Of a stretch of DNA of 64,000 nt, positions 1-64,000 are shown one piece after another. Origin of the DNA: Terriglobia bacterium (lineage in GTDB: Bacteria > Acidobacteriota > Terriglobia > 20CM-2-55-15). Made by a program: the position numbers and the translations under genes. The notes under the pieces are model-generated. The model had not been told where the DNA came from. It did not search any database and saw only the letters and a program-made list of their open reading frames with translations. The stretch is taken from contig CBDAOY010000007.1 in the NCBI GenBank assembly GCA_965198225.1, forward strand, positions 990,045 through 1,054,044, read 5' to 3'. The first letter of the stretch is position 1. Each line of letters opens with the position of its first letter.

Positions 1-1708
1 CCCAGTAGTGATCCTCGACGACGACCAACCGGCCCCCTGTTTCCGCGGCTGCACGGATCAGGCCCTCGGCATCGATGGGCTTGACCGAGTATGCGTCGAT
101 GACCCGGATGGAGCAGCCTCGCTCCTTCAGGATGTCGTGTGCCTTCAAGCCTTCGTGGAGCGTGATCCCGGCGCCGACCACCGTGATGTTGTCATCATCG
201 GACTGTCTAAGAGTCTTCGAGCCGCCGATGTCAAAGACCTCGTCGGAGTCATAGATGACCGGTGCTTTCGGGCGGGTCGTGCGCAGATAGGAAATACCAT
301 CTTGATCCGCCAGTCTTGAGACCAGGCGTTCAGTCGAAACCGCGTCGCTCGGATACAGCACCACCGAGTCGGGAATGGCGCGAAACATCGCTATGTCTTC
401 CAAGCCCATCTGGGACGGTCCGTCCTGTCCTATCGAGACGCCGCAGTGGGAACCGACGAAGCGGATGTTCGCCCGGGAAATACGGGCCATCCGGATCTGG
501 TCGAAACTTCTGGTCAGAAAAGCTGCGAACGTCGAAACAAACGGGATCTTGCCGCAGGCGGACATGCCTGCAGCCACACCGACCATGTTCTGTTCCGCGA
601 TGAACATCTCGAAGAACTGATCGGCGTGATCGGCGAGGAGTTTCTGGGAGAATGTCGAGTTCTTCGTGTCGCCGTCGAGCGCAACGACACGCGGATCCTT
701 GTCGGCCAGCTTGACCAGGGCGTCACCGTAGGCCTCCCGCGTCGCGGCCTGATCTCCGCGGTTGCGGGTGACGTCGATGCGGTGTTCGACGTGGGCGGCT
801 TCGATCGGAATGCTCGGTCGCGGAGACGGTTTGTAGCCGTCTGAGCCGAGCGGGGTCGACAACTCCCGGAGTGCCGAGCTGAGTTCGGTCTTCGGTACGG
901 GCTTGCCGTGCCAGCCGTCCTTGTCTTCAAGAAGCGATACGCCTTTGCCCTTGAATGTGCGGGCGACGATCGCGCGGGGCCGATCGCCTCCCTCGGCCCG
1001 ACACTTCTCGAACGCGCCGGTGATCGCCTCGTAGTCGTGCCCGTCGATCGCGAGGGCGTACCATCCGAAAGCCCGGAATCGCTCTGCGTAACGGTCGACG
1101 TCGAAGCCGTACATCGTTCGCTGGCTCTGGCCCATGCCGTTGACATCGACGATGGCATAGAGGTTCTTCGTCTCGTAGAAACTCGCCAGCGCGGCCGCTT
1201 CCCACACCGAGCCCTCGGCGCACTCACCGTCTCCCAGCAGCACGTAAGTATCGTAGGGCGCGTCGTCCATGCGCGCGGCCAGCGCGAGGCCCAGCCCGGC
1301 CGACAGCCCCTGGCCCAGAGATCCCGTTGCCACGTCGACCCACGGGATTCGCGGGGTCGGGTGGCCCTCGAGGTCGCTGTCAAACTTGCGAAGGCTCAGC
1401 GTCGCGTTCTCATCCACAATTCCGGCTTCGGCGTACGCCGCGTACAAGAGCGGTGCCGCGTGGCCTTTCGACAACACGAACCGGTCGTTCGAAGGGTTGT
1501 TCGGCTCCTGCGGGTCGTAATGCATCTGCCGGAAGAATATGACCGAGGCCAGGTCTGCGGCCGACAGGCATGATGAAGGGTGTCCAGAGCCGGCCTCGGT
1601 CGTGGCCTTGATGGAGAGGACGCGCATTCGGCGCGCCTTTTCTTTGAGGACTTCGATGGGCGTGTCCATGATTTCGAACGCTGTTCCTTTTCGAACGGTT
1701 GACGACAT
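1..1708 (-). CDS. tkt: Transketolase (single-chain short form), C-terminal part truncated by window edge
   Basis: Manual reverse-strand translation from ATG at 1706-1708: MSSTVRKGTAFEIMDTPIEVLKEKARRMRVLSIKATTEAGSGHPSSCLS...LGDGECAEGSVWEAA...AIDGHDYEAI...FIAEQNMVGVAAGMS...; open to position 1; not in ORF track because it runs off the window. Confidence 0.8.
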   Translation of the reverse strand, partial: MSSTVRKGTAFEIMDTPIEVLKEKARRMRVLSIKATTEAGSGHPSSCLSAADLASVIFFRQMHYDPQEPNNPSNDRFVLSKGHAAPLLYAAYAEAGIVDENATLSLRKFDSDLEGHPTPRIPWVDVATGSLGQGLSAGLGLALAARMDDAPYDTYVLLGDGECAEGSVWEAAALASFYETKNLYAIVDVNGMGQSQRTMYGFDVDRYAERFRAFGWYALAIDGHDYEAITGAFEKCRAEGGDRPRAIVARTFKGKGVSLLEDKDGWHGKPVPKTELSSALRELSTPLGSDGYKPSPRPSIPIEAAHVEHRIDVTRNRGDQAATREAYGDALVKLADKDPRVVALDGDTKNSTFSQKLLADHADQFFEMFIAEQNMVGVAAGMSACGKIPFVSTFAAFLTRSFDQIRMARISRANIRFVGSHCGVSIGQDGPSQMGLEDIAMFRAIPDSVVLYPSDAVSTERLVSRLADQDGISYLRTTRPKAPVIYDSDEVFDIGGSKTLRQSDDDNITVVGAGITLHEGLKAHDILKERGCSIRVIDAYSVKPIDAEGLIRAAAETGGRLVVVEDHYW

Positions 1709-1925
1709 GCTAAAGCAGCCCGAGGCCAGGCATCTCCGAGGGAACGCCGGACCGAAATTTGCCTGAGATGAAGTTGTGAATTATACGACACCTCTCGGGC
1801 CAGAAGCGGGGCCTAGAGGCAACGAAAACGGTTGGATGTTCGGCTTAGCCGTATCGCTGGTCCAATGTGATCCAGGTCTCTCCTGGCGGGCAGCCGATTC
1901 TTCTATAAAGACTGTAAAAAATGTA

Positions 1926-1954
1926 TTGACAACAAGATCACGAAAACAGATAAT
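1926..1954 (+). promoter_or_regulatory. Sigma70-type promoter: -35 TTGACA, 17-bp spacer, -10 GATAAT, in an AT-rich island with upstream A-tract
   Basis: Exact -35 consensus and 5/6 -10 at canonical spacing; no CDS downstream on + strand. Confidence 0.5.
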
Positions 1955-1960
1955 TCGCGT

Positions 1961-2021
1961 AATCTCATTAATTTGAGCGTTCCCCACACTCCGGGCCCTG
2001 CGCGATGCAGGGCCTTTTTTT
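1961..2021 (+). ncRNA. Candidate ~60-nt small RNA (orphan promoter to intrinsic terminator)
   Basis: Promoter 1926-1954 followed ~40 nt later by GC hairpin + U7; no ORF. Confidence 0.35.
1994..2021 (+). terminator. Rho-independent terminator (8-bp stem GGCCCTGC/GCAGGGCC, 5-nt loop, T7)
   Basis: Perfect stem followed by ttttttt. Confidence 0.7.
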
Positions 2022-2511
2022 CTGCAGAGACACCGATGATTCTTCACTCTCGGGGCAAACGGGGCGTGCAACCGGGCGTTACCATCTTGCGTGTGCTGTC
2101 GTCGGCGAACTGAGAAACTCGAACCAGCAGCGCCACCGAAACCTGCACGCAGTGGCCGCACTCCGGTTGGGGCTCAAGGTTCGACCAAACCTCGAGGTGA
2201 GCCGTCGCTCGAATCGACAGACGCCAGCACCGATCCGGACGCCGAGGATCGCGGCGTAAAGCACTCCAAGTGATGCCGGCCGTCCTGAGGGACCTACTCG
2301 GTACAGCGACCTTGTCACGAAAGACTTCCCGTTCTTTCTCCATTTCATGTTCCGTTGAGTCGAGTGATGAGCTGGTCTTTTCCCGTCGGTCATAGCATCC
2401 ACGGTATTGCAGCAGTCCAATCCGGTGGGCACGACGAGACCTCCCACCAACAGAATCCCGTCCGATTTTCGACCTGCTTCTCTAGAGCGGAAGTGTCCGC
2501 CAACCGTAATC

Positions 2512-3000
2512 CTAGGCGGTCTTGCCTACATCAAGCCATCTGCGAATCGCTCTGGAGGCGTCGCGCCGGATGATCTCTTCCAAGTACGGCACGAGGCAAG
2601 CATACGGACGCCTCAGCCAGGGCGTGCCCTTCGGATCATCCCCCGCGAAGCCAAAGTCGATCCAATCCTCGCATCCCGCGAAATGTCCGCCCCGGCAGAG
2701 CCGACATATTCGCCAGCGTAGCTTGCTTTTCGCGCCCTGTCCGAGGACTAGGAAAGTCTTTCGTTCGGCCTGCAGCTCCCGAATCTGCCTGAGTTCGTAG
2801 CGAAGAGATTCGGACATCATGTCAATCGTGACAATGACGTGGGACGACAGGCGAACGCACTCGCGGACCAGCTCGCGCCATTTGTCGTCCGGTGCGATTA
2901 GCTTCGGAATTGGCATGGGTCTGGCGGCCAAGTTCAAGGTTGACGAGCCCAAGCCGATAACGGAACACCCTTGACCTCCGGCCACGTAGTTGGGGCGCAC
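2512..3000 (-). CDS. Hypothetical protein (162 aa)
   Basis: ORF track; plausible composition, no recognised domain. Confidence 0.35.
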   Translation of the reverse strand: MRPNYVAGGQGCSVIGLGSSTLNLAARPMPIPKLIAPDDKWRELVRECVRLSSHVIVTIDMMSESLRYELRQIRELQAERKTFLVLGQGAKSKLRWRICRLCRGGHFAGCEDWIDFGFAGDDPKGTPWLRRPYACLVPYLEEIIRRDASRAIRRWLDVGKTA

Positions 3001-3161
3001 CCAACGTCTTGGGCTGGTTCCGTTGCTTGGCAGCGGTGCGAAGATCGAGAACCGGCTGGAGAATCGGGGTAGACCCGTCCAAACTGTGGGGTGAAATGCG
3101 GAGCACAGGACCGACCGTCAATGAATCAACTCTGTTATCAGCAGCTTACAGCTACGGGAAG

Positions 3162-3248
3162 CGGAGAGGGTGGGATTCGAACCCACGGTGGAGTCACCCC
3201 CACACCGGTTTTCGAGACCGGCCTGTTCAACCGCTCCAGCACCTCTCC
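3162..3248 (-). tRNA. tRNA-Ser (anticodon CGA), type II with long variable arm
   Basis: Reverse complement gives GGAGAGG acceptor stem pairing CCTCTCC, anticodon loop CUCGAAA, long variable arm, T-loop GGTTCGAATCC, discriminator G. Confidence 0.85.
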
Positions 3249-3336
3249 GTAGTTGATTTTACACCACTTAGCAAGGCCCACCACTTTTCATCGTCAGTCG
3301 ACAGTCCGCCTCCGTGGCAGCGCGGCAAGACAAACG

Positions 3337-3376
3337 AGGCCCCCCTCGAACATGAAGAAGGACTTGGGGGCCTGGC
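3337..3376 (-). terminator. Hairpin (AGGCCCCC..GGGGGCCT) downstream of the SBBP gene stop, putative terminator
   Basis: 8-bp GC stem directly 3' of the 3403 stop on minus strand; weak U-tract. Confidence 0.35.
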
Positions 3377-3402
3377 CTATCGCTGCCCGGGAATCGTGGA
3401 TT

Positions 3403-6400
3403 TCAGTCTTCGCCGCCTTTCCCGGACTTCTTGGACTTATCTGACTTTTCGGATTTGTCCGATTTGCCGGACTTGCCCGACTCCTCAGACTTGTTCGATT
3501 TTCCGGACTTGTCGGACTTACCCGATTTGTCGTCATCGTCGCCTTCGATGTCAGCCTGGATGCGGATCTCTCCCGAGTCGTTGCCGATCGTTAGGTTGAC
3601 CTCGACTGGATTCGAGATACTGTCCAGATTCACGGCCTCCGCCTCGACTCGAAAGTCGAAGGCGTCCGGACCCAGCTCGCGAATCCTCAGCTCCAGCTCG
3701 ATCCCGGCGACCTCGCCTTCAAACTCAAAGATGTCCGCACCACCCTTACGGCGGAACTCCAGCGAACCTGCCGGCAGCGTCAGTTCGAAGACGCCGATGT
3801 TCAGGACAACATCTTCCTGTGACGGGTCGATACCGTCGGAAGCGACGCCCAGCGTGAAAGCTTCCCGGAGGTCGAACTCGCCGTCCGCGCCCGTTTCAAT
3901 CTCAGCGACGGCGGCGAAATCGGCAAATATCTCTGGCTGCGTGTCGCGGATGGTGATCTCCACAGTGTCGTCGACGCAGTCGGAGCGAGAGTTGCAGGCC
4001 CGGAAGGCCGCCGAAACAATGGTATCCGCTCCCACCGACGGTGCGAGGAACGTTGCGCTGGCTCCCGACGTCTCGAAGACGCCGTCGCTGTCTGTGTCCC
4101 ATTCAAGAGTCAGGAACGACACATCGCCCCCTTCCGCGTGGGTAACAGTCCCGTTGAGCGCAATCGACTCTCCTTCGTCGACCTCGTACGGCCCCCCGGC
4201 ATCCGCCGTGATACCGGCGAGATCCTCGTCGCCGAACGTGTCCCCGGGAGCTACTGCTGCTATTTCGTTGCCGTCGGAGTCAACCACCCGAAGTGCAACG
4301 TTGCCCAGATTCTCGACCAGGAACTGTCCCAGCGGGGACTCGGTGACCTTGCCGATCCCGCCCGTCGGGATCGACACGAAGGTGTCAGCGCCGAAGCCGA
4401 CCTCGACTGGCCCACGGAGGACCTCTAAGGTCAGGGACCCGCACAGGAACTTCACGGCATCGTTCTGGTCCAGGTCCACTCCCTGGCCGCACGCCACGAT
4501 GTGCGCCTTTTCGGTCCCGCCCCTGGCGTTGGCGAACAACCCGTTTCCGAACGCGTCCCAAACCGTCACGTGCTGGTCCGCCCGGATCATTATGAAACCG
4601 GAACTAATCCCGTCGCTGAAATCGTCAGAAAAGGTCTGATCGGTGTCCACCTGGTCGATGATCCCGTCGCCGTCCCGGTCTTGCGGACCGATGGCCGTGA
4701 CGCGGCCCCCCACCCCAACGATGGCGCCGACCACCTTGTTCGAAACCGTCCCGTTTTCGTCCACCACCTCGATGACCTGAACGACGGACTCACTGGCCAC
4801 GTAGACCTTCGTCCCGTCCGGACTCACTGTGACGTCACTACCGAACGCCCCCGGCACTGCCGGGACGACGACGTCCTTGACGTTCGTGTCGATAACCGCG
4901 ACTCCAAACGGTCCCATCGCAACGTAGACGAGATGGCCATGGCCGTCTACGGGCTGCGGTGTCACGGCCAGATCGGACGGTACACCTCCAACGCTGATGT
5001 CCTTGACCTTCATGCCGTACTCACTGGTGTTCCTGTCAGCGCCGATGACGGAGACGGTCTTCGCGTTGGCAAAGGTATTCCCCACATAGGCCCACTGACC
5101 GTCGGGCGTCACGAGTACAGGACTGGGCTGGGTACCGACAACGATGTCGAGGGCCTCGGAGGTCTCGGTGTCGATCCGCGTGACCTTTTTCTGTTCGCGC
5201 CGGGTGGCGTAGACCTGAGTGCCGTCCGGGTGCACCGCCACACCGTCGAAGTTTTCCGCTGCTTTACCGGAATGTAAGACGGTCAGACCATGGGTCTCAG
5301 TGTCCATCACGTAGATGTCCGACCTGTTGCCACCCTGGTTGTCATTTTTGTCCTCGTGGACCACGACGAAGAGCTTCGTTCCGTCGGGGCTCACGACCAG
5401 TGCTTCGGGACCTGGTCCAACGACGTCCTCAACGGGGATAGGGACCTTGTGCACCTGTTTGGTGGCCGTGTCGAAGACCACAACGTTTTGGAGGTTGTTA
5501 AGGGAGTCCCGCTCGAGCCCATAGACTTCTGCCCCGTCTGGACGGACTGCGACGGCACCTGGCGCGCGATCAGTCAGGCCCGGCACAAGAGCTCCCGGCA
5601 CCGTTTCGGTGAGCAGGCAGTCATTGGCGGTGTCGATGATGCGGCCGTCGCCGGTATAGGCAAGCGGCCCGCCACCGCCGGTGCACGAAAGGGTGATCTT
5701 CGCGACGAACGCGTCGTTTCCGATTCCAGCGTTTGGCTGCAGCGTATTCCCCTCCTGCGGGAAGTTGGCGGATCCCGTTGTGCCGGCGACATAGACCTCA
5801 CCGAACGGGTTGACCGCGATACCGGAGCCCCTGTCGGCTCCGCTTCCTCCAAGGTAGGTGGAATACACGAGGTCTGTCCCGGAAAGGTTGAACTTGCTGA
5901 TGAAGGCATCGCAGAGCGTGCCATCGTGCAAGTGGGCTACGGGGTCCTCGGGTAGAGGGTCGACGAGTGGGAAACCGGTCATCGGGGCAGTCGTCGAGCA
6001 GCCCTGCCCGGTCACGTAAACGCCCGAGGGGTCTGCCGCGACAGCGTATCCGTAGTCGTCTCCCACGCCGCCCAGGAACGTGGAATACGTGAGATCCGCA
6101 CAGTTGTTGTACTGGACCTGTCCGATCGGGCAGCTCACGAAGGAGGAGTTGCCCGCGGACAGTGCCGCCACAAACACATCGTAAGTCCCACCGCCATGTG
6201 TCTCCTGGTAGGTGCCCGGAAAGCCGAAATTGCTGGAGGAGACAGGGAAGTCCATCGAAATGGTCTCTCCTGTGACCACGATTCCCCACGGACTGAAGGA
6301 TATGCCTCGCGCCAGGTCCCAGCTGGAGCCGCCCAGGTAGGTGGCATACTCCAGACGAGCTATCCCCTGGTTGTTTGTGCCCAGTTCGGCCAGAAAGGCG

Positions 6401-8004
6401 TCGCATCCGCCGCCGTACTGGGTTGAGAAAGGAGTCGCCGAAGGAGGGGTGGGAAAGTCGTCTGAGCAGGTCTGTCCCGTCACGAAGGGGCCGGTCGACT
6501 CGGAGCCGACGATGATTCCCAGACCATCCTCGCTGGACTGGCCCCCAAGGTAGACACCGTAGTCGAAGTCGTGACAGTCGCTGTATTGGATTCCGTTGAT
6601 GTTGCAGGAACTCTCGTTGAAGGGAGTGCTGATATCGAGCTTGACCACGAAGGCGTCCCGGGCAAGCAGCGGATTGTTCACGTCGATGGAGAGCGTGGTC
6701 AGTGCGGATTGGGCGTTGTCGGCAGGGAAGTCCGCCGAGTGGGTTGTGCCGGTAACAAAGACGGAGTTCACGGTGTTCGGTAAGAGCGAGGGTGTCACAG
6801 CCACGCCGAGGGCGAGGTCGTCGCGGCTGCCGCCCAGATAGGTGGAGTACTGGAGTTGCCCGCTGAAGGGCGCGAGCGCAAGCACAAAGCCGTCCAGATC
6901 GGTGCCTCCTAACTTGTTGGGGTCCAATCCCCGGTCAAAGGCGTCGGGAGTCGTGGGGAAGTCCGATGACCTGGTGTGACCTACTACGTACACCGTGCCC
7001 GAGGGCGCCGGGACGATTCCCCTCGCGGACTCGTCGCCTGTCCCTCCGAAGTAGACGGAATAGGCCAGGGCGCCGGAGCTGTCTATCTTGACCACGAAGC
7101 CGTCGTCTCCTGCCGCCGGCGGCACCTGGGTTGCCGGACCGGGCAGTGTGGCGCCCGAGGTGGTCGACCCTGCTACATAAACGTTCCCCTCGCCGTCGAT
7201 GGCGATGCCACGGGCTGAATCCTCGCCCATCCCGCCAAGGTAGCTGGAGTAGCCTAGCTCCAGCACCGGATCGATGACCAGAGTTTTGCTGTCATCGTAT
7301 GCGGCCAGTTGAAAACCGACGACCTGGGATTCTGGATTCAAGAGGTATCCGCCGGGGACCGTTTGCCGCCGACCGTCGATTTCCTGGTAGATGACGGGTT
7401 TTCGAAGTCGAACCTCACCGGTGGAGGTGTCGAGGACGAGGTCCCCGTTCGTGTCGATTTCGACTCTATCCGGACCCTCCAAGGAAACCTTGATGGAGTC
7501 GGGATCAGCCCCGGGCGCAACTATGAAGTCGTGCTCCCAGCGCCGTTGGTTGCCATAGTGAACGAGGTCGATCCCTGGATAGACATTCTGGTATCGGACC
7601 CTTGCGTAGGTTGGGAGGTTGGTGCGCCACTTCTCGGGGTCGCTTCCGATGAAGTAACTGCTCTTGCCTGGCAGCTCCTGGAGGCCGATGATAGCCGATC
7701 CGGAGTCGGCGCCGACGAGCCGCATCCGCACCGCACTTGCCGGGGTTTTGCCGGCGTCGCGCTCACGGAGCAGAAGAACCGCTTCTTCGGAAGTCAGGAA
7801 GAGCGTATAGCCGCTGCCTCGGGAAATGAACCGGACCTCTTCGTCCGCCTGGCCCTGGTTGGGCTCGAAGGCCATCGGTAATTGCACGAAGGTCGCCGGC
7901 AGGCTCTGGTCGACCTTTCCTTCACCCTGGCTGTTGGCCCCCCCGGGGGAAACCACGATTCCGAACAAAAGGCAGACCAAGAAGGCTTTCATCGCCGATC
8001 GCAT
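3403..8004 (-). CDS. Large secreted beta-propeller surface protein (signal peptide, SBBP repeats, YVTN repeats, DxDxDG Ca-binding motifs, Lys/Ser-rich C-terminal tail)
   Basis: 1533-aa ORF; N-term MKAFLVCLLFGIVVSPGGA signal; repeated YSTYLGG..D.G.GIAVD..GN.YV.G.T.S.DFP (SBBP) and VYV...DSNTVSVID-type units; tail GKSDKSGKSNKSEESGKSGKSDKSEKSDKSKKSGKGGED. Confidence 0.85.
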   Translation of the reverse strand: MRSAMKAFLVCLLFGIVVSPGGANSQGEGKVDQSLPATFVQLPMAFEPNQGQADEEVRFISRGSGYTLFLTSEEAVLLLRERDAGKTPASAVRMRLVGADSGSAIIGLQELPGKSSYFIGSDPEKWRTNLPTYARVRYQNVYPGIDLVHYGNQRRWEHDFIVAPGADPDSIKVSLEGPDRVEIDTNGDLVLDTSTGEVRLRKPVIYQEIDGRRQTVPGGYLLNPESQVVGFQLAAYDDSKTLVIDPVLELGYSSYLGGMGEDSARGIAIDGEGNVYVAGSTTSGATLPGPATQVPPAAGDDGFVVKIDSSGALAYSVYFGGTGDESARGIVPAPSGTVYVVGHTRSSDFPTTPDAFDRGLDPNKLGGTDLDGFVLALAPFSGQLQYSTYLGGSRDDLALGVAVTPSLLPNTVNSVFVTGTTHSADFPADNAQSALTTLSIDVNNPLLARDAFVVKLDISTPFNESSCNINGIQYSDCHDFDYGVYLGGQSSEDGLGIIVGSESTGPFVTGQTCSDDFPTPPSATPFSTQYGGGCDAFLAELGTNNQGIARLEYATYLGGSSWDLARGISFSPWGIVVTGETISMDFPVSSSNFGFPGTYQETHGGGTYDVFVAALSAGNSSFVSCPIGQVQYNNCADLTYSTFLGGVGDDYGYAVAADPSGVYVTGQGCSTTAPMTGFPLVDPLPEDPVAHLHDGTLCDAFISKFNLSGTDLVYSTYLGGSGADRGSGIAVNPFGEVYVAGTTGSANFPQEGNTLQPNAGIGNDAFVAKITLSCTGGGGPLAYTGDGRIIDTANDCLLTETVPGALVPGLTDRAPGAVAVRPDGAEVYGLERDSLNNLQNVVVFDTATKQVHKVPIPVEDVVGPGPEALVVSPDGTKLFVVVHEDKNDNQGGNRSDIYVMDTETHGLTVLHSGKAAENFDGVAVHPDGTQVYATRREQKKVTRIDTETSEALDIVVGTQPSPVLVTPDGQWAYVGNTFANAKTVSVIGADRNTSEYGMKVKDISVGGVPSDLAVTPQPVDGHGHLVYVAMGPFGVAVIDTNVKDVVVPAVPGAFGSDVTVSPDGTKVYVASESVVQVIEVVDENGTVSNKVVGAIVGVGGRVTAIGPQDRDGDGIIDQVDTDQTFSDDFSDGISSGFIMIRADQHVTVWDAFGNGLFANARGGTEKAHIVACGQGVDLDQNDAVKFLCGSLTLEVLRGPVEVGFGADTFVSIPTGGIGKVTESPLGQFLVENLGNVALRVVDSDGNEIAAVAPGDTFGDEDLAGITADAGGPYEVDEGESIALNGTVTHAEGGDVSFLTLEWDTDSDGVFETSGASATFLAPSVGADTIVSAAFRACNSRSDCVDDTVEITIRDTQPEIFADFAAVAEIETGADGEFDLREAFTLGVASDGIDPSQEDVVLNIGVFELTLPAGSLEFRRKGGADIFEFEGEVAGIELELRIRELGPDAFDFRVEAEAVNLDSISNPVEVNLTIGNDSGEIRIQADIEGDDDDKSGKSDKSGKSNKSEESGKSGKSDKSEKSDKSKKSGKGGED

Positions 8005-8082
8005 CTCTTCCCTCCGTTGCCCGGCAGATGTATGAACGCCGGGCTGATTCCATTTCTACGGGAGTGTCGGCGTTGACGGAAT

Positions 8083-8096
8083 CGCATGAACATGCG
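8083..8096. promoter_or_regulatory. 14-bp palindrome CGCATGAACATGCG upstream of SBBP gene (copy 1)
   Basis: Perfect inverted repeat; second near-identical copy ~200 bp away. Confidence 0.3.
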
Positions 8097-8281
8097 GTTT
8101 TCTCATCTAAGCCGATGGCCGAGACCGCGTATTGAGAACTCGGCAGGGGGACGGTTGCTGGAGCGGCGGTGAATTCTGATGGATGGAAGATGTAAGCCGA
8201 CGTCTCTGATCTATGGACTCAGGCGGCCGAGACCGCCCGTGTATCGCACGGCGCTACGAGCATTTGCAAGCGGGGGAGACT

Positions 8282-8295
8282 CGCATGAATATGCG
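8282..8295. promoter_or_regulatory. 14-bp palindrome CGCATGAATATGCG (copy 2), both followed by GTTTTC
   Basis: Same motif as 8083-8096. Confidence 0.3.
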
Positions 8296-8422
8296 GTTTT
8301 CGCTTCGTCCGTAAGAGATCAAATCTGAGAGCCTGGGAAGTGCTGTGATAGCCGCCAGCAAATCAGTAGTCAGTTGCTTTTGGCGCATCCCTAACTGACT
8401 ACCGACTCCTGACTACTAACCA

Positions 8423-9748
8423 TCAATTCTTCCAACTGTCGGCCCACAAAGGCAGGCGCAGCCTGGCCGCACAGCCTTGCCCCTCGCCCCGGTTCTCCAG
8501 TGTCAGGGTACCCTGATGCGCTTCTGCGATCTGTCGGCTCAAAACCAGCCCGATTCCCGAGCCGCCCTTCTTGGTGGTGAAGAAGGGGACGAACAGGTTG
8601 GAGGTGTTCGGCAGGCCCGGGCCTTCGTCTTCAACCCAGATGTGCAGGTGGCCGCCGGAGCGACTCCACCCCGTTCGCACATCACCTCCAGTTTCGAGAG
8701 ACGCGTCGACGGCATTCCGGACCAGGTTGATGAGGAGCTGCTCGATCTGTCCGCCGTCGGCTTCGATCGTGATCGGCGGACCTGGTATCAGGTTGACCGG
8801 CAGGCGCGTCTCCATTCCGACGACTCGACGTACCAGGGTGTCCACATCGACCTCTTCGGGTTTCGGTTGAGGTAGGCGTGCGAGCTTGGAATAGGACTCG
8901 ACGAACTGGATCAGGGAAGCGGATCGGGACGAGATCACCGAGAGACCGTGTTGGACGTCTTCCTCCCAGTCCGCCGGCCGCTGATCGCGCCCGAGCAGGC
9001 TCATGAGACTGCTCGCGATCGAGCTGATCGGTGTCAGGGAGTTGTTCAACTCGTGACCCAGAACGCGCACGATCCTCTGCCAGGTTCGCCTTTCCTCCTC
9101 GCGGAGCGTCCGGCTGAGATCGGACAGAACCAGCAGCTGGTGGGGAAGTCCACCCTGGCGAAAATTTGTCCGGCGGATCTCCCACCGGCCCCCGCCGCCC
9201 GGGAAACCGAACTCGACCAGCCGCGGCGTTTTGCCCTCCAGGCAATGTGCCAGACCCAGTTCGGCGGCGTTCGCGCCGAGCAGGCGTTCCCATGGTCTGT
9301 TCAGGAGGCGTTCGCCGGCACGGTTGACCAGCCGTAGCTTCTGGCCCTCGTCGAAGGAGAGTATCGCGACGTCGATCTCCTCCATGATCTTCTGCAAGAG
9401 CGCGGTTGCCTCGAGCGCGTCCATTCGCTGCCACCGGAGCGTGTCGGCGAGCGCGTTGATTTCTCGCGTCACATCTCCCAGCGCGTCGTCAATTCGGGCA
9501 CTGCTGCCACGGATCGAGTAGTCCCCCTCACGGAGCCCCGCGAGCAGGTTGGAAAGGGTCTGAAGGGGGAAGACCACTTTCTGCCTGGCGCCGAACGCCG
9601 CCCCTAACCAGACCACGAGGATCAACACCGACAGCGTCCACTGGACTTTCGCCGTGTAATCACTGCTCCAGAGGATAATCAGGGAGATGAGCGAGCCGGG
9701 GACCCCGGCGGTGAAGGCGATCCAGAATATGCGCTCTTCGTGTCGCAT
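8423..9748 (-). CDS. Sensor histidine kinase (2 TM, HisKA H-box GHELNNSLTPI, HATPase_c)
   Basis: 441 aa; TM helices, HELNNSL phospho-acceptor, G-boxes GGSGIGL; adjacent to NtrC-family regulator. Confidence 0.85.
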   Translation of the reverse strand: MRHEERIFWIAFTAGVPGSLISLIILWSSDYTAKVQWTLSVLILVVWLGAAFGARQKVVFPLQTLSNLLAGLREGDYSIRGSSARIDDALGDVTREINALADTLRWQRMDALEATALLQKIMEEIDVAILSFDEGQKLRLVNRAGERLLNRPWERLLGANAAELGLAHCLEGKTPRLVEFGFPGGGGRWEIRRTNFRQGGLPHQLLVLSDLSRTLREEERRTWQRIVRVLGHELNNSLTPISSIASSLMSLLGRDQRPADWEEDVQHGLSVISSRSASLIQFVESYSKLARLPQPKPEEVDVDTLVRRVVGMETRLPVNLIPGPPITIEADGGQIEQLLINLVRNAVDASLETGGDVRTGWSRSGGHLHIWVEDEGPGLPNTSNLFVPFFTTKKGGSGIGLVLSRQIAEAHQGTLTLENRGEGQGCAARLRLPLWADSWKN

Positions 9749-10172
9749 GGCTCGTTTTAGTTACAAGTAGGCCGTTGTCCGTTATTGTGGCAAATGACTC
9801 GTAGCCGTAAGCTGATCGCTGATGGCCAACTGACCGCCGGCCGGCTGCAGGCCATAGCTATCACCGGCCGCATCGCCGCCACGTGCCACAACAACGGCCT
9901 ACGGATAACGACCTACATCACTCCCACCAACTCATCCTGGCCGGGGACCCGGCGGTGAAGGCAGTCCAGAATATGTAATCGTCGTGTCGCATGGTCCGTT
10001 TCGTTACAAGTAGGCCGTTATCCGTAGGCCGTTATTGTGGTAAATGACTCGTGGCCGGAAGCTGATCGCTGATGGCCGACTTACCCGCCGGCCGGCGGCA
10101 GTCTGGCCACGAGCTATCATCGACCGCTTAGCTGGGACGTGCCACAACAACGGCCTACGGATAACGGCCTAC
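9697..10172. repeat. Tandem duplication (2 x ~235 bp, ~85% id) covering the 5' end/start codon of the kinase gene plus upstream region; contains REP-like GGCCGTTATCCGTAGGCC motifs
   Basis: 9697-9918 vs 9941-10172 align, including a degenerate second copy of the ATG region (catggctcg vs catggtccg). Confidence 0.6.
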
Positions 10173-10246
10173 GGCCGCGTCAGCGGCCCAACGGCCTACG
10201 GATAACGACTCACGGCCGCGCCAGCGGCCCAACGGCCTACGCTCAA

Positions 10247-11617
10247 TCACAACTCGTATCTTTGTATCCGCCTGTACAACGCGCTCCGGCTCAACCCCAG
10301 GGCCTTCGCCGCCTGGCTGACGTTGTTGTCGTACCGCGCGAGAGCCTTGCGGATCAGGAACGCTTCGACCTCCTCCAGGCTCATGTCTTCGACCCGGCCC
10401 GCGGTTTCACGGCCATCGTGCAGACCCAGATCGGCCGAGGTGATCATCTCTCCCTGCGCCATCAGGACGGCCCGCTCGATGGCATGGTCCAGTTCACGAA
10501 CGTTACCCGGCCACGGGTGGTCGACGAGGATCGGCAGTGCTGACGGATCGATACCACGAACCGGCTTGCGATACCGTTTTGCGTAGGTGTTCAAGAAGTG
10601 GATCGCCAGTGGCCGTATATCGTCGCGACGGTCTTTGAGGGAGGGCAGGCGAATCTCGATCGTATTCAGTCGAAACAGCAGGTCCGGGCGGAATCGTCCT
10701 TCGGCAGCTTCCTTGACCAGGTTCGCGTTCGTGGCCGACAGGACACGCACGTTCACGTTGCGTGTCTTGGACGAGCCGACGCGTTCCAACTCCCCGGATT
10801 CCAGGACGCGCAGCAGTTTGGCTTGCTGGGTCAGCGGAACGTTGGCGATCTCGTCGAGAAAGAGCGTTCCGCCGTTGGCCAGCTCAAAGCGCCCGACGCG
10901 GTCGGTCTTGGCATCGGTAAAAGCGCCTTTCACGTGTCCGAACAACTCGCTTTCGAAAACACCTTCCGCAAGTCCGCCGACGTTCACCGTGACCATGGTG
11001 TTCGACGCGCGTTCCGACAGCGCGTGGATGGTGCGTGCGACCACTTCCTTGCCGGTTCCGTGTTCACCTGTGATCAGCACGTTGGCGTCGGAGGGCGCAA
11101 TCCGTGTCATCAACTGGAGCACGGGTTGCATCGTAGCGGACTCGGCGATGAAGCTCGGCCGTCCCTCCGCGCGCAGCAATCGGTTCTCCGCTTCGAGTCG
11201 CTGCTCGTTCCGCAACGTTCGGCAGAGTTCGATCTGCGTGCGCACGATCGCCAGGAGGCGGGGGTTTTCCCACGGCTTCTGGATGAAATCCCGGGCCCCA
11301 CGACGCATTGCCTCGACGGCCAGCTCGATCGTACCCCAGGCCGTCATCACGACCACGGGCAGAGTGCTGTCGATGGTGCTGATTTTGGTCAGCAGGTCGA
11401 GTCCCTCCTGCCCGGAGGTGGTGTCCCTGGCGTAATTGAGATCCACGATCGCGACGTCGAAATCGCGCGCTTCGATCGCACTGAGGATACCCGACGGCGT
11501 CGTCGCGGCCTCGGTTCGATACCCTTCAGCCTTCAACAGAAGCCGCAGGGCCTCGAGGACGTCGGACTGATCATCCGCAATCAAGACCTGGGCCGGGGAA
11601 GCGCTTCGGTTTCTCAT
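10247..11617 (-). CDS. Sigma-54-dependent response regulator (REC + AAA+ sigma54-interaction + Fis-type HTH), NtrC family
   Basis: 456 aa; DDQSD..D receiver, GEHGTGKE Walker A, GAFTDA, ESELFGH, C-term HTH. Confidence 0.9.
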   Translation of the reverse strand: MRNRSASPAQVLIADDQSDVLEALRLLLKAEGYRTEAATTPSGILSAIEARDFDVAIVDLNYARDTTSGQEGLDLLTKISTIDSTLPVVVMTAWGTIELAVEAMRRGARDFIQKPWENPRLLAIVRTQIELCRTLRNEQRLEAENRLLRAEGRPSFIAESATMQPVLQLMTRIAPSDANVLITGEHGTGKEVVARTIHALSERASNTMVTVNVGGLAEGVFESELFGHVKGAFTDAKTDRVGRFELANGGTLFLDEIANVPLTQQAKLLRVLESGELERVGSSKTRNVNVRVLSATNANLVKEAAEGRFRPDLLFRLNTIEIRLPSLKDRRDDIRPLAIHFLNTYAKRYRKPVRGIDPSALPILVDHPWPGNVRELDHAIERAVLMAQGEMITSADLGLHDGRETAGRVEDMSLEEVEAFLIRKALARYDNNVSQAAKALGLSRSALYRRIQRYEL

Positions 11618-11763
11618 GGTGTCAATCAGGTGATCCTTAAGGTTTCCCGTTTCGGTCGTCGCACGGTGGCTTCCTTTTGTTTAGATTGTATCTCATTGAT
11701 AAGAATGTCCTTAAACTTTCCGGGAGGGAGGGTGCGTCGAGTGGGGTGTTCAGCGACGACAAC

Positions 11764-11785
11764 GGGTGTTCGAAAACGAACACCC
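11764..11785. promoter_or_regulatory. Palindrome GGGTGTTCG-AAAA-CGAACACCC (9-4-9)
   Basis: Perfect inverted repeat in the 256-bp gap between ABC ATPase gene and the regulator gene. Confidence 0.35.
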
Positions 11786-11798
11786 GATCTCGCGTTCT

Positions 11799-11818
11799 CG
11801 TGTTCGAACCCGAACACG
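11799..11818. promoter_or_regulatory. Palindrome CGTGTTCG-AACC-CGAACACG (8-4-8), same core GTGTTCG-N4-CGAACAC
   Basis: Second copy 13 bp from the first. Confidence 0.35.
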
Positions 11819-11873
11819 CTTTGTCTTTAAGGTTGAGAGCCCAATGCAGCAAGATCGGACCGGGCCAGCAGCC

Positions 11874-12536
11874 CTAATCCCGGACCCACCCGTCGAAGAG
11901 CTGGATGATCCGATCGCCGCAGGCCGCGTTGGACTCGGAGTGAGTGACCTGTATGATAGTCGCCCCTTCGTCGTTCAGTTTCTTGAACAGCTCCATGATT
12001 TCGCGGCCCTGGCTGGAGTGCAGGTTGCCAGTTGGCTCGTCGGCGAGGATAACCTTCGGATCGGCGATCACGGCGCGCGCAACGGCGACGAGTTGCTGTT
12101 GACCGCCTGAGAGCTGGTTCGGGAAGAGGTCCTTCTTGCCGACCATCTGAAAACGGTCGAGCGCGTCGGCGACGATGGCCTGGCGTTCGCTACGTTTGAT
12201 GTTCCGGTAGGAGAGGGGAATGTCCAGGTTCTCGGCCACCGTCAGGCTGTCGAGCAGATGGTACTGCTGGAACACGAAGCCGATGTATTGCTTGTTCAGC
12301 TCGACTCGCTGCTTGGGTTTCATGCGGTGGACGGCGTTTTCCAGGAAGAAGAACTCTCCCTGCCAGGAACTGTCGAGCATGCCGAGTATCGCCAGGATCG
12401 TGGACTTGCCGGCCCCGGACGGTCCCATGACCGTCACGAACTCCCCTTGCTTGATGTCCAGATTGATCCGGCGCAGGACGTATGTTCGCCCGGCGCGCGT
12501 GTCGTAGAACTTTTCGAGATTTCGCAGTTGAATCAT
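11874..12536 (-). CDS. ABC transporter ATP-binding protein (MacB/LolD-type, soluble)
   Basis: 220 aa; GPSGAGKST Walker A, LSGGQQQ signature, ILADEPTGNL Walker B. Confidence 0.9.
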   Translation of the reverse strand: MIQLRNLEKFYDTRAGRTYVLRRINLDIKQGEFVTVMGPSGAGKSTILAILGMLDSSWQGEFFFLENAVHRMKPKQRVELNKQYIGFVFQQYHLLDSLTVAENLDIPLSYRNIKRSERQAIVADALDRFQMVGKKDLFPNQLSGGQQQLVAVARAVIADPKVILADEPTGNLHSSQGREIMELFKKLNDEGATIIQVTHSESNAACGDRIIQLFDGWVRD

Positions 12537-12549
12537 TCAGGGGGCGAAC

Positions 12550-13251
12550 CTACTCGCCCGCACCGATGCTTTCTTCGACGATGGCGCCGTCGAAGAGGTG
12601 GATTTCCCGTTCCGCGTAGCGCGCATACCGCGGGTCGTGCGTCACCATGCAGATCGTCGCGCCTTCCCGGTGGAGGCCGCGCATCAGATCCATGACCGCT
12701 TCACCGTTCTTGGAATCGAGGTTTCCAGTCGGCTCATCCGCCAGCAGGATCGAGGGTGTTCCACCCAAGGCGCGAGCCACCGCGACCCGCTGCTGCTGAC
12801 CACCCGACAACTGCGACGGGTAGTGCTTCATCCGGTGGGCCATCTCGACCTTGTCGAGCGCTTCCTGGACGGCCTTCTTCCGTTCGCTCGAGGGCATCCC
12901 GCGGTAGGTCAGAGGCAGTTCCACGTTTTCATAAACGGTGAGGTCGCCGATGAGGTTGAACGCCTGGAAGATGAAACCGACCTCCCGGTTTCGGATCCGC
13001 GCTCTCTCCGACAGAGACAGGTCAGCGACGGCTTTTCCGCTGAGCCAGTATTCGCCTTCTGTGGGCGAATCCAACAGACCCAGGATCGAAAGCAGCGTCG
13101 ATTTACCACAACCCGACGGGCCGGAAATCGACACGTACTCGCCCTTGTTGATGTTCAGGTGAATCCCCGCCAGCGCGTGAGTCTCCACTTCGTCGGTGTA
13201 GAAGATCTTTTTCACATCCTCCATCTGAATTACCGCTTGCTGCTCTGTCAT
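12550..13251 (-). CDS. ABC transporter ATP-binding protein (MacB/LolD-type, soluble), second tandem copy
   Basis: 233 aa; [35 protein letters not shown]. Confidence 0.9.
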   Translation of the reverse strand: MTEQQAVIQMEDVKKIFYTDEVETHALAGIHLNINKGEYVSISGPSGCGKSTLLSILGLLDSPTEGEYWLSGKAVADLSLSERARIRNREVGFIFQAFNLIGDLTVYENVELPLTYRGMPSSERKKAVQEALDKVEMAHRMKHYPSQLSGGQQQRVAVARALGGTPSILLADEPTGNLDSKNGEAVMDLMRGLHREGATICMVTHDPRYARYAEREIHLFDGAIVEESIGAGE

Positions 13252-13309
13252 TCTTCTCTCCTGCGCTCAATGATGATTTCGATTCTTGTGACGCAACCCT
13301 TTTCTCTGA

Positions 13310-14560
13310 TCAATTCAGTTGGACGCGATCGAACGCATCCCAGGCAGACATGTCGGAGAGGATCACTTCGTCTCCAACGTTGAGCCCCTGGACGATCTCC
13401 ATCGTGCTTACCGACGTCCGGCCCAGCCGGACCTGTGTCCGGACGGCTTCACCGTCAATGCCGAGCCTGAAGATCCCAACCAGGCTGTTTGCCTGTCCGT
13501 ACGCCGGCCGTCCGACGTAGAGGACATCTTCCAGGCGTTCGATCTCGACCGTGCCATCGACACTCAAGTCCGGGCGGGCTCCGCGGGGCAACTCCCCGTC
13601 GAGCCTGACGTCCACTTTGACCGTTCCGTTCAGCACCGCCGGGTCGATCCGGATCACCGTGCCGGGGATGACCCCGTTCCGGGTGTCGATGGAGGCAAAC
13701 TGCCCGACCTGGATGTCCTTGGCCTGAGTCTCTGCGATGTTCAGTTCGGCTTTGAGCTTTCCGGGTTCGGCCACTCGCGCGATCCGGCTGCCCGGCGAGA
13801 GGCGGTCACCGACCTCGATCGGAACCTGTTGCAGCACGCCGTGGATTCCGGCACGTACCCTCAGTTTTTCCAGCTCAGTCAGCCGGAGCTCGTATAGAGC
13901 ATTCAACTGTTCGATGCGGGCTTCCTGCGCTGCCAGCTGAGCTTCGGCGGCCTGCGAAGCGATTTCCAACCGCTGCCCCTCCAGCTTGAGCCGTTCGCTG
14001 AGCTGCTCGGCGTCGACGCGCGACTTGTTCAAGTTCAGTTCCGCGATCAAGCCCTCTTTTGCCAGCTCGGCATCGGCTTCATATTGCAGCCTGGCGCTGT
14101 TGGCCTGGCCTTCGATTGCAGCGGCCCCGGCCCGCTGGGTCAGCAGGTTGCTCTGAAGCTGGACCCGCAGGTTGGCCAGTTCGGCCTCAGCGACGCGGAT
14201 CTGGAGCGCGACGTCCAGCGTGGTCTGTTCCAGGTCGGGGTTGCTCAGCTCAACCACAACCGTCGCCGGGTCGACCGTGACGCCCGGCAGGACGACGATT
14301 CGTTCCACGAGTCCTTCCGTCGTGGCGGCGATCCACCGAATTTCCTCGGGCACGAGTTTGCCGAGTCCCCGAACCTGGCGGAGCATCTCACCTCGTTCCA
14401 CGGTGTCGATGTACACGGTCGCGCGATCGACCCGTGGCGCCGCCGGCTTCAATCGGGACAGACCCAGGGTGATGCCGGAACCGACAAGGATCACCAGCGT
14501 TCCATAGACGATGCGCTTGATCCGCTTCTTTCTGGCTTGAGATGGGCGGGGTTTATCCAT
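13310..14560 (-). CDS. HlyD-family periplasmic adaptor / membrane fusion protein
   Basis: 416 aa; N-term TM, long coiled-coil, beta-barrel/lipoyl region typical of MacA/HlyD adaptors. Confidence 0.85.
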   Translation of the reverse strand: MDKPRPSQARKKRIKRIVYGTLVILVGSGITLGLSRLKPAAPRVDRATVYIDTVERGEMLRQVRGLGKLVPEEIRWIAATTEGLVERIVVLPGVTVDPATVVVELSNPDLEQTTLDVALQIRVAEAELANLRVQLQSNLLTQRAGAAAIEGQANSARLQYEADAELAKEGLIAELNLNKSRVDAEQLSERLKLEGQRLEIASQAAEAQLAAQEARIEQLNALYELRLTELEKLRVRAGIHGVLQQVPIEVGDRLSPGSRIARVAEPGKLKAELNIAETQAKDIQVGQFASIDTRNGVIPGTVIRIDPAVLNGTVKVDVRLDGELPRGARPDLSVDGTVEIERLEDVLYVGRPAYGQANSLVGIFRLGIDGEAVRTQVRLGRTSVSTMEIVQGLNVGDEVILSDMSAWDAFDRVQLN

Positions 14561-14723
14561 AAGTCCTCCGATGGTGGATATGCGAATCGCGTTCCAGTCT
14601 GCTGTTTCTGTTAAGTCTATCTGTTTTCATCACTTCCACTTCGTCGAATCCACTAAACCAGGACGCAAGGTGTTCGCTTCTGGGATTGCATTCAGCGAAA
14701 GCGAACGTGTTCACAACCTCGTC

Positions 14724-16436
14724 CTACTGCTGTCCAGCCACTCCCCGGGTTTGCACACTCGCCAGCGAGGGGCGTAACTGCTGCTCGATCTGGATATTGT
14801 TCCGTTCTAGCGTCCGACCCACGGCGCGGTCATAGGACACCACGGCCTTGACGTAATCGACGAGGGACCGGATTTCGGTCGTTTGCGCCTGGGTCAGGTT
14901 CCGCTGCTCCTGCAGCACGAAACGGATCGCCGATGCACCCAATCGGAATTTTCGCTGTTCGGCATCCAGGCGCCGCTCGGCCAGTTCCCTGGCGATCTGC
15001 GCCGCATCGATCCGGGCACGGTTCATCTCGATCTGGTTGTAGGCGTCCCGGACCTCGGTGGCGATCGCCTGCGCGGTTGCGGCCATACGCGATTCGTTGA
15101 GCCGCTTTTGGGTGGTCAACCGCGAATGGTTGGCCTTAGCCGACTTGTTGCTCAACGGAATCTGGAGCGAGAAGCCTACGGAGTAGCCAGTGAAGTCGAA
15201 GCCAAAGATGTCTTCGAACGCACCGCCGATTCCGCCGGGGACCTGTATCACCGAACCCGTGGGTTCTCCGAACACGTTGCCGCGAAGATTCCTCGTTCCG
15301 CCCAATCCGCTCTGAGTGTAGGATGCGCTGACATCCAACTGCGGCAGCAGCTGATTCTTAGCGAACGCGAGGTCGATATCGTTGTTCTGGACCTGCAGGT
15401 CGATCTGTCGCATTTCGGGCCGATTCAGCAGCGCCAGCCGAATCGCCTCCTCGACCGGCAGGATCTGGTCCTCGCGGCGTCCGCGGACATCTTCGATCGG
15501 ATTCAGCGACATCAGGACCAGAGCGGGATCGGGAACCCGGCTGACCATCTTCTTGATGCTGTCCTCGATCCGGGTTTTGGAGTAGTTCGCCAGAACCAGC
15601 CCCTCGCGACGGCTGGCCACCTCCGATTCCGCCTGAACGACTTCGATCGGTGCAAGGGTACCGATCTCGACCTGCTTGCGGTTGTCGTCGAGCGTACGCT
15701 GGGCCAGTTGCAGGGACTCTTGCTGGACCTTGATATCCTCCAGTGAGAAGACGAGGTCCCAGTAGAGGTTGTGAGCCTGGGTTACGAGGTCCATGACCTG
15801 CATTTCAAATTGAATCTCGGAAATATTCAGATTGTTCCGGGCGATCCGAATCTGGTTGGTGTTGTTGAGCCGGCCGAAGTTCCTCAACAGCGGCTGCGAG
15901 AACGAGTACTGCAGGCTGCCGAAGTAGGAGGGGTTTACCGAACTGAACAGGCTGTTGGTCGAACTTCGGTTCATCTGGAACCGCACCTGGTACGACGTTC
16001 CATGTTCGAGGAAGTGGTTGTACGTCACGGCGTAGTTTCCGCCCAGCCTCGAATTGGATGCCGCACCGTCCAGCGCGGATCCTGACGGCGTCGTGTTGCG
16101 GTTTATGTTGCCCGACAGCGTGAGCGTCGGATCAAACCGCCCGTAAAGCGTGTTGATCAGGTATTCCGTGGTCAACGGCGAAAAACGGTTCACACCGATG
16201 TCCATGTTGTTTTCCAGCATGAGCCGGATGACATCGTTCACCGAGAGAGGCAGGCCGCCATCCTGCTGGACCATTGCAACCAGCGATGCCGGTGGCGCGT
16301 CGGTTGTTTCCAGGGCAGCCAGACCGATTTGCGGCGGCCGGTACCGATCCAGGAAACCGGTCACCCAGTTCTGTGCGGAGGCGGTGGAACCCAGCAGCAG
16401 TACCCAGAGGGCGACCAAAGTCACATATTTTTTCAT
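14724..16436 (-). CDS. TolC-family outer membrane efflux protein
   Basis: Signal peptide MKKYVTLVALWVLLLGSTASA preceded by AGGAG RBS; two TolC repeat halves; ORF-track start 16481 likely too far upstream. Confidence 0.85.
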   Translation of the reverse strand: MKKYVTLVALWVLLLGSTASAQNWVTGFLDRYRPPQIGLAALETTDAPPASLVAMVQQDGGLPLSVNDVIRLMLENNMDIGVNRFSPLTTEYLINTLYGRFDPTLTLSGNINRNTTPSGSALDGAASNSRLGGNYAVTYNHFLEHGTSYQVRFQMNRSSTNSLFSSVNPSYFGSLQYSFSQPLLRNFGRLNNTNQIRIARNNLNISEIQFEMQVMDLVTQAHNLYWDLVFSLEDIKVQQESLQLAQRTLDDNRKQVEIGTLAPIEVVQAESEVASRREGLVLANYSKTRIEDSIKKMVSRVPDPALVLMSLNPIEDVRGRREDQILPVEEAIRLALLNRPEMRQIDLQVQNNDIDLAFAKNQLLPQLDVSASYTQSGLGGTRNLRGNVFGEPTGSVIQVPGGIGGAFEDIFGFDFTGYSVGFSLQIPLSNKSAKANHSRLTTQKRLNESRMAATAQAIATEVRDAYNQIEMNRARIDAAQIARELAERRLDAEQRKFRLGASAIRFVLQEQRNLTQAQTTEIRSLVDYVKAVVSYDRAVGRTLERNNIQIEQQLRPSLASVQTRGVAGQQ

Positions 16437-16589
16437 TGAGATACTCCTAGGAACTCGTGCAATAAGGTGCGTCTTAATCAATCATCAAGCTCTTACGCCG
16501 CGGACGGGCGATCCGTTACGTCCGGAGGGCCTATTTAAAAGAAGTTAACAACATTCGCGACCGAATTCCACTGCCCCGGGGGTTTCTCC

Positions 16590-17387
16590 CTACAGGCCAC
16601 TGGACCGGCGCAGCCGGATCGCTCCGTTCACTGTCTTGAGGCGGAGATCCCGTCCGCCGTTTCCGATCGTCCCGTTCAGCCGTCGGCTTCCGAAGCGTCC
16701 CGACACGGTCATCGGGAAATCGCTGGAAATTCCGCCGTTCAGAGTTTCGGCCCGGACGTCTGCGTTGGTGTTGTCTGGGAGTTCAACCGTGATGCGACCG
16801 TTGACGGTTTCGAAAGTCAGGTCGTCCTGCCAGTCGCTCCGTCCCATCGAAACATCGATCGATCCGTTCACGGTCTTTGCCTGAACCAGCCCGGTGGCCG
16901 ATACCTCGACCTGGCCGTTTACGGTGTAGGCCTCGACGTCACCGTCGATCGAGTTGGCCTCGACACCGCCGTTCACGTTGCGTCCGATGAAACGTACACC
17001 CGCCGGAACCCGGACCGTGAAGTCCACTTCCACATCGTTGTCGTGCGTGTTCATGCGGCCGTCTGTGCCGGGTCTGCAATCGTTGGCTCGATCAGAGTTC
17101 CGACTCGGGTATACCGCGCAGATCGTGACGCCGTCGTCGTGCTCTATCGTCTCGATCTGGACAGAGTCGACGTCGCTACGGCGCGAGCTCTTGTTTGCGA
17201 CGACCTGCACCTGATTGCCCGATGCGGATGACGCTTCGACCTTACCGTTGATACCTTTGATTTCGATCGCTTTGCCGGCTGCGATCGTTCCTTCCCATTC
17301 GAAGCGTTCCTGTGCGAACGCGGATGGAATGCCGATGGTGGTGGCCATTCCCAGGACCAGGGCGGTTCGAGTCAGTGTCTGGTACAT
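16590..17387 (-). CDS. DUF4097-like putative adhesin / beta-strand repeat protein, secreted
   Basis: Signal peptide MYQTLTRTALVLGMATTIGIPSAFA after AAGGAGAG RBS; repeated VNG.I.V motif. Confidence 0.7.
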   Translation of the reverse strand: MYQTLTRTALVLGMATTIGIPSAFAQERFEWEGTIAAGKAIEIKGINGKVEASSASGNQVQVVANKSSRRSDVDSVQIETIEHDDGVTICAVYPSRNSDRANDCRPGTDGRMNTHDNDVEVDFTVRVPAGVRFIGRNVNGGVEANSIDGDVEAYTVNGQVEVSATGLVQAKTVNGSIDVSMGRSDWQDDLTFETVNGRITVELPDNTNADVRAETLNGGISSDFPMTVSGRFGSRRLNGTIGNGGRDLRLKTVNGAIRLRRSSGL

Positions 17388-17705
17388 TTCTCTCTCCTTC
17401 ACGATATTGAGTGCACTTACGGGCAGGGTTACCCGAATGTTCAATACCGTCCACCAGTCCATCGGTTACGCCCGGTTCGGGATTCGCGAGTGCGATCGGT
17501 CGCAAATCGTCGTCCGGTCGCCTGCATGCTCGCATGCGCATCTCCCGTTCCATCGTTCCGATTCACGTAATTCGTTGAAAGCAATACGGCAATGGTTCAC
17601 CCGCGGGTGATGCCCCGCTGTCCCCGTGCCCGTCTGTGGGACGGCCGGTCCGAAAACGAACAGTGGAGTCGAGCAGGGCTGAATTCAGTCTGACGGACGC
17701 GGCGT

Positions 17706-18170
17706 TTACCGGCGCTCGCGAAAAAAGCGCTGCAGGAGATCCCTACATTCGACCCCGCGGACCCCTCCGAGCACTTCAATGCGGTGGTTCAGTCTCGCGT
17801 CGCGGGGCAGGTCGTAGAGCGATCCTGCCGCCCCCGCCTTGGGGTCGGACGCCCCGAACACGAGGCGATCGATCCGGGCGTGCGTCATCGCTCCGGCGCA
17901 CATCGGGCAGGGCTCCAACGTCACATAAAGGATCGTGCGTGCGAGCCGATAGTTGTCCAGCCGGTCGGACGCTTCGCGTATGGCGTTGATTTCGGCATGA
18001 GCCGTAGGATCTTTCAAACCTATCGGACAGTTGCGACCGCGTCCGACGACCTCTCCATCACGAACCACGATGGCGCCGATCGGGACTTCCCCGGCGTTCC
18101 CGGCTTCTTCGGCGAGCCCGAGTGCCAGTCCCATGAAATAGGGGTCATCGGATTGTCGGTCTGGAGGCAT
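17706..18170 (-). CDS. tadA: tRNA-specific adenosine deaminase
   Basis: 154 aa; HAEINAIR and PCPMCAGA zinc-binding CDA motifs. Confidence 0.85.
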   Translation of the reverse strand: MPPDRQSDDPYFMGLALGLAEEAGNAGEVPIGAIVVRDGEVVGRGRNCPIGLKDPTAHAEINAIREASDRLDNYRLARTILYVTLEPCPMCAGAMTHARIDRLVFGASDPKAGAAGSLYDLPRDARLNHRIEVLGGVRGVECRDLLQRFFRERR

Positions 18171-18191
18171 GATTGCAGTAGAATCTAATCA

Positions 18192-19139
18192 ATGCGTCGT
18201 TTTGTGCTGATGGTAACACTCCTGGTCTTTGCCGCTCCGCTTTCGGCCCAGGGCATCCGGATGACTCCGGATTTTCTGCCCCTGGAAGTCGGAAACGTCT
18301 GGCGCTATGCCGTGACCGACCCGGATGGAGCGACGCTTGACGAGTTCACGATGGAGATCCGACAGCACACCATCGTGGAGGGGAAGAGCCTCTATGTCTT
18401 CACCCAGTTCCCGCTCGCACCCGGAATCGACGGGGGTGTCCCCGTGGGAGTGCGTCACGATCGAAACCTGCGCCAGTACAAGCGTTTTGACGGGGAGCTC
18501 GAAGAAGATCTGTTCCCCTCGGCCGGCGCTTCGACCGAGGTCCTCGAAAGAGACGCAAACGGGTTGCCCTTGAGGGTTGTGTTCGACTTCAGCCCGGGCC
18601 GGCTGACACTGGAGCGGGGCGTCGGCATCGTCGGGGCGGAGGCCGGGCTTCAGGTGATCAAGCTGGTCGGAGCTCGCGTAGGCGCGGTCGCGATCGGCGA
18701 GGTCGTTACGCGATCCCCGGGTCCGCAGGAGACCGCGCGGCCCGATTACCGGGACAACGTCGTCCCGATCACCGAGGAAAACCCGATGCTGGAGGTCGAA
18801 ACCGTCCAGGACGGAGACGGCCATCGCTTTCTGCTCCGGGTCCGGAACACGTCAGACAAGTTGTTGCCTTTTGATTTTTCTTCGAGCCAGAGCTTCGATT
18901 TCGTCGTGGTCGACCCAACCCACGGGCAGGAGATCTGGCGTTGGTCGCGCCGGATGTTCTTTTCCAAGGTCATCCGCAGCGAGGCGATTCGGGCACGTGG
19001 CGAGTGGGTGTTCGAAGCCGTATGGAATCATCGCGACGACAGCATGAACGAAGTCGAGCCCGGTACTTATCAGGTCTTCGCCGTCCTGACTGCTGAAACC
19101 CCTATCGAATCGGAAGCCTTCGACATCGAGGTCCCGTAG
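18192..19139 (+). CDS. Secreted hypothetical protein with C-terminal BsuPI-like (proteinase-inhibitor beta-sandwich) domain
   Basis: Signal peptide; C-terminal FDFSSSQSFDFVVVD..GQEIWRWS..GTYQVFAVL resembles BsuPI fold. Confidence 0.55.
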   Translation: MRRFVLMVTLLVFAAPLSAQGIRMTPDFLPLEVGNVWRYAVTDPDGATLDEFTMEIRQHTIVEGKSLYVFTQFPLAPGIDGGVPVGVRHDRNLRQYKRFDGELEEDLFPSAGASTEVLERDANGLPLRVVFDFSPGRLTLERGVGIVGAEAGLQVIKLVGARVGAVAIGEVVTRSPGPQETARPDYRDNVVPITEENPMLEVETVQDGDGHRFLLRVRNTSDKLLPFDFSSSQSFDFVVVDPTHGQEIWRWSRRMFFSKVIRSEAIRARGEWVFEAVWNHRDDSMNEVEPGTYQVFAVLTAETPIESEAFDIEVP

Positions 19140-19168
19140 CCCGGACTCCCAGACAATTGGGACAATTC

Positions 19169-19241
19169 GGGGACGGAGACCGAATTCGTGGGGTCCGTAA
19201 CCGAACGGTTTAATGGTCCGGGTAATTCGGTCTCCGTCCCC
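19169..19241. repeat. 18-bp perfect inverted repeat GGGGACGGAGACCGAATT / AATTCGGTCTCCGTCCCC with 37-bp loop
   Basis: Intergenic between 19139 and 19315; preceded by direct repeat GACAATTGG GACAATTCGG. Confidence 0.5.
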
Positions 19242-19314
19242 GATCTCAACGCTTCGATCGTGGCCTTGGCGTATTCGGGTGAGAAATGCGCGGCAGCGTC
19301 TATACTGATCGCCG

Positions 19315-20523
19315 ATGAGATCGCCGGATTCGATCGTCACCTCCACCACTGTTCGGTTGCGGCTGCAGCGTCTGCGGTTGGACCCCCGTGTCCAGGCCGC
19401 CATCGAGTTCTTTCGCCGGAACGTTGAGGAGATCGAAGAGGAGCAGGTCCGGATCACCAGGATTCCTGCACCACCGTTCGAGGAAGCCGAGCGGGCTGAC
19501 CACTTCCTCCGACGTCTGACCGATTCCGGCTTTGACGCCACGAGGGACGCCATCGGCAACGTGATTGCGATCTTTGAGGAGTCCGGGTCGGACCCCCTGG
19601 TCGTCGGTGCCCATCTGGACACGGTTTTTCCCCGCGACACCCCCCTGGAACTCGACCGCCGTCCGCCCGTGTTGAGGCTTCCCGGCATCACCGACAACGG
19701 GACGGGTCTGGTGGCGGGAATCTGGCTGTTCCGGGCTGCTCGTGAAGCGGGAATGGAGTTCGAACGGCCTTTGCTGCTCGTCGGTAACGTCGGCGAGGAA
19801 GGGGTCGGCAACCTGAGGGGGATCCGCCATCTGTTTGAGAATCCTCCCTGGTCGGGTGATAGCTGCGAGTTCGTCGCACTCGACGGTGCCGGCCTTCAAC
19901 GCATCACCGTCTGTGGTCTGGGGAGTCGAAGGTTTCGCGTCCGAATGACGGGGCCCGGAGGTCACAGTTGGGCGGACTTCCCCAGGCCGAACCCCATCGA
20001 CGCGCTGGCGGTCGCAATCCAGGATCTGAATCTGGCGCTCCGGGACCCGCCGCCCGGAACCACCCATAATGTCGGCGTCATACACGGTGGCATCTCCGTC
20101 AACGCGATACCGTCAGAGGCGTACATGGAAGTCGATCTCCGTGCAACTTCCGAGACGAACCTCGACGATATGGAGCGTTGCTTCCGCTCTGCTGCGACGC
20201 GCGCCGCCGAGCGGGTCGGCGTAACGTGTGACATCGAGGTGATCGGCAGGCGCCCTTCCGGCGAAACTTCACCGGGAGCGGGCCTGGTACAGACGGCGGT
20301 CGAAGCGACGCGGCTGTGCGGCGTCGAGCCCATCCTGGATATCGGCTCGACCGATGCCAATGTCCCGATGTCTCTGGGTATTCCGGCGTTATCCATCGGA
20401 GGTGGTGGGAGCGGCGGCAACATCCACAGCCTTGAGGAGTGGTTCGACCCGACGGGTCGGCACGTCGGGTTGGAACGCCTTCTGCTGCTGGTCGCTGTCC
20501 TGGCTGGCCTGAAGGCGGCATGA
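19315..20523 (+). CDS. M20-family metallopeptidase (peptidase T / ArgE / DapE-like)
   Basis: 402 aa; HLDTVFP, DNGTGL, GEEG motifs. Confidence 0.8.
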   Translation: MRSPDSIVTSTTVRLRLQRLRLDPRVQAAIEFFRRNVEEIEEEQVRITRIPAPPFEEAERADHFLRRLTDSGFDATRDAIGNVIAIFEESGSDPLVVGAHLDTVFPRDTPLELDRRPPVLRLPGITDNGTGLVAGIWLFRAAREAGMEFERPLLLVGNVGEEGVGNLRGIRHLFENPPWSGDSCEFVALDGAGLQRITVCGLGSRRFRVRMTGPGGHSWADFPRPNPIDALAVAIQDLNLALRDPPPGTTHNVGVIHGGISVNAIPSEAYMEVDLRATSETNLDDMERCFRSAATRAAERVGVTCDIEVIGRRPSGETSPGAGLVQTAVEATRLCGVEPILDIGSTDANVPMSLGIPALSIGGGGSGGNIHSLEEWFDPTGRHVGLERLLLLVAVLAGLKAA

Positions 20524-20713
20524 CCGACGTTTCGGAAAGACGAAGCGATTGTGCAACCTCCAGGGCGCGGAGATGCCCGTGACCTTCCCGCCCTGGATCG
20601 GAAAGCGCCCAATCTGAAATCTCAAATCTGCTATTTCGAACTTCCAATATTCCTGGACCGCTCCGTCCTGCCTCGCCATAATCTCAGTTCACCAACTACC
20701 CCAAGGAGACCGA

Positions 20714-22300
20714 ATGATGAAGCGTTCATGGCAAGTACCGTCGCCGCGAGTGTATTTGCCGATCCTGCTTGTCCTCCTGCTGACGTTTCCCATCGCAGCC
20801 CAGATGCAGGAAACCGTGGACCTCGACGCCATTTACCGCATCAAGGACGAAGGGTTCAACCGATCCCAGGTAATGGACATCATGAGTTACCTGACCGACG
20901 TCCACGGGCCGCGGCTGACCGGGTCCCCCAACATCAGGGAAGCGGCAGAGTATGCCAGGAGCAAGCTCATCGAGTGGGAACTGGTCAACGTAGACCTGGA
21001 GAAGTGGGGTCCGTTCGGCCGCGGCTGGACCAACGATCGCTTCTCGGCCCACATGATGACCGGGGGACACGCTTACCCGATCATCGGATACACGAAGGCA
21101 TGGACTCCAGGAACGGACGGGGCCGTCAGTGGTGAAGTCGTGATCGCCGACATCGGGTCGGCCGCGGACTTCGACGAATACCGTGGCCAATTGCGCGGCA
21201 AGTTCGTTCTCATCTCTCCGATGCCGGCCGTTCCGGCGCTTTTTGACCCTCCTGCAGTTCGGCTGACCGACGAAATGCTGACCCAGCGTGCGATGCAGCG
21301 GCAGGCGCGGGGGCGCCGGGGCGGTCGCGGCCGAGGCGGTCGGGGTGGAGCCAGTTTCCGGCAGGAGCGGACACAGTACTTCGTCGATGAAGGCGTGGCG
21401 GCGCTTCTAGAGCCGGGTCGCGGGTCGGGAGGAACCGTGTTTGTCGGCGGCGGCGGTTCGCGCGATCCAGAAGCGGATCCGGTGCCCGTCCAGATCGTGC
21501 TGGCGGTGGAGCATTACGGCCGCATGTACCGGACGCTGCAGAGAAATGTCCCGGTCACGATGCAGATGGATGTCGCCAATACGTTCTACGACGACGACCT
21601 GGATGCCTTCAACGTGATCGGTGAGATACGTGGGGACGACAGGGCCGACGAGGTCGTCATGCTCGGTGCGCACTTCGATTCGTGGCACTCCGGCACCGGC
21701 GCGACCGACAACGCCGCCGGCTCGGCGGTCATGATGGAGGCCGTTCGGATCCTGAAGGAAACAGGACTGCGCATGCGTCGAACTGTCCGGATCGGACTCT
21801 GGACTGGGGAGGAACAGGGGTTGCTCGGTTCCCGGGCCTACGTCGGCGACCACTTCGGGGATCGAAGGACGATGGAGTTGAAGCCCGACCATGAGAAGTT
21901 CTCGGGGTATTTCAATGTCGACAACGGTACCGGCGCCATCCGCGGGGTGTACCTGCAGGGCAACGAGGCGATCGCTCCCGTTTTCGAGGCCTGGATGAAA
22001 CCCTTCGAGAACCTCGGCATGACGACGCTGGCGATTCGCAACACGGGAGGAACCGATCACCTTTCCTTCGACGCGATCGGCCTGCCGGGCTTTCAGTTTA
22101 TCCAGGATCCGGTGGAATACGGCAGCAGGACCCATCATTCCAGCATGGACGTATACGAGCGGATTCAACCCATGGATATGATGAAGAACGCTGTCATCGT
22201 TGCATCGTTCGTCTACCACACGGCCAATCGCGAGGAGCTCCTCCCGCGCAAGCCGCTGCCGCGGCCCCGGGACCGGGGAGGAAGGGGGCGGGGGCAGTAG
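20714..22300 (+). CDS. M28-family aminopeptidase with PA domain, secreted
   Basis: 528 aa; signal peptide; GAHFDSWHSGTGATDNAAG zinc-ligand motif; C-terminal RG-rich tail. Confidence 0.85.
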   Translation: MMKRSWQVPSPRVYLPILLVLLLTFPIAAQMQETVDLDAIYRIKDEGFNRSQVMDIMSYLTDVHGPRLTGSPNIREAAEYARSKLIEWELVNVDLEKWGPFGRGWTNDRFSAHMMTGGHAYPIIGYTKAWTPGTDGAVSGEVVIADIGSAADFDEYRGQLRGKFVLISPMPAVPALFDPPAVRLTDEMLTQRAMQRQARGRRGGRGRGGRGGASFRQERTQYFVDEGVAALLEPGRGSGGTVFVGGGGSRDPEADPVPVQIVLAVEHYGRMYRTLQRNVPVTMQMDVANTFYDDDLDAFNVIGEIRGDDRADEVVMLGAHFDSWHSGTGATDNAAGSAVMMEAVRILKETGLRMRRTVRIGLWTGEEQGLLGSRAYVGDHFGDRRTMELKPDHEKFSGYFNVDNGTGAIRGVYLQGNEAIAPVFEAWMKPFENLGMTTLAIRNTGGTDHLSFDAIGLPGFQFIQDPVEYGSRTHHSSMDVYERIQPMDMMKNAVIVASFVYHTANREELLPRKPLPRPRDRGGRGRGQ

Positions 22301-22339
22301 GTCGTAGGCCGTAGGCAGTTGTGCGCGGGGGTCCGTTCA

Positions 22340-22440
22340 GCTTAACGGTCCGCGAGAGAGCCATCGTGAGGGGACAGGGCTAGCCCTGTCCCAGGGTGTT
22401 CGCTGAGCAGAAAAGTCGGCAAACGACGGAACGCTCTCAC
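22340..22440. repeat. Inverted copy of the ~135-bp intergenic repeat family (hairpin GGACAGGGCTAGCCCTGTCC)
   Basis: Reverse complement of 32131-32400 units aligns (GTCCGCGAGAGAGCCATCGTGAGGGGACAGGGCTAGCCCTGTCC). Confidence 0.5.
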
Positions 22441-22494
22441 GGACAGTTCCGTTATACTGTGATGATAGGCGCCATCTAGAACGGGGAGAAGATC

Positions 22495-23055
22495 ATGAGT
22501 GGTAATCAGGTTGAGGTCACGCGCGATTGTGAGGTAGTCGAAATTCCCGGCGGACAGACGCACCACTTGACGAAGGGAACCGCCGTCGCCATCACGCAGG
22601 CGCTCGGCGGATCCTACACGTTGATGGTGCCTTCACACGGGGGCCTGTTCCGACTGGCAGGGCGCGATGCCGACGCGATCGGCAAGGATCCGACTGAAGA
22701 GTCGACCGAAAGCGGCGCCGCGGCAGAACCTCTGGATTCCGAGCAGCTCGAAACGGAAATCTGGGCGCAGCTCAAAACGTGTTTCGACCCCGAAATCCCG
22801 GTCAACATCGTCGACCTCGGGCTGATCTACGGCATGACAGTGTCTCCTCTCGAAGATGGAGGAAACCACGTTGCGGTTCAGATGACGCTCACGGCTCAAG
22901 GTTGTGGGATGGGTGATTCGATTGCCGCCGACGCCCAGCACAAAATCCGACGCATCCCCCAGGTTGCCACCGCGGACGTGCAGGTGGTATGGGATCCTCC
23001 CTGGACGCCCGATAAGATGTCCTCTGAAGGCAAGGCGATGCTCGGGATCGGCTAG
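22495..23055 (+). CDS. DUF59/MIP18-family (SufT-like Fe-S assembly) protein with N-terminal extension
   Basis: C-terminal IW..LK.CFDPEIPVNIVDLGLIY....VQMTLTAQGCGMGD...VWDPPWTPDKMS. Confidence 0.7.
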   Translation: MSGNQVEVTRDCEVVEIPGGQTHHLTKGTAVAITQALGGSYTLMVPSHGGLFRLAGRDADAIGKDPTEESTESGAAAEPLDSEQLETEIWAQLKTCFDPEIPVNIVDLGLIYGMTVSPLEDGGNHVAVQMTLTAQGCGMGDSIAADAQHKIRRIPQVATADVQVVWDPPWTPDKMSSEGKAMLGIG

Positions 23056-23129
23056 CCAGGCCAGCTTCCAACCCAAGAAGGGGGCGGGCGTGACGCGCCC
23101 GCTTCTCCATCAAAGTTTTTGGGATCTTT

Positions 23130-23250
23130 CGGCAACATAGCGGTCTAATTGCAAACCGCGATATTGACTAATCCGCATTGCATGTTGTTCATTGGAGATT
23201 GCTTCACTTCAAATTTTCGGGAACAAATCTCCCGGGAGTTACCGGCCTTA
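23130..23250. repeat. AT-rich element related to 37195-37484 (CATTGCATGTTGTTCATTGGAGATTGCTTCACTTCAAATTT)
   Basis: ~75% identity over ~70 bp with 37270-37345; stands out against GC-rich background. Confidence 0.45.
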
Positions 23251-23301
23251 GCGCTGATCCCGGAACTCCAAGTTTTTCGCTTCACTGGTACAGGCCACTA
23301 G

Positions 23302-25374
23302 ATGACTCGACGAGAGCACGTTGACCTGAACTATCCCGAGTCGAGACGTGTCGATCAGGTCGACGACTATCACGGGCACCCCGTGGCCGATCCCTACCGG
23401 TGGCTCGAAGACATGGATTCGGATGAAACACGCAGCTGGATCGCGGCGCAGAACGAAATCACCGAACAGTTTCTTGATCGGGTGCCCGGAAGGAGCGAGA
23501 TCCTCCAACGCGTGACGGAGCTGTGGAACTTCGAGCGATTCGGGGTTCCGATCAGAGAGGGAGGACGCTACTTCTACTTCCGTAACAGCGGCCTGGAGAA
23601 TCAGGCCGTCCTGTACACGATGGAACAACTGGATGGCGAACCGCGCGTCCTTTTGGATCCGAACACGATGTCGGTGGATGGCACGCTCGCACTTGTGGCA
23701 TACGCGCCCAGCCGTGATGGAAGGTTCCTGGCCTACAGCGTGTCCACCAGCGGGTCCGACTGGCAGCATATACTCGTCCGCGACGTGGCCGGCGGAGCCG
23801 ATCTTGAGGACCGTCTCGATTGGGTCAAATTCTCGGACATTTCATGGACCGCGGACCACGAAGGCTTCTTCTACAGTTGCTACGACGCCCCTTCCGGCGA
23901 CGAATTCGCCGGCGAAAATTATTTCCAGAAGCTCTACTATCACCAGCTTGGAACTTCCCAGTCCGCAGATCGTCTCGTTTACGACAATCCCGACGAGCAG
24001 GAGTGGGGGTTCCTGGGTCACGTGACCGAGGACGGCCGTTACCTGGTCATTCACATCCGCAAAGGCTCGGGACCCAAACACTGCGTCTATTTCAAAGATC
24101 TCGACGAATCCGACGCCATGGACGATTGCGGGATCGTCAAACTGATGGACGGATTCGATGCGCGCTATGAGTTTGTCGGCAACGCTCGAGACGAGTTCTG
24201 GTTCCTTACCGATCGTGACGCTCCCCGTGCGCGGCTCGTGGGGGTCGACCTGGGACGAAGCGATCCGTCCCAGTGGCGGGAGATCATCCCGGAGGGTGAT
24301 GCCACGCTCGAGGCGGTCGTCGCGGCCGGCGAAGGCTTCGTCGCCCGCTTTCTCGAACACGCTCGCAGTCGAGTGGAGCTGTACGGTAGGGACGGCGGGC
24401 ATGTCCGGGAGTTGGAACTCCCCGGCATCGGGTCCGTAGTGGGTTTCTTCGGTAAAGCCGGCGGCACCGAAGCGTTCTACGCGTTTACGGATTTCACCAG
24501 TGCGCCAACCATTTACCGGTACGATGTCGCGACGGGTAAGAACGAGGTTTTCCGGAGTCCTCAGATCGACGTCGTGGGGAGCCGGTTCGAAACCCGACAG
24601 GTCTTCTACCAGAGCAGCGACGGAACGACGGTTCCGATGTTTCTCGTCCACCGGACCGACCTGGAGCTGGACGGGAACAACCCGACCCTGCTCTACGGTT
24701 ACGGCGGCTTCAACATATCGATGACCCCGGCGTTCTCCGTGCGCAACCTTGCCTGGCTCGAGATGGGCGGGGTTTATGCGGTCGCAAACATCCGGGGTGG
24801 CGGCGAATACGGTGAGGAGTGGCACCAGGCCGGAATCCGCCGCAACAAGCAGAACGGGATCGATGATTTCATCGCCGCGGCCGAATGGCTGACATCGAAC
24901 CGCTACACGAGCCCCAACCGCCTCGCGATCCACGGTGGGAGCAACGGCGGAATGCTCGTCGGGGCGTGCATGACGCAGCGACCCGACCTTTTCGCGGCTG
25001 TCGTGTCGGCGGTCGGTGTGATGGACCTGCTGCGTTTCGACAAGTTCACGATCGGATGGGCATGGCGCTCTGATTACGGGTCGCCGGACGATCCGGACGA
25101 CTTCAACATCCTCCGTGCCTGTTCGCCGTACCACAATCTACGAGAAGGAACAGAATACCCGGCGACGATGATCACCACCGGCGACCACGACGACCGTGTC
25201 GTCCCCTGTCACAGTTTCAAGTTCGCGGCAGCACTGCAGTCGGCGCAAGCCGCCAGGAGCGCTGCGGTGATACGGATCGGGGTCTCCGCGGGCCACGGCA
25301 TGGGTAAGCCGACTTCGATGCAGATCGAGGAGGCCGCCGACGTCCTGACCTTCCTCAAGCACTCGGTCATGTGA
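23302..25374 (+). CDS. Prolyl oligopeptidase (S9A family)
   Basis: 690 aa; N-term beta-propeller, catalytic GGSNGG serine motif, C-term D/H. Confidence 0.9.
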   Translation: MTRREHVDLNYPESRRVDQVDDYHGHPVADPYRWLEDMDSDETRSWIAAQNEITEQFLDRVPGRSEILQRVTELWNFERFGVPIREGGRYFYFRNSGLENQAVLYTMEQLDGEPRVLLDPNTMSVDGTLALVAYAPSRDGRFLAYSVSTSGSDWQHILVRDVAGGADLEDRLDWVKFSDISWTADHEGFFYSCYDAPSGDEFAGENYFQKLYYHQLGTSQSADRLVYDNPDEQEWGFLGHVTEDGRYLVIHIRKGSGPKHCVYFKDLDESDAMDDCGIVKLMDGFDARYEFVGNARDEFWFLTDRDAPRARLVGVDLGRSDPSQWREIIPEGDATLEAVVAAGEGFVARFLEHARSRVELYGRDGGHVRELELPGIGSVVGFFGKAGGTEAFYAFTDFTSAPTIYRYDVATGKNEVFRSPQIDVVGSRFETRQVFYQSSDGTTVPMFLVHRTDLELDGNNPTLLYGYGGFNISMTPAFSVRNLAWLEMGGVYAVANIRGGGEYGEEWHQAGIRRNKQNGIDDFIAAAEWLTSNRYTSPNRLAIHGGSNGGMLVGACMTQRPDLFAAVVSAVGVMDLLRFDKFTIGWAWRSDYGSPDDPDDFNILRACSPYHNLREGTEYPATMITTGDHDDRVVPCHSFKFAAALQSAQAARSAAVIRIGVSAGHGMGKPTSMQIEEAADVLTFLKHSVM

Positions 25375-25413
25375 CGCTCACGTAGTGGGTCAGCTTGAAT
25401 TCAAACTGAACCA

Positions 25414-25688
25414 CTAGTGACCTGTAACAGTGCTATCGGTACCAGCGTTCGGCGGAACGGCGTCGGATTCTAGGAGTGACGCCCGAGCCAATGCTGTTTC
25501 ATTGCGAGGGCGTTACGACACCGAAGACGGCGCCGTTCCGACGAACCCTTCGGGCCGATGGGGGTTGCGGGCGATCTCTTTGTCGGAAGCCGTCACCGAT
25601 GAAAGAGCATCGCTTTCCGTCTCCCTCCTCGACCTCGCCCGCAAGACCCATCGGCGATGGTGCCGATAGCACTGTTACAGGCCACTAG
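25414..25688. mobile_element. MITE copy 1 (267 bp, ~27-bp imperfect TIRs TGACCTGTAACAGTGCTATCGG..., flanked by CTAG/CTAG target duplication)
   Basis: Left TIR 25418- , right TIR ending 25684; near-identical copy at 34709-34975; internal long stem potential; non-coding. Confidence 0.75.
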
Positions 25689-25760
25689 CACGCTGCCGGC
25701 TGCCTTGATCGAAAGCGTGCTGCGTGATAGTTTTCATCCCGTACGTTACGGAGAATTCCC

Positions 25761-27671
25761 ATGAAAAAGAACCGTCTTCCGGTGCGTTTGCTTACCGTTG
25801 CCGCAGCCACGCTGGCGGTGATCTCTTGCAGCGGCGTTTCAGCCGACAACGAGTTTTTCGGTCGCGTGACACCGCCTGAAGGACAGGTGATGCGCTACAT
25901 TTCGGGATCCGAGCCGGAATCGCTGGATCCGCCGGTATCTTCCGGGCAGCCCGAGGCTCGCCTCTACATGGCGCTGTTCGAGGGGTTGACCGACTACAAC
26001 CCGAAGACCGCCGGTCCGATCCCGGGTGTTGCGGAGAGCTGGGAAGCCAATGCGGACAACTCCGAGTTTGTCTTCCACCTCCGTGAAGATGCCCGTTGGA
26101 GCAATGGCGAACCGGTCAGAGCCGGGGATTTCGTCTACTCCTGGCGTCGTGCGCTATCGCCGGAGCTGGCGTCCAGAAATGCCTACCTCGCCTACGACAT
26201 CAAGTACGCGCAGGCCTACAACGAGGGCGGCGTGTTCGTCCTCGATCCTGAGACCGGGGAATTTCTCCGCGCGGTGGAGACGGCCCAGGGACCGTCCGAT
26301 TCGGAAGAGAACGATGAGTCCACCGGGGACACAGCCTTTCATGTCTTCATCCAGGGACCCACCCGTCTGACGCTCCCCGGGGACGAGGAGAGTCGTCAGG
26401 CGATGTTCGACGAAGATACTGAACTGGCGGGCCGGATGGCTGGGAAGGAATTCGTTCCCGTCCAGGCCGAGAGCATCGGCATCGAAGCCGTCGACGACCA
26501 TACCTTCCGCGCGACTCTGGCTCGACCGGCGCCGTACTTTGTCGGCCTCGTGGCGCACCAGACCTTCATGCCGGTCCTCCAGTGGGTCGTCGAACAGTAC
26601 GGTGAGGCCTGGACAAAGCCGGAAAACATCGTCACGAACGGCGCTTTCAAGCTGGAATCCCGGAAGCCGTACAACGAGATCGTCATGGTTCGGGACCCGA
26701 TGTACTGGGACGCGGACGCAGTGCGTCTCGACAAGCTCATCTTCTACCCGATGGAAGACGCAACGACGATGATGAATCTCTACAAGGCCGGAGAGGTCGA
26801 TGCTGTCTTCAATCATGTCGTTCCGGTGGCCTGGCTGGATCTGATCCGCCCCCTCGCCGACTACATGGATGCGCCCGAGAACGCGGTCGGGTACTACATG
26901 TTCAACGTGACGCGACCTCCTATGGACGACATCCGGGTGCGAAAGGCCTTCAACGCGTCCATCGACAAAGAGGCCCTGGCCCAGTACCGCCGGGTGACCA
27001 AGCCGCTGACTGCCTTCAGCCCCGAGGGAATCTACCCGGGTTACCCCCAGCCGAAGGGAGACCCGTTCGATCGGGAGCGGGCACGGAAGTGGCTCGCCGA
27101 GGCGGGCTACGTCGATGCGGCGGGCAACTACGATCCTTCCACCTTTCCGATTGAAGAGGTCGAACTGACATACAACACTTCGGAAAGCAACCGGCAGGTG
27201 GCGGAGTTCATCCAGGCGCAATGGAAGCAGAACCTGGGCTTGACGGTTCCGCTCAAGAACATGGAATGGAAGACATTCCTGGTTGTACGGGCGGCGCTGG
27301 ACTACAAGGGCATCGGGCGTGCCGGCTGGGTCGGCGACTACATGGATCCGTTTACTTTCCTCAATATCTTCTACACCGCCGGAGGGGACAACGGCACTGG
27401 CTGGTGGGACCCGGAATACGTGCGTTTGCTCGACGAGGCGAACACGACGCTGGATCCGGCGCGACGTTACGAACTGCTCGCTGAAGCCGAAGCATACATG
27501 CTCGCGGCACAGCCGATCATCCCGTTCGAGACCAACGCGACAAACTGGATGAAGAAGCCCTACGTGAAAGGTATGTATCCGAACCCGGGGACCCTCCATG
27601 CCTGGAAGTTCGTCTACATCGAACATGATCCGGCGAAATGGGACAGCGGCGTGCCGGATATGAGTCAGTAG
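25761..27671 (+). CDS. oppA: Peptide ABC transporter substrate-binding lipoprotein (SBP family 5, OppA/DppA-like)
   Basis: 636 aa; lipobox VISC signal; family-5 SBP architecture; heads oppBCDF. Confidence 0.9.
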   Translation: MKKNRLPVRLLTVAAATLAVISCSGVSADNEFFGRVTPPEGQVMRYISGSEPESLDPPVSSGQPEARLYMALFEGLTDYNPKTAGPIPGVAESWEANADNSEFVFHLREDARWSNGEPVRAGDFVYSWRRALSPELASRNAYLAYDIKYAQAYNEGGVFVLDPETGEFLRAVETAQGPSDSEENDESTGDTAFHVFIQGPTRLTLPGDEESRQAMFDEDTELAGRMAGKEFVPVQAESIGIEAVDDHTFRATLARPAPYFVGLVAHQTFMPVLQWVVEQYGEAWTKPENIVTNGAFKLESRKPYNEIVMVRDPMYWDADAVRLDKLIFYPMEDATTMMNLYKAGEVDAVFNHVVPVAWLDLIRPLADYMDAPENAVGYYMFNVTRPPMDDIRVRKAFNASIDKEALAQYRRVTKPLTAFSPEGIYPGYPQPKGDPFDRERARKWLAEAGYVDAAGNYDPSTFPIEEVELTYNTSESNRQVAEFIQAQWKQNLGLTVPLKNMEWKTFLVVRAALDYKGIGRAGWVGDYMDPFTFLNIFYTAGGDNGTGWWDPEYVRLLDEANTTLDPARRYELLAEAEAYMLAAQPIIPFETNATNWMKKPYVKGMYPNPGTLHAWKFVYIEHDPAKWDSGVPDMSQ

Positions 27672-27791
27672 CGTGAGGCCCAATGTCCAAAGTCCGAGGT
27701 TCAAAGTCCGAGGTCCAAAGTCCAAGGTCGAATGTCTGGAGATCAGTTAATGACGTCGGACAGTGGACTTCGGACCGTGGACTGATTCCCG

Positions 27792-28712
27792 ATGTTGCAT
27801 TTCATAATCCGCCGACTGATGGTGACGCTGCCGATGGTCCTGGTTGTCGTGTCGCTGACCTGGGCTTTGATCCGGCTGGCTCCCGGCAACTTCTACACGG
27901 GCGAGAAGCCGATTCCCCCAGCGATCGAAGCAAACCTCCGCGCCAAGTACGGGCTCGACCAGCCTTGGTACGTCCAGTACGGGAAGATGATCAGCAACAC
28001 GCTGAGGGGGGACTTCGGAAACTCGTTGCGATACCAGGGACAGTCGGTGAACGAGATCCTGGCTGCCTCGCTGCCGGTGTCGGCGGGGATTGGCTTCGCG
28101 GCATACCTGCTGGCCCTTCTCATCGGCGTGCTCGTCGGCACGGTCTCGGCGGTCAAACAGAATTCCAGCATGGACTACACGTCGATGGGCTTTGCCATGG
28201 TCGGCATCTCTGTGCCCAACTTCGTTCTCGGACCGATTCTGGTGCTGGCGTTCGCACTGACGCTGTTCTGGCTGCCTCCGGCCCGGTGGGAAGGCTTTTT
28301 CAGTGTCCATACCATTCTGCCCGTGATCACGCTGTCCGCAGTCTACATGGCCTACATCGCCCGGCTTGCGAGATCGGGAATGCTCGAGGTACTCCGATCC
28401 AACTACATCCGAACCGCGCGGGCCAAGGGTTTGGATGAGAAAACCGTCGTTGTGCGGCATGGCCTGAGGGGTGGACTGCTGCCCGTCGTTTCGTTCTCGG
28501 GTCCGGCTCTGGCCCTGCTCATATCGGGCACCGTAGTCGTCGAGCGCATTTTCGCGCTGCCGGGATTGGGAAACTATTTCATCAACGCCAACCTCAACCG
28601 CGATGAACCGTTGATCATCGGAATCGTCGCGTTTATGTCGATCTCGATCCTGATCTTCAATCTGCTGGTCGACATCGCGTATGGATTCCTGGACCCCAGG
28701 GTGAGGTATTGA
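27792..28712 (+). CDS. oppB: Peptide ABC transporter permease
   Basis: 306 aa; 6 TM; EAA-like loop IRTARAKGL. Confidence 0.9.
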   Translation: MLHFIIRRLMVTLPMVLVVVSLTWALIRLAPGNFYTGEKPIPPAIEANLRAKYGLDQPWYVQYGKMISNTLRGDFGNSLRYQGQSVNEILAASLPVSAGIGFAAYLLALLIGVLVGTVSAVKQNSSMDYTSMGFAMVGISVPNFVLGPILVLAFALTLFWLPPARWEGFFSVHTILPVITLSAVYMAYIARLARSGMLEVLRSNYIRTARAKGLDEKTVVVRHGLRGGLLPVVSFSGPALALLISGTVVVERIFALPGLGNYFINANLNRDEPLIIGIVAFMSISILIFNLLVDIAYGFLDPRVRY

Positions 28713-28898
28713 AGAAGTTATGCGTAGGCCGTTATCCGTTGTCGGAAGAGGAGCTACCAACTCACAACGACGTACCAACGGCCTACGGCCTACTGAACCG
28801 AGGAAGTTATGAGTAGTCAGCTGTCAGTAGTCAGTTTTGGGAAAGGGATGGCGTACCGCCCAACGGCCTACGGACAACGGCTTACGACTTATTGACGA
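28713..28898. repeat. Intra-operon REP-like repeats (GGCCGTTATCCGT / CCAACGGCCTACGG and AGTAGTCAG units)
   Basis: Same motifs as in 9760-10240 and 8370-8420. Confidence 0.5.
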
Positions 28899-29837
28899 AT
28901 GTCCCAGGTTACCGAAACCGAAGTTGTGGCCGGAACGTCCTTGTGGCGCGACGCATGGCGCCGCCTGCTTCGCAACAGGTTGGCCGTCATCGGCATGACT
29001 TTCGTCGCCTTGATCGTTCTCGCGTCGATCGTCGGCCCACCGATCATCGAGGCGACAACCGGTTTCACGTACGACTACATACCGGCTGATTCCTCGCAGA
29101 TTCGATCGTTCCCGCCATTCACGGCGCCTGACGGTTCCTTTTCCCTGACTCACCCGATGGGAACCGACGAGGCGGGGCGGGACATCCTCGCGAGAGTTCT
29201 GTTGGGCGGGCGAATCTCTCTCATGGTCGGAAGCATTTCGACGATCGTGTCCCTGCTCATCGGTGTGACATACGGGGCGACGGCCGGTTACGTGGGCGGC
29301 CGGGTCGATGACGGGATGATGCGCATCGTCGACGTGCTCTACGCGATTCCATACATGATGGTTGTGATCGTCCTGCTGGCTTTCTTCGGAGGTCAGTCGC
29401 CGCTGGGTCAGTTGTTTCTGTTGTTCTTCGCTCTCGGCGCCGTGTCGTGGCTGACGATGGCCCGAATCGTGCGGGGACAGGTGATCTCGTTGAAGAACCA
29501 GGAATTCGTCCTCGCCGCGCGCGCCGGGGGCGTGTCGACTCCAAAGATCATCTTCAGGCATCTCGTTCCGAACACGCTCGGACCGGTCGTCGTCTACGCG
29601 ACGTTAACGATCCCGTCCGTCATGCTGCTCGAGGCGTTCCTGTCTTTCCTGGGTCTCGGTGTCCAGGCTCCGCTCGCCTCGTGGGGGAGTCTCGCCGCGG
29701 ACGGCATCCGAAACATCGCCGTCTTCCCGTGGCAGCTGATCTTTCCCGGAGTGACGATGGCCGCGACGCTGTTCTCGTTGAACTTCATGGGTGACGGGCT
29801 CCGGGACGCCTTGGATCCGCAGATGCGAAAGATGTAA
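28899..29837 (+). CDS. oppC: Peptide ABC transporter permease
   Basis: 312 aa; DppC/OppC-type N-terminal domain and permease core. Confidence 0.9.
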   Translation: MSQVTETEVVAGTSLWRDAWRRLLRNRLAVIGMTFVALIVLASIVGPPIIEATTGFTYDYIPADSSQIRSFPPFTAPDGSFSLTHPMGTDEAGRDILARVLLGGRISLMVGSISTIVSLLIGVTYGATAGYVGGRVDDGMMRIVDVLYAIPYMMVVIVLLAFFGGQSPLGQLFLLFFALGAVSWLTMARIVRGQVISLKNQEFVLAARAGGVSTPKIIFRHLVPNTLGPVVVYATLTIPSVMLLEAFLSFLGLGVQAPLASWGSLAADGIRNIAVFPWQLIFPGVTMAATLFSLNFMGDGLRDALDPQMRKM

Positions 29838-29999
29838 GCACGGATTACACGGATGGACTTACACATACAGGAGGAAGACAAGCCACGGATTGCACGGATT
29901 ACACGGACAGGAAGAAGCCCGTGGTCTGCATTCCGAAAAGACTACTCCTAATCCGTTAAATCCGTGTAATCCGTGGCTTAGCAGTCTGAACATCAACGT
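29838..29999. repeat. Intra-operon repeat cluster: CACGGATTACACGGA x3 direct + 1 inverted (TCCGTGTAATCCGTGG)
   Basis: Visible in the 160-bp gap between oppC and oppD. Confidence 0.5.
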
Positions 30000-31034
30000 A
30001 TGAACGAGGCTACGCTACTTTCGGTCCGATCACTAAGGACCTACTTCGAAACCGAGGACGGTACCGTCAGGGCGGTCGACGGTATCGATTTCGACCTCGC
30101 CTGCGGACGGACGCTCGGTATCGTCGGAGAATCCGGGTCCGGGAAGTCGGTCACCAACCTTTCGATCATGCGCCTGATCCCGTCGCCACCAGGTCGCATC
30201 GCTTCGGGCGAGATCGACTTCGACGGCCGGGATCTCCTGTCCCTGTCTGAGGAGGACATGCGCGGCGTTCGCGGCGATCGCATCGCGATGATCTTCCAGG
30301 ACCCTATGACTTCGTTGAACCCGTTCATGCGGATCTCGGACCAGCTCATGGAAGTGACCCGCCTCCACCTCGGGCACGGCAGGGCCGAGGCGCTCGAACA
30401 CGCGGTCGGAATGTTGGAGCTGGTCGGTATTCCGGATGCGCGCGAACGCGCGGGGAACTATCCACACGAGTTTTCCGGAGGAATGCGCCAACGCGTGATG
30501 ATAGCGATGGCATTATCGTGCGAGCCGAAACTGCTCATCGCCGACGAGCCAACGACGGCTCTGGACGTCACGATTCAGGCGCAGATTCTCGAACTGATCC
30601 GAAAACTGAAACGGGAGACAGGCACGAGCGTCATCCTGATCACCCACGACCTCGGCGTTGTAGCCGGTATGACCGACGACATCGTGGTCATGTACGCCGG
30701 CAAGGTCTTTGAACAGGCGCCGACACGCAGGCTGTTTGCCAATCCGGCCAATCCGTACACCGAAGGGTTGTTGCGCTCGGTCCCTGGACCGTCGTCGAAC
30801 GGCGGGGAGCTGTACCAGATTCCTGGTCTGCCTCCCGACCTCACGCGGCTCGGACCCGGCTGTCCGTTCGCGCCCCGATGCGACAGGGCGCAAGAGATCT
30901 GCAACAGCGAATTCCCGCCCTTCGTGGAACTCGGGCCCGACCATCACTCGCTGTGTCACTTCGCCGCCGAGGTTTACGCCGCGAACGGCGGGAGACAATA
31001 TGACGCCGGCTCGCCGTCCGAAACCGGTGATTGA
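30000..31034 (+). CDS. oppD: Peptide ABC transporter ATP-binding protein
   Basis: 344 aa; [18 protein letters not shown]-terminal oligopeptide ATPase extension. Confidence 0.9.
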
Positions 31035-32122
31035 GAGACATGGCTGAAAGCGCAACAGGACCGGACGTGGCCCACAACGGAACGCTTCTCTCGATCCGGG
31101 ATCTCAAGGTGCATTTCGATCTGGGCGGCGGAACCCTGTGGGATAGGGCCACAGGGGGGAGTCCGGTCCGGCGCGTCGTCAAGGCTGTCGACGGTGTGAC
31201 CATCGACATCCGCGCCGGCGAGACCCTGGGCCTGGTCGGAGAATCCGGATGCGGCAAGTCCACCCTCGGGCGTGCGCTGCTACGTTTGGAAGAGCCGACT
31301 GCCGGCGCGGTCGTTTTTCGCGGAGTGGACCTCCGCGGCCTGGCGCCGGCCGCGATGCGCGAGCAGCGGCGTCATCTGCAGATGATTTTCCAGGATCCGT
31401 ACGCGTCCCTGAACCCGCGCATGACGGTCGGGCAGATCGTCTCGGAGCCGATCGAGACCTTCGGACTGGCATCCGGCGCGGAAAAGGCCGGCCGGGTGAA
31501 TGAGCTGATGGAAACGGTCGGGCTCAGCCAGAGGTTCGTCAAGCGGTACCCGCACGAGTTCTCCGGCGGACAGCAACAGCGCATCGGCATCGCGCGCGCA
31601 CTGGCGGCCAATCCTGATTTCATTGTCGCCGACGAGCCCATATCGGCCCTGGACGTGTCGATCCAGGCGCAGATCATCAACTTGATCGAGCGGTTGCGCC
31701 GGGAACGAAACCTGACATACCTGTTCATCTCACACGATCTCCGCGCTATCCGGCACACTGCCGATCGCGTCGCGGTGATGTATCTGGGAAAGCTCGTCGA
31801 GCTGGGTGACGCCGAGACTCTCTACAACGACCCGCTCATGCCGTACACGAAGGCGCTGATCTCGGCGGTTCCCATTCCCGACCCCGAACGGGAGTTGGCG
31901 CGCGAGCGTGTCGTGCTGGAAGGTGACGTTCCGTCCCCCATCAACCCGCCCTCTGGCTGTCGCTTCCACACCCGCTGTCCTTATGCCATCCACGCTTGCA
32001 GGGAGAACGTGCCTGAGCTCGTCGAAATCAAGCCGGACCACATGGCCGCGTGCATCCGGATCAGTTCCGAGCAGCCCGACATCGACGGGGTTGCGCCTGA
32101 TTCGGCCCCGGGACTTGGTTGA
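31031..32122 (+). CDS. oppF: Peptide ABC transporter ATP-binding protein
   Basis: 363 aa; [24 protein letters not shown]; ATGA overlap with oppD. Confidence 0.9.
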
Positions 32123-32130
32123 GAAATTCC

Positions 32131-32400
32131 TGTCTGAAAAGTTTTGGGTAAGTAGACACCCGAGGACAGGGCTATACCCCTGTCCCCCTCACATTGGCTC
32201 TTTCACGGACTTTTCGCGTAGCGACCGGAAAACCCTCTGTGCCTCCGCGCCTTTGCGGTGAGATCGCCGCTCTGAAGAGTTCTGCGTAAGCAGACACCCG
32301 GGGACAGGGCTATACCCCTGTCCCCCTCACATTGGCTCTCTCACGGACATCCCGCGTAACGACAGGAAAACCCTCCGTGCCTCCGCGCCTCCGTGGTTAG
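32131..32400. repeat. Tandem direct repeat, 2 x ~138 bp, filling the convergent intergenic gap; each unit has hairpin GGACAGGGCTATACCCCTGTCC
   Basis: Unit 1 ~32131-32268, unit 2 ~32269-32400, ~90% identical; third inverted copy at 22340-22440. Confidence 0.7.
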
Positions 32401-33713
32401 TCTTCTTTCATCACCAGTGTTTTTGCGTGTTTCGAGCGGAACAGGTAGGCCACGTAGCCGAGGGTGAGCGTGGCGATTCCGGTCAGAGTCGAGATCGGTT
32501 GGGACTGGATGCTCCACACGGTGATCCAGAGGGCAAAGATCGTGAAGATCAGCGGCGGGATGGGGTAGCCGATACAGATGCGGTGAGTGGAGCGGCCGGA
32601 TCGGCGGAGGCGGAACAGGCTGATCACCGTCAGCGCCGCAAAAATGTTCAGAGTGAAACCGATGTAGATCAGCAACGCGGTGAACGACGACGTCAGCGCA
32701 ATCAGCACCGCAAGGGTTGCCTGGAAGAACACGGCGAAACTGGGGACATTCCGATGATTGAGTCTGCCGAAACGCTCGGGAAGAAACCCGTCCCGGGCCA
32801 TGGCCTCGGCGACGCGCGGGCCGGTCAGGAGCATGGCGCTGATCGGAGCGATCAGGGTCACGGCGATCAAGGTCGACACGAGCCGCCCGCCCTCGGGTCC
32901 CCAGACGGTCCTCGCGACGAGGTAGCCGACTTCTTCGACGCCGGAGAGTTCCTCGAGTCCTACGGATCGCAAAAAGGAAAGGTTGACGAGAAAATACAGG
33001 AGCGTGACGCCGCCCGCGCCCCATAGCAAAGAGCGAGGCAGGTTGCGCTCCGGCCGATCGATCTCCGTCCCGATGTATGCCGCAGCATTCCAACCGCTGT
33101 AGGCGAACGAGATGAACACAAGAACGACCGCGAACGACGACGAGGTCCAGAATCCGGGATTGAACGTCAGGGGGGACCCCGACCTGACGTCCGGTCCGGC
33201 GAAGAGGATGCCGAACACGAACGCCAGGAGCAGGAGCACCTTGATGGCGATCATGATGGTCTGTACCCGGCTTCCGAGTTTCAGATCATATGCGTGGAGC
33301 AGGGCGAGCAACAGAATCGTTCCCGCCGCCATCCCCCGGACGGGCCAGTTCGGCAAAATGGTGCCGACGTAGAGATGCATGGCCATGGCCGATGCTGCGA
33401 TCGGGGCGGCAAACCCGACGATCAGGGAAACCCAGCCGGAAATGAAACCTGCGGCCGGGTGGAGAAGCCGGCTCAGATAATGGTATTCGCCGCCCGAGGC
33501 CGGGAAGTGTGCACCGATCTCCCCGTAACAGAGGGCGCCGCACAGGGCGATTGCGCCGCCGACCAGCCACCCGAGGAGAATGTCGCCGCCTTCGGCACCC
33601 ATGGACACCATCAACCCGGTCGTCGTGAAGATGCCGGTGCCGATCATGCTCGAGACGACGATCGCCGAAGCCGGTATCGCGCCCAGAACACGGCGGTTTT
33701 CGGTGTCTCTCAC
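32397..33713 (-). CDS. APC-family amino acid permease
   Basis: 438 aa; 12 TM, APC signature. Confidence 0.85.
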   Translation of the reverse strand: MRDTENRRVLGAIPASAIVVSSMIGTGIFTTTGLMVSMGAEGGDILLGWLVGGAIALCGALCYGEIGAHFPASGGEYHYLSRLLHPAAGFISGWVSLIVGFAAPIAASAMAMHLYVGTILPNWPVRGMAAGTILLLALLHAYDLKLGSRVQTIMIAIKVLLLLAFVFGILFAGPDVRSGSPLTFNPGFWTSSSFAVVLVFISFAYSGWNAAAYIGTEIDRPERNLPRSLLWGAGGVTLLYFLVNLSFLRSVGLEELSGVEEVGYLVARTVWGPEGGRLVSTLIAVTLIAPISAMLLTGPRVAEAMARDGFLPERFGRLNHRNVPSFAVFFQATLAVLIALTSSFTALLIYIGFTLNIFAALTVISLFRLRRSGRSTHRICIGYPIPPLIFTIFALWITVWSIQSQPISTLTGIATLTLGYVAYLFRSKHAKTLVMKED

Positions 33714-33783
33714 GTCCAGGGAATCCTACCAGACTTGCCACGCGGGCCAGATGAAATGATGTAATACGAGTGAGGTCTGTTCG

Positions 33784-34683
33784 ATGCGTGTCTGTTACGG
33801 TCCCGGCTACACCATCCCTCTGCCGCACACCCATCCGTTTCCGATGGGCAAGTACGAGGCGCTCTACCGGATTCTGATCGAAGAGGGCTTGATCGTTCCC
33901 GCCGACGCGCACGATCCCGGCGAAGCGGATTGGAGCGACCTGGCCTTGGTGCATACCTACCAGTACCTCGATACGCTCCGCCGAGGCAGTCTCGACAGGG
34001 ATGCTGAACGGCGTCTGGGTCTGCCGTTTTCCGAAGTTCTTCTACGCCGCTCGCGCCTGGCCGTCCAGGGTACGATCGACGCCGGACAGTTTGCCCTCGA
34101 GGAAGGAATCGCAGCCAACCTGGCCGGCGGCACCCACCACGCGTTTCCGGGCCACGGTGAAGGCTACTGCCTGCTGAACGACGTCGCCGTCGCCGTGCGG
34201 GTCTTGAAACGCTCGAAGGCAATCGAGAACACCCTGGTGGTGGATCTGGACGTACATCACGGGAACGGCAGTGCCAGCATCTTTGCCGAGGACCCATCGA
34301 CCTTCACGTTGTCGATCCACGGCGCGAAGAATTACCCGTGGGTGAAACCTCCCTCCTCGATCGATGTGGCGCTTCCGGACGGGACCGGAGACGAAGAATA
34401 TGTCACAGCGCTCGTCAGCCACCTGGATACCGCGGTATCAGAGTCCTGCCCGGACCTGATCTTCTACCTGGCCGGCGTTGACGCCGCGGCCGGAGATCGT
34501 TTCGGCCGGCTCTCGCTCAGTCCGGAAGGCCTGCGTCGGAGGGACCGCTACGTTCTGGATGCTGCGAGACGTCACGGCATTCCGATCACGCTCCTGCTCT
34601 CGGGGGGGTATGCGAAAACGCCGCAGATGACTGCCGAGTTGCATGCCATCGTTCATCGTGAACGGTGCGCCGTCTACGGGTGA
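33784..34683 (+). CDS. Histone deacetylase-family protein (AcuC/HDAC-like)
   Basis: 299 aa; HHGNG and D..H zinc-site motifs. Confidence 0.85.
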   Translation: MRVCYGPGYTIPLPHTHPFPMGKYEALYRILIEEGLIVPADAHDPGEADWSDLALVHTYQYLDTLRRGSLDRDAERRLGLPFSEVLLRRSRLAVQGTIDAGQFALEEGIAANLAGGTHHAFPGHGEGYCLLNDVAVAVRVLKRSKAIENTLVVDLDVHHGNGSASIFAEDPSTFTLSIHGAKNYPWVKPPSSIDVALPDGTGDEEYVTALVSHLDTAVSESCPDLIFYLAGVDAAAGDRFGRLSLSPEGLRRRDRYVLDAARRHGIPITLLLSGGYAKTPQMTAELHAIVHRERCAVYG

Positions 34684-34704
34684 CCCAGACCGCTGCGGAG
34701 CATC

Positions 34705-34979
34705 CTAGTGACCTGTAACAGTGCTATCGGTACCAGCGTTCGGCGGAACGGCGTCGGATTCTAGGAGTGACGCTCGAGCCAATGCTGTTTCATTGCGAGG
34801 GCGTTGCGACACCGAAGACGGCGCCGTTCCGCCGAACCCTTCGGGCCGATGGGGGTTGCGGGCGATCTCTTTGTCGGAAGCCGTCACCGATGAAAGAGCA
34901 TCGCTTTCCGTCTCCCTCCTCGACCTCGCCCGCAAGACCCATCGGCGATGGTGCCGATAGCACTGCTACAGGCCACTAG
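34705..34979. mobile_element. MITE copy 2 (267 bp), same orientation as copy 1, CTAG target duplications
   Basis: ~98% identical to 25418-25684 (4-5 substitutions); CTAG on both flanks. Confidence 0.75.
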
Positions 34980-35073
34980 GGTCCTTCTGGTTGTGGTACC
35001 TCGCCGTCCGCTTGCTATAATTGCGACTCTCCAGTCACCCAGAGAAGCGTATGCCGTTCGGCAGGTTGTCAGG

Positions 35074-36888
35074 ATGGAAGAAGAGAAGCTCGACGAAATC
35101 TTGAAAGGACAGGACGAAGCGCCCGTCGTCGAAGAGAAGCTGCGCACGCCGATGACGATTCTCTTCAGCGACATCAAGGGGTCGACCGCGTACTTCGAAC
35201 GGTATGGCGACGTCGAAGGGCTCGCGATGGTCCAGCGCCACAACGATCTCCTGTTTCCCTGCGTCGAGAACAACCACGGTCGGATCATCAAAACGATCGG
35301 CGATGCGATCATGGCGCTTTTCAACAATCCTGTTGATGCCATGAAGGCGGCAGCCGCCATGCAGCGCTCACTGTTCGACGACCGGAGCAACCGGTCGGAA
35401 TCGCAACGGGTCCACATCCGCATCGGCCTTCACACCGGCTTGGGATTGATGCAGGACAACGACGTGTTCGGCGACGTCGTCAACGCCTCGGCCAGGGTAC
35501 AGAGCCAGTCCGAACCCGACCAGATACTGATCACCGACAGCCTGCTGCATGCCGCCGAGACGGCCGGCATGCAGGTGGGTAAGCTCGGGCGGGCCCGGAT
35601 GAAGGGTAAGGATGAGCCGATCGACATCTACGCGGTGGCCTGGTCCGGGTGGGCGACCCAGCAGTTGATCGACGAGCTGCAGAGGAAGTTCGACGGTGCG
35701 TTGAGGGGGGCGAAAGAGAGACACAAGGCCCTGGAGGAAGAATTCGACGCCGCCCGCGACGGGTGGCGTGATGAACGGCGCCGTCTAAACGCCGAAGTCG
35801 AGCGCCTCGAGGAAGGTGCTCTCGACGCGATGGAAACGGCGCGAAACCAGGTATCCGAAGAGTTCCAGAAACAGCACCAGTTCAAGCAGGAAGCGACCGA
35901 CAAGGCCCGCGGGCAGGCCGAGGAGGATCTCAAAGGCACTCAGGAACGATTCGAGGCCGAGCGCGTCTCACTGAAGGCTCAGATCGCCAACCTGGAGGGG
36001 CGCCTCGTCGAAGCGATGGAGCGGAGCAACAACCCTGCGCGGGCTGCGACCCAGATTCGAGAACAGGTTCAAACGCGGTTGGACCAGGCCAAGAAGGAAT
36101 GGCAAGCCCAGTGGGAAGTCGAGCGGAAAAGGCTGGAAGCCGAGATCGAGAATGCAAAGACTGCCGGTCAGCCCAAGGATCCGATGGCCGAGGCGCGCCG
36201 GTTGATGATGGAGAAAATCAAGGCCAAACAGGAGGGCCGGGAGCCGGGCACACCGGGCGCCGAACTGGCCGCTGCGAAGGAAAAAGCGGAGAAAGAGCGT
36301 GACGAACTGCAGGCTCGCGTCGCGGGTCTCGAAAAAGAGGTCCAGAATGCCGAGGAAATAATCCGCCAGGAGGTTTACAACGACCTGCGTCACAAGTACG
36401 ACCAGAAGCTCGAGGCCGCGGATCGGATCAAGAAGCAACTTCAGCACGAAGTCCAGTCGCTCTCCGAGCAGCTCCAGGGCGAACGGGAGTCGCTTTCAGC
36501 GAGAATCAATCAGCTCGAAGCGGATGTGTCCGAGGCTGAGAACGCAGCCCGCGTCCAGGCGTCGGCTGAGGTCCGTTCCGACTACGAAAGCAAACTCGAC
36601 GACGCGGAGCGCGCGCGCTCCCGGCTGGAACGCCGCCGTCAGGAAGCCGTCGAAGAGATGGAACTGGAACGTTCCCGCCTGGAGAAACAGGTGAAGACCC
36701 TCGAGGCCGGCGTGCAGGAGGCCCGTGAAATGGCCTTCAAACGATCAAGCGATCCGACGATCGAGGAGCTCAACCGGTTGAGGCATCACCTGGAAGAAGA
36801 ATTTCGCGAGAAGACCGCTGCGTGGGAAGACGAGAAGCGCCACCTGCTGGAAAAGATTGCCCGCCTCGAAAACCCTGAAGGCGATTGA
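35074..36888 (+). CDS. Class III adenylate/guanylate cyclase (CHD) with ~430-aa C-terminal coiled-coil
   Basis: ILFSDIKGSTAY...IKTIGDAIMALF...IRIGLHTG; ORF-track start 34948 lies inside the MITE, ATG at 35074 more likely. Confidence 0.8.
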   Translation: MEEEKLDEILKGQDEAPVVEEKLRTPMTILFSDIKGSTAYFERYGDVEGLAMVQRHNDLLFPCVENNHGRIIKTIGDAIMALFNNPVDAMKAAAAMQRSLFDDRSNRSESQRVHIRIGLHTGLGLMQDNDVFGDVVNASARVQSQSEPDQILITDSLLHAAETAGMQVGKLGRARMKGKDEPIDIYAVAWSGWATQQLIDELQRKFDGALRGAKERHKALEEEFDAARDGWRDERRRLNAEVERLEEGALDAMETARNQVSEEFQKQHQFKQEATDKARGQAEEDLKGTQERFEAERVSLKAQIANLEGRLVEAMERSNNPARAATQIREQVQTRLDQAKKEWQAQWEVERKRLEAEIENAKTAGQPKDPMAEARRLMMEKIKAKQEGREPGTPGAELAAAKEKAEKERDELQARVAGLEKEVQNAEEIIRQEVYNDLRHKYDQKLEAADRIKKQLQHEVQSLSEQLQGERESLSARINQLEADVSEAENAARVQASAEVRSDYESKLDDAERARSRLERRRQEAVEEMELERSRLEKQVKTLEAGVQEAREMAFKRSSDPTIEELNRLRHHLEEEFREKTAAWEDEKRHLLEKIARLENPEGD

Positions 36889-36963
36889 ATACGACCATCC
36901 GAATCCCTCCTTCGCGCGTCTAACCAGTTGACGCACCAGAAACGGTCAGCCACGGTGAGAGAT

Positions 36964-37194
36964 ATGGTCAAGAATTTCATCCCGAACTGCGACCTGTGCG
37001 GTCGAGAGATTCCCGAAGGGAAGTACCCGCAACGAAGGGTGCCGACGAACGGGATCGAACTGTTGATCGTGCTCCTGGAGAATTCCGATCCGGAACTGGA
37101 ACTGCGGGAAAACGAAGACGGGACCGTCGACCTGGACACGTGTCTGGACTGCTACACGCGGATGGCTTTTTCGCATAGCCACGCGGTGAATTAA
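36964..37194 (+). CDS. Small zinc-ribbon protein (CxxC..CxxC), hypothetical
   Basis: MVKNFIPNCDLCG...CLDCY; GGTGAGAG RBS; alternative start at 36928. Confidence 0.4.
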   Translation: MVKNFIPNCDLCGREIPEGKYPQRRVPTNGIELLIVLLENSDPELELRENEDGTVDLDTCLDCYTRMAFSHSHAVN

Positions 37195-37484
37195 GTGTGG
37201 GTGCGCTCTATATGAGCGCACATCGTTTCGGCTCAAAGAATGTGCGGTCATAGACCGCAGCTACACCTATCGCAAATTGCGATATTTGAAAGAATCCACA
37301 TTGCAGGTTGCTCATTGGAGATTGTTTCATTTTAGATTTCCGACCAATAAGAAATCGAGCAATTTGCAATCTCCAAATTTCCAATGCGGAATCGTCCAAT
37401 GACCAATCTGCAATAGCTGTCAGACGAGGTCCCAGCCACCTCCCTCGATCGAGTAGAATGTGCGGTCATAGAGCGCACCTACAC
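37195..37484. repeat. ~290-bp AT-rich element bounded by ~29-bp inverted repeats (GTGTGGGTGCGCTCTATATGAGCGCACAT / ATGTGCGGTCATAGAGCGCACCTACAC), MITE-like
   Basis: Terminal IRs plus internal extra IR-R copy at 37240-37270; AT-rich core related to 23130-23250. Confidence 0.55.
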
Positions 37485-37489
37485 TTCCA

Positions 37490-38305
37490 CTAATTTCCCC
37501 TCCGAATATAAATATTTCCGTTGAACGTGGTGAGCTGGAACTCCGGTCCGCCGCCGTTGATGTTGCCCGTGATCGTCTTGTCGATTCGGATTCGGCTACG
37601 GTCGCCGCGCGATTCGTCGATGACTTCCTGCGTTCCGCCGGACTGCCGCTCGATCTCGAAGTCGCTGTAGATCTCTCCGTTGTCGGTCTTCATCTTGATC
37701 GTGGCGTTGACGTTGCCGGGGAGCGTGACGTCGATTTCACCGTTGAGGGTACTGAAAGACATCGGTGTGTCGGGGGTGACGCTCGTGAACGTGACCACGA
37801 CCTCGCCGTTCAAAGCGTTCGCGATGGCCGATCCGCCGATGTTCGTCAGCCGTACTGCGCCGTTGGTGTTGTCGACCTCGATCTCGCCGCGAACATCGGA
37901 CACCACGATATCGCCTCCGCTGACCGTGTCCAGCTCCAACGAGGTGTCGAAGGGAACCCGGAGCCTCACGTTCGTGACACGGGACATCGCGCTGCTTTCG
38001 ATCGTCATCACGTTGTTCCGTTCTTCTACTTCCAGCCCGGTCGACAGGTTCGGAATTCGTCGCAGGCCGCGTGCCCTGGGAGGTGCCTCTCGCCGCGATT
38101 CAGAATCCTGCCCGGCGGCCTCGATCACGACGTCGGAACCGTCGTAGCCCTCGACGGTGATCCCTCCCATGAGGATATCGGCGACGACGCGTCCCGGACG
38201 TGATGGGTCGGAAAACGGAAGCGTGATCTGTTCCTGCGCCGCTACGGGCAGCGCCGTGGCGAGGAGCAACGGGATGATCACAGTTGCGAGATTGGCTTTG
38301 TTCAT
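37490..38305 (-). CDS. DUF4097-like beta-strand repeat protein, secreted (paralogue of 16590-17387)
   Basis: 271 aa; signal peptide; VNG/TNG repeat pattern; last gene of ECF sigma operon. Confidence 0.75.
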   Translation of the reverse strand: MNKANLATVIIPLLLATALPVAAQEQITLPFSDPSRPGRVVADILMGGITVEGYDGSDVVIEAAGQDSESRREAPPRARGLRRIPNLSTGLEVEERNNVMTIESSAMSRVTNVRLRVPFDTSLELDTVSGGDIVVSDVRGEIEVDNTNGAVRLTNIGGSAIANALNGEVVVTFTSVTPDTPMSFSTLNGEIDVTLPGNVNATIKMKTDNGEIYSDFEIERQSGGTQEVIDESRGDRSRIRIDKTITGNINGGGPEFQLTTFNGNIYIRRGN

Positions 38306-38360
38306 GGTCTTCTTCCTTCGAGGCAGAATCGCCGCATTCTCCTCTAATCGTGACGAGTGA

Positions 38361-39179
38361 TCACAAGTTCAGTTGATCGAGCCCCCACGCGGCGCGTTCG
38401 CGCACGCTTTCATGGACGGCTCCGTTCTGCCTCAGTTGTTCGAAAACCCCGATAGACCGCTGCTCCCGGATGTCGACCAGAAAATTGATCAATGAGATCT
38501 GGACCAGTGGCGACTCCTGCCGGGCCAGGGAATTCAAAACCCCCTCCCGAACGGAGGGCGTGTCGCTGAATTCCACGAGAGCATCGATGACGGCGAGCCT
38601 CACGTTCACGTTGGGGTCGTAGTTCAGCGTGCTCAACAGGGAAGTCAGGATCTCTTGGTTCGGTCGAGCGATTTGCGAAGTCCAGTTCACGCCACGCAGG
38701 CGCTGGCTGGCCGATTGCTGTTCGAGAAGGGAGAGGGCGACGAGCTGTCTGAGGCTCTGGACTTCTCCCTCCAGAGTGCGCAGGTCCCCGTTCGGAGCCT
38801 CTGTCACCATGAACTGCGTACCAACGACGAGTCCGACGACGAGAAGCGTCAGTGCCGAACCGAGCTGAACCAGCGGTTGGCTGGGCCACCATCCCGCTAT
38901 CCACTCATTGAGAGATTCGTGCCATCGCGGTCCTGGATGGGCGTTGGCCAGGCCTTCCTCGTAAGCCTCCAACATGGCTTCGAAACGGGCTCGAACTTTG
39001 GGTGAAGGTTCCTCCGTCGGGATCGAACCGAGCTTCGTCCAGATGCCCCTGAGGCTATCCGCCTCCTGCTGGCATGCCGAGCAGGTGTTCCAGTGAGTCT
39101 GGAGGGCTGTCTTGGAGAGCTCATCCAGACTATCGGTCAGATAATCGGGGAGTTTTTCTCTTACTTTTGCGCATTCCAT
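38361..39179 (-). CDS. Anti-sigma factor (zf-HC2 N-terminal domain, single TM)
   Basis: MECAKVREKLPDYLTDSL...H..C..CQ N-terminal zinc-finger; overlaps sigma gene by 19 nt. Confidence 0.7.
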   Translation of the reverse strand: MECAKVREKLPDYLTDSLDELSKTALQTHWNTCSACQQEADSLRGIWTKLGSIPTEEPSPKVRARFEAMLEAYEEGLANAHPGPRWHESLNEWIAGWWPSQPLVQLGSALTLLVVGLVVGTQFMVTEAPNGDLRTLEGEVQSLRQLVALSLLEQQSASQRLRGVNWTSQIARPNQEILTSLLSTLNYDPNVNVRLAVIDALVEFSDTPSVREGVLNSLARQESPLVQISLINFLVDIREQRSIGVFEQLRQNGAVHESVRERAAWGLDQLNL

Positions 39180-39745
39180 GACTTTTTCTCACCTGCAATC
39201 CTGAAATAGACCTTCCTCAGTTCCTGCGTTGCCCGGAAGACTCGAACCTTGACGGTTCCGGTGTCGCAGCCCATGACCTCGCCGATCTGATCGTATTTCA
39301 TGTTCTGAAACCGGCTCAGAATCAACACCTCGCGCTTCTCGTCGGGAAGATCCGCCAGAGCCCGTCGCAACAGCGCGGCCTCCTGCTTTTTCCCAAGGTC
39401 CTCGGGCGCGACCGACGGGCTCATCACCTCCAGCAGCGTGTCTTCGAAGTAGTACTCCCGCTTGTGCTTGTTGAGGTGGTCGATCCGGGCGTTCCGCGCG
39501 ATGTGGTACATCCACGTCGTGAACCGGCTGCTGGCTCGAAACGTAGCACGGTACTTCAGAATCCGGAAGAAGACGTCTTGAACGAGATCCTCGCTCACTT
39601 CGCGGCTGCCGGTCATCCGGATGAAGAAGTCGAACAGCTTCCTGTGATTCCGGTCAAACAGCACCCCCAGCTTGGCCACCTGCCCCTTGCTCACGTCGAG
39701 CATCAGGGCATCATCGCTGACGGAACTGACTTCCTGCGCCTTCAT
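39161..39745 (-). CDS. ECF-family RNA polymerase sigma-70 factor
   Basis: 194 aa; sigma-2 and sigma-4 regions. Confidence 0.85.
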   Translation of the reverse strand: MKAQEVSSVSDDALMLDVSKGQVAKLGVLFDRNHRKLFDFFIRMTGSREVSEDLVQDVFFRILKYRATFRASSRFTTWMYHIARNARIDHLNKHKREYYFEDTLLEVMSPSVAPEDLGKKQEAALLRRALADLPDEKREVLILSRFQNMKYDQIGEVMGCDTGTVKVRVFRATQELRKVYFRIAGEKKSWNAQK

Positions 39746-40342
39746 TCTTCCGATTCCAATCCTGAAAACCGATCGATTGTCAAAAGGTTACAGAAAACCG
39801 CAACCAAAAGGGGCGATGATTTCAGAGTCGGTTTCAGAAGTTGGAGACCAGGGCTTAAAGGATTGATCACAAGCGTCTTATCGCCTGCCGACAGGCAAGA
39901 TTGCGACGACGTGGACGATGTGCCGAATGGAAAGGGACTTCGCAGTTGTGCAGGGAACGGCTCCAGGCCATAACCGACTTCGATCCAGATCCGGCGTTCC
40001 TCGATCGACGTCAGTATCAGGACACCGTTGTCTTCACCCCGCTGCCCGATGCCCCAGCGTTCGAAAAGACGGTTGGCGAAGTCCGCAATCTCCCCGCCCT
40101 GGAGCGACGGCAGCGTGACGACGGCCACCTGCGGACCGGTCTTCTGCTCGAGCTACGCCAGAAACGGTTCCACCTGACCCCGCTCGGCACTCATCACATT
40201 CGCGAAGTCATTGACGTATCCGCCGGGCTCCAGCTGATTGTGGAGCGCATCGCCCGTCTTGGGCCGAGAGCGGGGTCTGGCCGACGCAGACGGTCAGTGA
40301 CAGGAGCAGGGGCAGGAACAGCTTTGTCGTCGGGCGAAGCAT
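39742..40342 (-). pseudogene. TPM-domain (YgcG-like) protein, disrupted (in-frame TAG, frameshift, degenerate C-terminus)
   Basis: Signal peptide MLRPTTKLFLPLLLSLTVCVG then GYVNDFANVMSAERGQVEPFLA*LEQKTGPQVAVVTLPSLQGGEIADFANRLFERWGIGQRGEDNGVLILTSIEERRIWIEVGYGLE spread over two frames. Confidence 0.5.
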
Positions 40343-40390
40343 CGCTCTTCCTATTGTATGCGACAGGGGAGGATGTTGTGATTTCTGGAT

Positions 40391-40422
40391 AAAATAGGGA
40401 CAGACTCCTGTGTCCCTATTTT
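40391..40422. promoter_or_regulatory. Perfect 12-8-12 palindrome AAAATAGGGACA-N8-TGTCCCTATTTT in divergent promoter region upstream of the transferase pair
   Basis: Perfect inverted repeat ~30 bp upstream of candidate GT start. Confidence 0.45.
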
Positions 40423-40448
40423 ATCGGCAACATTTTGAACCACTTAAA

Positions 40449-41150
40449 ATGCCGGCTATGAAGATCTCTGTCATCATCCCAGCCTACAACGAAGCGGACC
40501 AGATCGGGCTGACACTGGACGCCGTCCACGCCGCAGGCCTTGATGACGTTCTGGTGGTCGACGGCGGCAGTGCCGACGAAACGGTTCTGCACGCACAGGC
40601 CGCCCGGGTGACGACGATGGAGGGTCCCCGGGGAAGGGCGAGCCAGATGAACGCCGGCGCGCGAGTCAGCAGCGGGGAGGTCCTGCTGTTTCTCCACGCC
40701 GACACGCGCCTGCCGCCGGACGCGGGCCGGCTTGTCGAGAACGCCCTCGCGGACGATCGCGTCCTCGGTGGTGCCTTCCACCTGCGATTCGACTCCGGCG
40801 GCTGGCTCATGCGTCTGGTGAGCTTCCAGACCAACGTGCGTTCCTACATTCTCGCCCCCTGGGGGGATCAAGCTCTTTTCGTCCGCCGCACCTTCTTCCT
40901 CGAAACCGAAGGCTACCGGCAATGGCGCTTGATGGAGGACGTCGAAATGGCTCATCGCATCAAGAAGAACGGACGATTCACAATGATCCGGACCCCGGTG
41001 GTGACTTCCGGTCGACGATTTCGCGAGCAAGGCTTCATCCGAAACGGAGTCCGCAACCAGATGCTGATGGCGGCATACTATGCAGGCATTGCGCCGGACC
41101 GCCTGGCTCGATTCTATTCCTATGACCGGCGAACAAGAGAGGAACGCTGA
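40449..41150 (+). CDS. Family-2 glycosyltransferase, TIGR04283-like (arsenosugar/rSAM-selenodomain-associated transferase 2)
   Basis: MKISVIIPAYNE...DGGSAD...; partnered with DUF2064 gene; ORF-track start 40410. Confidence 0.75.
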   Translation: MPAMKISVIIPAYNEADQIGLTLDAVHAAGLDDVLVVDGGSADETVLHAQAARVTTMEGPRGRASQMNAGARVSSGEVLLFLHADTRLPPDAGRLVENALADDRVLGGAFHLRFDSGGWLMRLVSFQTNVRSYILAPWGDQALFVRRTFFLETEGYRQWRLMEDVEMAHRIKKNGRFTMIRTPVVTSGRRFREQGFIRNGVRNQMLMAAYYAGIAPDRLARFYSYDRRTREER

Positions 41151-41830
41151 TGAAGGCGCCGCTGGCGACCTCGCTTGTCATCATGGCCAAGGCGCCACGT
41201 GCCGGCCGCACGAAAACGCGCCTGTTTCCCGCTTTGACCCCTGATGAAGCCGCCGGTTTGTATCGGTCGATGTTGCTGGACACGATCGAGCGGCTCCGTT
41301 CGCTGTCCGGGTTCGAGCTCTGGCTGGCATTCACGCCGGAGGACGAACGGGCCTGGTTCGAGACGAACATCGATCCGCCGATCCCGTTGATGCCTCAGCG
41401 GGGCGACGATCTGGGCCAGCGTATGCACCACATCGTCGAAGACAGGTGCTCCGATGGAGCTGAAGCTGTGCTGCTCGTCGGAACCGACCTGCCCACGCTT
41501 CCCGCCGACTATGTGCGTCAGGCGGCGGATTTACTGCACGAGGACGACAGGGTCGTCCTCGGCCCGACCGAAGACGGGGGCTACTACCTGATCGGATTGT
41601 GCGAGCCGGACATCCGTCTGTTCGAACGAATCGAATGGAGCACGGATTCGGTCTTCCAGCAGACCGTCTGTCAGGCCGAGGCGGCAGGAAAGTCCGTCTC
41701 GACGGTTCCGTCCTGGTTCGACATCGACGAGCCTGCCGACCTCGAACGTCTCCGGAGCGCGCTCGAACACAGCGACGAGCAAACCCATCCCCCGCACACC
41801 GCGAACTTTCTGGCGTGTCTCGGAGGCTAG
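41150..41830 (+). CDS. DUF2064 / TIGR04282-like transferase (arsenosugar-associated transferase 1)
   Basis: VIMAKAPRAGRTKTRL N-terminal hallmark; start overlaps upstream stop. Confidence 0.75.
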   Translation: MKAPLATSLVIMAKAPRAGRTKTRLFPALTPDEAAGLYRSMLLDTIERLRSLSGFELWLAFTPEDERAWFETNIDPPIPLMPQRGDDLGQRMHHIVEDRCSDGAEAVLLVGTDLPTLPADYVRQAADLLHEDDRVVLGPTEDGGYYLIGLCEPDIRLFERIEWSTDSVFQQTVCQAEAAGKSVSTVPSWFDIDEPADLERLRSALEHSDEQTHPPHTANFLACLGG

Positions 41831-41869
41831 ACCATTTCGGGCCGTTCGATCGCGCCATAGCTGGCTCGA

Positions 41870-42514
41870 TCACTCCTCCGCTCCCGAATCTCCTTCAGTT
41901 GCGTCCTCCGTGAACTCCGCCAGCGAACGTCGCGCCATCTGTGTCAGCAGCACGGCGACGATCACGGTAGCACCGAGCCCGAACCAATAGAGGACGGTTT
42001 CTCCGGTCGTGGCCTCGCGTTGACCCGACAACATTTCCGCAATGTTGAAAGCGACGGACCCGATGTAGACGTACATCGCGGTGGCAGGGAACATTCCCAG
42101 AAAAGACGCCAATACATAGTCACGCAGGCGGACCCGCGTCAGGCCCAGCGAATAGTTCAGGAAGACGAAAGGAAAGACGGGCGACAGGCGGAGGAGTGTG
42201 ATCAGCTTGAATCCCGATTCTTCCGCGGCCTGGTTCAGCCGGTCGAGGAACGGCTGATTGCGGATCCGCCGCTCTATCCGGTGGCGGAACGCGGTACGAA
42301 CGAGTAGAAACGCGATCGTCGCGGCCAGGACGCTCACGGGAGAAACCAGAGCCGTTCCGAGAATCGGCCCGTATATGAATCCGGCGATCAGCGTCATCGC
42401 AGAGCCTGGAATCAGGGCGATGGTTGCAACTACGTATATAAGTGCGAAAGCGAGGGGACCGATCCAGCCCAGACCCCGGATCGTTTCGACAGCGATTATG
42501 ATCCAGTCGTCCAT
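41870..42514 (-). CDS. TVP38/TMEM64 (DedA/VTT-domain) membrane protein
   Basis: Start MDDWIIIAVETIRGLGWIG; VTT-domain TM pattern; ORF-track upstream extension unlikely. Confidence 0.7.
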   Translation of the reverse strand: MDDWIIIAVETIRGLGWIGPLAFALIYVVATIALIPGSAMTLIAGFIYGPILGTALVSPVSVLAATIAFLLVRTAFRHRIERRIRNQPFLDRLNQAAEESGFKLITLLRLSPVFPFVFLNYSLGLTRVRLRDYVLASFLGMFPATAMYVYIGSVAFNIAEMLSGQREATTGETVLYWFGLGATVIVAVLLTQMARRSLAEFTEDATEGDSGAEE

Positions 42515-42623
42515 GAGTAAGTGGCCACCAGGCCATATCGCGCATGGCTTGCGCACGAACTCGACGTGGGCCATCGGCGTGAAGAAAGCGCCCGGCTCCA
42601 CAAATGTCGCCGGGTGCGGCCTA

Positions 42624-45077
42624 TCAGCAGCACTCGCCGGGTTCGCAACACTCAACGCTGGACAGCGCCGCGTCAGCATCCTTGGCCATCACCAGGAAAG
42701 ATCCCGCGTAAGGCTCTCGCGACAGTTTCGCAGCGGTATCGGTGCACACCTGGACGGGTTCGTTTCGGGGAAAGAGGTGGCCTTCCTCGTCGACGACCGC
42801 CTTCAGCGGGCCCAGATAGACGGCGCGCTGGCCTTCGAAGTTGCACACTCCGTTCTTCCCGAACTTGAAGCCCTGGATGATCAGCGAGTAGAAACGGTAG
42901 CCTTCGATCTCTTTCCAGAAGGTTTTCTCGACGAGCGACAGGCCGTAGAAACCCACCTGCTCGAGCATGGCGAAGTATTCATCTTCGGTCAGTGCTCCCG
43001 AGACGCACTCTCCCCACAGCCGGGGGTTGGCTTTCATGTGGTGGGGAATCTTCGATTCGGACACCGTGTCGGAGATGATCGCGCGGCCGTGATTCTTCAG
43101 AACCCGCCACATCTGCGAAAGTACGCGGCGTTTATCGGGCGAAAGGTTGATCACGCAGTTGGACGTCACGATATCGGCCTTCTGATCCTCCAGCGGAAGC
43201 TGTTCGAGGTATCCGCGCCGGAATTCGACGACGTCGTACCCGAGGGATTCGGCGACGATGCCCCGATTCCGTTCGGCCCGCTCGATCATTTCCGTCGTCA
43301 TGTCGATGCCGATCACACGACCGCTGGACCCGACGCGCTGTGCCGCGATAAAGCAGTCGATACCGCCTCCCGAACCGAGATCGACGTATGTTTCGCCCGG
43401 CTTGATGTCGGCGAACCGAATCGGGCTGCCGCAGCCGTAGGACACCTCGACGACTTCCTTCGGCAGTGCCCGAAGCTCGGCGGGGTCGTAGGCGGTCGGA
43501 CAGCACAGCGCTTCCTGAGGCTCGACGGCCGCCTGGGCGTAGAACTGGCGGACTTTCTCACGCGATCGTTCCAAGTCGACGGAGAGGACGCACGTGGAAC
43601 GGGATGTGGCGATCTCGAACCCCTCCGCTTCAATGGTTTCCATCTCAGAAAGCGATTCACCCATCGCGGCCACGACGGTCGGGGAATCGTATCCGGATGG
43701 GCCCTCATGGCTCTTGTTCTCAGAGGCGATCTGCTCGATCGCTCGGAGCAGCAGCCATTCGTGAACCTTCGAAAACGGGTCTTTTCCAAGGACGGTGCCG
43801 GAGTAGAAGAATGAATGTTCGACGTCACCGCCGCCGCACACGTAGCGCAGGTAGCATTCCTGACAGTCTTCTTTCGCGATGACGCTGGCTCGGCGCAGCG
43901 CGCGCGCGCGCGCGGATGTTTTCCAGATTTCCGCCAGCGGCTGTTCCTCGACGTTGCCCATAAGCAGTTCGGGGACACCGGCCAGCGCCGCGGAAGGATA
44001 GACGGTGCCGTCCGCGTAGACGCAGCAGCTGCTCGTGGCCGCGACCGACAGGTCCATCTTGACCCCGCGTCGGCCCTGAGCCCTTTCCCGGGCGACCTCG
44101 TAGTTGTCGAGCTCGATTCCCTTCGAAGATGCGTTTTCCAGGTATCGTTCCAGCATCTCGATGATGTCGGCGGTGAACGGACTCTGCATCTGGTCGTCTT
44201 CCAGAGCCCTGCCCTGTTTGTGGTCCCACAGCAGGTGATGACGCCGGACGCCGAGTTTGTCCAGGAACTCCGGGAATCGAGGAAGCGTGTCGAGGTTCGA
44301 GCGAGTCACGACAGTGGACACGGTCGGTTCAAACGCGGCGTCCAGCAGGGCGCCGATGCCTTCGACGGTTCGCTCGAACCCGGATCCGCGGATCGCGTGG
44401 TGGGTCTCGCGGTCGGGTCCGTCGATGCTGACCTGTAGGGCCACGTTGCCGTTCGCGGCGGCTTTGAGATTGGCCAGGGTATCGCCCCGGAAGAACATGG
44501 CGTTGGTCAGGATGACGAGTTCGCTGTCGGTGCAGATGGCCCGAACGATGTCGATCAGGTCGCGCCGTAAGAACGGCTCTCCACCGGTGATGTAAAATTG
44601 CCGAACACCCATCTGTTTCGCGTCGTCGACGATCTTCAGCCATCGATCAGTTGGAAGTCCCTCGATCCCTTTCGGGGAAGAATCCACGAGGCAGTGGGCG
44701 CAAGTCAGGTTGCAGCGGTTCGTCAGGTGCAGCCACATCTCTTGCGGCTCGTGGCGCTCGATCAACGCCCCGCGACCCGGATAGGTCGGGTGCTGGAACG
44801 GCTCGCTTCTCAGGAAGTCGGTCCGCAGTGCATGGTTGAGCAGCGTGCTGACGTCGAGCCAGGCTTCGGCCCAGTCCTTGCCCGCGTGGGACCGGTAGCG
44901 GCCCACAAGGTCCGAGACCCTCCGCTGTCCGTCGATCCAGCCGAGTATTTCGACGCCCGCTCGGTTCGTCACGATCCAGTTTGGCGCCTCGGGGTCGAAC
45001 ATCAGTCCGAATTCTCCGATCAGCCGCTCTTCGTAACGTGGGGGCGCGTGAAGTACCTGTTCAGGCAAGATAGTCAT
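42624..45077 (-). CDS. Three-domain fusion: PqqD/RRE-like N-term + radical SAM/SPASM (ArsS-like) + ArsM/AS3MT-type arsenite SAM-methyltransferase
   Basis: 817 aa; CNLTCAHC radical SAM cluster; SPASM Cys motifs; YGCGSP, VDLGSGGGIDCF, SNCVINLSPDK, LWGECVSGAL, C-terminal CCEPGECC. Confidence 0.8.
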   Translation of the reverse strand: MTILPEQVLHAPPRYEERLIGEFGLMFDPEAPNWIVTNRAGVEILGWIDGQRRVSDLVGRYRSHAGKDWAEAWLDVSTLLNHALRTDFLRSEPFQHPTYPGRGALIERHEPQEMWLHLTNRCNLTCAHCLVDSSPKGIEGLPTDRWLKIVDDAKQMGVRQFYITGGEPFLRRDLIDIVRAICTDSELVILTNAMFFRGDTLANLKAAANGNVALQVSIDGPDRETHHAIRGSGFERTVEGIGALLDAAFEPTVSTVVTRSNLDTLPRFPEFLDKLGVRRHHLLWDHKQGRALEDDQMQSPFTADIIEMLERYLENASSKGIELDNYEVARERAQGRRGVKMDLSVAATSSCCVYADGTVYPSAALAGVPELLMGNVEEQPLAEIWKTSARARALRRASVIAKEDCQECYLRYVCGGGDVEHSFFYSGTVLGKDPFSKVHEWLLLRAIEQIASENKSHEGPSGYDSPTVVAAMGESLSEMETIEAEGFEIATSRSTCVLSVDLERSREKVRQFYAQAAVEPQEALCCPTAYDPAELRALPKEVVEVSYGCGSPIRFADIKPGETYVDLGSGGGIDCFIAAQRVGSSGRVIGIDMTTEMIERAERNRGIVAESLGYDVVEFRRGYLEQLPLEDQKADIVTSNCVINLSPDKRRVLSQMWRVLKNHGRAIISDTVSESKIPHHMKANPRLWGECVSGALTEDEYFAMLEQVGFYGLSLVEKTFWKEIEGYRFYSLIIQGFKFGKNGVCNFEGQRAVYLGPLKAVVDEEGHLFPRNEPVQVCTDTAAKLSREPYAGSFLVMAKDADAALSSVECCEPGECC

Positions 45078-45254
45078 GGGGTGTCTCCTGATTCAATGCG
45101 AAGGGCAAGTTCTCCGAACGAATCATTTGATCGACTTTTCTTCAGCCGATATTGTAAGCGAAGTCACCGAGATGGGAAGGGTAGCGTGGATGTCAAAGAC
45201 GAGAGAGGTGAGGGGCGCCGGCAGACGATGACGCGACCTGCCGGCGTCTGCGCC

Positions 45255-45915
45255 TTATCCCGGGCGTCGACGCATCTCTTCCCGGGTGATGAATCCATCA
45301 TCGTCCGCGTCGAGGCGGTCGAAGGCCTCAGTCGGTCGGGTCCACTCGTCACGAGAAACCTTGCCGTCGCCGTCTTCATCCATCTGGAGCATCGCGGCTC
45401 CCCGGCCACGTCCGCCTCTGCCCGGGCGGGAGTTCTGCATCTCTTCGAGAGTGATGAAGCCGTCGCCATCGGCGTCCATGGTCTCGAACATCTGCGCGGG
45501 ACCCGGAAACTCCTGCTGCGACACGCGTCCATCGCCATCGCTGTCGAGCCCCTGGAAACGGGCTTGAGGGTCTGCGCCTCTTCCGCCTCTATCCCGGGCG
45601 TCGCCATCTCTTCCCGAATCCATCATCGTCCGCGTCGAGGCGGTCGAAGGCCTCAGTCGGTCGGGTCCACTCGTCACGAGAAACCTTGCCGTCGCCGTCT
45701 TCATCCATCTGGAGCATCGCGGCTCCCCGGCCACGTCCGCCTCTGCCCGGGCGGGAGTTCTGCATCTCTTCGAGAGTGATGAAGCCGTCGCCATCGGCGT
45801 CCATGGTCTCGAACATCTGCGCGGGACCCGGAAACTCCTGCTGCGACACGCGTCCATCGCCATCGCTGTCGAGCCCCTGGAAACGGGCTTGAGGGTCTGC
45901 GCCTCTTCCGCCTCT
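45255..45915. repeat. Tandem duplication (334 bp + ~327 bp, near-identical) of the 3' end (including stop) of the EF-hand selenoprotein gene; upstream copy carries 7-nt + 2-nt deletions
   Basis: 45255-45588 vs 45589-45915 align almost perfectly; both end CCCGGGATA(A/G). Confidence 0.8.
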
Positions 45916-46746
45916 GCCGCGGCCGCCCCCGAATTGCCGCTGGATTTCGTCACGAGCGAGGAGACCATCATCGTTTCGATCGAGCCGGTCGAACGTCTCG
46001 CCGTCGCCCGTCCACTCTTCCCGTGAGATTGTACCGTCCTCGTTCGTGTCCATGACGCCCATACCGCCCGCAGTCCCGGGCCTCTGCCCCGGCCGAGGGC
46101 GCATACCACGCATGCCGCGGCCGCGACGCTGTCCCTGTTCCTGTCCGTAGGCGGTGATCTCCCCTCTGAGAGCGACCTCGAGCGCTGCCCTGGCTTCGGG
46201 GACATCGAACCCGGCCGGCCCGGGGCGTCCCTTGAAGGCGATGGTGCCGTCGGAGCCCACGACATAGATCCGGTCGGGAAACGCGGCGTACGCATTCGCC
46301 GTCCGGTCGTCGATCTTGTCCAGAATGGTCGGCATCGAGATGTCCAAGGCGGTCGTACAGATGTTGGCTGCTTCCTGGCGCTGCTCGTCGGTTTTGGCTT
46401 GTTCGATCAGGATGCCGTCGATAACATTCGCCGCTCCGAGGTTGCCGTCGGTGGGATGCGCTTCTCGAATGTAGACGAAGAAGAAATTGGCGCGGTCCTT
46501 GTAAGCCTGGTACCAGTTTTCGATGTCCACGACATCGCGGCGGAACGGGCCTCAGGTATAGCTGGCGAAGATCAGCGCGGTCGGTCTGCCCGTCATCTCA
46601 GAAAGCGTAATCTTTTGCTTTCCGTCTTTTGTACTGAGCGTGAAATCAGGCGCCGTATCTCCAGGCGTGGGGCCGCCGCCTCGCCGCTGGGCCGTGGCAG
46701 GGCTCACCAGGACGAGGACCAATAACGCAGACGCGAATGTTCTCAT
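45589..46746 (-). CDS. Candidate selenoprotein: secreted deiodinase-like thioredoxin-fold domain (FASYT-U-GPF, VYIREAHPTDG) fused to six EF-hand Ca-binding motifs; in-frame TGA (Sec) at 46552-46554
   Basis: ORFs 46552..46788 and 45589..46530 are in the same frame separated only by TGA; hairpin CGATGTC-GTG-GACATCG 16 nt after TGA (bSECIS-like); GGAGGAG RBS before ATG 46746; deiodinase motif AHP.DG downstream. Confidence 0.6.
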
Positions 46747-46845
46747 GGGTTTACTCCTCCGTCGACTATAGACAGGGCGGAGCGGCACGGGTTTAAGAGC
46801 GTTTTCAAATCGAATGAGGACCGCGTCCAGCGGTACGAGCTAGCT

Positions 46846-46965
46846 TCAGCCCCCTCCGCCAAGGAGGAAGCCTCCTGCGGCGCCGCGCGCTGTTCCCGAC
46901 GCCAGGTCTCCCAGGAGCAGACCGCCTATTGCGCCGACAACGGCAAACACCGCGATCGTGCCCAT
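46846..46965 (-). CDS. Possible small Gly-zipper membrane peptide (39 aa)
   Basis: MGTIAVFAVVGAIGGLLLGDLASGTARGAAGGFLLGGGG; weak RBS. Confidence 0.25.
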   Translation of the reverse strand: MGTIAVFAVVGAIGGLLLGDLASGTARGAAGGFLLGGGG

Positions 46966-47152
46966 CTTGGCTGCTGCGGACTTCTTAGCGCAGCTTTGTT
47001 CTTCGTTCTCTGTCACGAAAGAGCCTCAGTTTCCCCGTTCAGTCGATGATACCGGTGTTGTAACGGGATTTCTTCAAAAAAGCCGGGGTCTGCCGGGGCG
47101 TCGCCCGGATGCGGTAACATTAGGCTGACTTGAGTGTGATGGAGGCAGGTTC

Positions 47153-47431
47153 ATGAAAGCAATATGGCAGGGCGCGGTCTTGGCCGAAAGCGAAGATACC
47201 ATCGTCGTGGAAGGGAACCACTACTTCCCACCGGAGTCGACCGACACCTCCCACTTTCGGCAGAGCCGGACCCACACGGTCTGCCCGTGGAAAGGACAGG
47301 CCAGCTACTACGACATCGTCGTCGACGGCGACACCAATAAGGACGCCGCCTGGTTCTACCCCGAGACGAAGGAAGCCGCCGACCAGATTCGCGGTTATGT
47401 CGCGTTCTGGCACGGAGTCGAAATCACCTAA
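47153..47431 (+). CDS. DUF427-domain protein
   Basis: 92 aa; NHYFP, C.WKG.A.YY, GYVAFW; GGAGG RBS; terminator hairpin GGGGGCAGAGCCCCC downstream. Confidence 0.7.
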   Translation: MKAIWQGAVLAESEDTIVVEGNHYFPPESTDTSHFRQSRTHTVCPWKGQASYYDIVVDGDTNKDAAWFYPETKEAADQIRGYVAFWHGVEIT

Positions 47432-47443
47432 AACGGGGGCAGA

Positions 47444-47470
47444 GCCCCCATTTCCCTCTTTCGTTCTCAA
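47444..47470 (+). terminator. Intrinsic terminator GGGGGC-AGA-GCCCCC + T-rich tract
   Basis: Directly after DUF427 stop. Confidence 0.55.
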
Positions 47471-47539
47471 CTTATTTCTGTTTTGGGCAGCGTCCGACGA
47501 CGCTTCAAAACGATCTTGAGCTTGACAGAAAGCCACCCT

Positions 47540-47555
47540 ATGTAGAAATCTACAT
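47540..47555. promoter_or_regulatory. PadR-type operator ATGT-N8-ACAT (ATGTAGAAATCTACAT) overlapping padR promoter; TTGACA at ~47521
   Basis: Perfect 7-2-7 palindrome matching known PadR box spacing, 4 nt upstream of padR ATG. Confidence 0.5.
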
Positions 47556-47558
47556 TCG

Positions 47559-47864
47559 ATGCCTCGAAACTACATGACATATCCGTCCGGTCTGGTCCTG
47601 CAGGCAATCGCTTCGGGGCATCGGTATGGTTTCGATGTGATGGATGTGACGGGATTGCCGAGTGGTACGGTTTACCCGGCACTTCGGAAGCTGGAACGAG
47701 AGGGCTATGTCCGTTCCAGGTGGGAAGGCGAAGATGTGGCCCGCCAGGCAGGGCGTCCACCGCGGCGTTACTACGAGGTTAGCGGCCCTGGCTCGGCGGC
47801 CTTGACCCAGCTGCTGAAACGGTTTCCAGGACTGGCCCGGGCCCTTGCCGCGGAGGTCTTGTGA
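47559..47864 (+). CDS. PadR-family transcriptional regulator
   Basis: 101 aa; wHTH PadR signature Y.....G...YP.L..LE..G. Confidence 0.85.
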   Translation: MPRNYMTYPSGLVLQAIASGHRYGFDVMDVTGLPSGTVYPALRKLEREGYVRSRWEGEDVARQAGRPPRRYYEVSGPGSAALTQLLKRFPGLARALAAEVL

Positions 47865-48475
47865 GGTGGGCAGGCGGCGAGCGGTCTCTCCGCGTCTGCC
47901 TGTTGTGGATTCGCGCTCTGTCGTTCCTCGTCCCGCCCCCGGGCCGGGACGAATGGATGCGGGAGTGGCGTGGCGAGCTTCTGCATCACTGGAGTGAGTT
48001 CGAGACAGGAGTTCAAAAGTCCCGTGCTGCAAGATTCGATTTGTTCCTACATTCGATGGGCGCCTTGCCTGATGCACTGTGTCTGCTGCGTCAGGAGTGG
48101 AGACTGGACATGCTGATGCAGGATCTGACCTATGCGGTACGGACGCTCGGCGCTCGACCGGGCTTCACCTTCGTAGTGATTTTCATTCTGGCGCTGGGTA
48201 TCGGGGCCAACACCGTCGTGTTCAGCGTCGTCGATGCCGTCCTGTTTCGACCCCTACCGTTTCCCGAGCCGGAGAGGCTGGTTGCGATCTGGGACGAAAA
48301 CACCCAAAAGTCGATGCTTCGTCAGGGTCCGGCGCCCGGCAATCTGCTGGACTGGCGTGACCAGTCACGGGTGTTCGATGGTATCGGAGCCTGGTACGCG
48401 GGCGAGCCCAGGACTGTGCGCGACGAGTCCAGTGCGGAGAAAGTGTCCGCCACTATAGGATTTTATTATGTCTAA
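47861..48475 (+). pseudogene. ADOP/MacB-like FtsX permease, N-terminal 204 aa only, truncated by insertion of integrative element
   Basis: Permease-prefix domain then first TM (FTFVVIFILALGIGANTVVFSV) and start of periplasmic domain; reading frame runs into AT-rich foreign DNA at ~48457 and stops. Confidence 0.7.
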
Positions 48476-48516
48476 TAATATCCATAAGTCTTATTTATAT
48501 CAACAGTATATCGTCC

Positions 48517-48544
48517 TAGACAATCCAGCGCCGTCTGGTATAAT
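48517..48544 (+). promoter_or_regulatory. Integrase promoter: -35 TAGACA, 16-bp spacer, extended -10 TGgTATAAT
   Basis: Canonical spacing, ~70 bp upstream of int ATG. Confidence 0.5.
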
Positions 48545-48613
48545 CCAAGCCTGTTGGGGGATATATTGGGGGAGTGCTGGAGTGCCTCTGCCCCATCGGT
48601 CGAGGGCTCTGCA

Positions 48614-49792
48614 ATGGCCATTCACAAACTCTCCCAACGCAAGGTAGACACCGCCGGTCCCGGCAAATACGAAGACGGCGGCGGGCTCCGCTTGGTGGTG
48701 TCCAATTCAGGCGCCAGGAGATGGGTCCTGCGTTACACCGTCCACGGCAAACGCCGGGAAATGGGTCTGGGCCGTTATCCCGATGTCGGGTTGGCCGATG
48801 CCCGCACGCAAGCGCTACGGCACCGGAGGCAGTTGGCGACGGGCGTAGATCCCATCGCAGCCCGCCGGGCGGCCCCGGAGACGCTACCCACCTTCACCAT
48901 CTGCGCCGCCCGGTATATCCGGGCCCATCGACGGAGTTGGCACAATGCCAAGCACGCGCGGCAATGGGTCCGGAGCCTGAAGACCTATGCCCGGCCCGTC
49001 ATCGGGGCCAAACGGGTCGACGCCATTGAGACTGAAGACATTGTAAAGATACTCTCTTCGATCTGGAACACCAAGACCGAAACGGCCAAGCGCGTGCAGG
49101 GGCGCATCGAAAATGTCCTGGACTTCGCCGCCGCGCACCAATACTGCGGTCCCCTGAACCCGGCCCGCTGGCGGGGCCATCTGGACAAGTTGCTCCCGAA
49201 GCCCTCCCGGGTGAAGCAAGTCACCCACCACCCGGCCATGCCGTATCCCGAGGTGGCGGACTTCCTGCAGGAGCTGTCCGGACACCGGAGTGTATCGGCG
49301 CAGGCGCTGCGGTTTTTGATCCTGACCGCCACGCGCACCAGTGAAGTCTTAGAGGCGCAGTGGCCGGAAATCGATCGGACCGCCGGTATATGGATCCTTC
49401 CCGCCTCCCGGATGAAAGCCCGACGGGAACATCGAGTTCCCTTATCGGATGCGACCCTGGCGGTTCTGGAAGACCTACCCCGCATGGCAGGCCACCCGTA
49501 TGTCTTCGCCGGATCTCGCCACGGACGCCCTCTGTCGAACATGGCCCTACTGAAATTGATGCGAGACATGGGATATTGCGTTGAGGGTTCCCGGGCTCAC
49601 TACGTGCCGCATGGATTTCGCTCCAGTTTTCGGGATTGGTCCGGCGAGGTGTCGAGCTTCCCGCGAGAAGTTGCGGAAATGGCCTTGGCCCACGTGGTGG
49701 AGAACAAGGTGGAAGCGGCCTACCGGCGGGGGGATCTGTTCGCCAAACGGCGCAGCATGATGCAGGCCTGGGCCGACTACCTCAAGAAGTAG
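48614..49792 (+). CDS. int: Tyrosine integrase, P4-type (DUF4102 arm-binding N-domain + catalytic domain)
   Basis: MAIHKLSQRKVDTAGPGKYEDGGGLRLVV...; catalytic R..H..R..Y region (HGFRSSFRDW, conserved Y near C-term). Confidence 0.9.
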   Translation: MAIHKLSQRKVDTAGPGKYEDGGGLRLVVSNSGARRWVLRYTVHGKRREMGLGRYPDVGLADARTQALRHRRQLATGVDPIAARRAAPETLPTFTICAARYIRAHRRSWHNAKHARQWVRSLKTYARPVIGAKRVDAIETEDIVKILSSIWNTKTETAKRVQGRIENVLDFAAAHQYCGPLNPARWRGHLDKLLPKPSRVKQVTHHPAMPYPEVADFLQELSGHRSVSAQALRFLILTATRTSEVLEAQWPEIDRTAGIWILPASRMKARREHRVPLSDATLAVLEDLPRMAGHPYVFAGSRHGRPLSNMALLKLMRDMGYCVEGSRAHYVPHGFRSSFRDWSGEVSSFPREVAEMALAHVVENKVEAAYRRGDLFAKRRSMMQAWADYLKK

Positions 49793-50066
49793 AAGGGCGG
49801 GTGCGCAAGGTCGACGGGCGGCCAACAATTCATGCATTCCGATGATTCCTTGAAGGAGCCCACTGCTTCCGAGGTGTGAAAGAATTCAGGCTGGTGCGGA
49901 TTCGACGCGGAAGTGGTCGGCGGAGTGAAAGGAGATGCGACAGAATCTGAGGATCTACGATTCCCGACCGAACCCCAGTGGGGCTAGTGTAGGCCGTCAC
50001 CAAAGGGCACCGCGGACTCGGTCGATGTGACTTTGATCAGGGAAAATCATGGACGGAACGGGTCCC

Positions 50067-50708
50067 TCAATGGATCGTCGGCTTCTCCACGCCGATGGTG
50101 GACAGTGCGTGTTGGCGGGCTCGCGTGCAGGCAACCACAACGGCATGAAGCTCTTTCTCCGCGATCCGTGAGAGTTCCCGCACGTTCTTGAGGCTCCGCG
50201 CCAGATCCATCTCCGAGCGCGACGATGTTCTCTCCAGACACTCCACCATGCTGTGCATCATGGCGTTGATCTCCCCGAGATTGTCCATGGCTTCGTGAGC
50301 CCGTTCGGGGAGATCCAGCACCTCCTCGGCACCGAACAGGCCGTCGATGAAACCTTCCAGCTCTTCCATGCGGGTGCGGCAGAGGCGACTCAGATCATCG
50401 AGCTCCGCCTTGGCGGCCATCGGTGTCAAACGGAACGGCCGGGTTCCCGATTGATGCTTTGCCAATTCGTTCCAGAGGCCCATGAGAGCCTCAAACAGCT
50501 CGTTGGCGGCAGCGACATCGTCAAACTTCGGCAGTTCTCCTCCCCAGAAAGCTGCTACGGTCGGGAGGGGCGACGCATCAAGATTGGGACTGGCGATGTT
50601 GCCGAGGAAGCGTGTGCGCACGACATGGAATGGAGTCGGACAGGCATAACCGTCCAATAGCCCGCGGACTCGTTCGTCGCCCTGATATCTGTGGGAACGT
50701 TTCTTCAT
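50067..50708 (-). CDS. Hypothetical protein (213 aa)
   Basis: ORF with reasonable composition; no recognised domain. Confidence 0.45.
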   Translation of the reverse strand: MKKRSHRYQGDERVRGLLDGYACPTPFHVVRTRFLGNIASPNLDASPLPTVAAFWGGELPKFDDVAAANELFEALMGLWNELAKHQSGTRPFRLTPMAAKAELDDLSRLCRTRMEELEGFIDGLFGAEEVLDLPERAHEAMDNLGEINAMMHSMVECLERTSSRSEMDLARSLKNVRELSRIAEKELHAVVVACTRARQHALSTIGVEKPTIH

Positions 50709-50795
50709 GCCCGATTAACTTCCGGCCGGCGTTGTGCCATTTCACCTTGTCCCTGCGGAAGCAGATTAGTCCGAAGAAGTTCGAGAATTTCCCGT

Positions 50796-51380
50796 TTACG
50801 TCCCACAGTTCTGGTAGTCCGAGGCCATACACGTGCGCGCCCACTCAATGGCGCGGCTGATCTGGGCACGGGTCATTTCACGTTCAAGGTTGCCCCGCGA
50901 CTCCTCGGGCCCAACGCCGGCGACGCTGACCCTCCCATTGGCGCTGGCGATATTGAACCACATGTGCGCGAGCACGTCGTCCTCGATGCCGCCCAAGCCG
51001 TTGTAGTACATCAACCCGAGGTTGAACTGCGCGCTCGCGTGCCCCTGCTCGGCCGCCATGCGGTACCATCGCGCCGCTTCCGCATCGTCTTCGATGACAC
51101 CCTCGCCGTGGGCATACATGGTTCCGAGATTGAATTGCGCACGCGCGTCCCCCTGCTCGGCCGCTATGCGGAACCACCGCATTGCTTCACGGTCATCCTC
51201 CATGGCGGCCTCGTCATCGTCGTAGGTGCTCCCGAGGCTGTCCGGCGTATCCGCGTTCCCCTGCTCGTCTTCGGCCTGAAAGCGTCCTGGTTCGTCCTGC
51301 GCCGGAACACATGCCGCGGCCAGCAGCCAGGAGCCGCAGAGCAGTGTCATCGCGATCCATCGGTTACGGTGTTTCTTCAC
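50796..51380 (-). CDS. Sel1-repeat (TPR-like) secreted protein
   Basis: Signal peptide; repeated A.AQFNLG.MY..G.GV..D...A..W motifs. Confidence 0.8.
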   Translation of the reverse strand: MKKHRNRWIAMTLLCGSWLLAAACVPAQDEPGRFQAEDEQGNADTPDSLGSTYDDDEAAMEDDREAMRWFRIAAEQGDARAQFNLGTMYAHGEGVIEDDAEAARWYRMAAEQGHASAQFNLGLMYYNGLGGIEDDVLAHMWFNIASANGRVSVAGVGPEESRGNLEREMTRAQISRAIEWARTCMASDYQNCGT

Positions 51381-51620
51381 GGCAGCCTCCCATGTCCTGG
51401 TGATCTTATGCCTTGAGACTGGATCGTCGATTGTAGGCGATCCAGGACGCGACCCTACAAGTACTTGGCGACTCTAGTGTAATGGGATCCGCAGGTTACG
51501 TTGCGTGCCGAACACGGATCACCGCTGGAGTGTGGACACAGCGGAAGGTTCACCGTGCCGACGGACGGGTAAGCCAGCCACCTTGAGCAGGATCATCTTG
51601 GGACGCCATCGGCGGCACAC

Positions 51621-51951
51621 CTAACGTCGGCGGCCGCAGGACACGAATATCTCCACGTCGGCCCTCAGCGCGCGCTCCGTGTTGTGGCTGAAGGCACCCC
51701 GGGCCGCTTTGAAGTAGGCGGCCAGTTGGTCCCCTGCCTCCGCAGCGTATTCAACACGGAACGAGAGCGTTCTCGAGCGGGTTGGTCTGCCCGATCGCCT
51801 TGTGCAGCGTGGCGATGCTGGAGACGTAGCGGCGCACCGTCGCCGGGGCCTTGACGCGCGCCATGTCGTCGATGAAGGCGACCAGGGTGGGGGCGTTGGC
51901 GGGCAACGCCGGCACGACCTGCTGCCGGCAGCCAGGATCTCCATCTCGCAT
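51621..51951 (-). pseudogene. Tyrosine recombinase N-terminal (SAM-like core-binding) fragments, frameshifted remnant
   Basis: VAFIDDMARVKAPATVRRYVSSIATLH in one frame and FSHNTERALRADVEIFVSCG in the other; no catalytic domain. Confidence 0.45.
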
Positions 51952-52008
51952 GTCATCTCTGAAATCAGCATCGGGCGGCCTCCGGTTCAGTCGAAAAAGG
52001 CCGCGAAT

Positions 52009-52042
52009 TTTACTCGCGATAATTCCAGTTATCGCGAGTAAA
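52009..52042. promoter_or_regulatory. Perfect 14-6-14 palindrome TTTACTCGCGATAA-TTCCAG-TTATCGCGAGTAAA (recombinase core-site-like)
   Basis: Perfect arms, 6-bp spacer, ~60 bp from the recombinase fragment. Confidence 0.5.
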
Positions 52043-52611
52043 GCCCCGAGATAACGCTTTCCTCGCCGTTGATCACACGGCGCGGCGGATTTTTTTCGAT
52101 CCGGCGCCTGCTGCCCATCAGCTCAGGGGGGGCGGGACGCAACGAGGTCTGTCTACCGAACGGGGGAGTTGTGGTGCCTTCTACGGCCCGAATGAGCGCG
52201 ACCAGATATCGCCAGCGAACCGGAGAAAGGGACATCGACTTGGCAGAACACCGTGAAATCGCGGCGTCACGCGTCACAGGGATAGACACGAAAGCGGTGG
52301 CGAAGGACTGAGGTGGCCGTATCGATACGGTCGTGGCGGCGCGCTCACCCGCAGCCGTGGCTGCGCCGATGATTTGTCCATGGGGCGATCCGCCGCGTGA
52401 CCGCAAGCCGCTGGCGATGAGTGCCTGCCCGGTTCACGGAAATCGGGCTATGGGCTCTGCCGTGCAGCGCCGCCCGCCTGTTCCGTGCCGAGCCCGTTGG
52501 CAGGACATGAGCAGTTTCGCCGCCGATACCGTCGATCAACGTGCGACCGTCATCACCGGTCCCCGGGTGTCGGTCCGCGGACGTCAATTCACAAGGGCGA
52601 CGCGCTACCGC

Positions 52612-55600
52612 ATGCGCGTGCTCTCTTTTTCGCTGCAAGGCCTTAAAACCGGGTTATTTCTGCTATTCGCATCACTGCTGGCCGTGTCGGCGCCGATTCA
52701 GGCCAGCGCGCAGGCGAACAGCCCTCCGGCGGTGACGGGGCCAACCAGCGTCGACTACGCCGAGAACAGCGAGGAGACGGTGGCCACGTATATCGCTACG
52801 GACCCGGAGGCCGAAGCAATCGCGTGGAGCGTGTCCGGGACGGACCATGCGCTGTTTTCCATCACTGCGGGTGTCCTGGAGTTCCTGAGCCCGCCGAACT
52901 ACGAGAGGCCTATCGACGAGGGCGAAGACAACGCGTATGAGGTGGGCGTCACGGCCACGGATTCCTCCGGGGCGGCCGCCACCGTTGCGGTCACCGTGAC
53001 GGTAACAGACGTCAACGACCCGAACATCGTCCTCATCATGGCGGACGATGTCGGTTATGAGGCCTTTGGGGCATACGGTAGCGCACAGTACAGAACGCCG
53101 CGAATTGATGAGCTTGCAGCCGCGGGAGTTCGCTTCACGAACGCTTACTCAAACCCGGTATGCACCCCGAGCAGAGTTGCCTTGATGACGGGTAAGAGCA
53201 GTGTCAGGAACTATGTGGATTTCGGAGTTCTACTCCCCGGAGAATACACGATTACTGATCTCTTTAGTGGGGCCGGATACGCAACGGCCATCGCCGGAAA
53301 GTGGCAGCTTCACGGTAGTGTCGTAGGTAGTGACGTAGTGGCTGGTGTCCCTGCCGGAACCGGATTCGACACGTATTCCTTGTGGAATACAGCCAACACG
53401 GGTCGTAGTCGCTACTGGAATCCTTCCATCGAACGCGACGGTGAAATCATCGATCTGGGCAGCGAGGATTACGGGCCCGACATATTCACGAATTTCCTGC
53501 TGGAATTCATAGAGTCCAACAGAGATAAACCGTTTTTCGCCTACTACCCGATGGTGCTTCCTCATGATCCGTTCGGCTCGCCGCCGCAAGCCCAATGCGT
53601 CGATACCGCTGACGGACAGTGCAATTTCGAGGACATGGTCGCGTATCTCGATTACAACGTCGGCCGCATACGCGACAAGCTGGCGGACCTGGAGCTACTC
53701 GACAACACAATCCTCATATTCACCTCCGACAACGGAACTCACGCACGCTGATCTGATTTCAGAACTCGGGGGAGAAATGATCCATGGGGATAAGAACATG
53801 CCCAACAATGGCGGCACGCGGGTACCGCTGATAGTCAGCGTTCCAGGAGGTGAGGGGGGACGGGTGTTCGACGACCTGATCGACTTCACCGACTTTCTCC
53901 CGACTCTGGCTGATGCGGCAGGTCTTACGATTCCTGACGTCAATATGCTGGACGGCGTGAGTTTTTGGGACAGGCTTCAAGGCCGAACCGGCCAACCGCG
54001 GGAATGGATATATACCTATTACTTCCCACGTCCGTTCGCCGATAGGTTCGACAATCCGCAACGTCATCCAGAGGCGTCGTATGTCCGAGACAAGCGGTAC
54101 CAGCTCTACGGAACAGGAGAGTTCTTCGACATTTCCGTAGACCCTCACCAAGTGCATCCGTTGCCGAGTGACGATGAAGAGTCCAGCGCCGCCCGTACCA
54201 AGCTGCAAGCGGTTCTCGACTCGATGCCGGGGAGAGGTGAGGAGATTTACCCATATTTGATAGGAACTGTCCCGGACTCTGAGCCGCGCCCGCGATGGCG
54301 GCCCGTCCTGTCGAAAGCAACTGTGAACGGCGGCCAATTGACGCTCACTTACGCCGGAATTCTGGACTCAAGAGAAGCGCCTCCCGCAGATTCCTTCATT
54401 GTGAACGTTGATGGTTCCGAGCGTGCGGTCTCCACAGTTTCGATAAGCAAAACAGCGGTTACGCTTACACTCGCTTCGGCGGTTACAGTTGGCCAGACGG
54501 TGACGTTGAATTACACGCCGGGAACGAATGCGATTCAGCACGCGAACAGGCCATTCGGGCACAAAGCGGCACCCCTGGTTCGCCAAGGGGTGACGAACAA
54601 CACTGTGGACACGACGGCGCCGGCGGTGTTGTCGATCACGAGCGACGCGACGCACCCGACGAAGAACGCTTTCACGGTGACGATAACCTTTTCGGAGGAG
54701 GTGAGGGGACTCACGGCGGGGGAGATCGCGGTCACCAATGGCACGGGCTCGAACTTTGCGGGCACAGGCGCGAGCTACATGCTCGACATCGAACCCAGCG
54801 ACGATATCGAAGCCGACGTGACGGTCCGGGTTCCGGCCGATGCGGCGATGGACGCCGCGAACCTCGGCAACATCGAGGGGATCGAGACCTTCGCGGTGGA
54901 CACCCAGGCGCCGGCGGTGTTGTCGATCACGAGCGACGCGACACACCCGACGAAGGATGCTTTCAGGGTGACGATCACCTTTTCGGAGGCGGTGACGGAG
55001 CTCACGTCGCAGGATATCGCGGTCATGAACGGAGTGGGCTCGAACTTCGCGGGCACGGACGCGCGCTACACGCTCGACATCGAGCCCAGCGCCAATACCG
55101 AAGACGATGTGACGGTCCGGGTTCGGGCCAACGCGGCGGTGGACGGCGTGAACATCGGCAACGTCGAGGGGATCGAAACCTTTGCGGTGGACACCCAGGT
55201 GCCGAGGGTGTTGTCGATCACAAGCGACGCGGCGCACCCGACGAAGGATACTTTCACGGTAACGATCACCTTTTCGGAAGAGGTGACGGGGCTGACGGCG
55301 AGTGAGATCGTGGTCAGCAATGGCCGTGGCTCGAACTTCGCGGGCACGGGCGCACGCTACACGCTCGACATCGCTCCGAACGCCAACCTTGAAGCCGATG
55401 TGACGGTCCGGGTTCGAGCCAACGCGGCGGTGGACGGCGCGAACAACAGCCACGTCGACGAGGGCGAGACCTTCGCTGTGGACACGCGGGCACCGGTGTT
55501 GATGAGCGCTGCGGTGGATGGCGACACGCTGACGCTGAGCTATGGGGAGGCGCTGGGCAACCCGACACCGGAGCCGGGCGATTTCACGATGAATGTGGAG

Positions 55601-58600
55601 AGCGCTGGGCGGAGCGTTTCCAGGGTGGCGGTGAGCGGAAGAGCGGTGACTTTGACGCTTGCCTCGGCCGTGGCGCATGGCGAGACGGTGAGAGTGAGCT
55701 ACAGCCCGGGGACGAACCCGATCCAGGACGCGGTGGGCAACCAGGCTCTGGGACTGAGCAACGCGTCGGCCACCAACACTACGGATGCACCCAACACGGA
55801 TCCGATGATCACGAGTCCGGGGCCGTTCAATGTCACTGAGAATCAAGCGCGGGTGACCCGGCTGATGGCGGCCGACGCCGACCCGGGGGACGAGGTCACC
55901 GGCTATACGCTTGTCGGCGGAGCCGATCGGGCCCAGTTCACGGTCGGTGAGGATACCGGAGATCTGGGCTTCCGGGCGGTTCCGAACTTTGAAGCGCCCA
56001 CGGATGCCTTCAGTAACGATCCGCCAAGTGGGGCAGGAGACAACGAGTACATCGTGGTGGTCCAGGTCAGCAGCGGGGCAGGAACGCGGGTGCGGACGGC
56101 GGAACAGACGATTCGCGTGCGGGTGAGTGACGTGGAGGAGCTTCCAGCGGCGCCGGAGGAGCCGACTTTTCCGAGGGCGACGCCGGACAGCCTGACGGTG
56201 GCGTGGACGGAGCCGGACAACACCGGGCCGCCCATCACCGGCTATGACGTGCAATACCGGGAAGGCGTCAGCGGCGGCTTCACGGATGCGCCGCACTCCG
56301 GGACGGCCCAAACCACAACGCTCATGGGGTTGAGCGAGGGCACGGCCTACCAGGTGCAGGTGCGGGCGAGGAACGCGGAAGGAACAGGTGACTGGTCGGA
56401 GCCGGGCGAAGGACGGACCGTGGCCCCGCTGAGGGTTCGGATGACGCCGGAGCTGGAGCCGCCGGTGGAGGGCCCGTTCTCGGTGAGGTTCAGCTTTTCG
56501 GAGACGGTGACGGGTTTCAGCGGAAGCGACATCGAGACGGGTCAGGACCTTGCCTGCATGGACGATCAGAACAACCCGGTGTTCTGCAACCCCGGCTTTG
56601 CGGCATTCGAGACCACGGATAGCCGGGTCTTCACCACCCGCGTGACCCCGAGGACCGGCGGGGTGGCCAATAACTACAAGCTCACGCTCACGGTGCGTGC
56701 CGGCGGAGTGAGATCGTCTGTCGGCAATAAGCCTAACGAGGAGGCGACGCTTGAGGTGCCGGTGGCGCCGCCGGGGGTGACGGTGCCGATCGGGCCGCTG
56801 GGGCTGACGGCGAGCGGGGGAAACGGCCAGGTGGCGCTCCGGTGGAATGCCCCGGGGGACACCGGGGGCGCCGCGATGGTCCGCTACGAATACCGGGTGG
56901 CGGATGGCGTCGGCGGGGAGTTCGGCGCCTGGATGCGGGTGGATGCGGCGGCGAGGTCCGCGCCGGTCCCCGATCTGACGAACGGCCGGGAATACGTCTT
57001 CGAGCTGAGGGGGGTGAACGCCCTGGGCTACGGCGGGGTGGAGACCGTGCGAGCCACCCCGGTGCGCACCACCACCGGGGACGGAGGAGGCAGAGGAGGC
57101 GGCGGGGGTGGGGGCGCCCTCCGCGGGACAGTGCCGGGCGCGCCGACGAACCTGACGGCTGAGGGCGGGGACGGCCAGGTCGTACTGAGTTGGGACGCCC
57201 CGGAAAGCGACGGCGGGGCGGCGATCACCGATTACGAGTATTGGAACGGCGGGAGTCGGACCTGGACCTCCATCGGTTCCACGAACACCACCCATACGGT
57301 CACCGGCCTCGACAACGGAACGGAATACACCTTCCAGGTGCGGGCGGTCAACCGAAGGGGCCGGAGCCGGGCTTCCAACCGGGCTACGGCGACGCCGGAC
57401 GTGTTTATCCTGGACTTTGCGCATTTCGCCAATGGCGCGTCCATTACCTCCGATCTGGTGCTGGTGAACCCGGGAAGCATCCCGATCCGGCCCGTCGTTT
57501 ATTTCTACGACACCGGGGGCAATCCAATTAACGCCGAATCGGTGGTGGACGTCACCGGTGATCTGACGGTCGCCGAGGACGGTGCCTTGACGGTCCTGGC
57601 GGATATGGAGCCACTCAGAGAACTCACGATTGCGACCCACGGTCGGGGAGCGCTCGTGAGTGGATCGGTGAAGGTTGTCTCTTACGGTCCTGTCGGCGGG
57701 TTCCTGCGCTATAACGTCCCGGATGTCGGCGTGGCCGGTGTGGGAGCGAGCCCGCCCACACGGGATGTCCTTTTCCCGGCCCGCCGCGAGGCGGGAGGCA
57801 TCAATACGGCGGCGGCGATCCAGAACCTGGGAGAGGCACCGCTGGAGGTGAGCTGCCGATTGATGCGCGCGGGCGCGGTGCTGGAAGAGGCGGAGATCGC
57901 TCTTGCGCCCAACGGGCAGTCGAGTGTCTTTATCGACGAACAATTCCCCGCCACCGATACGTCCGACTTCGCGGGGTCGATGCACTGCGACGCCCCAGCG
58001 ACGTTCACCGGTGTGGCGGTCGAGATGGATGCTGTCCACCGCATCTTTACGGCACTGCCGGTGGTTTCCGCGGATCGGCTCAGCGGCGGCAGTGCGACGG
58101 TCCTGGACTTTGCGCATTTCGCCAATGGAGGTTCCATCACCTCCGATCTGGTGTTCGTGAATCTGAAGACCCGTCCGAGCGGGCCCGCGCCCACTCCCTT
58201 TCAGATGGCCATCCCTCCGAGCCGCCCTGCCATCCATTTCTACGACACGGAGGGCAATCCGATGGCGACCGAATCGGTGGTGGACATCACCGGCGATCTG
58301 GAAGTCACCGAAGACGGCGCCCTGACGGTCCGGACGGAGATGGAGCCCTTGGGCGTGCTCACGATTTCGACTCACAGCCGGGGCGATCTGGTGACCGGAT
58401 CGGTGAAGGTGGTCTCGGAGGGTCCCATCGGCGGGATGCTCCGCTTTGACCTCCCCGGCATCGGCGAGGCCGTGGTGGGGGCCAGCGAGCCCCTCAGCGA
58501 CTTCCTCTTCCCGGTGCGCCGCCAGGAGGGAGGCATCAACACGGGGGTCGCGATCCACAACCTGGAATCGAGTCCGGAGTTGGTGCGCTGCGAACTGCTG

Positions 58601-58837
58601 CGCGAGGGCGTGCTGCTCGATACCGTGAGCATCCCTCTTGAGGCCAACGGGCAGACCTCCGGGTTCATCGACGGGCGATTCCCCAGCGTCGATACGTCCG
58701 ACTTCGTGGGGTTGGTACGCTGCAATGCAGTCGGTGAGGGGCTCTTCAGTGCCGTCGCCCTGGAACTGGATGCCGCCAACCGCATCTTTACCACACTGCC
58801 AGTGATCCCGCTGCAAGAGACGATGTCTCAGGAATAG
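52612..58837 (+). CDS. Giant secreted multidomain protein: signal peptide, cadherin-like, arylsulfatase (CTPSR FGly motif), SwmB repeat, 3x tandem Ig-like, cadherin-like, 3x Fn3, two ~230-aa C-terminal repeats; one frameshift near 53745
   Basis: Sulfatase frame ends FTSDNGTHAR* at 53751 while +1 frame continues ADLISELGGEMIHGDKNMPNNGGTRVPLIVSVPGG (sulfatase C-half) into the 1757-aa ORF 53564..58837. Confidence 0.65.
54605..55477 (+). repeat. Three tandem 291-bp coding repeats (97-aa Ig-like units VDTTAPAVLSITSDATHPTK..), high nucleotide identity
   Basis: GTGGAC register at 54605, 54896, 55187, 55478. Confidence 0.8.
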
Positions 58838-59125
58838 ACGGACGCGCCTGACAGGCTAGGCGACGGCGTCGCCATGAGCTTCGAACCGGGCGTCGACGCC
58901 CAACGCGGGAGAGCCCGAGTCAGGGGGGCACGGACCACGGCATGCCTGGACGGTTCACGGCGCGCCGGCGGTAGACATCCGATCCGTGGACACCGTGGGC
59001 CGGGGGCGCCCCCGGATGCATACCGGAGGCCGGCGGGGGTCCATCATGCCTGGGATGACTGTGATGTCGATGTTGCCGTGCTCGGTCGCGTGCCTCGTCG
59101 CAGCCGGCATCCGCGGTGTTGCGGA

Positions 59126-59803
59126 ATGGCTCCACGCGTTGAGGCTCGACGACAGCTCGCGCTGGCTGGGCCCATCCTCCGAAAACCTCTGCTATCCGTA
59201 TCGCGAAAGGCGCTGGCCTCCGGCGAGCCGGAAGATCCCCCCGGCTGGGAACGGATCTATGAAGGCTCGTTCCTGGAAGCAGCGCTGGTCACACAGCTTT
59301 CCGGCGACTTTCCCGGCCCGGTGCTGGCCGTGGTTTCGGTGCCCTTTTACTCGGCAGACCGGCAGCGGATTTTAGTCCCGCGAGGGGCGCGAGTCGTGGG
59401 CACGGCTCAGGCCGTGGCGAATCAGGACCAATCGCGCCTTGCCGTCAGTTTCCACCGTTTGATCTATCCGGACGGGCGTTGGGTGTCGCTGGAATTCAAC
59501 GGCCTCAATCAGGTCGGCGAGGGAGCCTTGAAAGATCAGGTCAACCGCCATTACCTATCCACGTTCGCCGCAGTCGGCGCGGTCGGCATCCTGAGCGGGC
59601 TGACCTTGCGCGGCTCCAATCCCTATGGCGGCGGGCAGCAGAGCCTTCAGGCTGGGGCCGGACAAGGGCTCGGCCAGGCCGCGACGCGCATCCTGGATCG
59701 TTTCCTGAATCGTTTGCCCACCCTCACCATTCGGGCCGGGCATCGGCTTCGCGTTTGGTTCACTTCCGACGTGCTGGTTCCCCGGCCCCAACAAGGAGAT
59801 TGA
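59126..59803 (+). pseudogene. trbI: TrbI/VirB10 C-terminal domain fragment (5'-truncated, no TM/Pro-rich region)
   Basis: FLEAALVTQLSGDFPGPVLAVVSVPFYS...ILVPRGARVVG...RLAVSFHRLIYPDGRWVSL matches VirB10 C-domain; upstream frame is Arg-rich noise. Confidence 0.5.
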
Positions 59804-59804
59804 A

Positions 59805-60722
59805 ATGAAAATGTACCGAAAAGCCTTCACCGTTGTTGTCATGGTTCCGATCCTCATCATGCTCACCACCACGCCCGCGCATGCCCTCTTCGGCTCGATC
59901 CTTGCGGGCATCCAACGCGCCCAGATGATCGCCAATCAGGGGATCCAGATCTACAAGGACACAATGGCGAAGATCACCCTGGACGGCCAATTGACCCAGA
60001 TGACGGATCAGTTCAACCACCTGCAAGAACAGGCGCTCGGAAGTGTCGGGGCGCTCACCGATCCGTTTACGCAGTTGGCTTCGGTGCCGACGCAGTTCAT
60101 CGGCGTGGGTCTCGCGTGGAAGAACGATTTTACCGGCGTTGCCGCGGAGCTTGTCTCGTCGGTGGAACAGATGGGCGAAACCGGCACGAGCTTTACCGAG
60201 TCGTGGCGTGATCGGCTCACCGCCGCCGACACGGTGACTGAGAGCGACATCATTGGTCTGTACAACTCTCAGCGGCCCGAAATGGCCCAGAGAGCGGCAC
60301 GGGGCTACCTTGCGGCGCGAGAGGAAGGCGAGAAACGCCTGGTCCTCGATCACGCCACGAGCGATGCGGCGGCGAATCTCATGATTGCGGCGCGTGAGGC
60401 TGTGGCCTCCTACGAAGGACTGCGAAACAACACCAATACTTCCAACACCGCGCTCGCTCAATCGCAGGTGGCCGGGACCCTGACCCAGGGGAACCTCACC
60501 GCGGCCATGGCGCAGTTGATGGCGTTCGATACAGCAAAGGCGGCAGCGGAAGATTACGAACGCGAGATCGCCCGGCGCGACGCGCTGGCGGAATGGGTCG
60601 AGGCCCAGCGCCGCGCGCGCGTCACCTTCGACGCGCAACAGGCCGGGCTCGATGCCCGGCGCGATGCGATGCGGGAAGGGTTGCTCTTCCAGATTCATCC
60701 GTTCTATCGCGGCGGGAACTAA
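59805..60722 (+). CDS. trbJ: Conjugal transfer protein TrbJ (VirB5-like)
   Basis: 305 aa; signal peptide, coiled-coil; operon with trbL. Confidence 0.75.
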   Translation: MKMYRKAFTVVVMVPILIMLTTTPAHALFGSILAGIQRAQMIANQGIQIYKDTMAKITLDGQLTQMTDQFNHLQEQALGSVGALTDPFTQLASVPTQFIGVGLAWKNDFTGVAAELVSSVEQMGETGTSFTESWRDRLTAADTVTESDIIGLYNSQRPEMAQRAARGYLAAREEGEKRLVLDHATSDAAANLMIAAREAVASYEGLRNNTNTSNTALAQSQVAGTLTQGNLTAAMAQLMAFDTAKAAAEDYEREIARRDALAEWVEAQRRARVTFDAQQAGLDARRDAMREGLLFQIHPFYRGGN

Positions 60723-60734
60723 CCCGGTACGCCG

Positions 60735-61736
60735 ATGCAAATCCAACTCGACCCGGCGATCCCGGCCCAGGTCCCCCCGGAGCAGCTTCGGGATTTCAAG
60801 TCGTTTCTCGATACCGTTCTCGAGGGAATCATCGGCCCGGCGGCCAACCCTCTGCTGGAGACCGGAAACCTGCTGTGGACAGGGTTAGCCGCAATCGTGG
60901 TGGTGTTGACCGGCGCGAAGATCGCGTACAGCGGGAACATTCAGCCGTGGGACATCGTCCGGCTCGTCATCGGTCTGTGGGTGCCGTGGGTCATGTTGCA
61001 GTTCTACTCGACGCCCATCCCGGGGCTGGTCTTCACGTTCCCGGGGGTCATCACGGCGGGCGGGAATTGGTTGCACAATTTCTTGCTTGCGGACACGGCC
61101 TGGTCCATGCATAGCGAACTCGGAAACCTCGTCACCAACCTCGCGGAGGATCTTCAGGTGCAAGCGAATCAGGGGAGTATTCTCGGCGTGCTCACCGGCG
61201 GCGCTCACGCCGTGCTGACGCTCGTTGCCGGAGCCGTCATCATGCTGTTCGTCGTGACCTGTCTCGTCGTTTTGTTCGCGGTTACCTACGCTCAGGTGAT
61301 CTGGGCCCAGATCGCCCTGGCGATCCTCACGCTCCTGGGTCCGATCTTCATTCCCTGGCTGGTGTTTGAGCCGATGAGCTTCATGTTCTGGGGATGGTTC
61401 CGGGCGATGCTGACGTATTCGCTCTACGCCGTGATCGCCGGGGCCGTCATGCGCGTGTTTTCCGGCGTGGGCCTCGCCTACGTCACGACCCTGGGCACCG
61501 CCCAACTCAACTGGCAGTCCATTGGCGATCTCGGTTTGTGGCTCCTGGCGGTCCTGCCCCTGTTCGTGGCCGGGATCCTGTCATCGCTCAAGTGCGGGGA
61601 GCTCGCCTCGATGCTCGTCACCGGTGCCGGTGCATCGGGAAGCGGGCTCATGGGCATGGCGGGGATGGCGGGAACGGTTGCCACCGGCGCCAGCGTGCGC
61701 GCGGCCGCGAAAGCGGGGGCGGGAGGTCTGAAATGA
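60735..61736 (+). CDS. trbL: Conjugal transfer protein TrbL (VirB6-like)
   Basis: 333 aa; polytopic membrane protein with Gly/Ala-rich tail. Confidence 0.75.
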   Translation: MQIQLDPAIPAQVPPEQLRDFKSFLDTVLEGIIGPAANPLLETGNLLWTGLAAIVVVLTGAKIAYSGNIQPWDIVRLVIGLWVPWVMLQFYSTPIPGLVFTFPGVITAGGNWLHNFLLADTAWSMHSELGNLVTNLAEDLQVQANQGSILGVLTGGAHAVLTLVAGAVIMLFVVTCLVVLFAVTYAQVIWAQIALAILTLLGPIFIPWLVFEPMSFMFWGWFRAMLTYSLYAVIAGAVMRVFSGVGLAYVTTLGTAQLNWQSIGDLGLWLLAVLPLFVAGILSSLKCGELASMLVTGAGASGSGLMGMAGMAGTVATGASVRAAAKAGAGGLK

Positions 61737-62404
61737 GCAAGAAGGAAACCCAAGACGCCGGGGTCGAATACGCCGAAATCTGGGGCGAGGCCATCCACGC
61801 GAACCACCACCTGCGGGTGCTCTCTGTCGGGCTGGGGGCGTTGTGCCTGTTGCTCGTCATCGTCGTCATCCGCATCGTGTCGGTCGCTCCCCCGCGCCCC
61901 ATCGTCGTGCGGGTGGATGAAGTCGGCCGCGCCGAGGCCGTCGCCTATGAAGCGATGGAGGCCCAGGCGGACCCCCTCGACCCCACCACCAAATACTTTC
62001 TCAATCGCTTTATCTATGACTTCTACTCCCGGCGGCGGGCCACGGTCGAAGAGAACTGGTCCCGGAGTCTGCGCTTCCTAACGACGGAACTTGCCGGTGC
62101 CTCGTTCCGGGCCGAGAGCCAGAACATCGCCCTTCTCGCGGCGGGCGCGGCGCGGGATGAACTGCAAGTGGATCGCGTCGTTTTGCGGATTCAAGCCAAC
62201 CCCCGGGAGCCCCACAGCGCGACGGCCGATTTCGATCTGGTGCGGCTGGTGGCGCAGAACGAAGTGGGCCGGGAACGCTGGACCCTCTCGCTTCAATTTC
62301 TGTTCCTCGATGAGATCCCGCCGGACCTGATCGTCCACAACCCGATGGGGATCGTGATCACCTATCTGCAAGGAGATCGGGCGATAGTCAGCGGCGAACC
62401 ATGA
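61733..62404 (+). CDS. trbF: Conjugal transfer protein TrbF (VirB8-like)
   Basis: MSKKETQDAGVEYAEIWGEA...single TM then periplasmic domain; ATGA overlap with trbL; ORF-track upstream extension is spurious. Confidence 0.75.
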   Translation: MSKKETQDAGVEYAEIWGEAIHANHHLRVLSVGLGALCLLLVIVVIRIVSVAPPRPIVVRVDEVGRAEAVAYEAMEAQADPLDPTTKYFLNRFIYDFYSRRRATVEENWSRSLRFLTTELAGASFRAESQNIALLAAGAARDELQVDRVVLRIQANPREPHSATADFDLVRLVAQNEVGRERWTLSLQFLFLDEIPPDLIVHNPMGIVITYLQGDRAIVSGEP

Positions 62405-63345
62405 TGATCGAGCATTTGCGGGGGAGGGAGCAAAAACTGGAACCGCTCGGTTGGACAGGGCGCGATGCGGAATGGATCGCGCTGGTGTGTTTGCATAGTG
62501 GCGTTTTCACCCGCGCACAATTCTGTTTCTACTTTGATACCCGCCGCGACCGCGCCCATCGGTTTGTACAGGCATTGGTGAAGCGGAGGTCGGCGGTCGA
62601 AACCGATGCCCTCACCTTCAATGGAGGAGGGAAGACGTGCCGGATATCGAGCAAACCGATCTACCGGGCGCTGGGGGTCGAGAACATCCGCCACCGCCGA
62701 AAAGCCCAACCGCCGGTGGTGATGCGGCGGCTCCTATCGCTGGATTTCGTTCTGGAACATCCGGGCATGAACTGGCTTCCCGCCGAGATGGAAAAGGTCG
62801 AGTTTTTTGACGGGCTCGGCCTCTCGCGGCGGTTGATTCCCCGCCGGATTTATTACGGGGCCGTGGGGGCCCAGAAACGCTACTTTGCGCTCAAACTTCC
62901 CCTTGCCGTGGACGCTCGAACCGTCACCTTCGCCTACGTCGATCCGGGGCACAGTACCGCTTCGGAATTGCACTCCTGGGGAGCCGCGCATGGGCCGCTT
63001 TGGGATGCGCTGCGGAAGACGGGGCGGCAGGTCCGGGTGATCGCCATTGCCGCCGAAAACAAGACGGTCGAGCGGGCGGAGCGGGTGTTGCGCGCATGGG
63101 CGGCGGCGGTCCCAGGGGAGCCCAGCGAGGAGCTGACGGTGAAGCGGGAAATCAAGGCGATTGACGAAGCGATGACCCACAAAGACCGGGAATTTCTGGC
63201 CCGGTACGGGGGATTCGGTGGAGCCATGAAACGGTCCGCGGCGCTCCAAAGTCTGCCCGAAGCGAAGGTGACGGAAGGGGTCTCGATTGACGACTACGGG
63301 ACGTGGTTTGCGGAGCGTTTTGCCGGTCCCGAAGGAATACTGTAA
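62401..63345 (+). CDS. Hypothetical protein (314 aa), possibly wHTH replication/relaxation-type
   Basis: Overlaps trbF stop (ATGA); no confident domain call. Confidence 0.45.
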   Translation: MMIEHLRGREQKLEPLGWTGRDAEWIALVCLHSGVFTRAQFCFYFDTRRDRAHRFVQALVKRRSAVETDALTFNGGGKTCRISSKPIYRALGVENIRHRRKAQPPVVMRRLLSLDFVLEHPGMNWLPAEMEKVEFFDGLGLSRRLIPRRIYYGAVGAQKRYFALKLPLAVDARTVTFAYVDPGHSTASELHSWGAAHGPLWDALRKTGRQVRVIAIAAENKTVERAERVLRAWAAAVPGEPSEELTVKREIKAIDEAMTHKDREFLARYGGFGGAMKRSAALQSLPEAKVTEGVSIDDYGTWFAERFAGPEGIL

Positions 63346-63388
63346 TGGGGTTCAAAAGCAATGGGAAATGTGGCAGGATTCGAGGGAT

Positions 63389-63475
63389 TTTTTCTTGCAA
63401 CACCTTCCGATCCAGGATGCAACACCCTCAGAGAGGGGGGTGTTGCAGGATTCGGACAAAAGGTGTTGCAATGCC
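63389..63475. repeat. Iteron-like array: TGCAACACC x2 direct then GGTGTTGCA x2 inverted at ~22-bp spacing (fifth copy at 63612)
   Basis: 9-mers at 63395, 63417, 63439, 63462. Confidence 0.5.
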
Positions 63476-63557
63476 ACATCCTCCTATCTCCTTAATTCTT
63501 TTTTGGTTATCCCATACCAATCGGCCTCCACCGTGCCGATCCAGCGAAATCGGGGAG

Positions 63558-63656
63558 GACGATAGCGACCCCCCTAAAAAGCGCGGGGTCATGTGGCCCG
63601 GATAGAGGCGAGGTGTTGCACGCCTCTATCCGGCCCCATGAGGGTCGCTATCGTCC
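63558..63656. other. ~100-bp nested palindrome (outer 15-bp arms GGACGATAGCGACCC/GGGTCGCTATCGTCC; inner GGCCCGGATAGAGGCG/CGCCTCTATCCGGCC; loop AGGTGTTGCA)
   Basis: Perfect outer arms, near-perfect inner arms; loop carries the iteron 9-mer. Confidence 0.6.
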
Positions 63657-64000
63657 TTAATTGATCCCTGCGGGAAGGCTCGGAAAACGCCCCCAACGGG
63701 GGCCTTGACGGAAGGGAGACAGACCTATGAAATGGCGTCGATTCATCCCTCATATCCTTCTGTTTTTCGGCGGTCTCGGCTACGCCGTGTGGAGCTTTGT
63801 CCGGCGTCCCTTCCCCATGCTTGGCCGGGCGCATGAGAAGCGCCTGGAGCCAGGCGTTCTTGAGCATGACGCCCACGGCGCGGGCCAGCGCCGGATTGAT
63901 ACCGGCGGGCATGTTCAACGCCAGCACCTTGCCCCCCTCGATCAGTTCATAGAGTGGGGGCAGATGGCGCGGCCCCTCGATTCGTTCCTCTTCGACCGGC
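63589..64000 (-). CDS. Partial CDS (C-terminal part; start beyond window), unknown function
   Basis: Open frame to window edge (..GPRHLPPLYELIEGGKVLALNMPAGINPALARAVGVMLKNAWLQALLMRPAKHG..); last ~40 codons overlapping the palindrome are dubious. Confidence 0.3.
   Translation of the reverse strand, partial: PVEEERIEGPRHLPPLYELIEGGKVLALNMPAGINPALARAVGVMLKNAWLQALLMRPAKHGEGTPDKAPHGVAETAEKQKDMRDESTPFHRSVSLPSRPPLGAFSEPSRRDQLRTIATLMGPDRGVQHLASIRAT

Follow-up and report, generated by a model that had tools for sequence, protein, structure and literature searches.

A frameshifted cadherin-sulfatase surface-protein gene, probably inactivated recently, on the remnant of a mobile element in an acidobacterium

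Does the segment at 52612-58837 encode one protein or two, and does the frameshift that divides it belong to the organism or to its assembly? The segment is part of a window of 64,000 nucleotides from a Terriglobia bacterium (contig CBDAOY010000007.1), in which open reading frames are found at 52333-53751 (+) and 53564-58837 (+), the second in the +1 frame. An earlier note, made from the sequence alone, had taken the two as a single gene split by one frameshift event and had left the choice between sequencing error and recent inactivation to be made. The analysis reported here favours, with a probability of about 0.8 for the explanation as a whole (family and element context included), one ancestral gene of 2,073 codons for a Sec-exported, multidomain cell-surface protein that is now a pseudogene. 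Because orthologues read straight through the site and the break falls inside a catalytic domain, the single-gene reading is borne out and that of two independent genes is rejected. The gene itself is probably an ordinary pseudogene that died recently, on an element in decay, and is to be annotated as one gene and not two.

In frame A (52612-53751), a signal peptide is followed by a cadherin-like domain and by the N-terminal half of a sulfatase; the last residues of the frame are FTSDNGTHAR. The n-h-c pattern of the Sec-type signal peptide (MRVLSFSLQGLKTGLFLLFASLLAVSAPIQASA/QA; 52612-52710, +) begins at 52612, the probable true start of the gene; gene callers had picked upstream ATGs (P0002 and P0122). 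The domain that follows (52717-53016, +), named a cadherin in the earlier note, has a weak match to Big_9 only; it ends in a TDVNDP motif, and in homologues this module is recognized as PF00028 or PF17963. The S1 sulfatase N-half (53020-53745, +) matches PDB entry 6prm (E = 1.9e-41) and Pfam family PF00884 (E = 3.6e-39), the latter over profile positions 1-244 of 301 only. Frame B, which reads ..THADLISELGGEMIHGDKNMPNNGGTRVPLIV, continues up to 58837 and opens with the sulfatase C-half (53750-54295, +), including an SGSH_C subdomain (PF16347, E = 9e-9); this half is 72% identical in the related locus L002, where it is contiguous with the N-half. Next come SWM repeat 1 (54296-54604, +; PF13753), three tandem Big_12 Ig-like domains (54605-55477, +; PF19078, three matches, E = 2.5e-39) and SWM repeat 2 (55478-55792, +; a second stretch of PF13753). 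Thus, the SWM repeat first noticed is present in two copies rather than one, and the three Ig-like repeats do have a 291-bp period but are 84% identical (TRF) and not near-identical.

The remainder of frame B agrees with the first description, in which a second cadherin domain, three fn3 domains and two C-terminal repeats of ~230 aa were recognized. Cadherin domain 2 (55793-56143, +) matches PF00028 with E = 8.1e-7 and 29.8 bits, against a cut-off of 28.8. The region 56144-57397 (+), with three matches to PF00041, holds fn3-1, an Ig-like domain without Pfam assignment (56423-56794), fn3-2 (from 56795), a Gly-rich linker (57068-57139) and fn3-3 (from 57140); the linker and fn3-3 together form the conserved start of the family tail discussed below. 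The two tandem 'DFAHFANG' repeats of the C-terminal domain (CTD; 57398-58096 and 58097-58834, then the stop, to 58837, +) are real as judged by a self-match of 57% and 1,150 database homologues. On the opposite strand, the 1,482-codon open reading frame at 54368-58816 (-) is a shadow and no gene: its GC content by codon position is 0.81/0.52/0.64, position 1 being the mirror image of GC3 on the sense strand (0.78), and NCBIfam gives no match, in keeping with its initial dismissal as a GC artefact.

The active-site motifs of S1 sulfatases are all present but distributed over the two frames. Frame A carries ADDVG (53041; the metal-binding DD), the formylglycine motif CTPSR (53161-53175; C/S-x-P-x-R), which is intact as originally described, GKWQL (53296) and SDNG (53725; the DN pair), and frame B carries HGDK with the catalytic Lys (53783). 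The best PDB matches are the exo-4S-kappa-carrageenan S1 sulfatase 6prm, human arylsulfatase A (ARSA) and the S1_16 kappa-carrageenan sulfatase 9fo1, with which the window protein shares the PF00884 plus SGSH_C fold as well as CTPSR, ADDVG, SDNG and HGDK. Unlike these enzymes, the sulfatase is one part of a surface protein of 2,073 aa, with a cadherin-like domain before it and a long stalk after it, and the usual GKWHLG is GKWQLHG. The catalytic His of this motif is Q in the window protein and in the close homologues examined, and the chemistry may differ in detail. The catalytic domain is not contiguous, the PF00884 match ending at 244/301 at the premature TGA and SGSH_C lying in the +1 frame; for this reason, the locus is classed as the pseudogene of a sulfatase rather than as a sulfatase.

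Relatives of the sulfatase module include many stand-alone metagenome sulfatases of ~445 aa (~63% identity), of which the few with a named source are from Bryobacterales and Rhodothermaceae MAGs. A sulfatase on an adhesin stalk had been thought uncommon, but at least 12 cadherin-sulfatase-SWM homologues (640 to >1,700 aa) with different tails are found, and the arrangement is not rare in this type of community; P0007, for example, is a 60%-identical homologue with SLH repeats in place of the tail. A search for a sulfatase maturase, as the earlier note advised, found neither an FGE nor an anSME gene within the 64-kb window. The lone radical-SAM/SPASM protein of the window (42624-45077) carries a fused ArsM-like methyltransferase, and its best 25 NCBIfam matches include no anSME model. 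Separately, an FGE-family gene is located at 18226-18960 of L003, a locus from another assembly.

The lesion is a perfect CACG-CACG tandem followed by C at 53739-53747 (CACG -> CACGCACG; 9-mer allele CACGCACGC), with a net shift of +1 and a premature TGA at 53749-53751 (+). It is best and most parsimoniously read as a 4-bp tandem duplication rather than a single-base insertion, because the tandem is perfect and removal of 4 bp regains the orthologue spacing: the sequence then reads THADLISELGG, with 15 residues from DNG to GDK as in nine of nine aligned orthologues. A single-base insertion leaves one residue more than any orthologue and is rejected; of the single-base frameshift first placed near 53745, the position and the net +1 shift stand and the kind of event does not. 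The DNA of L002 at the site is ACT CAC CAC GAA CTG, without the extra 4 nt, and the orthologues P0001, P0003-P0007, P0009, P0011-P0013 and P0124 (from L002) continue in one frame through it, which answers the call for an orthologue check of the reading frame. The frame breaks after the metal-binding SDNG and before the catalytic HGDK, so that the exported fragment is without half of the active site; the 1,695-codon remainder after the shift has no signal peptide. The sulfatase gene of this genome is dead. Translation of a cytoplasmic C-terminal fragment could start at the ATG at 53780, which is preceded by GGGGGAG.

An artefact of sequencing or assembly, with the gene intact and functional in the organism, would explain the perfectly open downstream frame, and the data are metagenome assemblies in which the L002 and L076 orthologues are split too (in L002 near a Gly/Pro-rich run) and indels split the integrase of L001 (2x). 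This explanation is nonetheless quite improbable. L001 (sample ERZ25072076) is an independent assembly of a different strain and has the identical 4-nt insertion, although 98 SNPs and 6 gaps in 16.6 kb set its 2x-coverage contig, which carries several private indels, apart from the window (in the gene, 2 SNPs only, both nonsynonymous). In the third assembly, that of L003 (18x coverage, 2.78-Mb contig), the same gene has suffered separate, independent damage upstream of the lesion site, namely the replacement of a Leu by Pro, a frameshift by +TT at 53532 and a loss of homology at 53622 beside transposase genes. Tetranucleotide tandem duplications in non-homopolymer sequence are, moreover, untypical of read errors. 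Because the lesion is identical in L001 despite 98 SNPs and the L003 copy is disrupted as well, comparison of the assemblies settles the matter in favour of a real frameshift. The inactivation appears to be recent, because frame B has no second lesion in 5.1 kb, staying open for 1,695 codons past the shift, and dN/dS relative to L002 is ~0.24 in both halves (0.25 in the N-half, 0.235 in the C-half). Thus, of the two options offered at first, recent inactivation is favoured over sequencing error.

It is less credible still that the two open reading frames are joined by programmed +1 frameshifting at CGC-UGA, similarly to prfB, or form a deliberate two-part system. If the ribosome moved by +1 at the in-frame UGA, THAR-DLISELGG and a full-length protein would indeed result, but this product would be one residue longer than every orthologue, and the orthologues are all single-frame with no such arrangement among them. 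The site (CGC-TGA-T) has neither the slippery P-site codon nor the upstream Shine-Dalgarno-like stimulator of prfB-type shifts, and the break lies between active-site motifs. In database look-ups, the whole gene had no match in a plasmid database (megablast), no encoding contig was recorded for the N-half protein P0002, and three candidate C-half proteins were absent from the protein collection (exact look-up).

The C-terminal tail of the ancestral protein appears to define a new protein family, of which the window gene would be a pseudogenised member. No Pfam or NCBIfam model matches the CTD, and the listed homologues are 52-83% identical to it. The AlphaFold model (pLDDT 90, pTM 0.87) is all-beta, with each repeat predicted to form two beta-sandwiches, four in total; a Foldseek search of this model against the PDB gave only weak matches to macroglobulin-domain arrays (C3c, TEP1 and alpha-2-macroglobulin; E ~1e-5, TM <0.2) and to TM1070, none of which assigns a function. 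The family comprises at least 2,363 representative clusters, in nearly all of which the tail is found at the extreme C-terminus. In 71 loci, 174 relatives were found, all in Acidobacteriota MAGs (Terriglobia, Bryobacterales and Ca. Versatilivoraceae, some with sponge-MAG names) and several per genome; a literature search for 'Versatilivorator' returned nothing. The 97 tail-family genes are mostly intact, typically of 1,000-1,400 aa and at the longest 3,290 aa. A GGGGGGG-fn3 stretch is conserved before the repeats in the family consensus, and the window protein has the same Gly-linker, fn3 domain and two repeats at 57068-58837, ending in ..FTTLPV..E. The passengers vary in a survey of 53 members (LRR, cadherin, fn3 arrays, PPDK_N and arylsulfotransferase; sulfatase in the window), and the window protein and several other members have a signal peptide. 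The tail may serve for surface anchoring, as suggested by its position and conservation. A large and highly conserved C-terminal module that lacks a Pfam or NCBIfam model marks a multicopy family of Acidobacteriota surface proteins that is probably sponge-associated.

The gene was initially regarded as mobile-element cargo, and its position between a tyrosine integrase and T4SS genes agrees with this. The integrase (48554-49792, +; Arm-DNA-bind_3, Phage_int_M and Phage_integrase by domain search) follows a truncated fragment of an ADOP permease gene (47861-48475), where the left end of the element appears to lie; the right end would be past 64000. Downstream of the gene is a truncated trbI/virB10 remnant (58874-59803, +), homologous to a full-length TrbI of 462 aa only from 59224 (residue 119) onward; the first 118 codons of the remnant are Arg-rich, with no TM segment seen. 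The T4SS remnant continues with orfX1 (59805-60722), trbL/virB6 (60735-61736), a virB8/trbF-like gene (61733-62404) and orfX2 (62401-63345), all on the plus strand (Pfam, NCBIfam), and 59805-63345 is syntenic with L004 and related loci. The order in related loci is CTD gene, ardC, virB2, virB4, virB9, virB10 (462 aa), orfX1 and virB6. Relative to these elements, which are ~80%-identical paralogues rather than an intact copy of the same element, ~8.4 kb is missing from the window (ardC, virB2, virB4, virB9 and the 5' part of trbI). Among the related-locus proteins compared, only TrbI from residue 119 onward and orfX1 match the window, and the ArdC, VirB2, VirB4 and VirB9 of L004 have no tblastn match anywhere in it. 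The missing T4SS genes could instead be located beyond position 64000. With an integrase but without a complete mating-pair-formation T4SS (VirB2, B4, B6, B8, B9 and B10), the element is, by its gene content, a presumed decaying remnant and not a functional ICE.

The association of the tail family with such elements recurs. Of the 71 loci, 24 have an ardC homologue and 17 have virB4 no more than 10 kb from a tail-family gene; at least 13 have the tail-family gene 1.4-2.3 kb upstream of ardC and in the same orientation. By comparison with these, the window gene appears to occupy the typical slot of the family, just upstream of an ardC-T4SS module. The linkage persists for T4SS versions that are only ~50% identical, and copies of the element agree at 93-95% identity over the stretch that begins in the fn3-tail part of the gene and includes the T4SS, with differing passengers. 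L014, L024 and L059 have 98-99% identical sequence upstream too, including the 5' end of the gene; an element that ends inside the gene, as T4SS-linked copies sharing the tail only would suggest, is for this reason not favoured.

The bacterium is probably a sponge-associated acidobacterium, as judged from its relatives, the ADOP permease fragment and Bryobacterales-like sulfatase matches; its best match among genome contigs is at 79%. In an intact protein, the stalk and tail would hold the enzyme head on or near the cell surface, where it would hydrolyse the sulfate esters of host-matrix glycans, and the cadherin, Ig and fn3 modules would mediate attachment; the Cys of CTPSR would depend on an FGE gene at another place in the genome. 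An enrichment of arylsulfatase A is reported for sponge symbionts, with a proposed action on sulfated polysaccharides of the matrix (Slaby et al. 2017, PMC5649159), and cadherin and fn3 genes of sponge symbionts are enriched and laterally transferred (Robbins et al. 2021, PMC8163846). The cadherin/fn3/LRR proteins and the arylsulfatase-rich guild of these reports have the same domain classes as the window protein and the same proposed logic of attachment and use of sulfated matrix glycans, and lateral transfer by mobile elements is proposed there also. No paper was found on the fusion of enzyme and adhesion domains in one polypeptide, on the shared tail or on a fixed position beside a T4SS. 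The recurrent design, a sulfate-ester enzyme tethered to an adhesin stalk, provides a testable model of symbiont attachment and feeding on sulfated host matrix, and the recurrent family-T4SS link suggests how 'eukaryotic-like' adhesion genes could spread laterally, a process that is so far a matter of statistical inference only.

A broader proposal is tentative, and its being right is possible rather than probable: the tail may be a previously undescribed C-terminal module for surface display or secretion, defining a family of >2,000 clusters whose members take part in host interaction in Acidobacteriota that are probably symbionts of sponges, with conjugative elements carrying one such gene at a fixed slot upstream of ardC-T4SS and the conserved 5' and 3' gene ends acting as homology arms for the swapping of passenger cassettes (LRR, cadherin, fn3 arrays, sulfatase, arylsulfotransferase and PPDK_N). 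If so, the elements would serve to reshuffle and disseminate symbiosis factors, or would use them as variable mating adhesins, and the window would hold one passenger cassette caught in decay. The protein might instead have its primary role in conjugation, as a variable mating-pair or aggregation adhesin or T4SS surface factor for which the sulfatase is one interchangeable head, not nutritional or host-matrix cargo. The ardC and virB4 neighbours, the genes directly upstream of ardC, the linkage kept in divergent T4SS versions and the 93-95% identical copies with differing passengers all speak for such a role. It is unlikely, however: no T4SS genes are seen within 10 kb in most family loci, the cadherin-sulfatase-SWM module is found in chromosomal settings as well and joined to an SLH tail, where the 6-10 kb of flanking sequence retrieved contains no T4SS, and the passengers (LRR, cadherin, fn3 and sulfate-ester enzymes) are of the host-interaction classes reported from sponge symbionts (PMC8163846).

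Among known systems, the PrgB aggregation substance of pCF10 is likewise a large multidomain surface protein encoded beside T4SS genes on a transferable element. By contrast with PrgB, to which it has no sequence relation, the window family has variable passengers that include enzymes, and the window element is without virB2, virB4 and virB9. SLH-anchored enzymes, T9SS C-terminal-domain cargo and autotransporters similarly combine a variable passenger with a conserved C-terminal module; the window tail differs from these in its two ~230-aa tandem repeats, has no terminal barrel aromatic residue and no PEP-CTERM or LPXTG-like end, and does not match T9SS cargo in size or lineage. With SwmB, the giant motility-associated surface protein of marine Synechococcus, the window protein shares the repeat type alone (SWM_repeat, PF13753), whereas organism group, size and architecture differ: two SWM repeats stand among >15 domains, and the relatives are Acidobacteriota.

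The region 52612-58837 (+) is one gene, recently killed by a genuine 4-bp duplication, and it sits in a degraded integrative conjugative element. Both ORFs of the earlier note are present: the first (52333..53751, +) ends FTSDNGTHAR*, and the second (53564..58837, + strand in the +1 frame, 1,757 codons) carries on with THADLISELGGEMIHGDKNMPNNGGTRVPLIV. The ATG at 52612 opens a predicted Sec signal peptide of textbook type. Pfam places the sulfatase domain (PF00884, E=3.6e-39) in the first ORF over profile positions 1-244 of 301 only, while the second ORF includes, in order, the sulfatase C-subdomain (SGSH_C), two SWM_repeat domains, three Big_12, a Cadherin, three fn3 and ~480 matchless residues. 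The break is thus within the sulfatase domain, in agreement with one gene split by one frameshift. The SwmB repeat is found in two copies rather than the one proposed, and the Ig-like (Big_12) repeats retain their proposed number (three) and 291-bp period but are not near-identical, matching at just 84%. The antisense ORF at 54368..58816 is a shadow ORF, as was suspected, since its GC by codon position (0.81, 0.52 and 0.64) mirrors the sense-strand values (GC3 0.78) and NCBIfam gives no match for it.

The DNA at the break reads ACT CAC GCA CGC TGA (CACG-CACG-C) and separates the metal-binding SDNG (53725) from the catalytic-Lys motif HGDK (53783); thus, neither product could be an active sulfatase. 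All nine of the orthologues aligned over the site (P0001, P0003-P0007, P0009, P0011 and P0124) run through it in a single frame, with a constant 15 residues from DNG to G(D/G/E)K. Removal of one CACG unit gives THADLISELGGEMIH and a spacing of exactly 15, and the closest orthologue (locus L002: ACT CAC CAC GAA CTG GTT) is missing the extra 4 nt; by these comparisons, a 4-bp tandem duplication is the most parsimonious event. The frameshift placed near 53745 is therefore retained as one event but not as a single-base change, as removal of one base would leave 16 residues between the motifs.

The earlier choice between sequencing error and recent inactivation is settled for the latter. The 90% cluster of the N-half protein includes four gene calls from four assemblies. 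One related locus, L001 (ENA ERZ25072076), aligns with window 46606-63248 at 99.4% and carries the identical lesion; the two differ by 98 SNPs and 6 gaps, of which only two SNPs, both nonsynonymous (M963L and S1400G), are in the 6.2-kb gene. Random error would not put an identical 4-nt insertion into two haplotypes that have diverged, so the lesion is real. The second ORF has no further stops in 5.1 kb, and the N- and C-halves of the sulfatase have alike dN/dS relative to L002 (0.25 and 0.235), which together indicate a recent lesion. Programmed +1 frameshifting, by which the two ORFs would be joined in translation, is unlikely, as a slippery codon and an SD-like stimulator are both absent at the site, the product would be one residue longer than the orthologues, and the shift is not conserved. 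Separate damage to the gene is noted in L003 (ERZ25069191; 2.78-Mb contig, 18x coverage), which has the left flank in common with the window; within the gene, Pro replaces Leu (53261) and a T-run carries a +TT frameshift (53532), before homology ends at 53622 and transposase genes follow.

The closest solved structures of the sulfatase domain are an exo-4S-kappa-carrageenan S1 sulfatase (6prm, E=1.9e-41), human ARSA and an S1_16 kappa-carrageenan sulfatase. The domain is ~63% identical to many stand-alone metagenomic sulfatases of ~445 aa, the few source-named ones being from Bryobacterales and Rhodothermaceae MAGs. The cadherin-sulfatase-SWM head is found in at least 12 longer homologues with differing continuations, including (i) Big_12 and SWM stalks, (ii) in L076, where the setting is chromosomal, 2,024 aa of SWM/Calx-beta and (iii) SLH repeats (P0007 of L075). 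P0124 of L002 combines the head with a comparable SWM/cadherin/fn3 stalk in one 1,718-aa ORF. P0007 shares the head of the window gene, which instead ends in a different C-terminal tail; by analogy, the SLH-ended variant supports an intact protein that would be an enzyme tethered to the cell surface. In L075 (1-8907 of ERZ25071132, a 1.08-Mb contig of a different organism), the 968-aa P0007 is encoded ~3.3 kb downstream of a 1,783-aa arylsulfotransferase-cadherin-Big_9-SLH protein, with three intervening ORFs and several toxin-antitoxin pairs surrounding the two genes. In the orthologous sulfatase gene of L002 (4283-13467), a fused tail-like domain precedes the head; the gene is broken into 3-4 overlapping ORFs (one break within a Pro/Gly-rich run), and its neighbors include a DDE transposase and a group II intron reverse transcriptase. 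About 7 kb past the end of the homology between L003 and the window, a gene of the FGE-sulfatase family (PF03781; L003 18226-18960, -) adjoins DUF1501 and PSCyt2/PSD1 genes; thus, a candidate formylglycine-generating enzyme is present in the lineage.

The final ~480 residues comprise the two ~230-aa repeats expected from the earlier note, each starting DFAHFANG and matching no Pfam or NCBIfam family. A word-indexed search finds 1,150 proteins with this tail (52-83% identity among the matches listed), and a profile search of 1.84 billion representatives finds 2,363 matches (1,388 at E<=1e-10); these proteins measure 600-4,667 aa and nearly always carry the tail at their very C-terminal end. A genome scan places 174 relatives in 71 loci, every one in Acidobacteriota MAGs (Terriglobia, Bryobacterales, Ca. 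Versatilivorator and Versatilivoraceae), some bearing sponge-study names (APA_bin, RHO3_bin, COS4_bin); single genomes hold several loci, with at least 9 in one. The family genes (n=97) are mostly intact ORFs, usually of 1,000-1,400 aa (maximum 3,290 aa), and are often in tandem, two or three on one strand (L004, L018, L016, L028-L030, L041, L065 and L067), with three within 10.7 kb in L004 (1-10735). A conserved Gly-rich linker and one fn3 precede the tail, and ahead of these is a variable passenger region with Pfam domains (of 53 regions) of fn3 (46), LRR (17), PPDK_N (9), cadherin (8), cadherin-like (6), SWM (5) and Calx-beta (4). AlphaFold models the double repeat as four beta-sandwiches (pLDDT 90, pTM 0.87), with only weak Foldseek matches in the PDB to macroglobulin-domain arrays and TM1070. 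The tail is thus modeled as a conserved beta-sandwich module outside the described Pfam/NCBIfam families, and its position, its constancy and the SLH analogy suggest a role in surface display or anchoring.

The gene is mobile-element cargo, as previously claimed, with the qualifier that cargo and vehicle are both decaying. Upstream, a PadR gene precedes a truncated ADOP permease fragment (47861-48475; 204-aa ORF) that covers only the first 111 of the 803 positions in the ADOP duplicated-permease model and probably marks the gene hit by element insertion. A tyrosine integrase (48554-49792) lies 79 bp past the fragment, and a 213-aa ORF and a Sel1-repeat gene are also upstream. Downstream, TrbI/VirB10 starts 37 bp past the stop on the same strand, followed by orfX1, TrbL/VirB6, a VirB8/TrbF-like gene and orfX2 (orfX1 and orfX2 being unnamed ORFs). 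Related loci have a fuller order: the tail-family gene, a 1.4-2.3 kb gap, ArdC-like, an ORF, TrbC/VirB2, VirB4 (807 aa), CagX/VirB9, TrbI (462 aa), orfX1 and TrbL. Among the 71 loci, 24 have ArdC and 17 have VirB4 no more than 10 kb from a tail-family gene, and the linkage holds even for T4SS versions only ~50% identical. When T4SS-module proteins of L004 are compared with the window, matches among those compared are limited to TrbI (from residue 119) and orfX1, and ArdC, VirB2, VirB4 and VirB9 have none throughout its 64 kb; thus, the element is a remnant. The window 'TrbI' ORF opens with 118 codons that are rich in Arg and show no TM segment. About 70 of the 98 window-L001 SNPs cluster in 59374-60665 (trbI 3' part and orfX1) and ~18 more at 62862-63237, the rest of the 16.6 kb being almost identical; by their clustering, these look like recombination tracts from another element copy.

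Element copies (up to 4 per contig) share 93-95% identity over the fn3-tail portion of the gene and onward across the T4SS, and in some the upstream sequence, including the 5' end of the gene, is also 98-99% identical, while the passenger differs: LRR, cadherin-like with 7 fn3, PPDK_N, or Spondin_N with arylsulfotransferase, SWM and cadherin. The stalk of the arylsulfotransferase version (L010) is most like that of the window (58-63% amino-acid identity). This 2,633-aa protein (2837-10738 of the locus; Bryobacterales MAG CBDCHL010000005.1), with Spondin_N and an arylsulfotransferase-like domain, is encoded directly upstream of a full ardC-T4SS cluster and is a second sulfate-ester enzyme in the slot of the window gene.

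The host is a probable sponge-associated acidobacterium. Arylsulfatase A is among the most sponge-enriched COGs, with sulfated matrix polysaccharides as proposed target (PMC5649159); sponge MAGs, Acidobacteriota among them, show enrichment and lateral transfer of cadherin, fn3 and eukaryotic-like repeat genes (PMC8163846); and ICE machinery is a proposed driver of horizontal transfer in sponge symbionts (PMC12659273). A literature search found no account of the enzyme-stalk-tail fusion, the tail family or its fixed T4SS linkage. As a single locus the pseudogene is ordinary; the moderate interest comes from the wider pattern of a tethered sulfate-ester enzyme, an undescribed conserved tail and a conjugative-element link.

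The remaining window is ordinary chromosome, with peptidases, an oligopeptide-binding protein, efflux genes and a sigma-54 two-component system. A 1,533-aa ORF with DUF7948 and SBBP beta-propeller repeats (3403-8004, -), which adjoins tRNA-Ser(CGA) (3161-3248), encodes a further large putative surface protein that lacks the C-terminal tail. An 817-aa radical-SAM/SPASM and ArsM-like arsenite methyltransferase fusion (42624-45077, -) may be a fused organoarsenical-biosynthesis enzyme; it matches ArsM models, including arsenosugar and arsinothricin types, every one under cut-off, and anSME models are absent from its best 25 NCBIfam matches. Within an EF-hand/deiodinase-like ORF (45255-46295, -), a 325-bp segment (45328-45652) is present in the window and missing from L003, and CGAAGGCCTCAGTCGG at both bounds points to a tandem-duplication or copy-number strain polymorphism.
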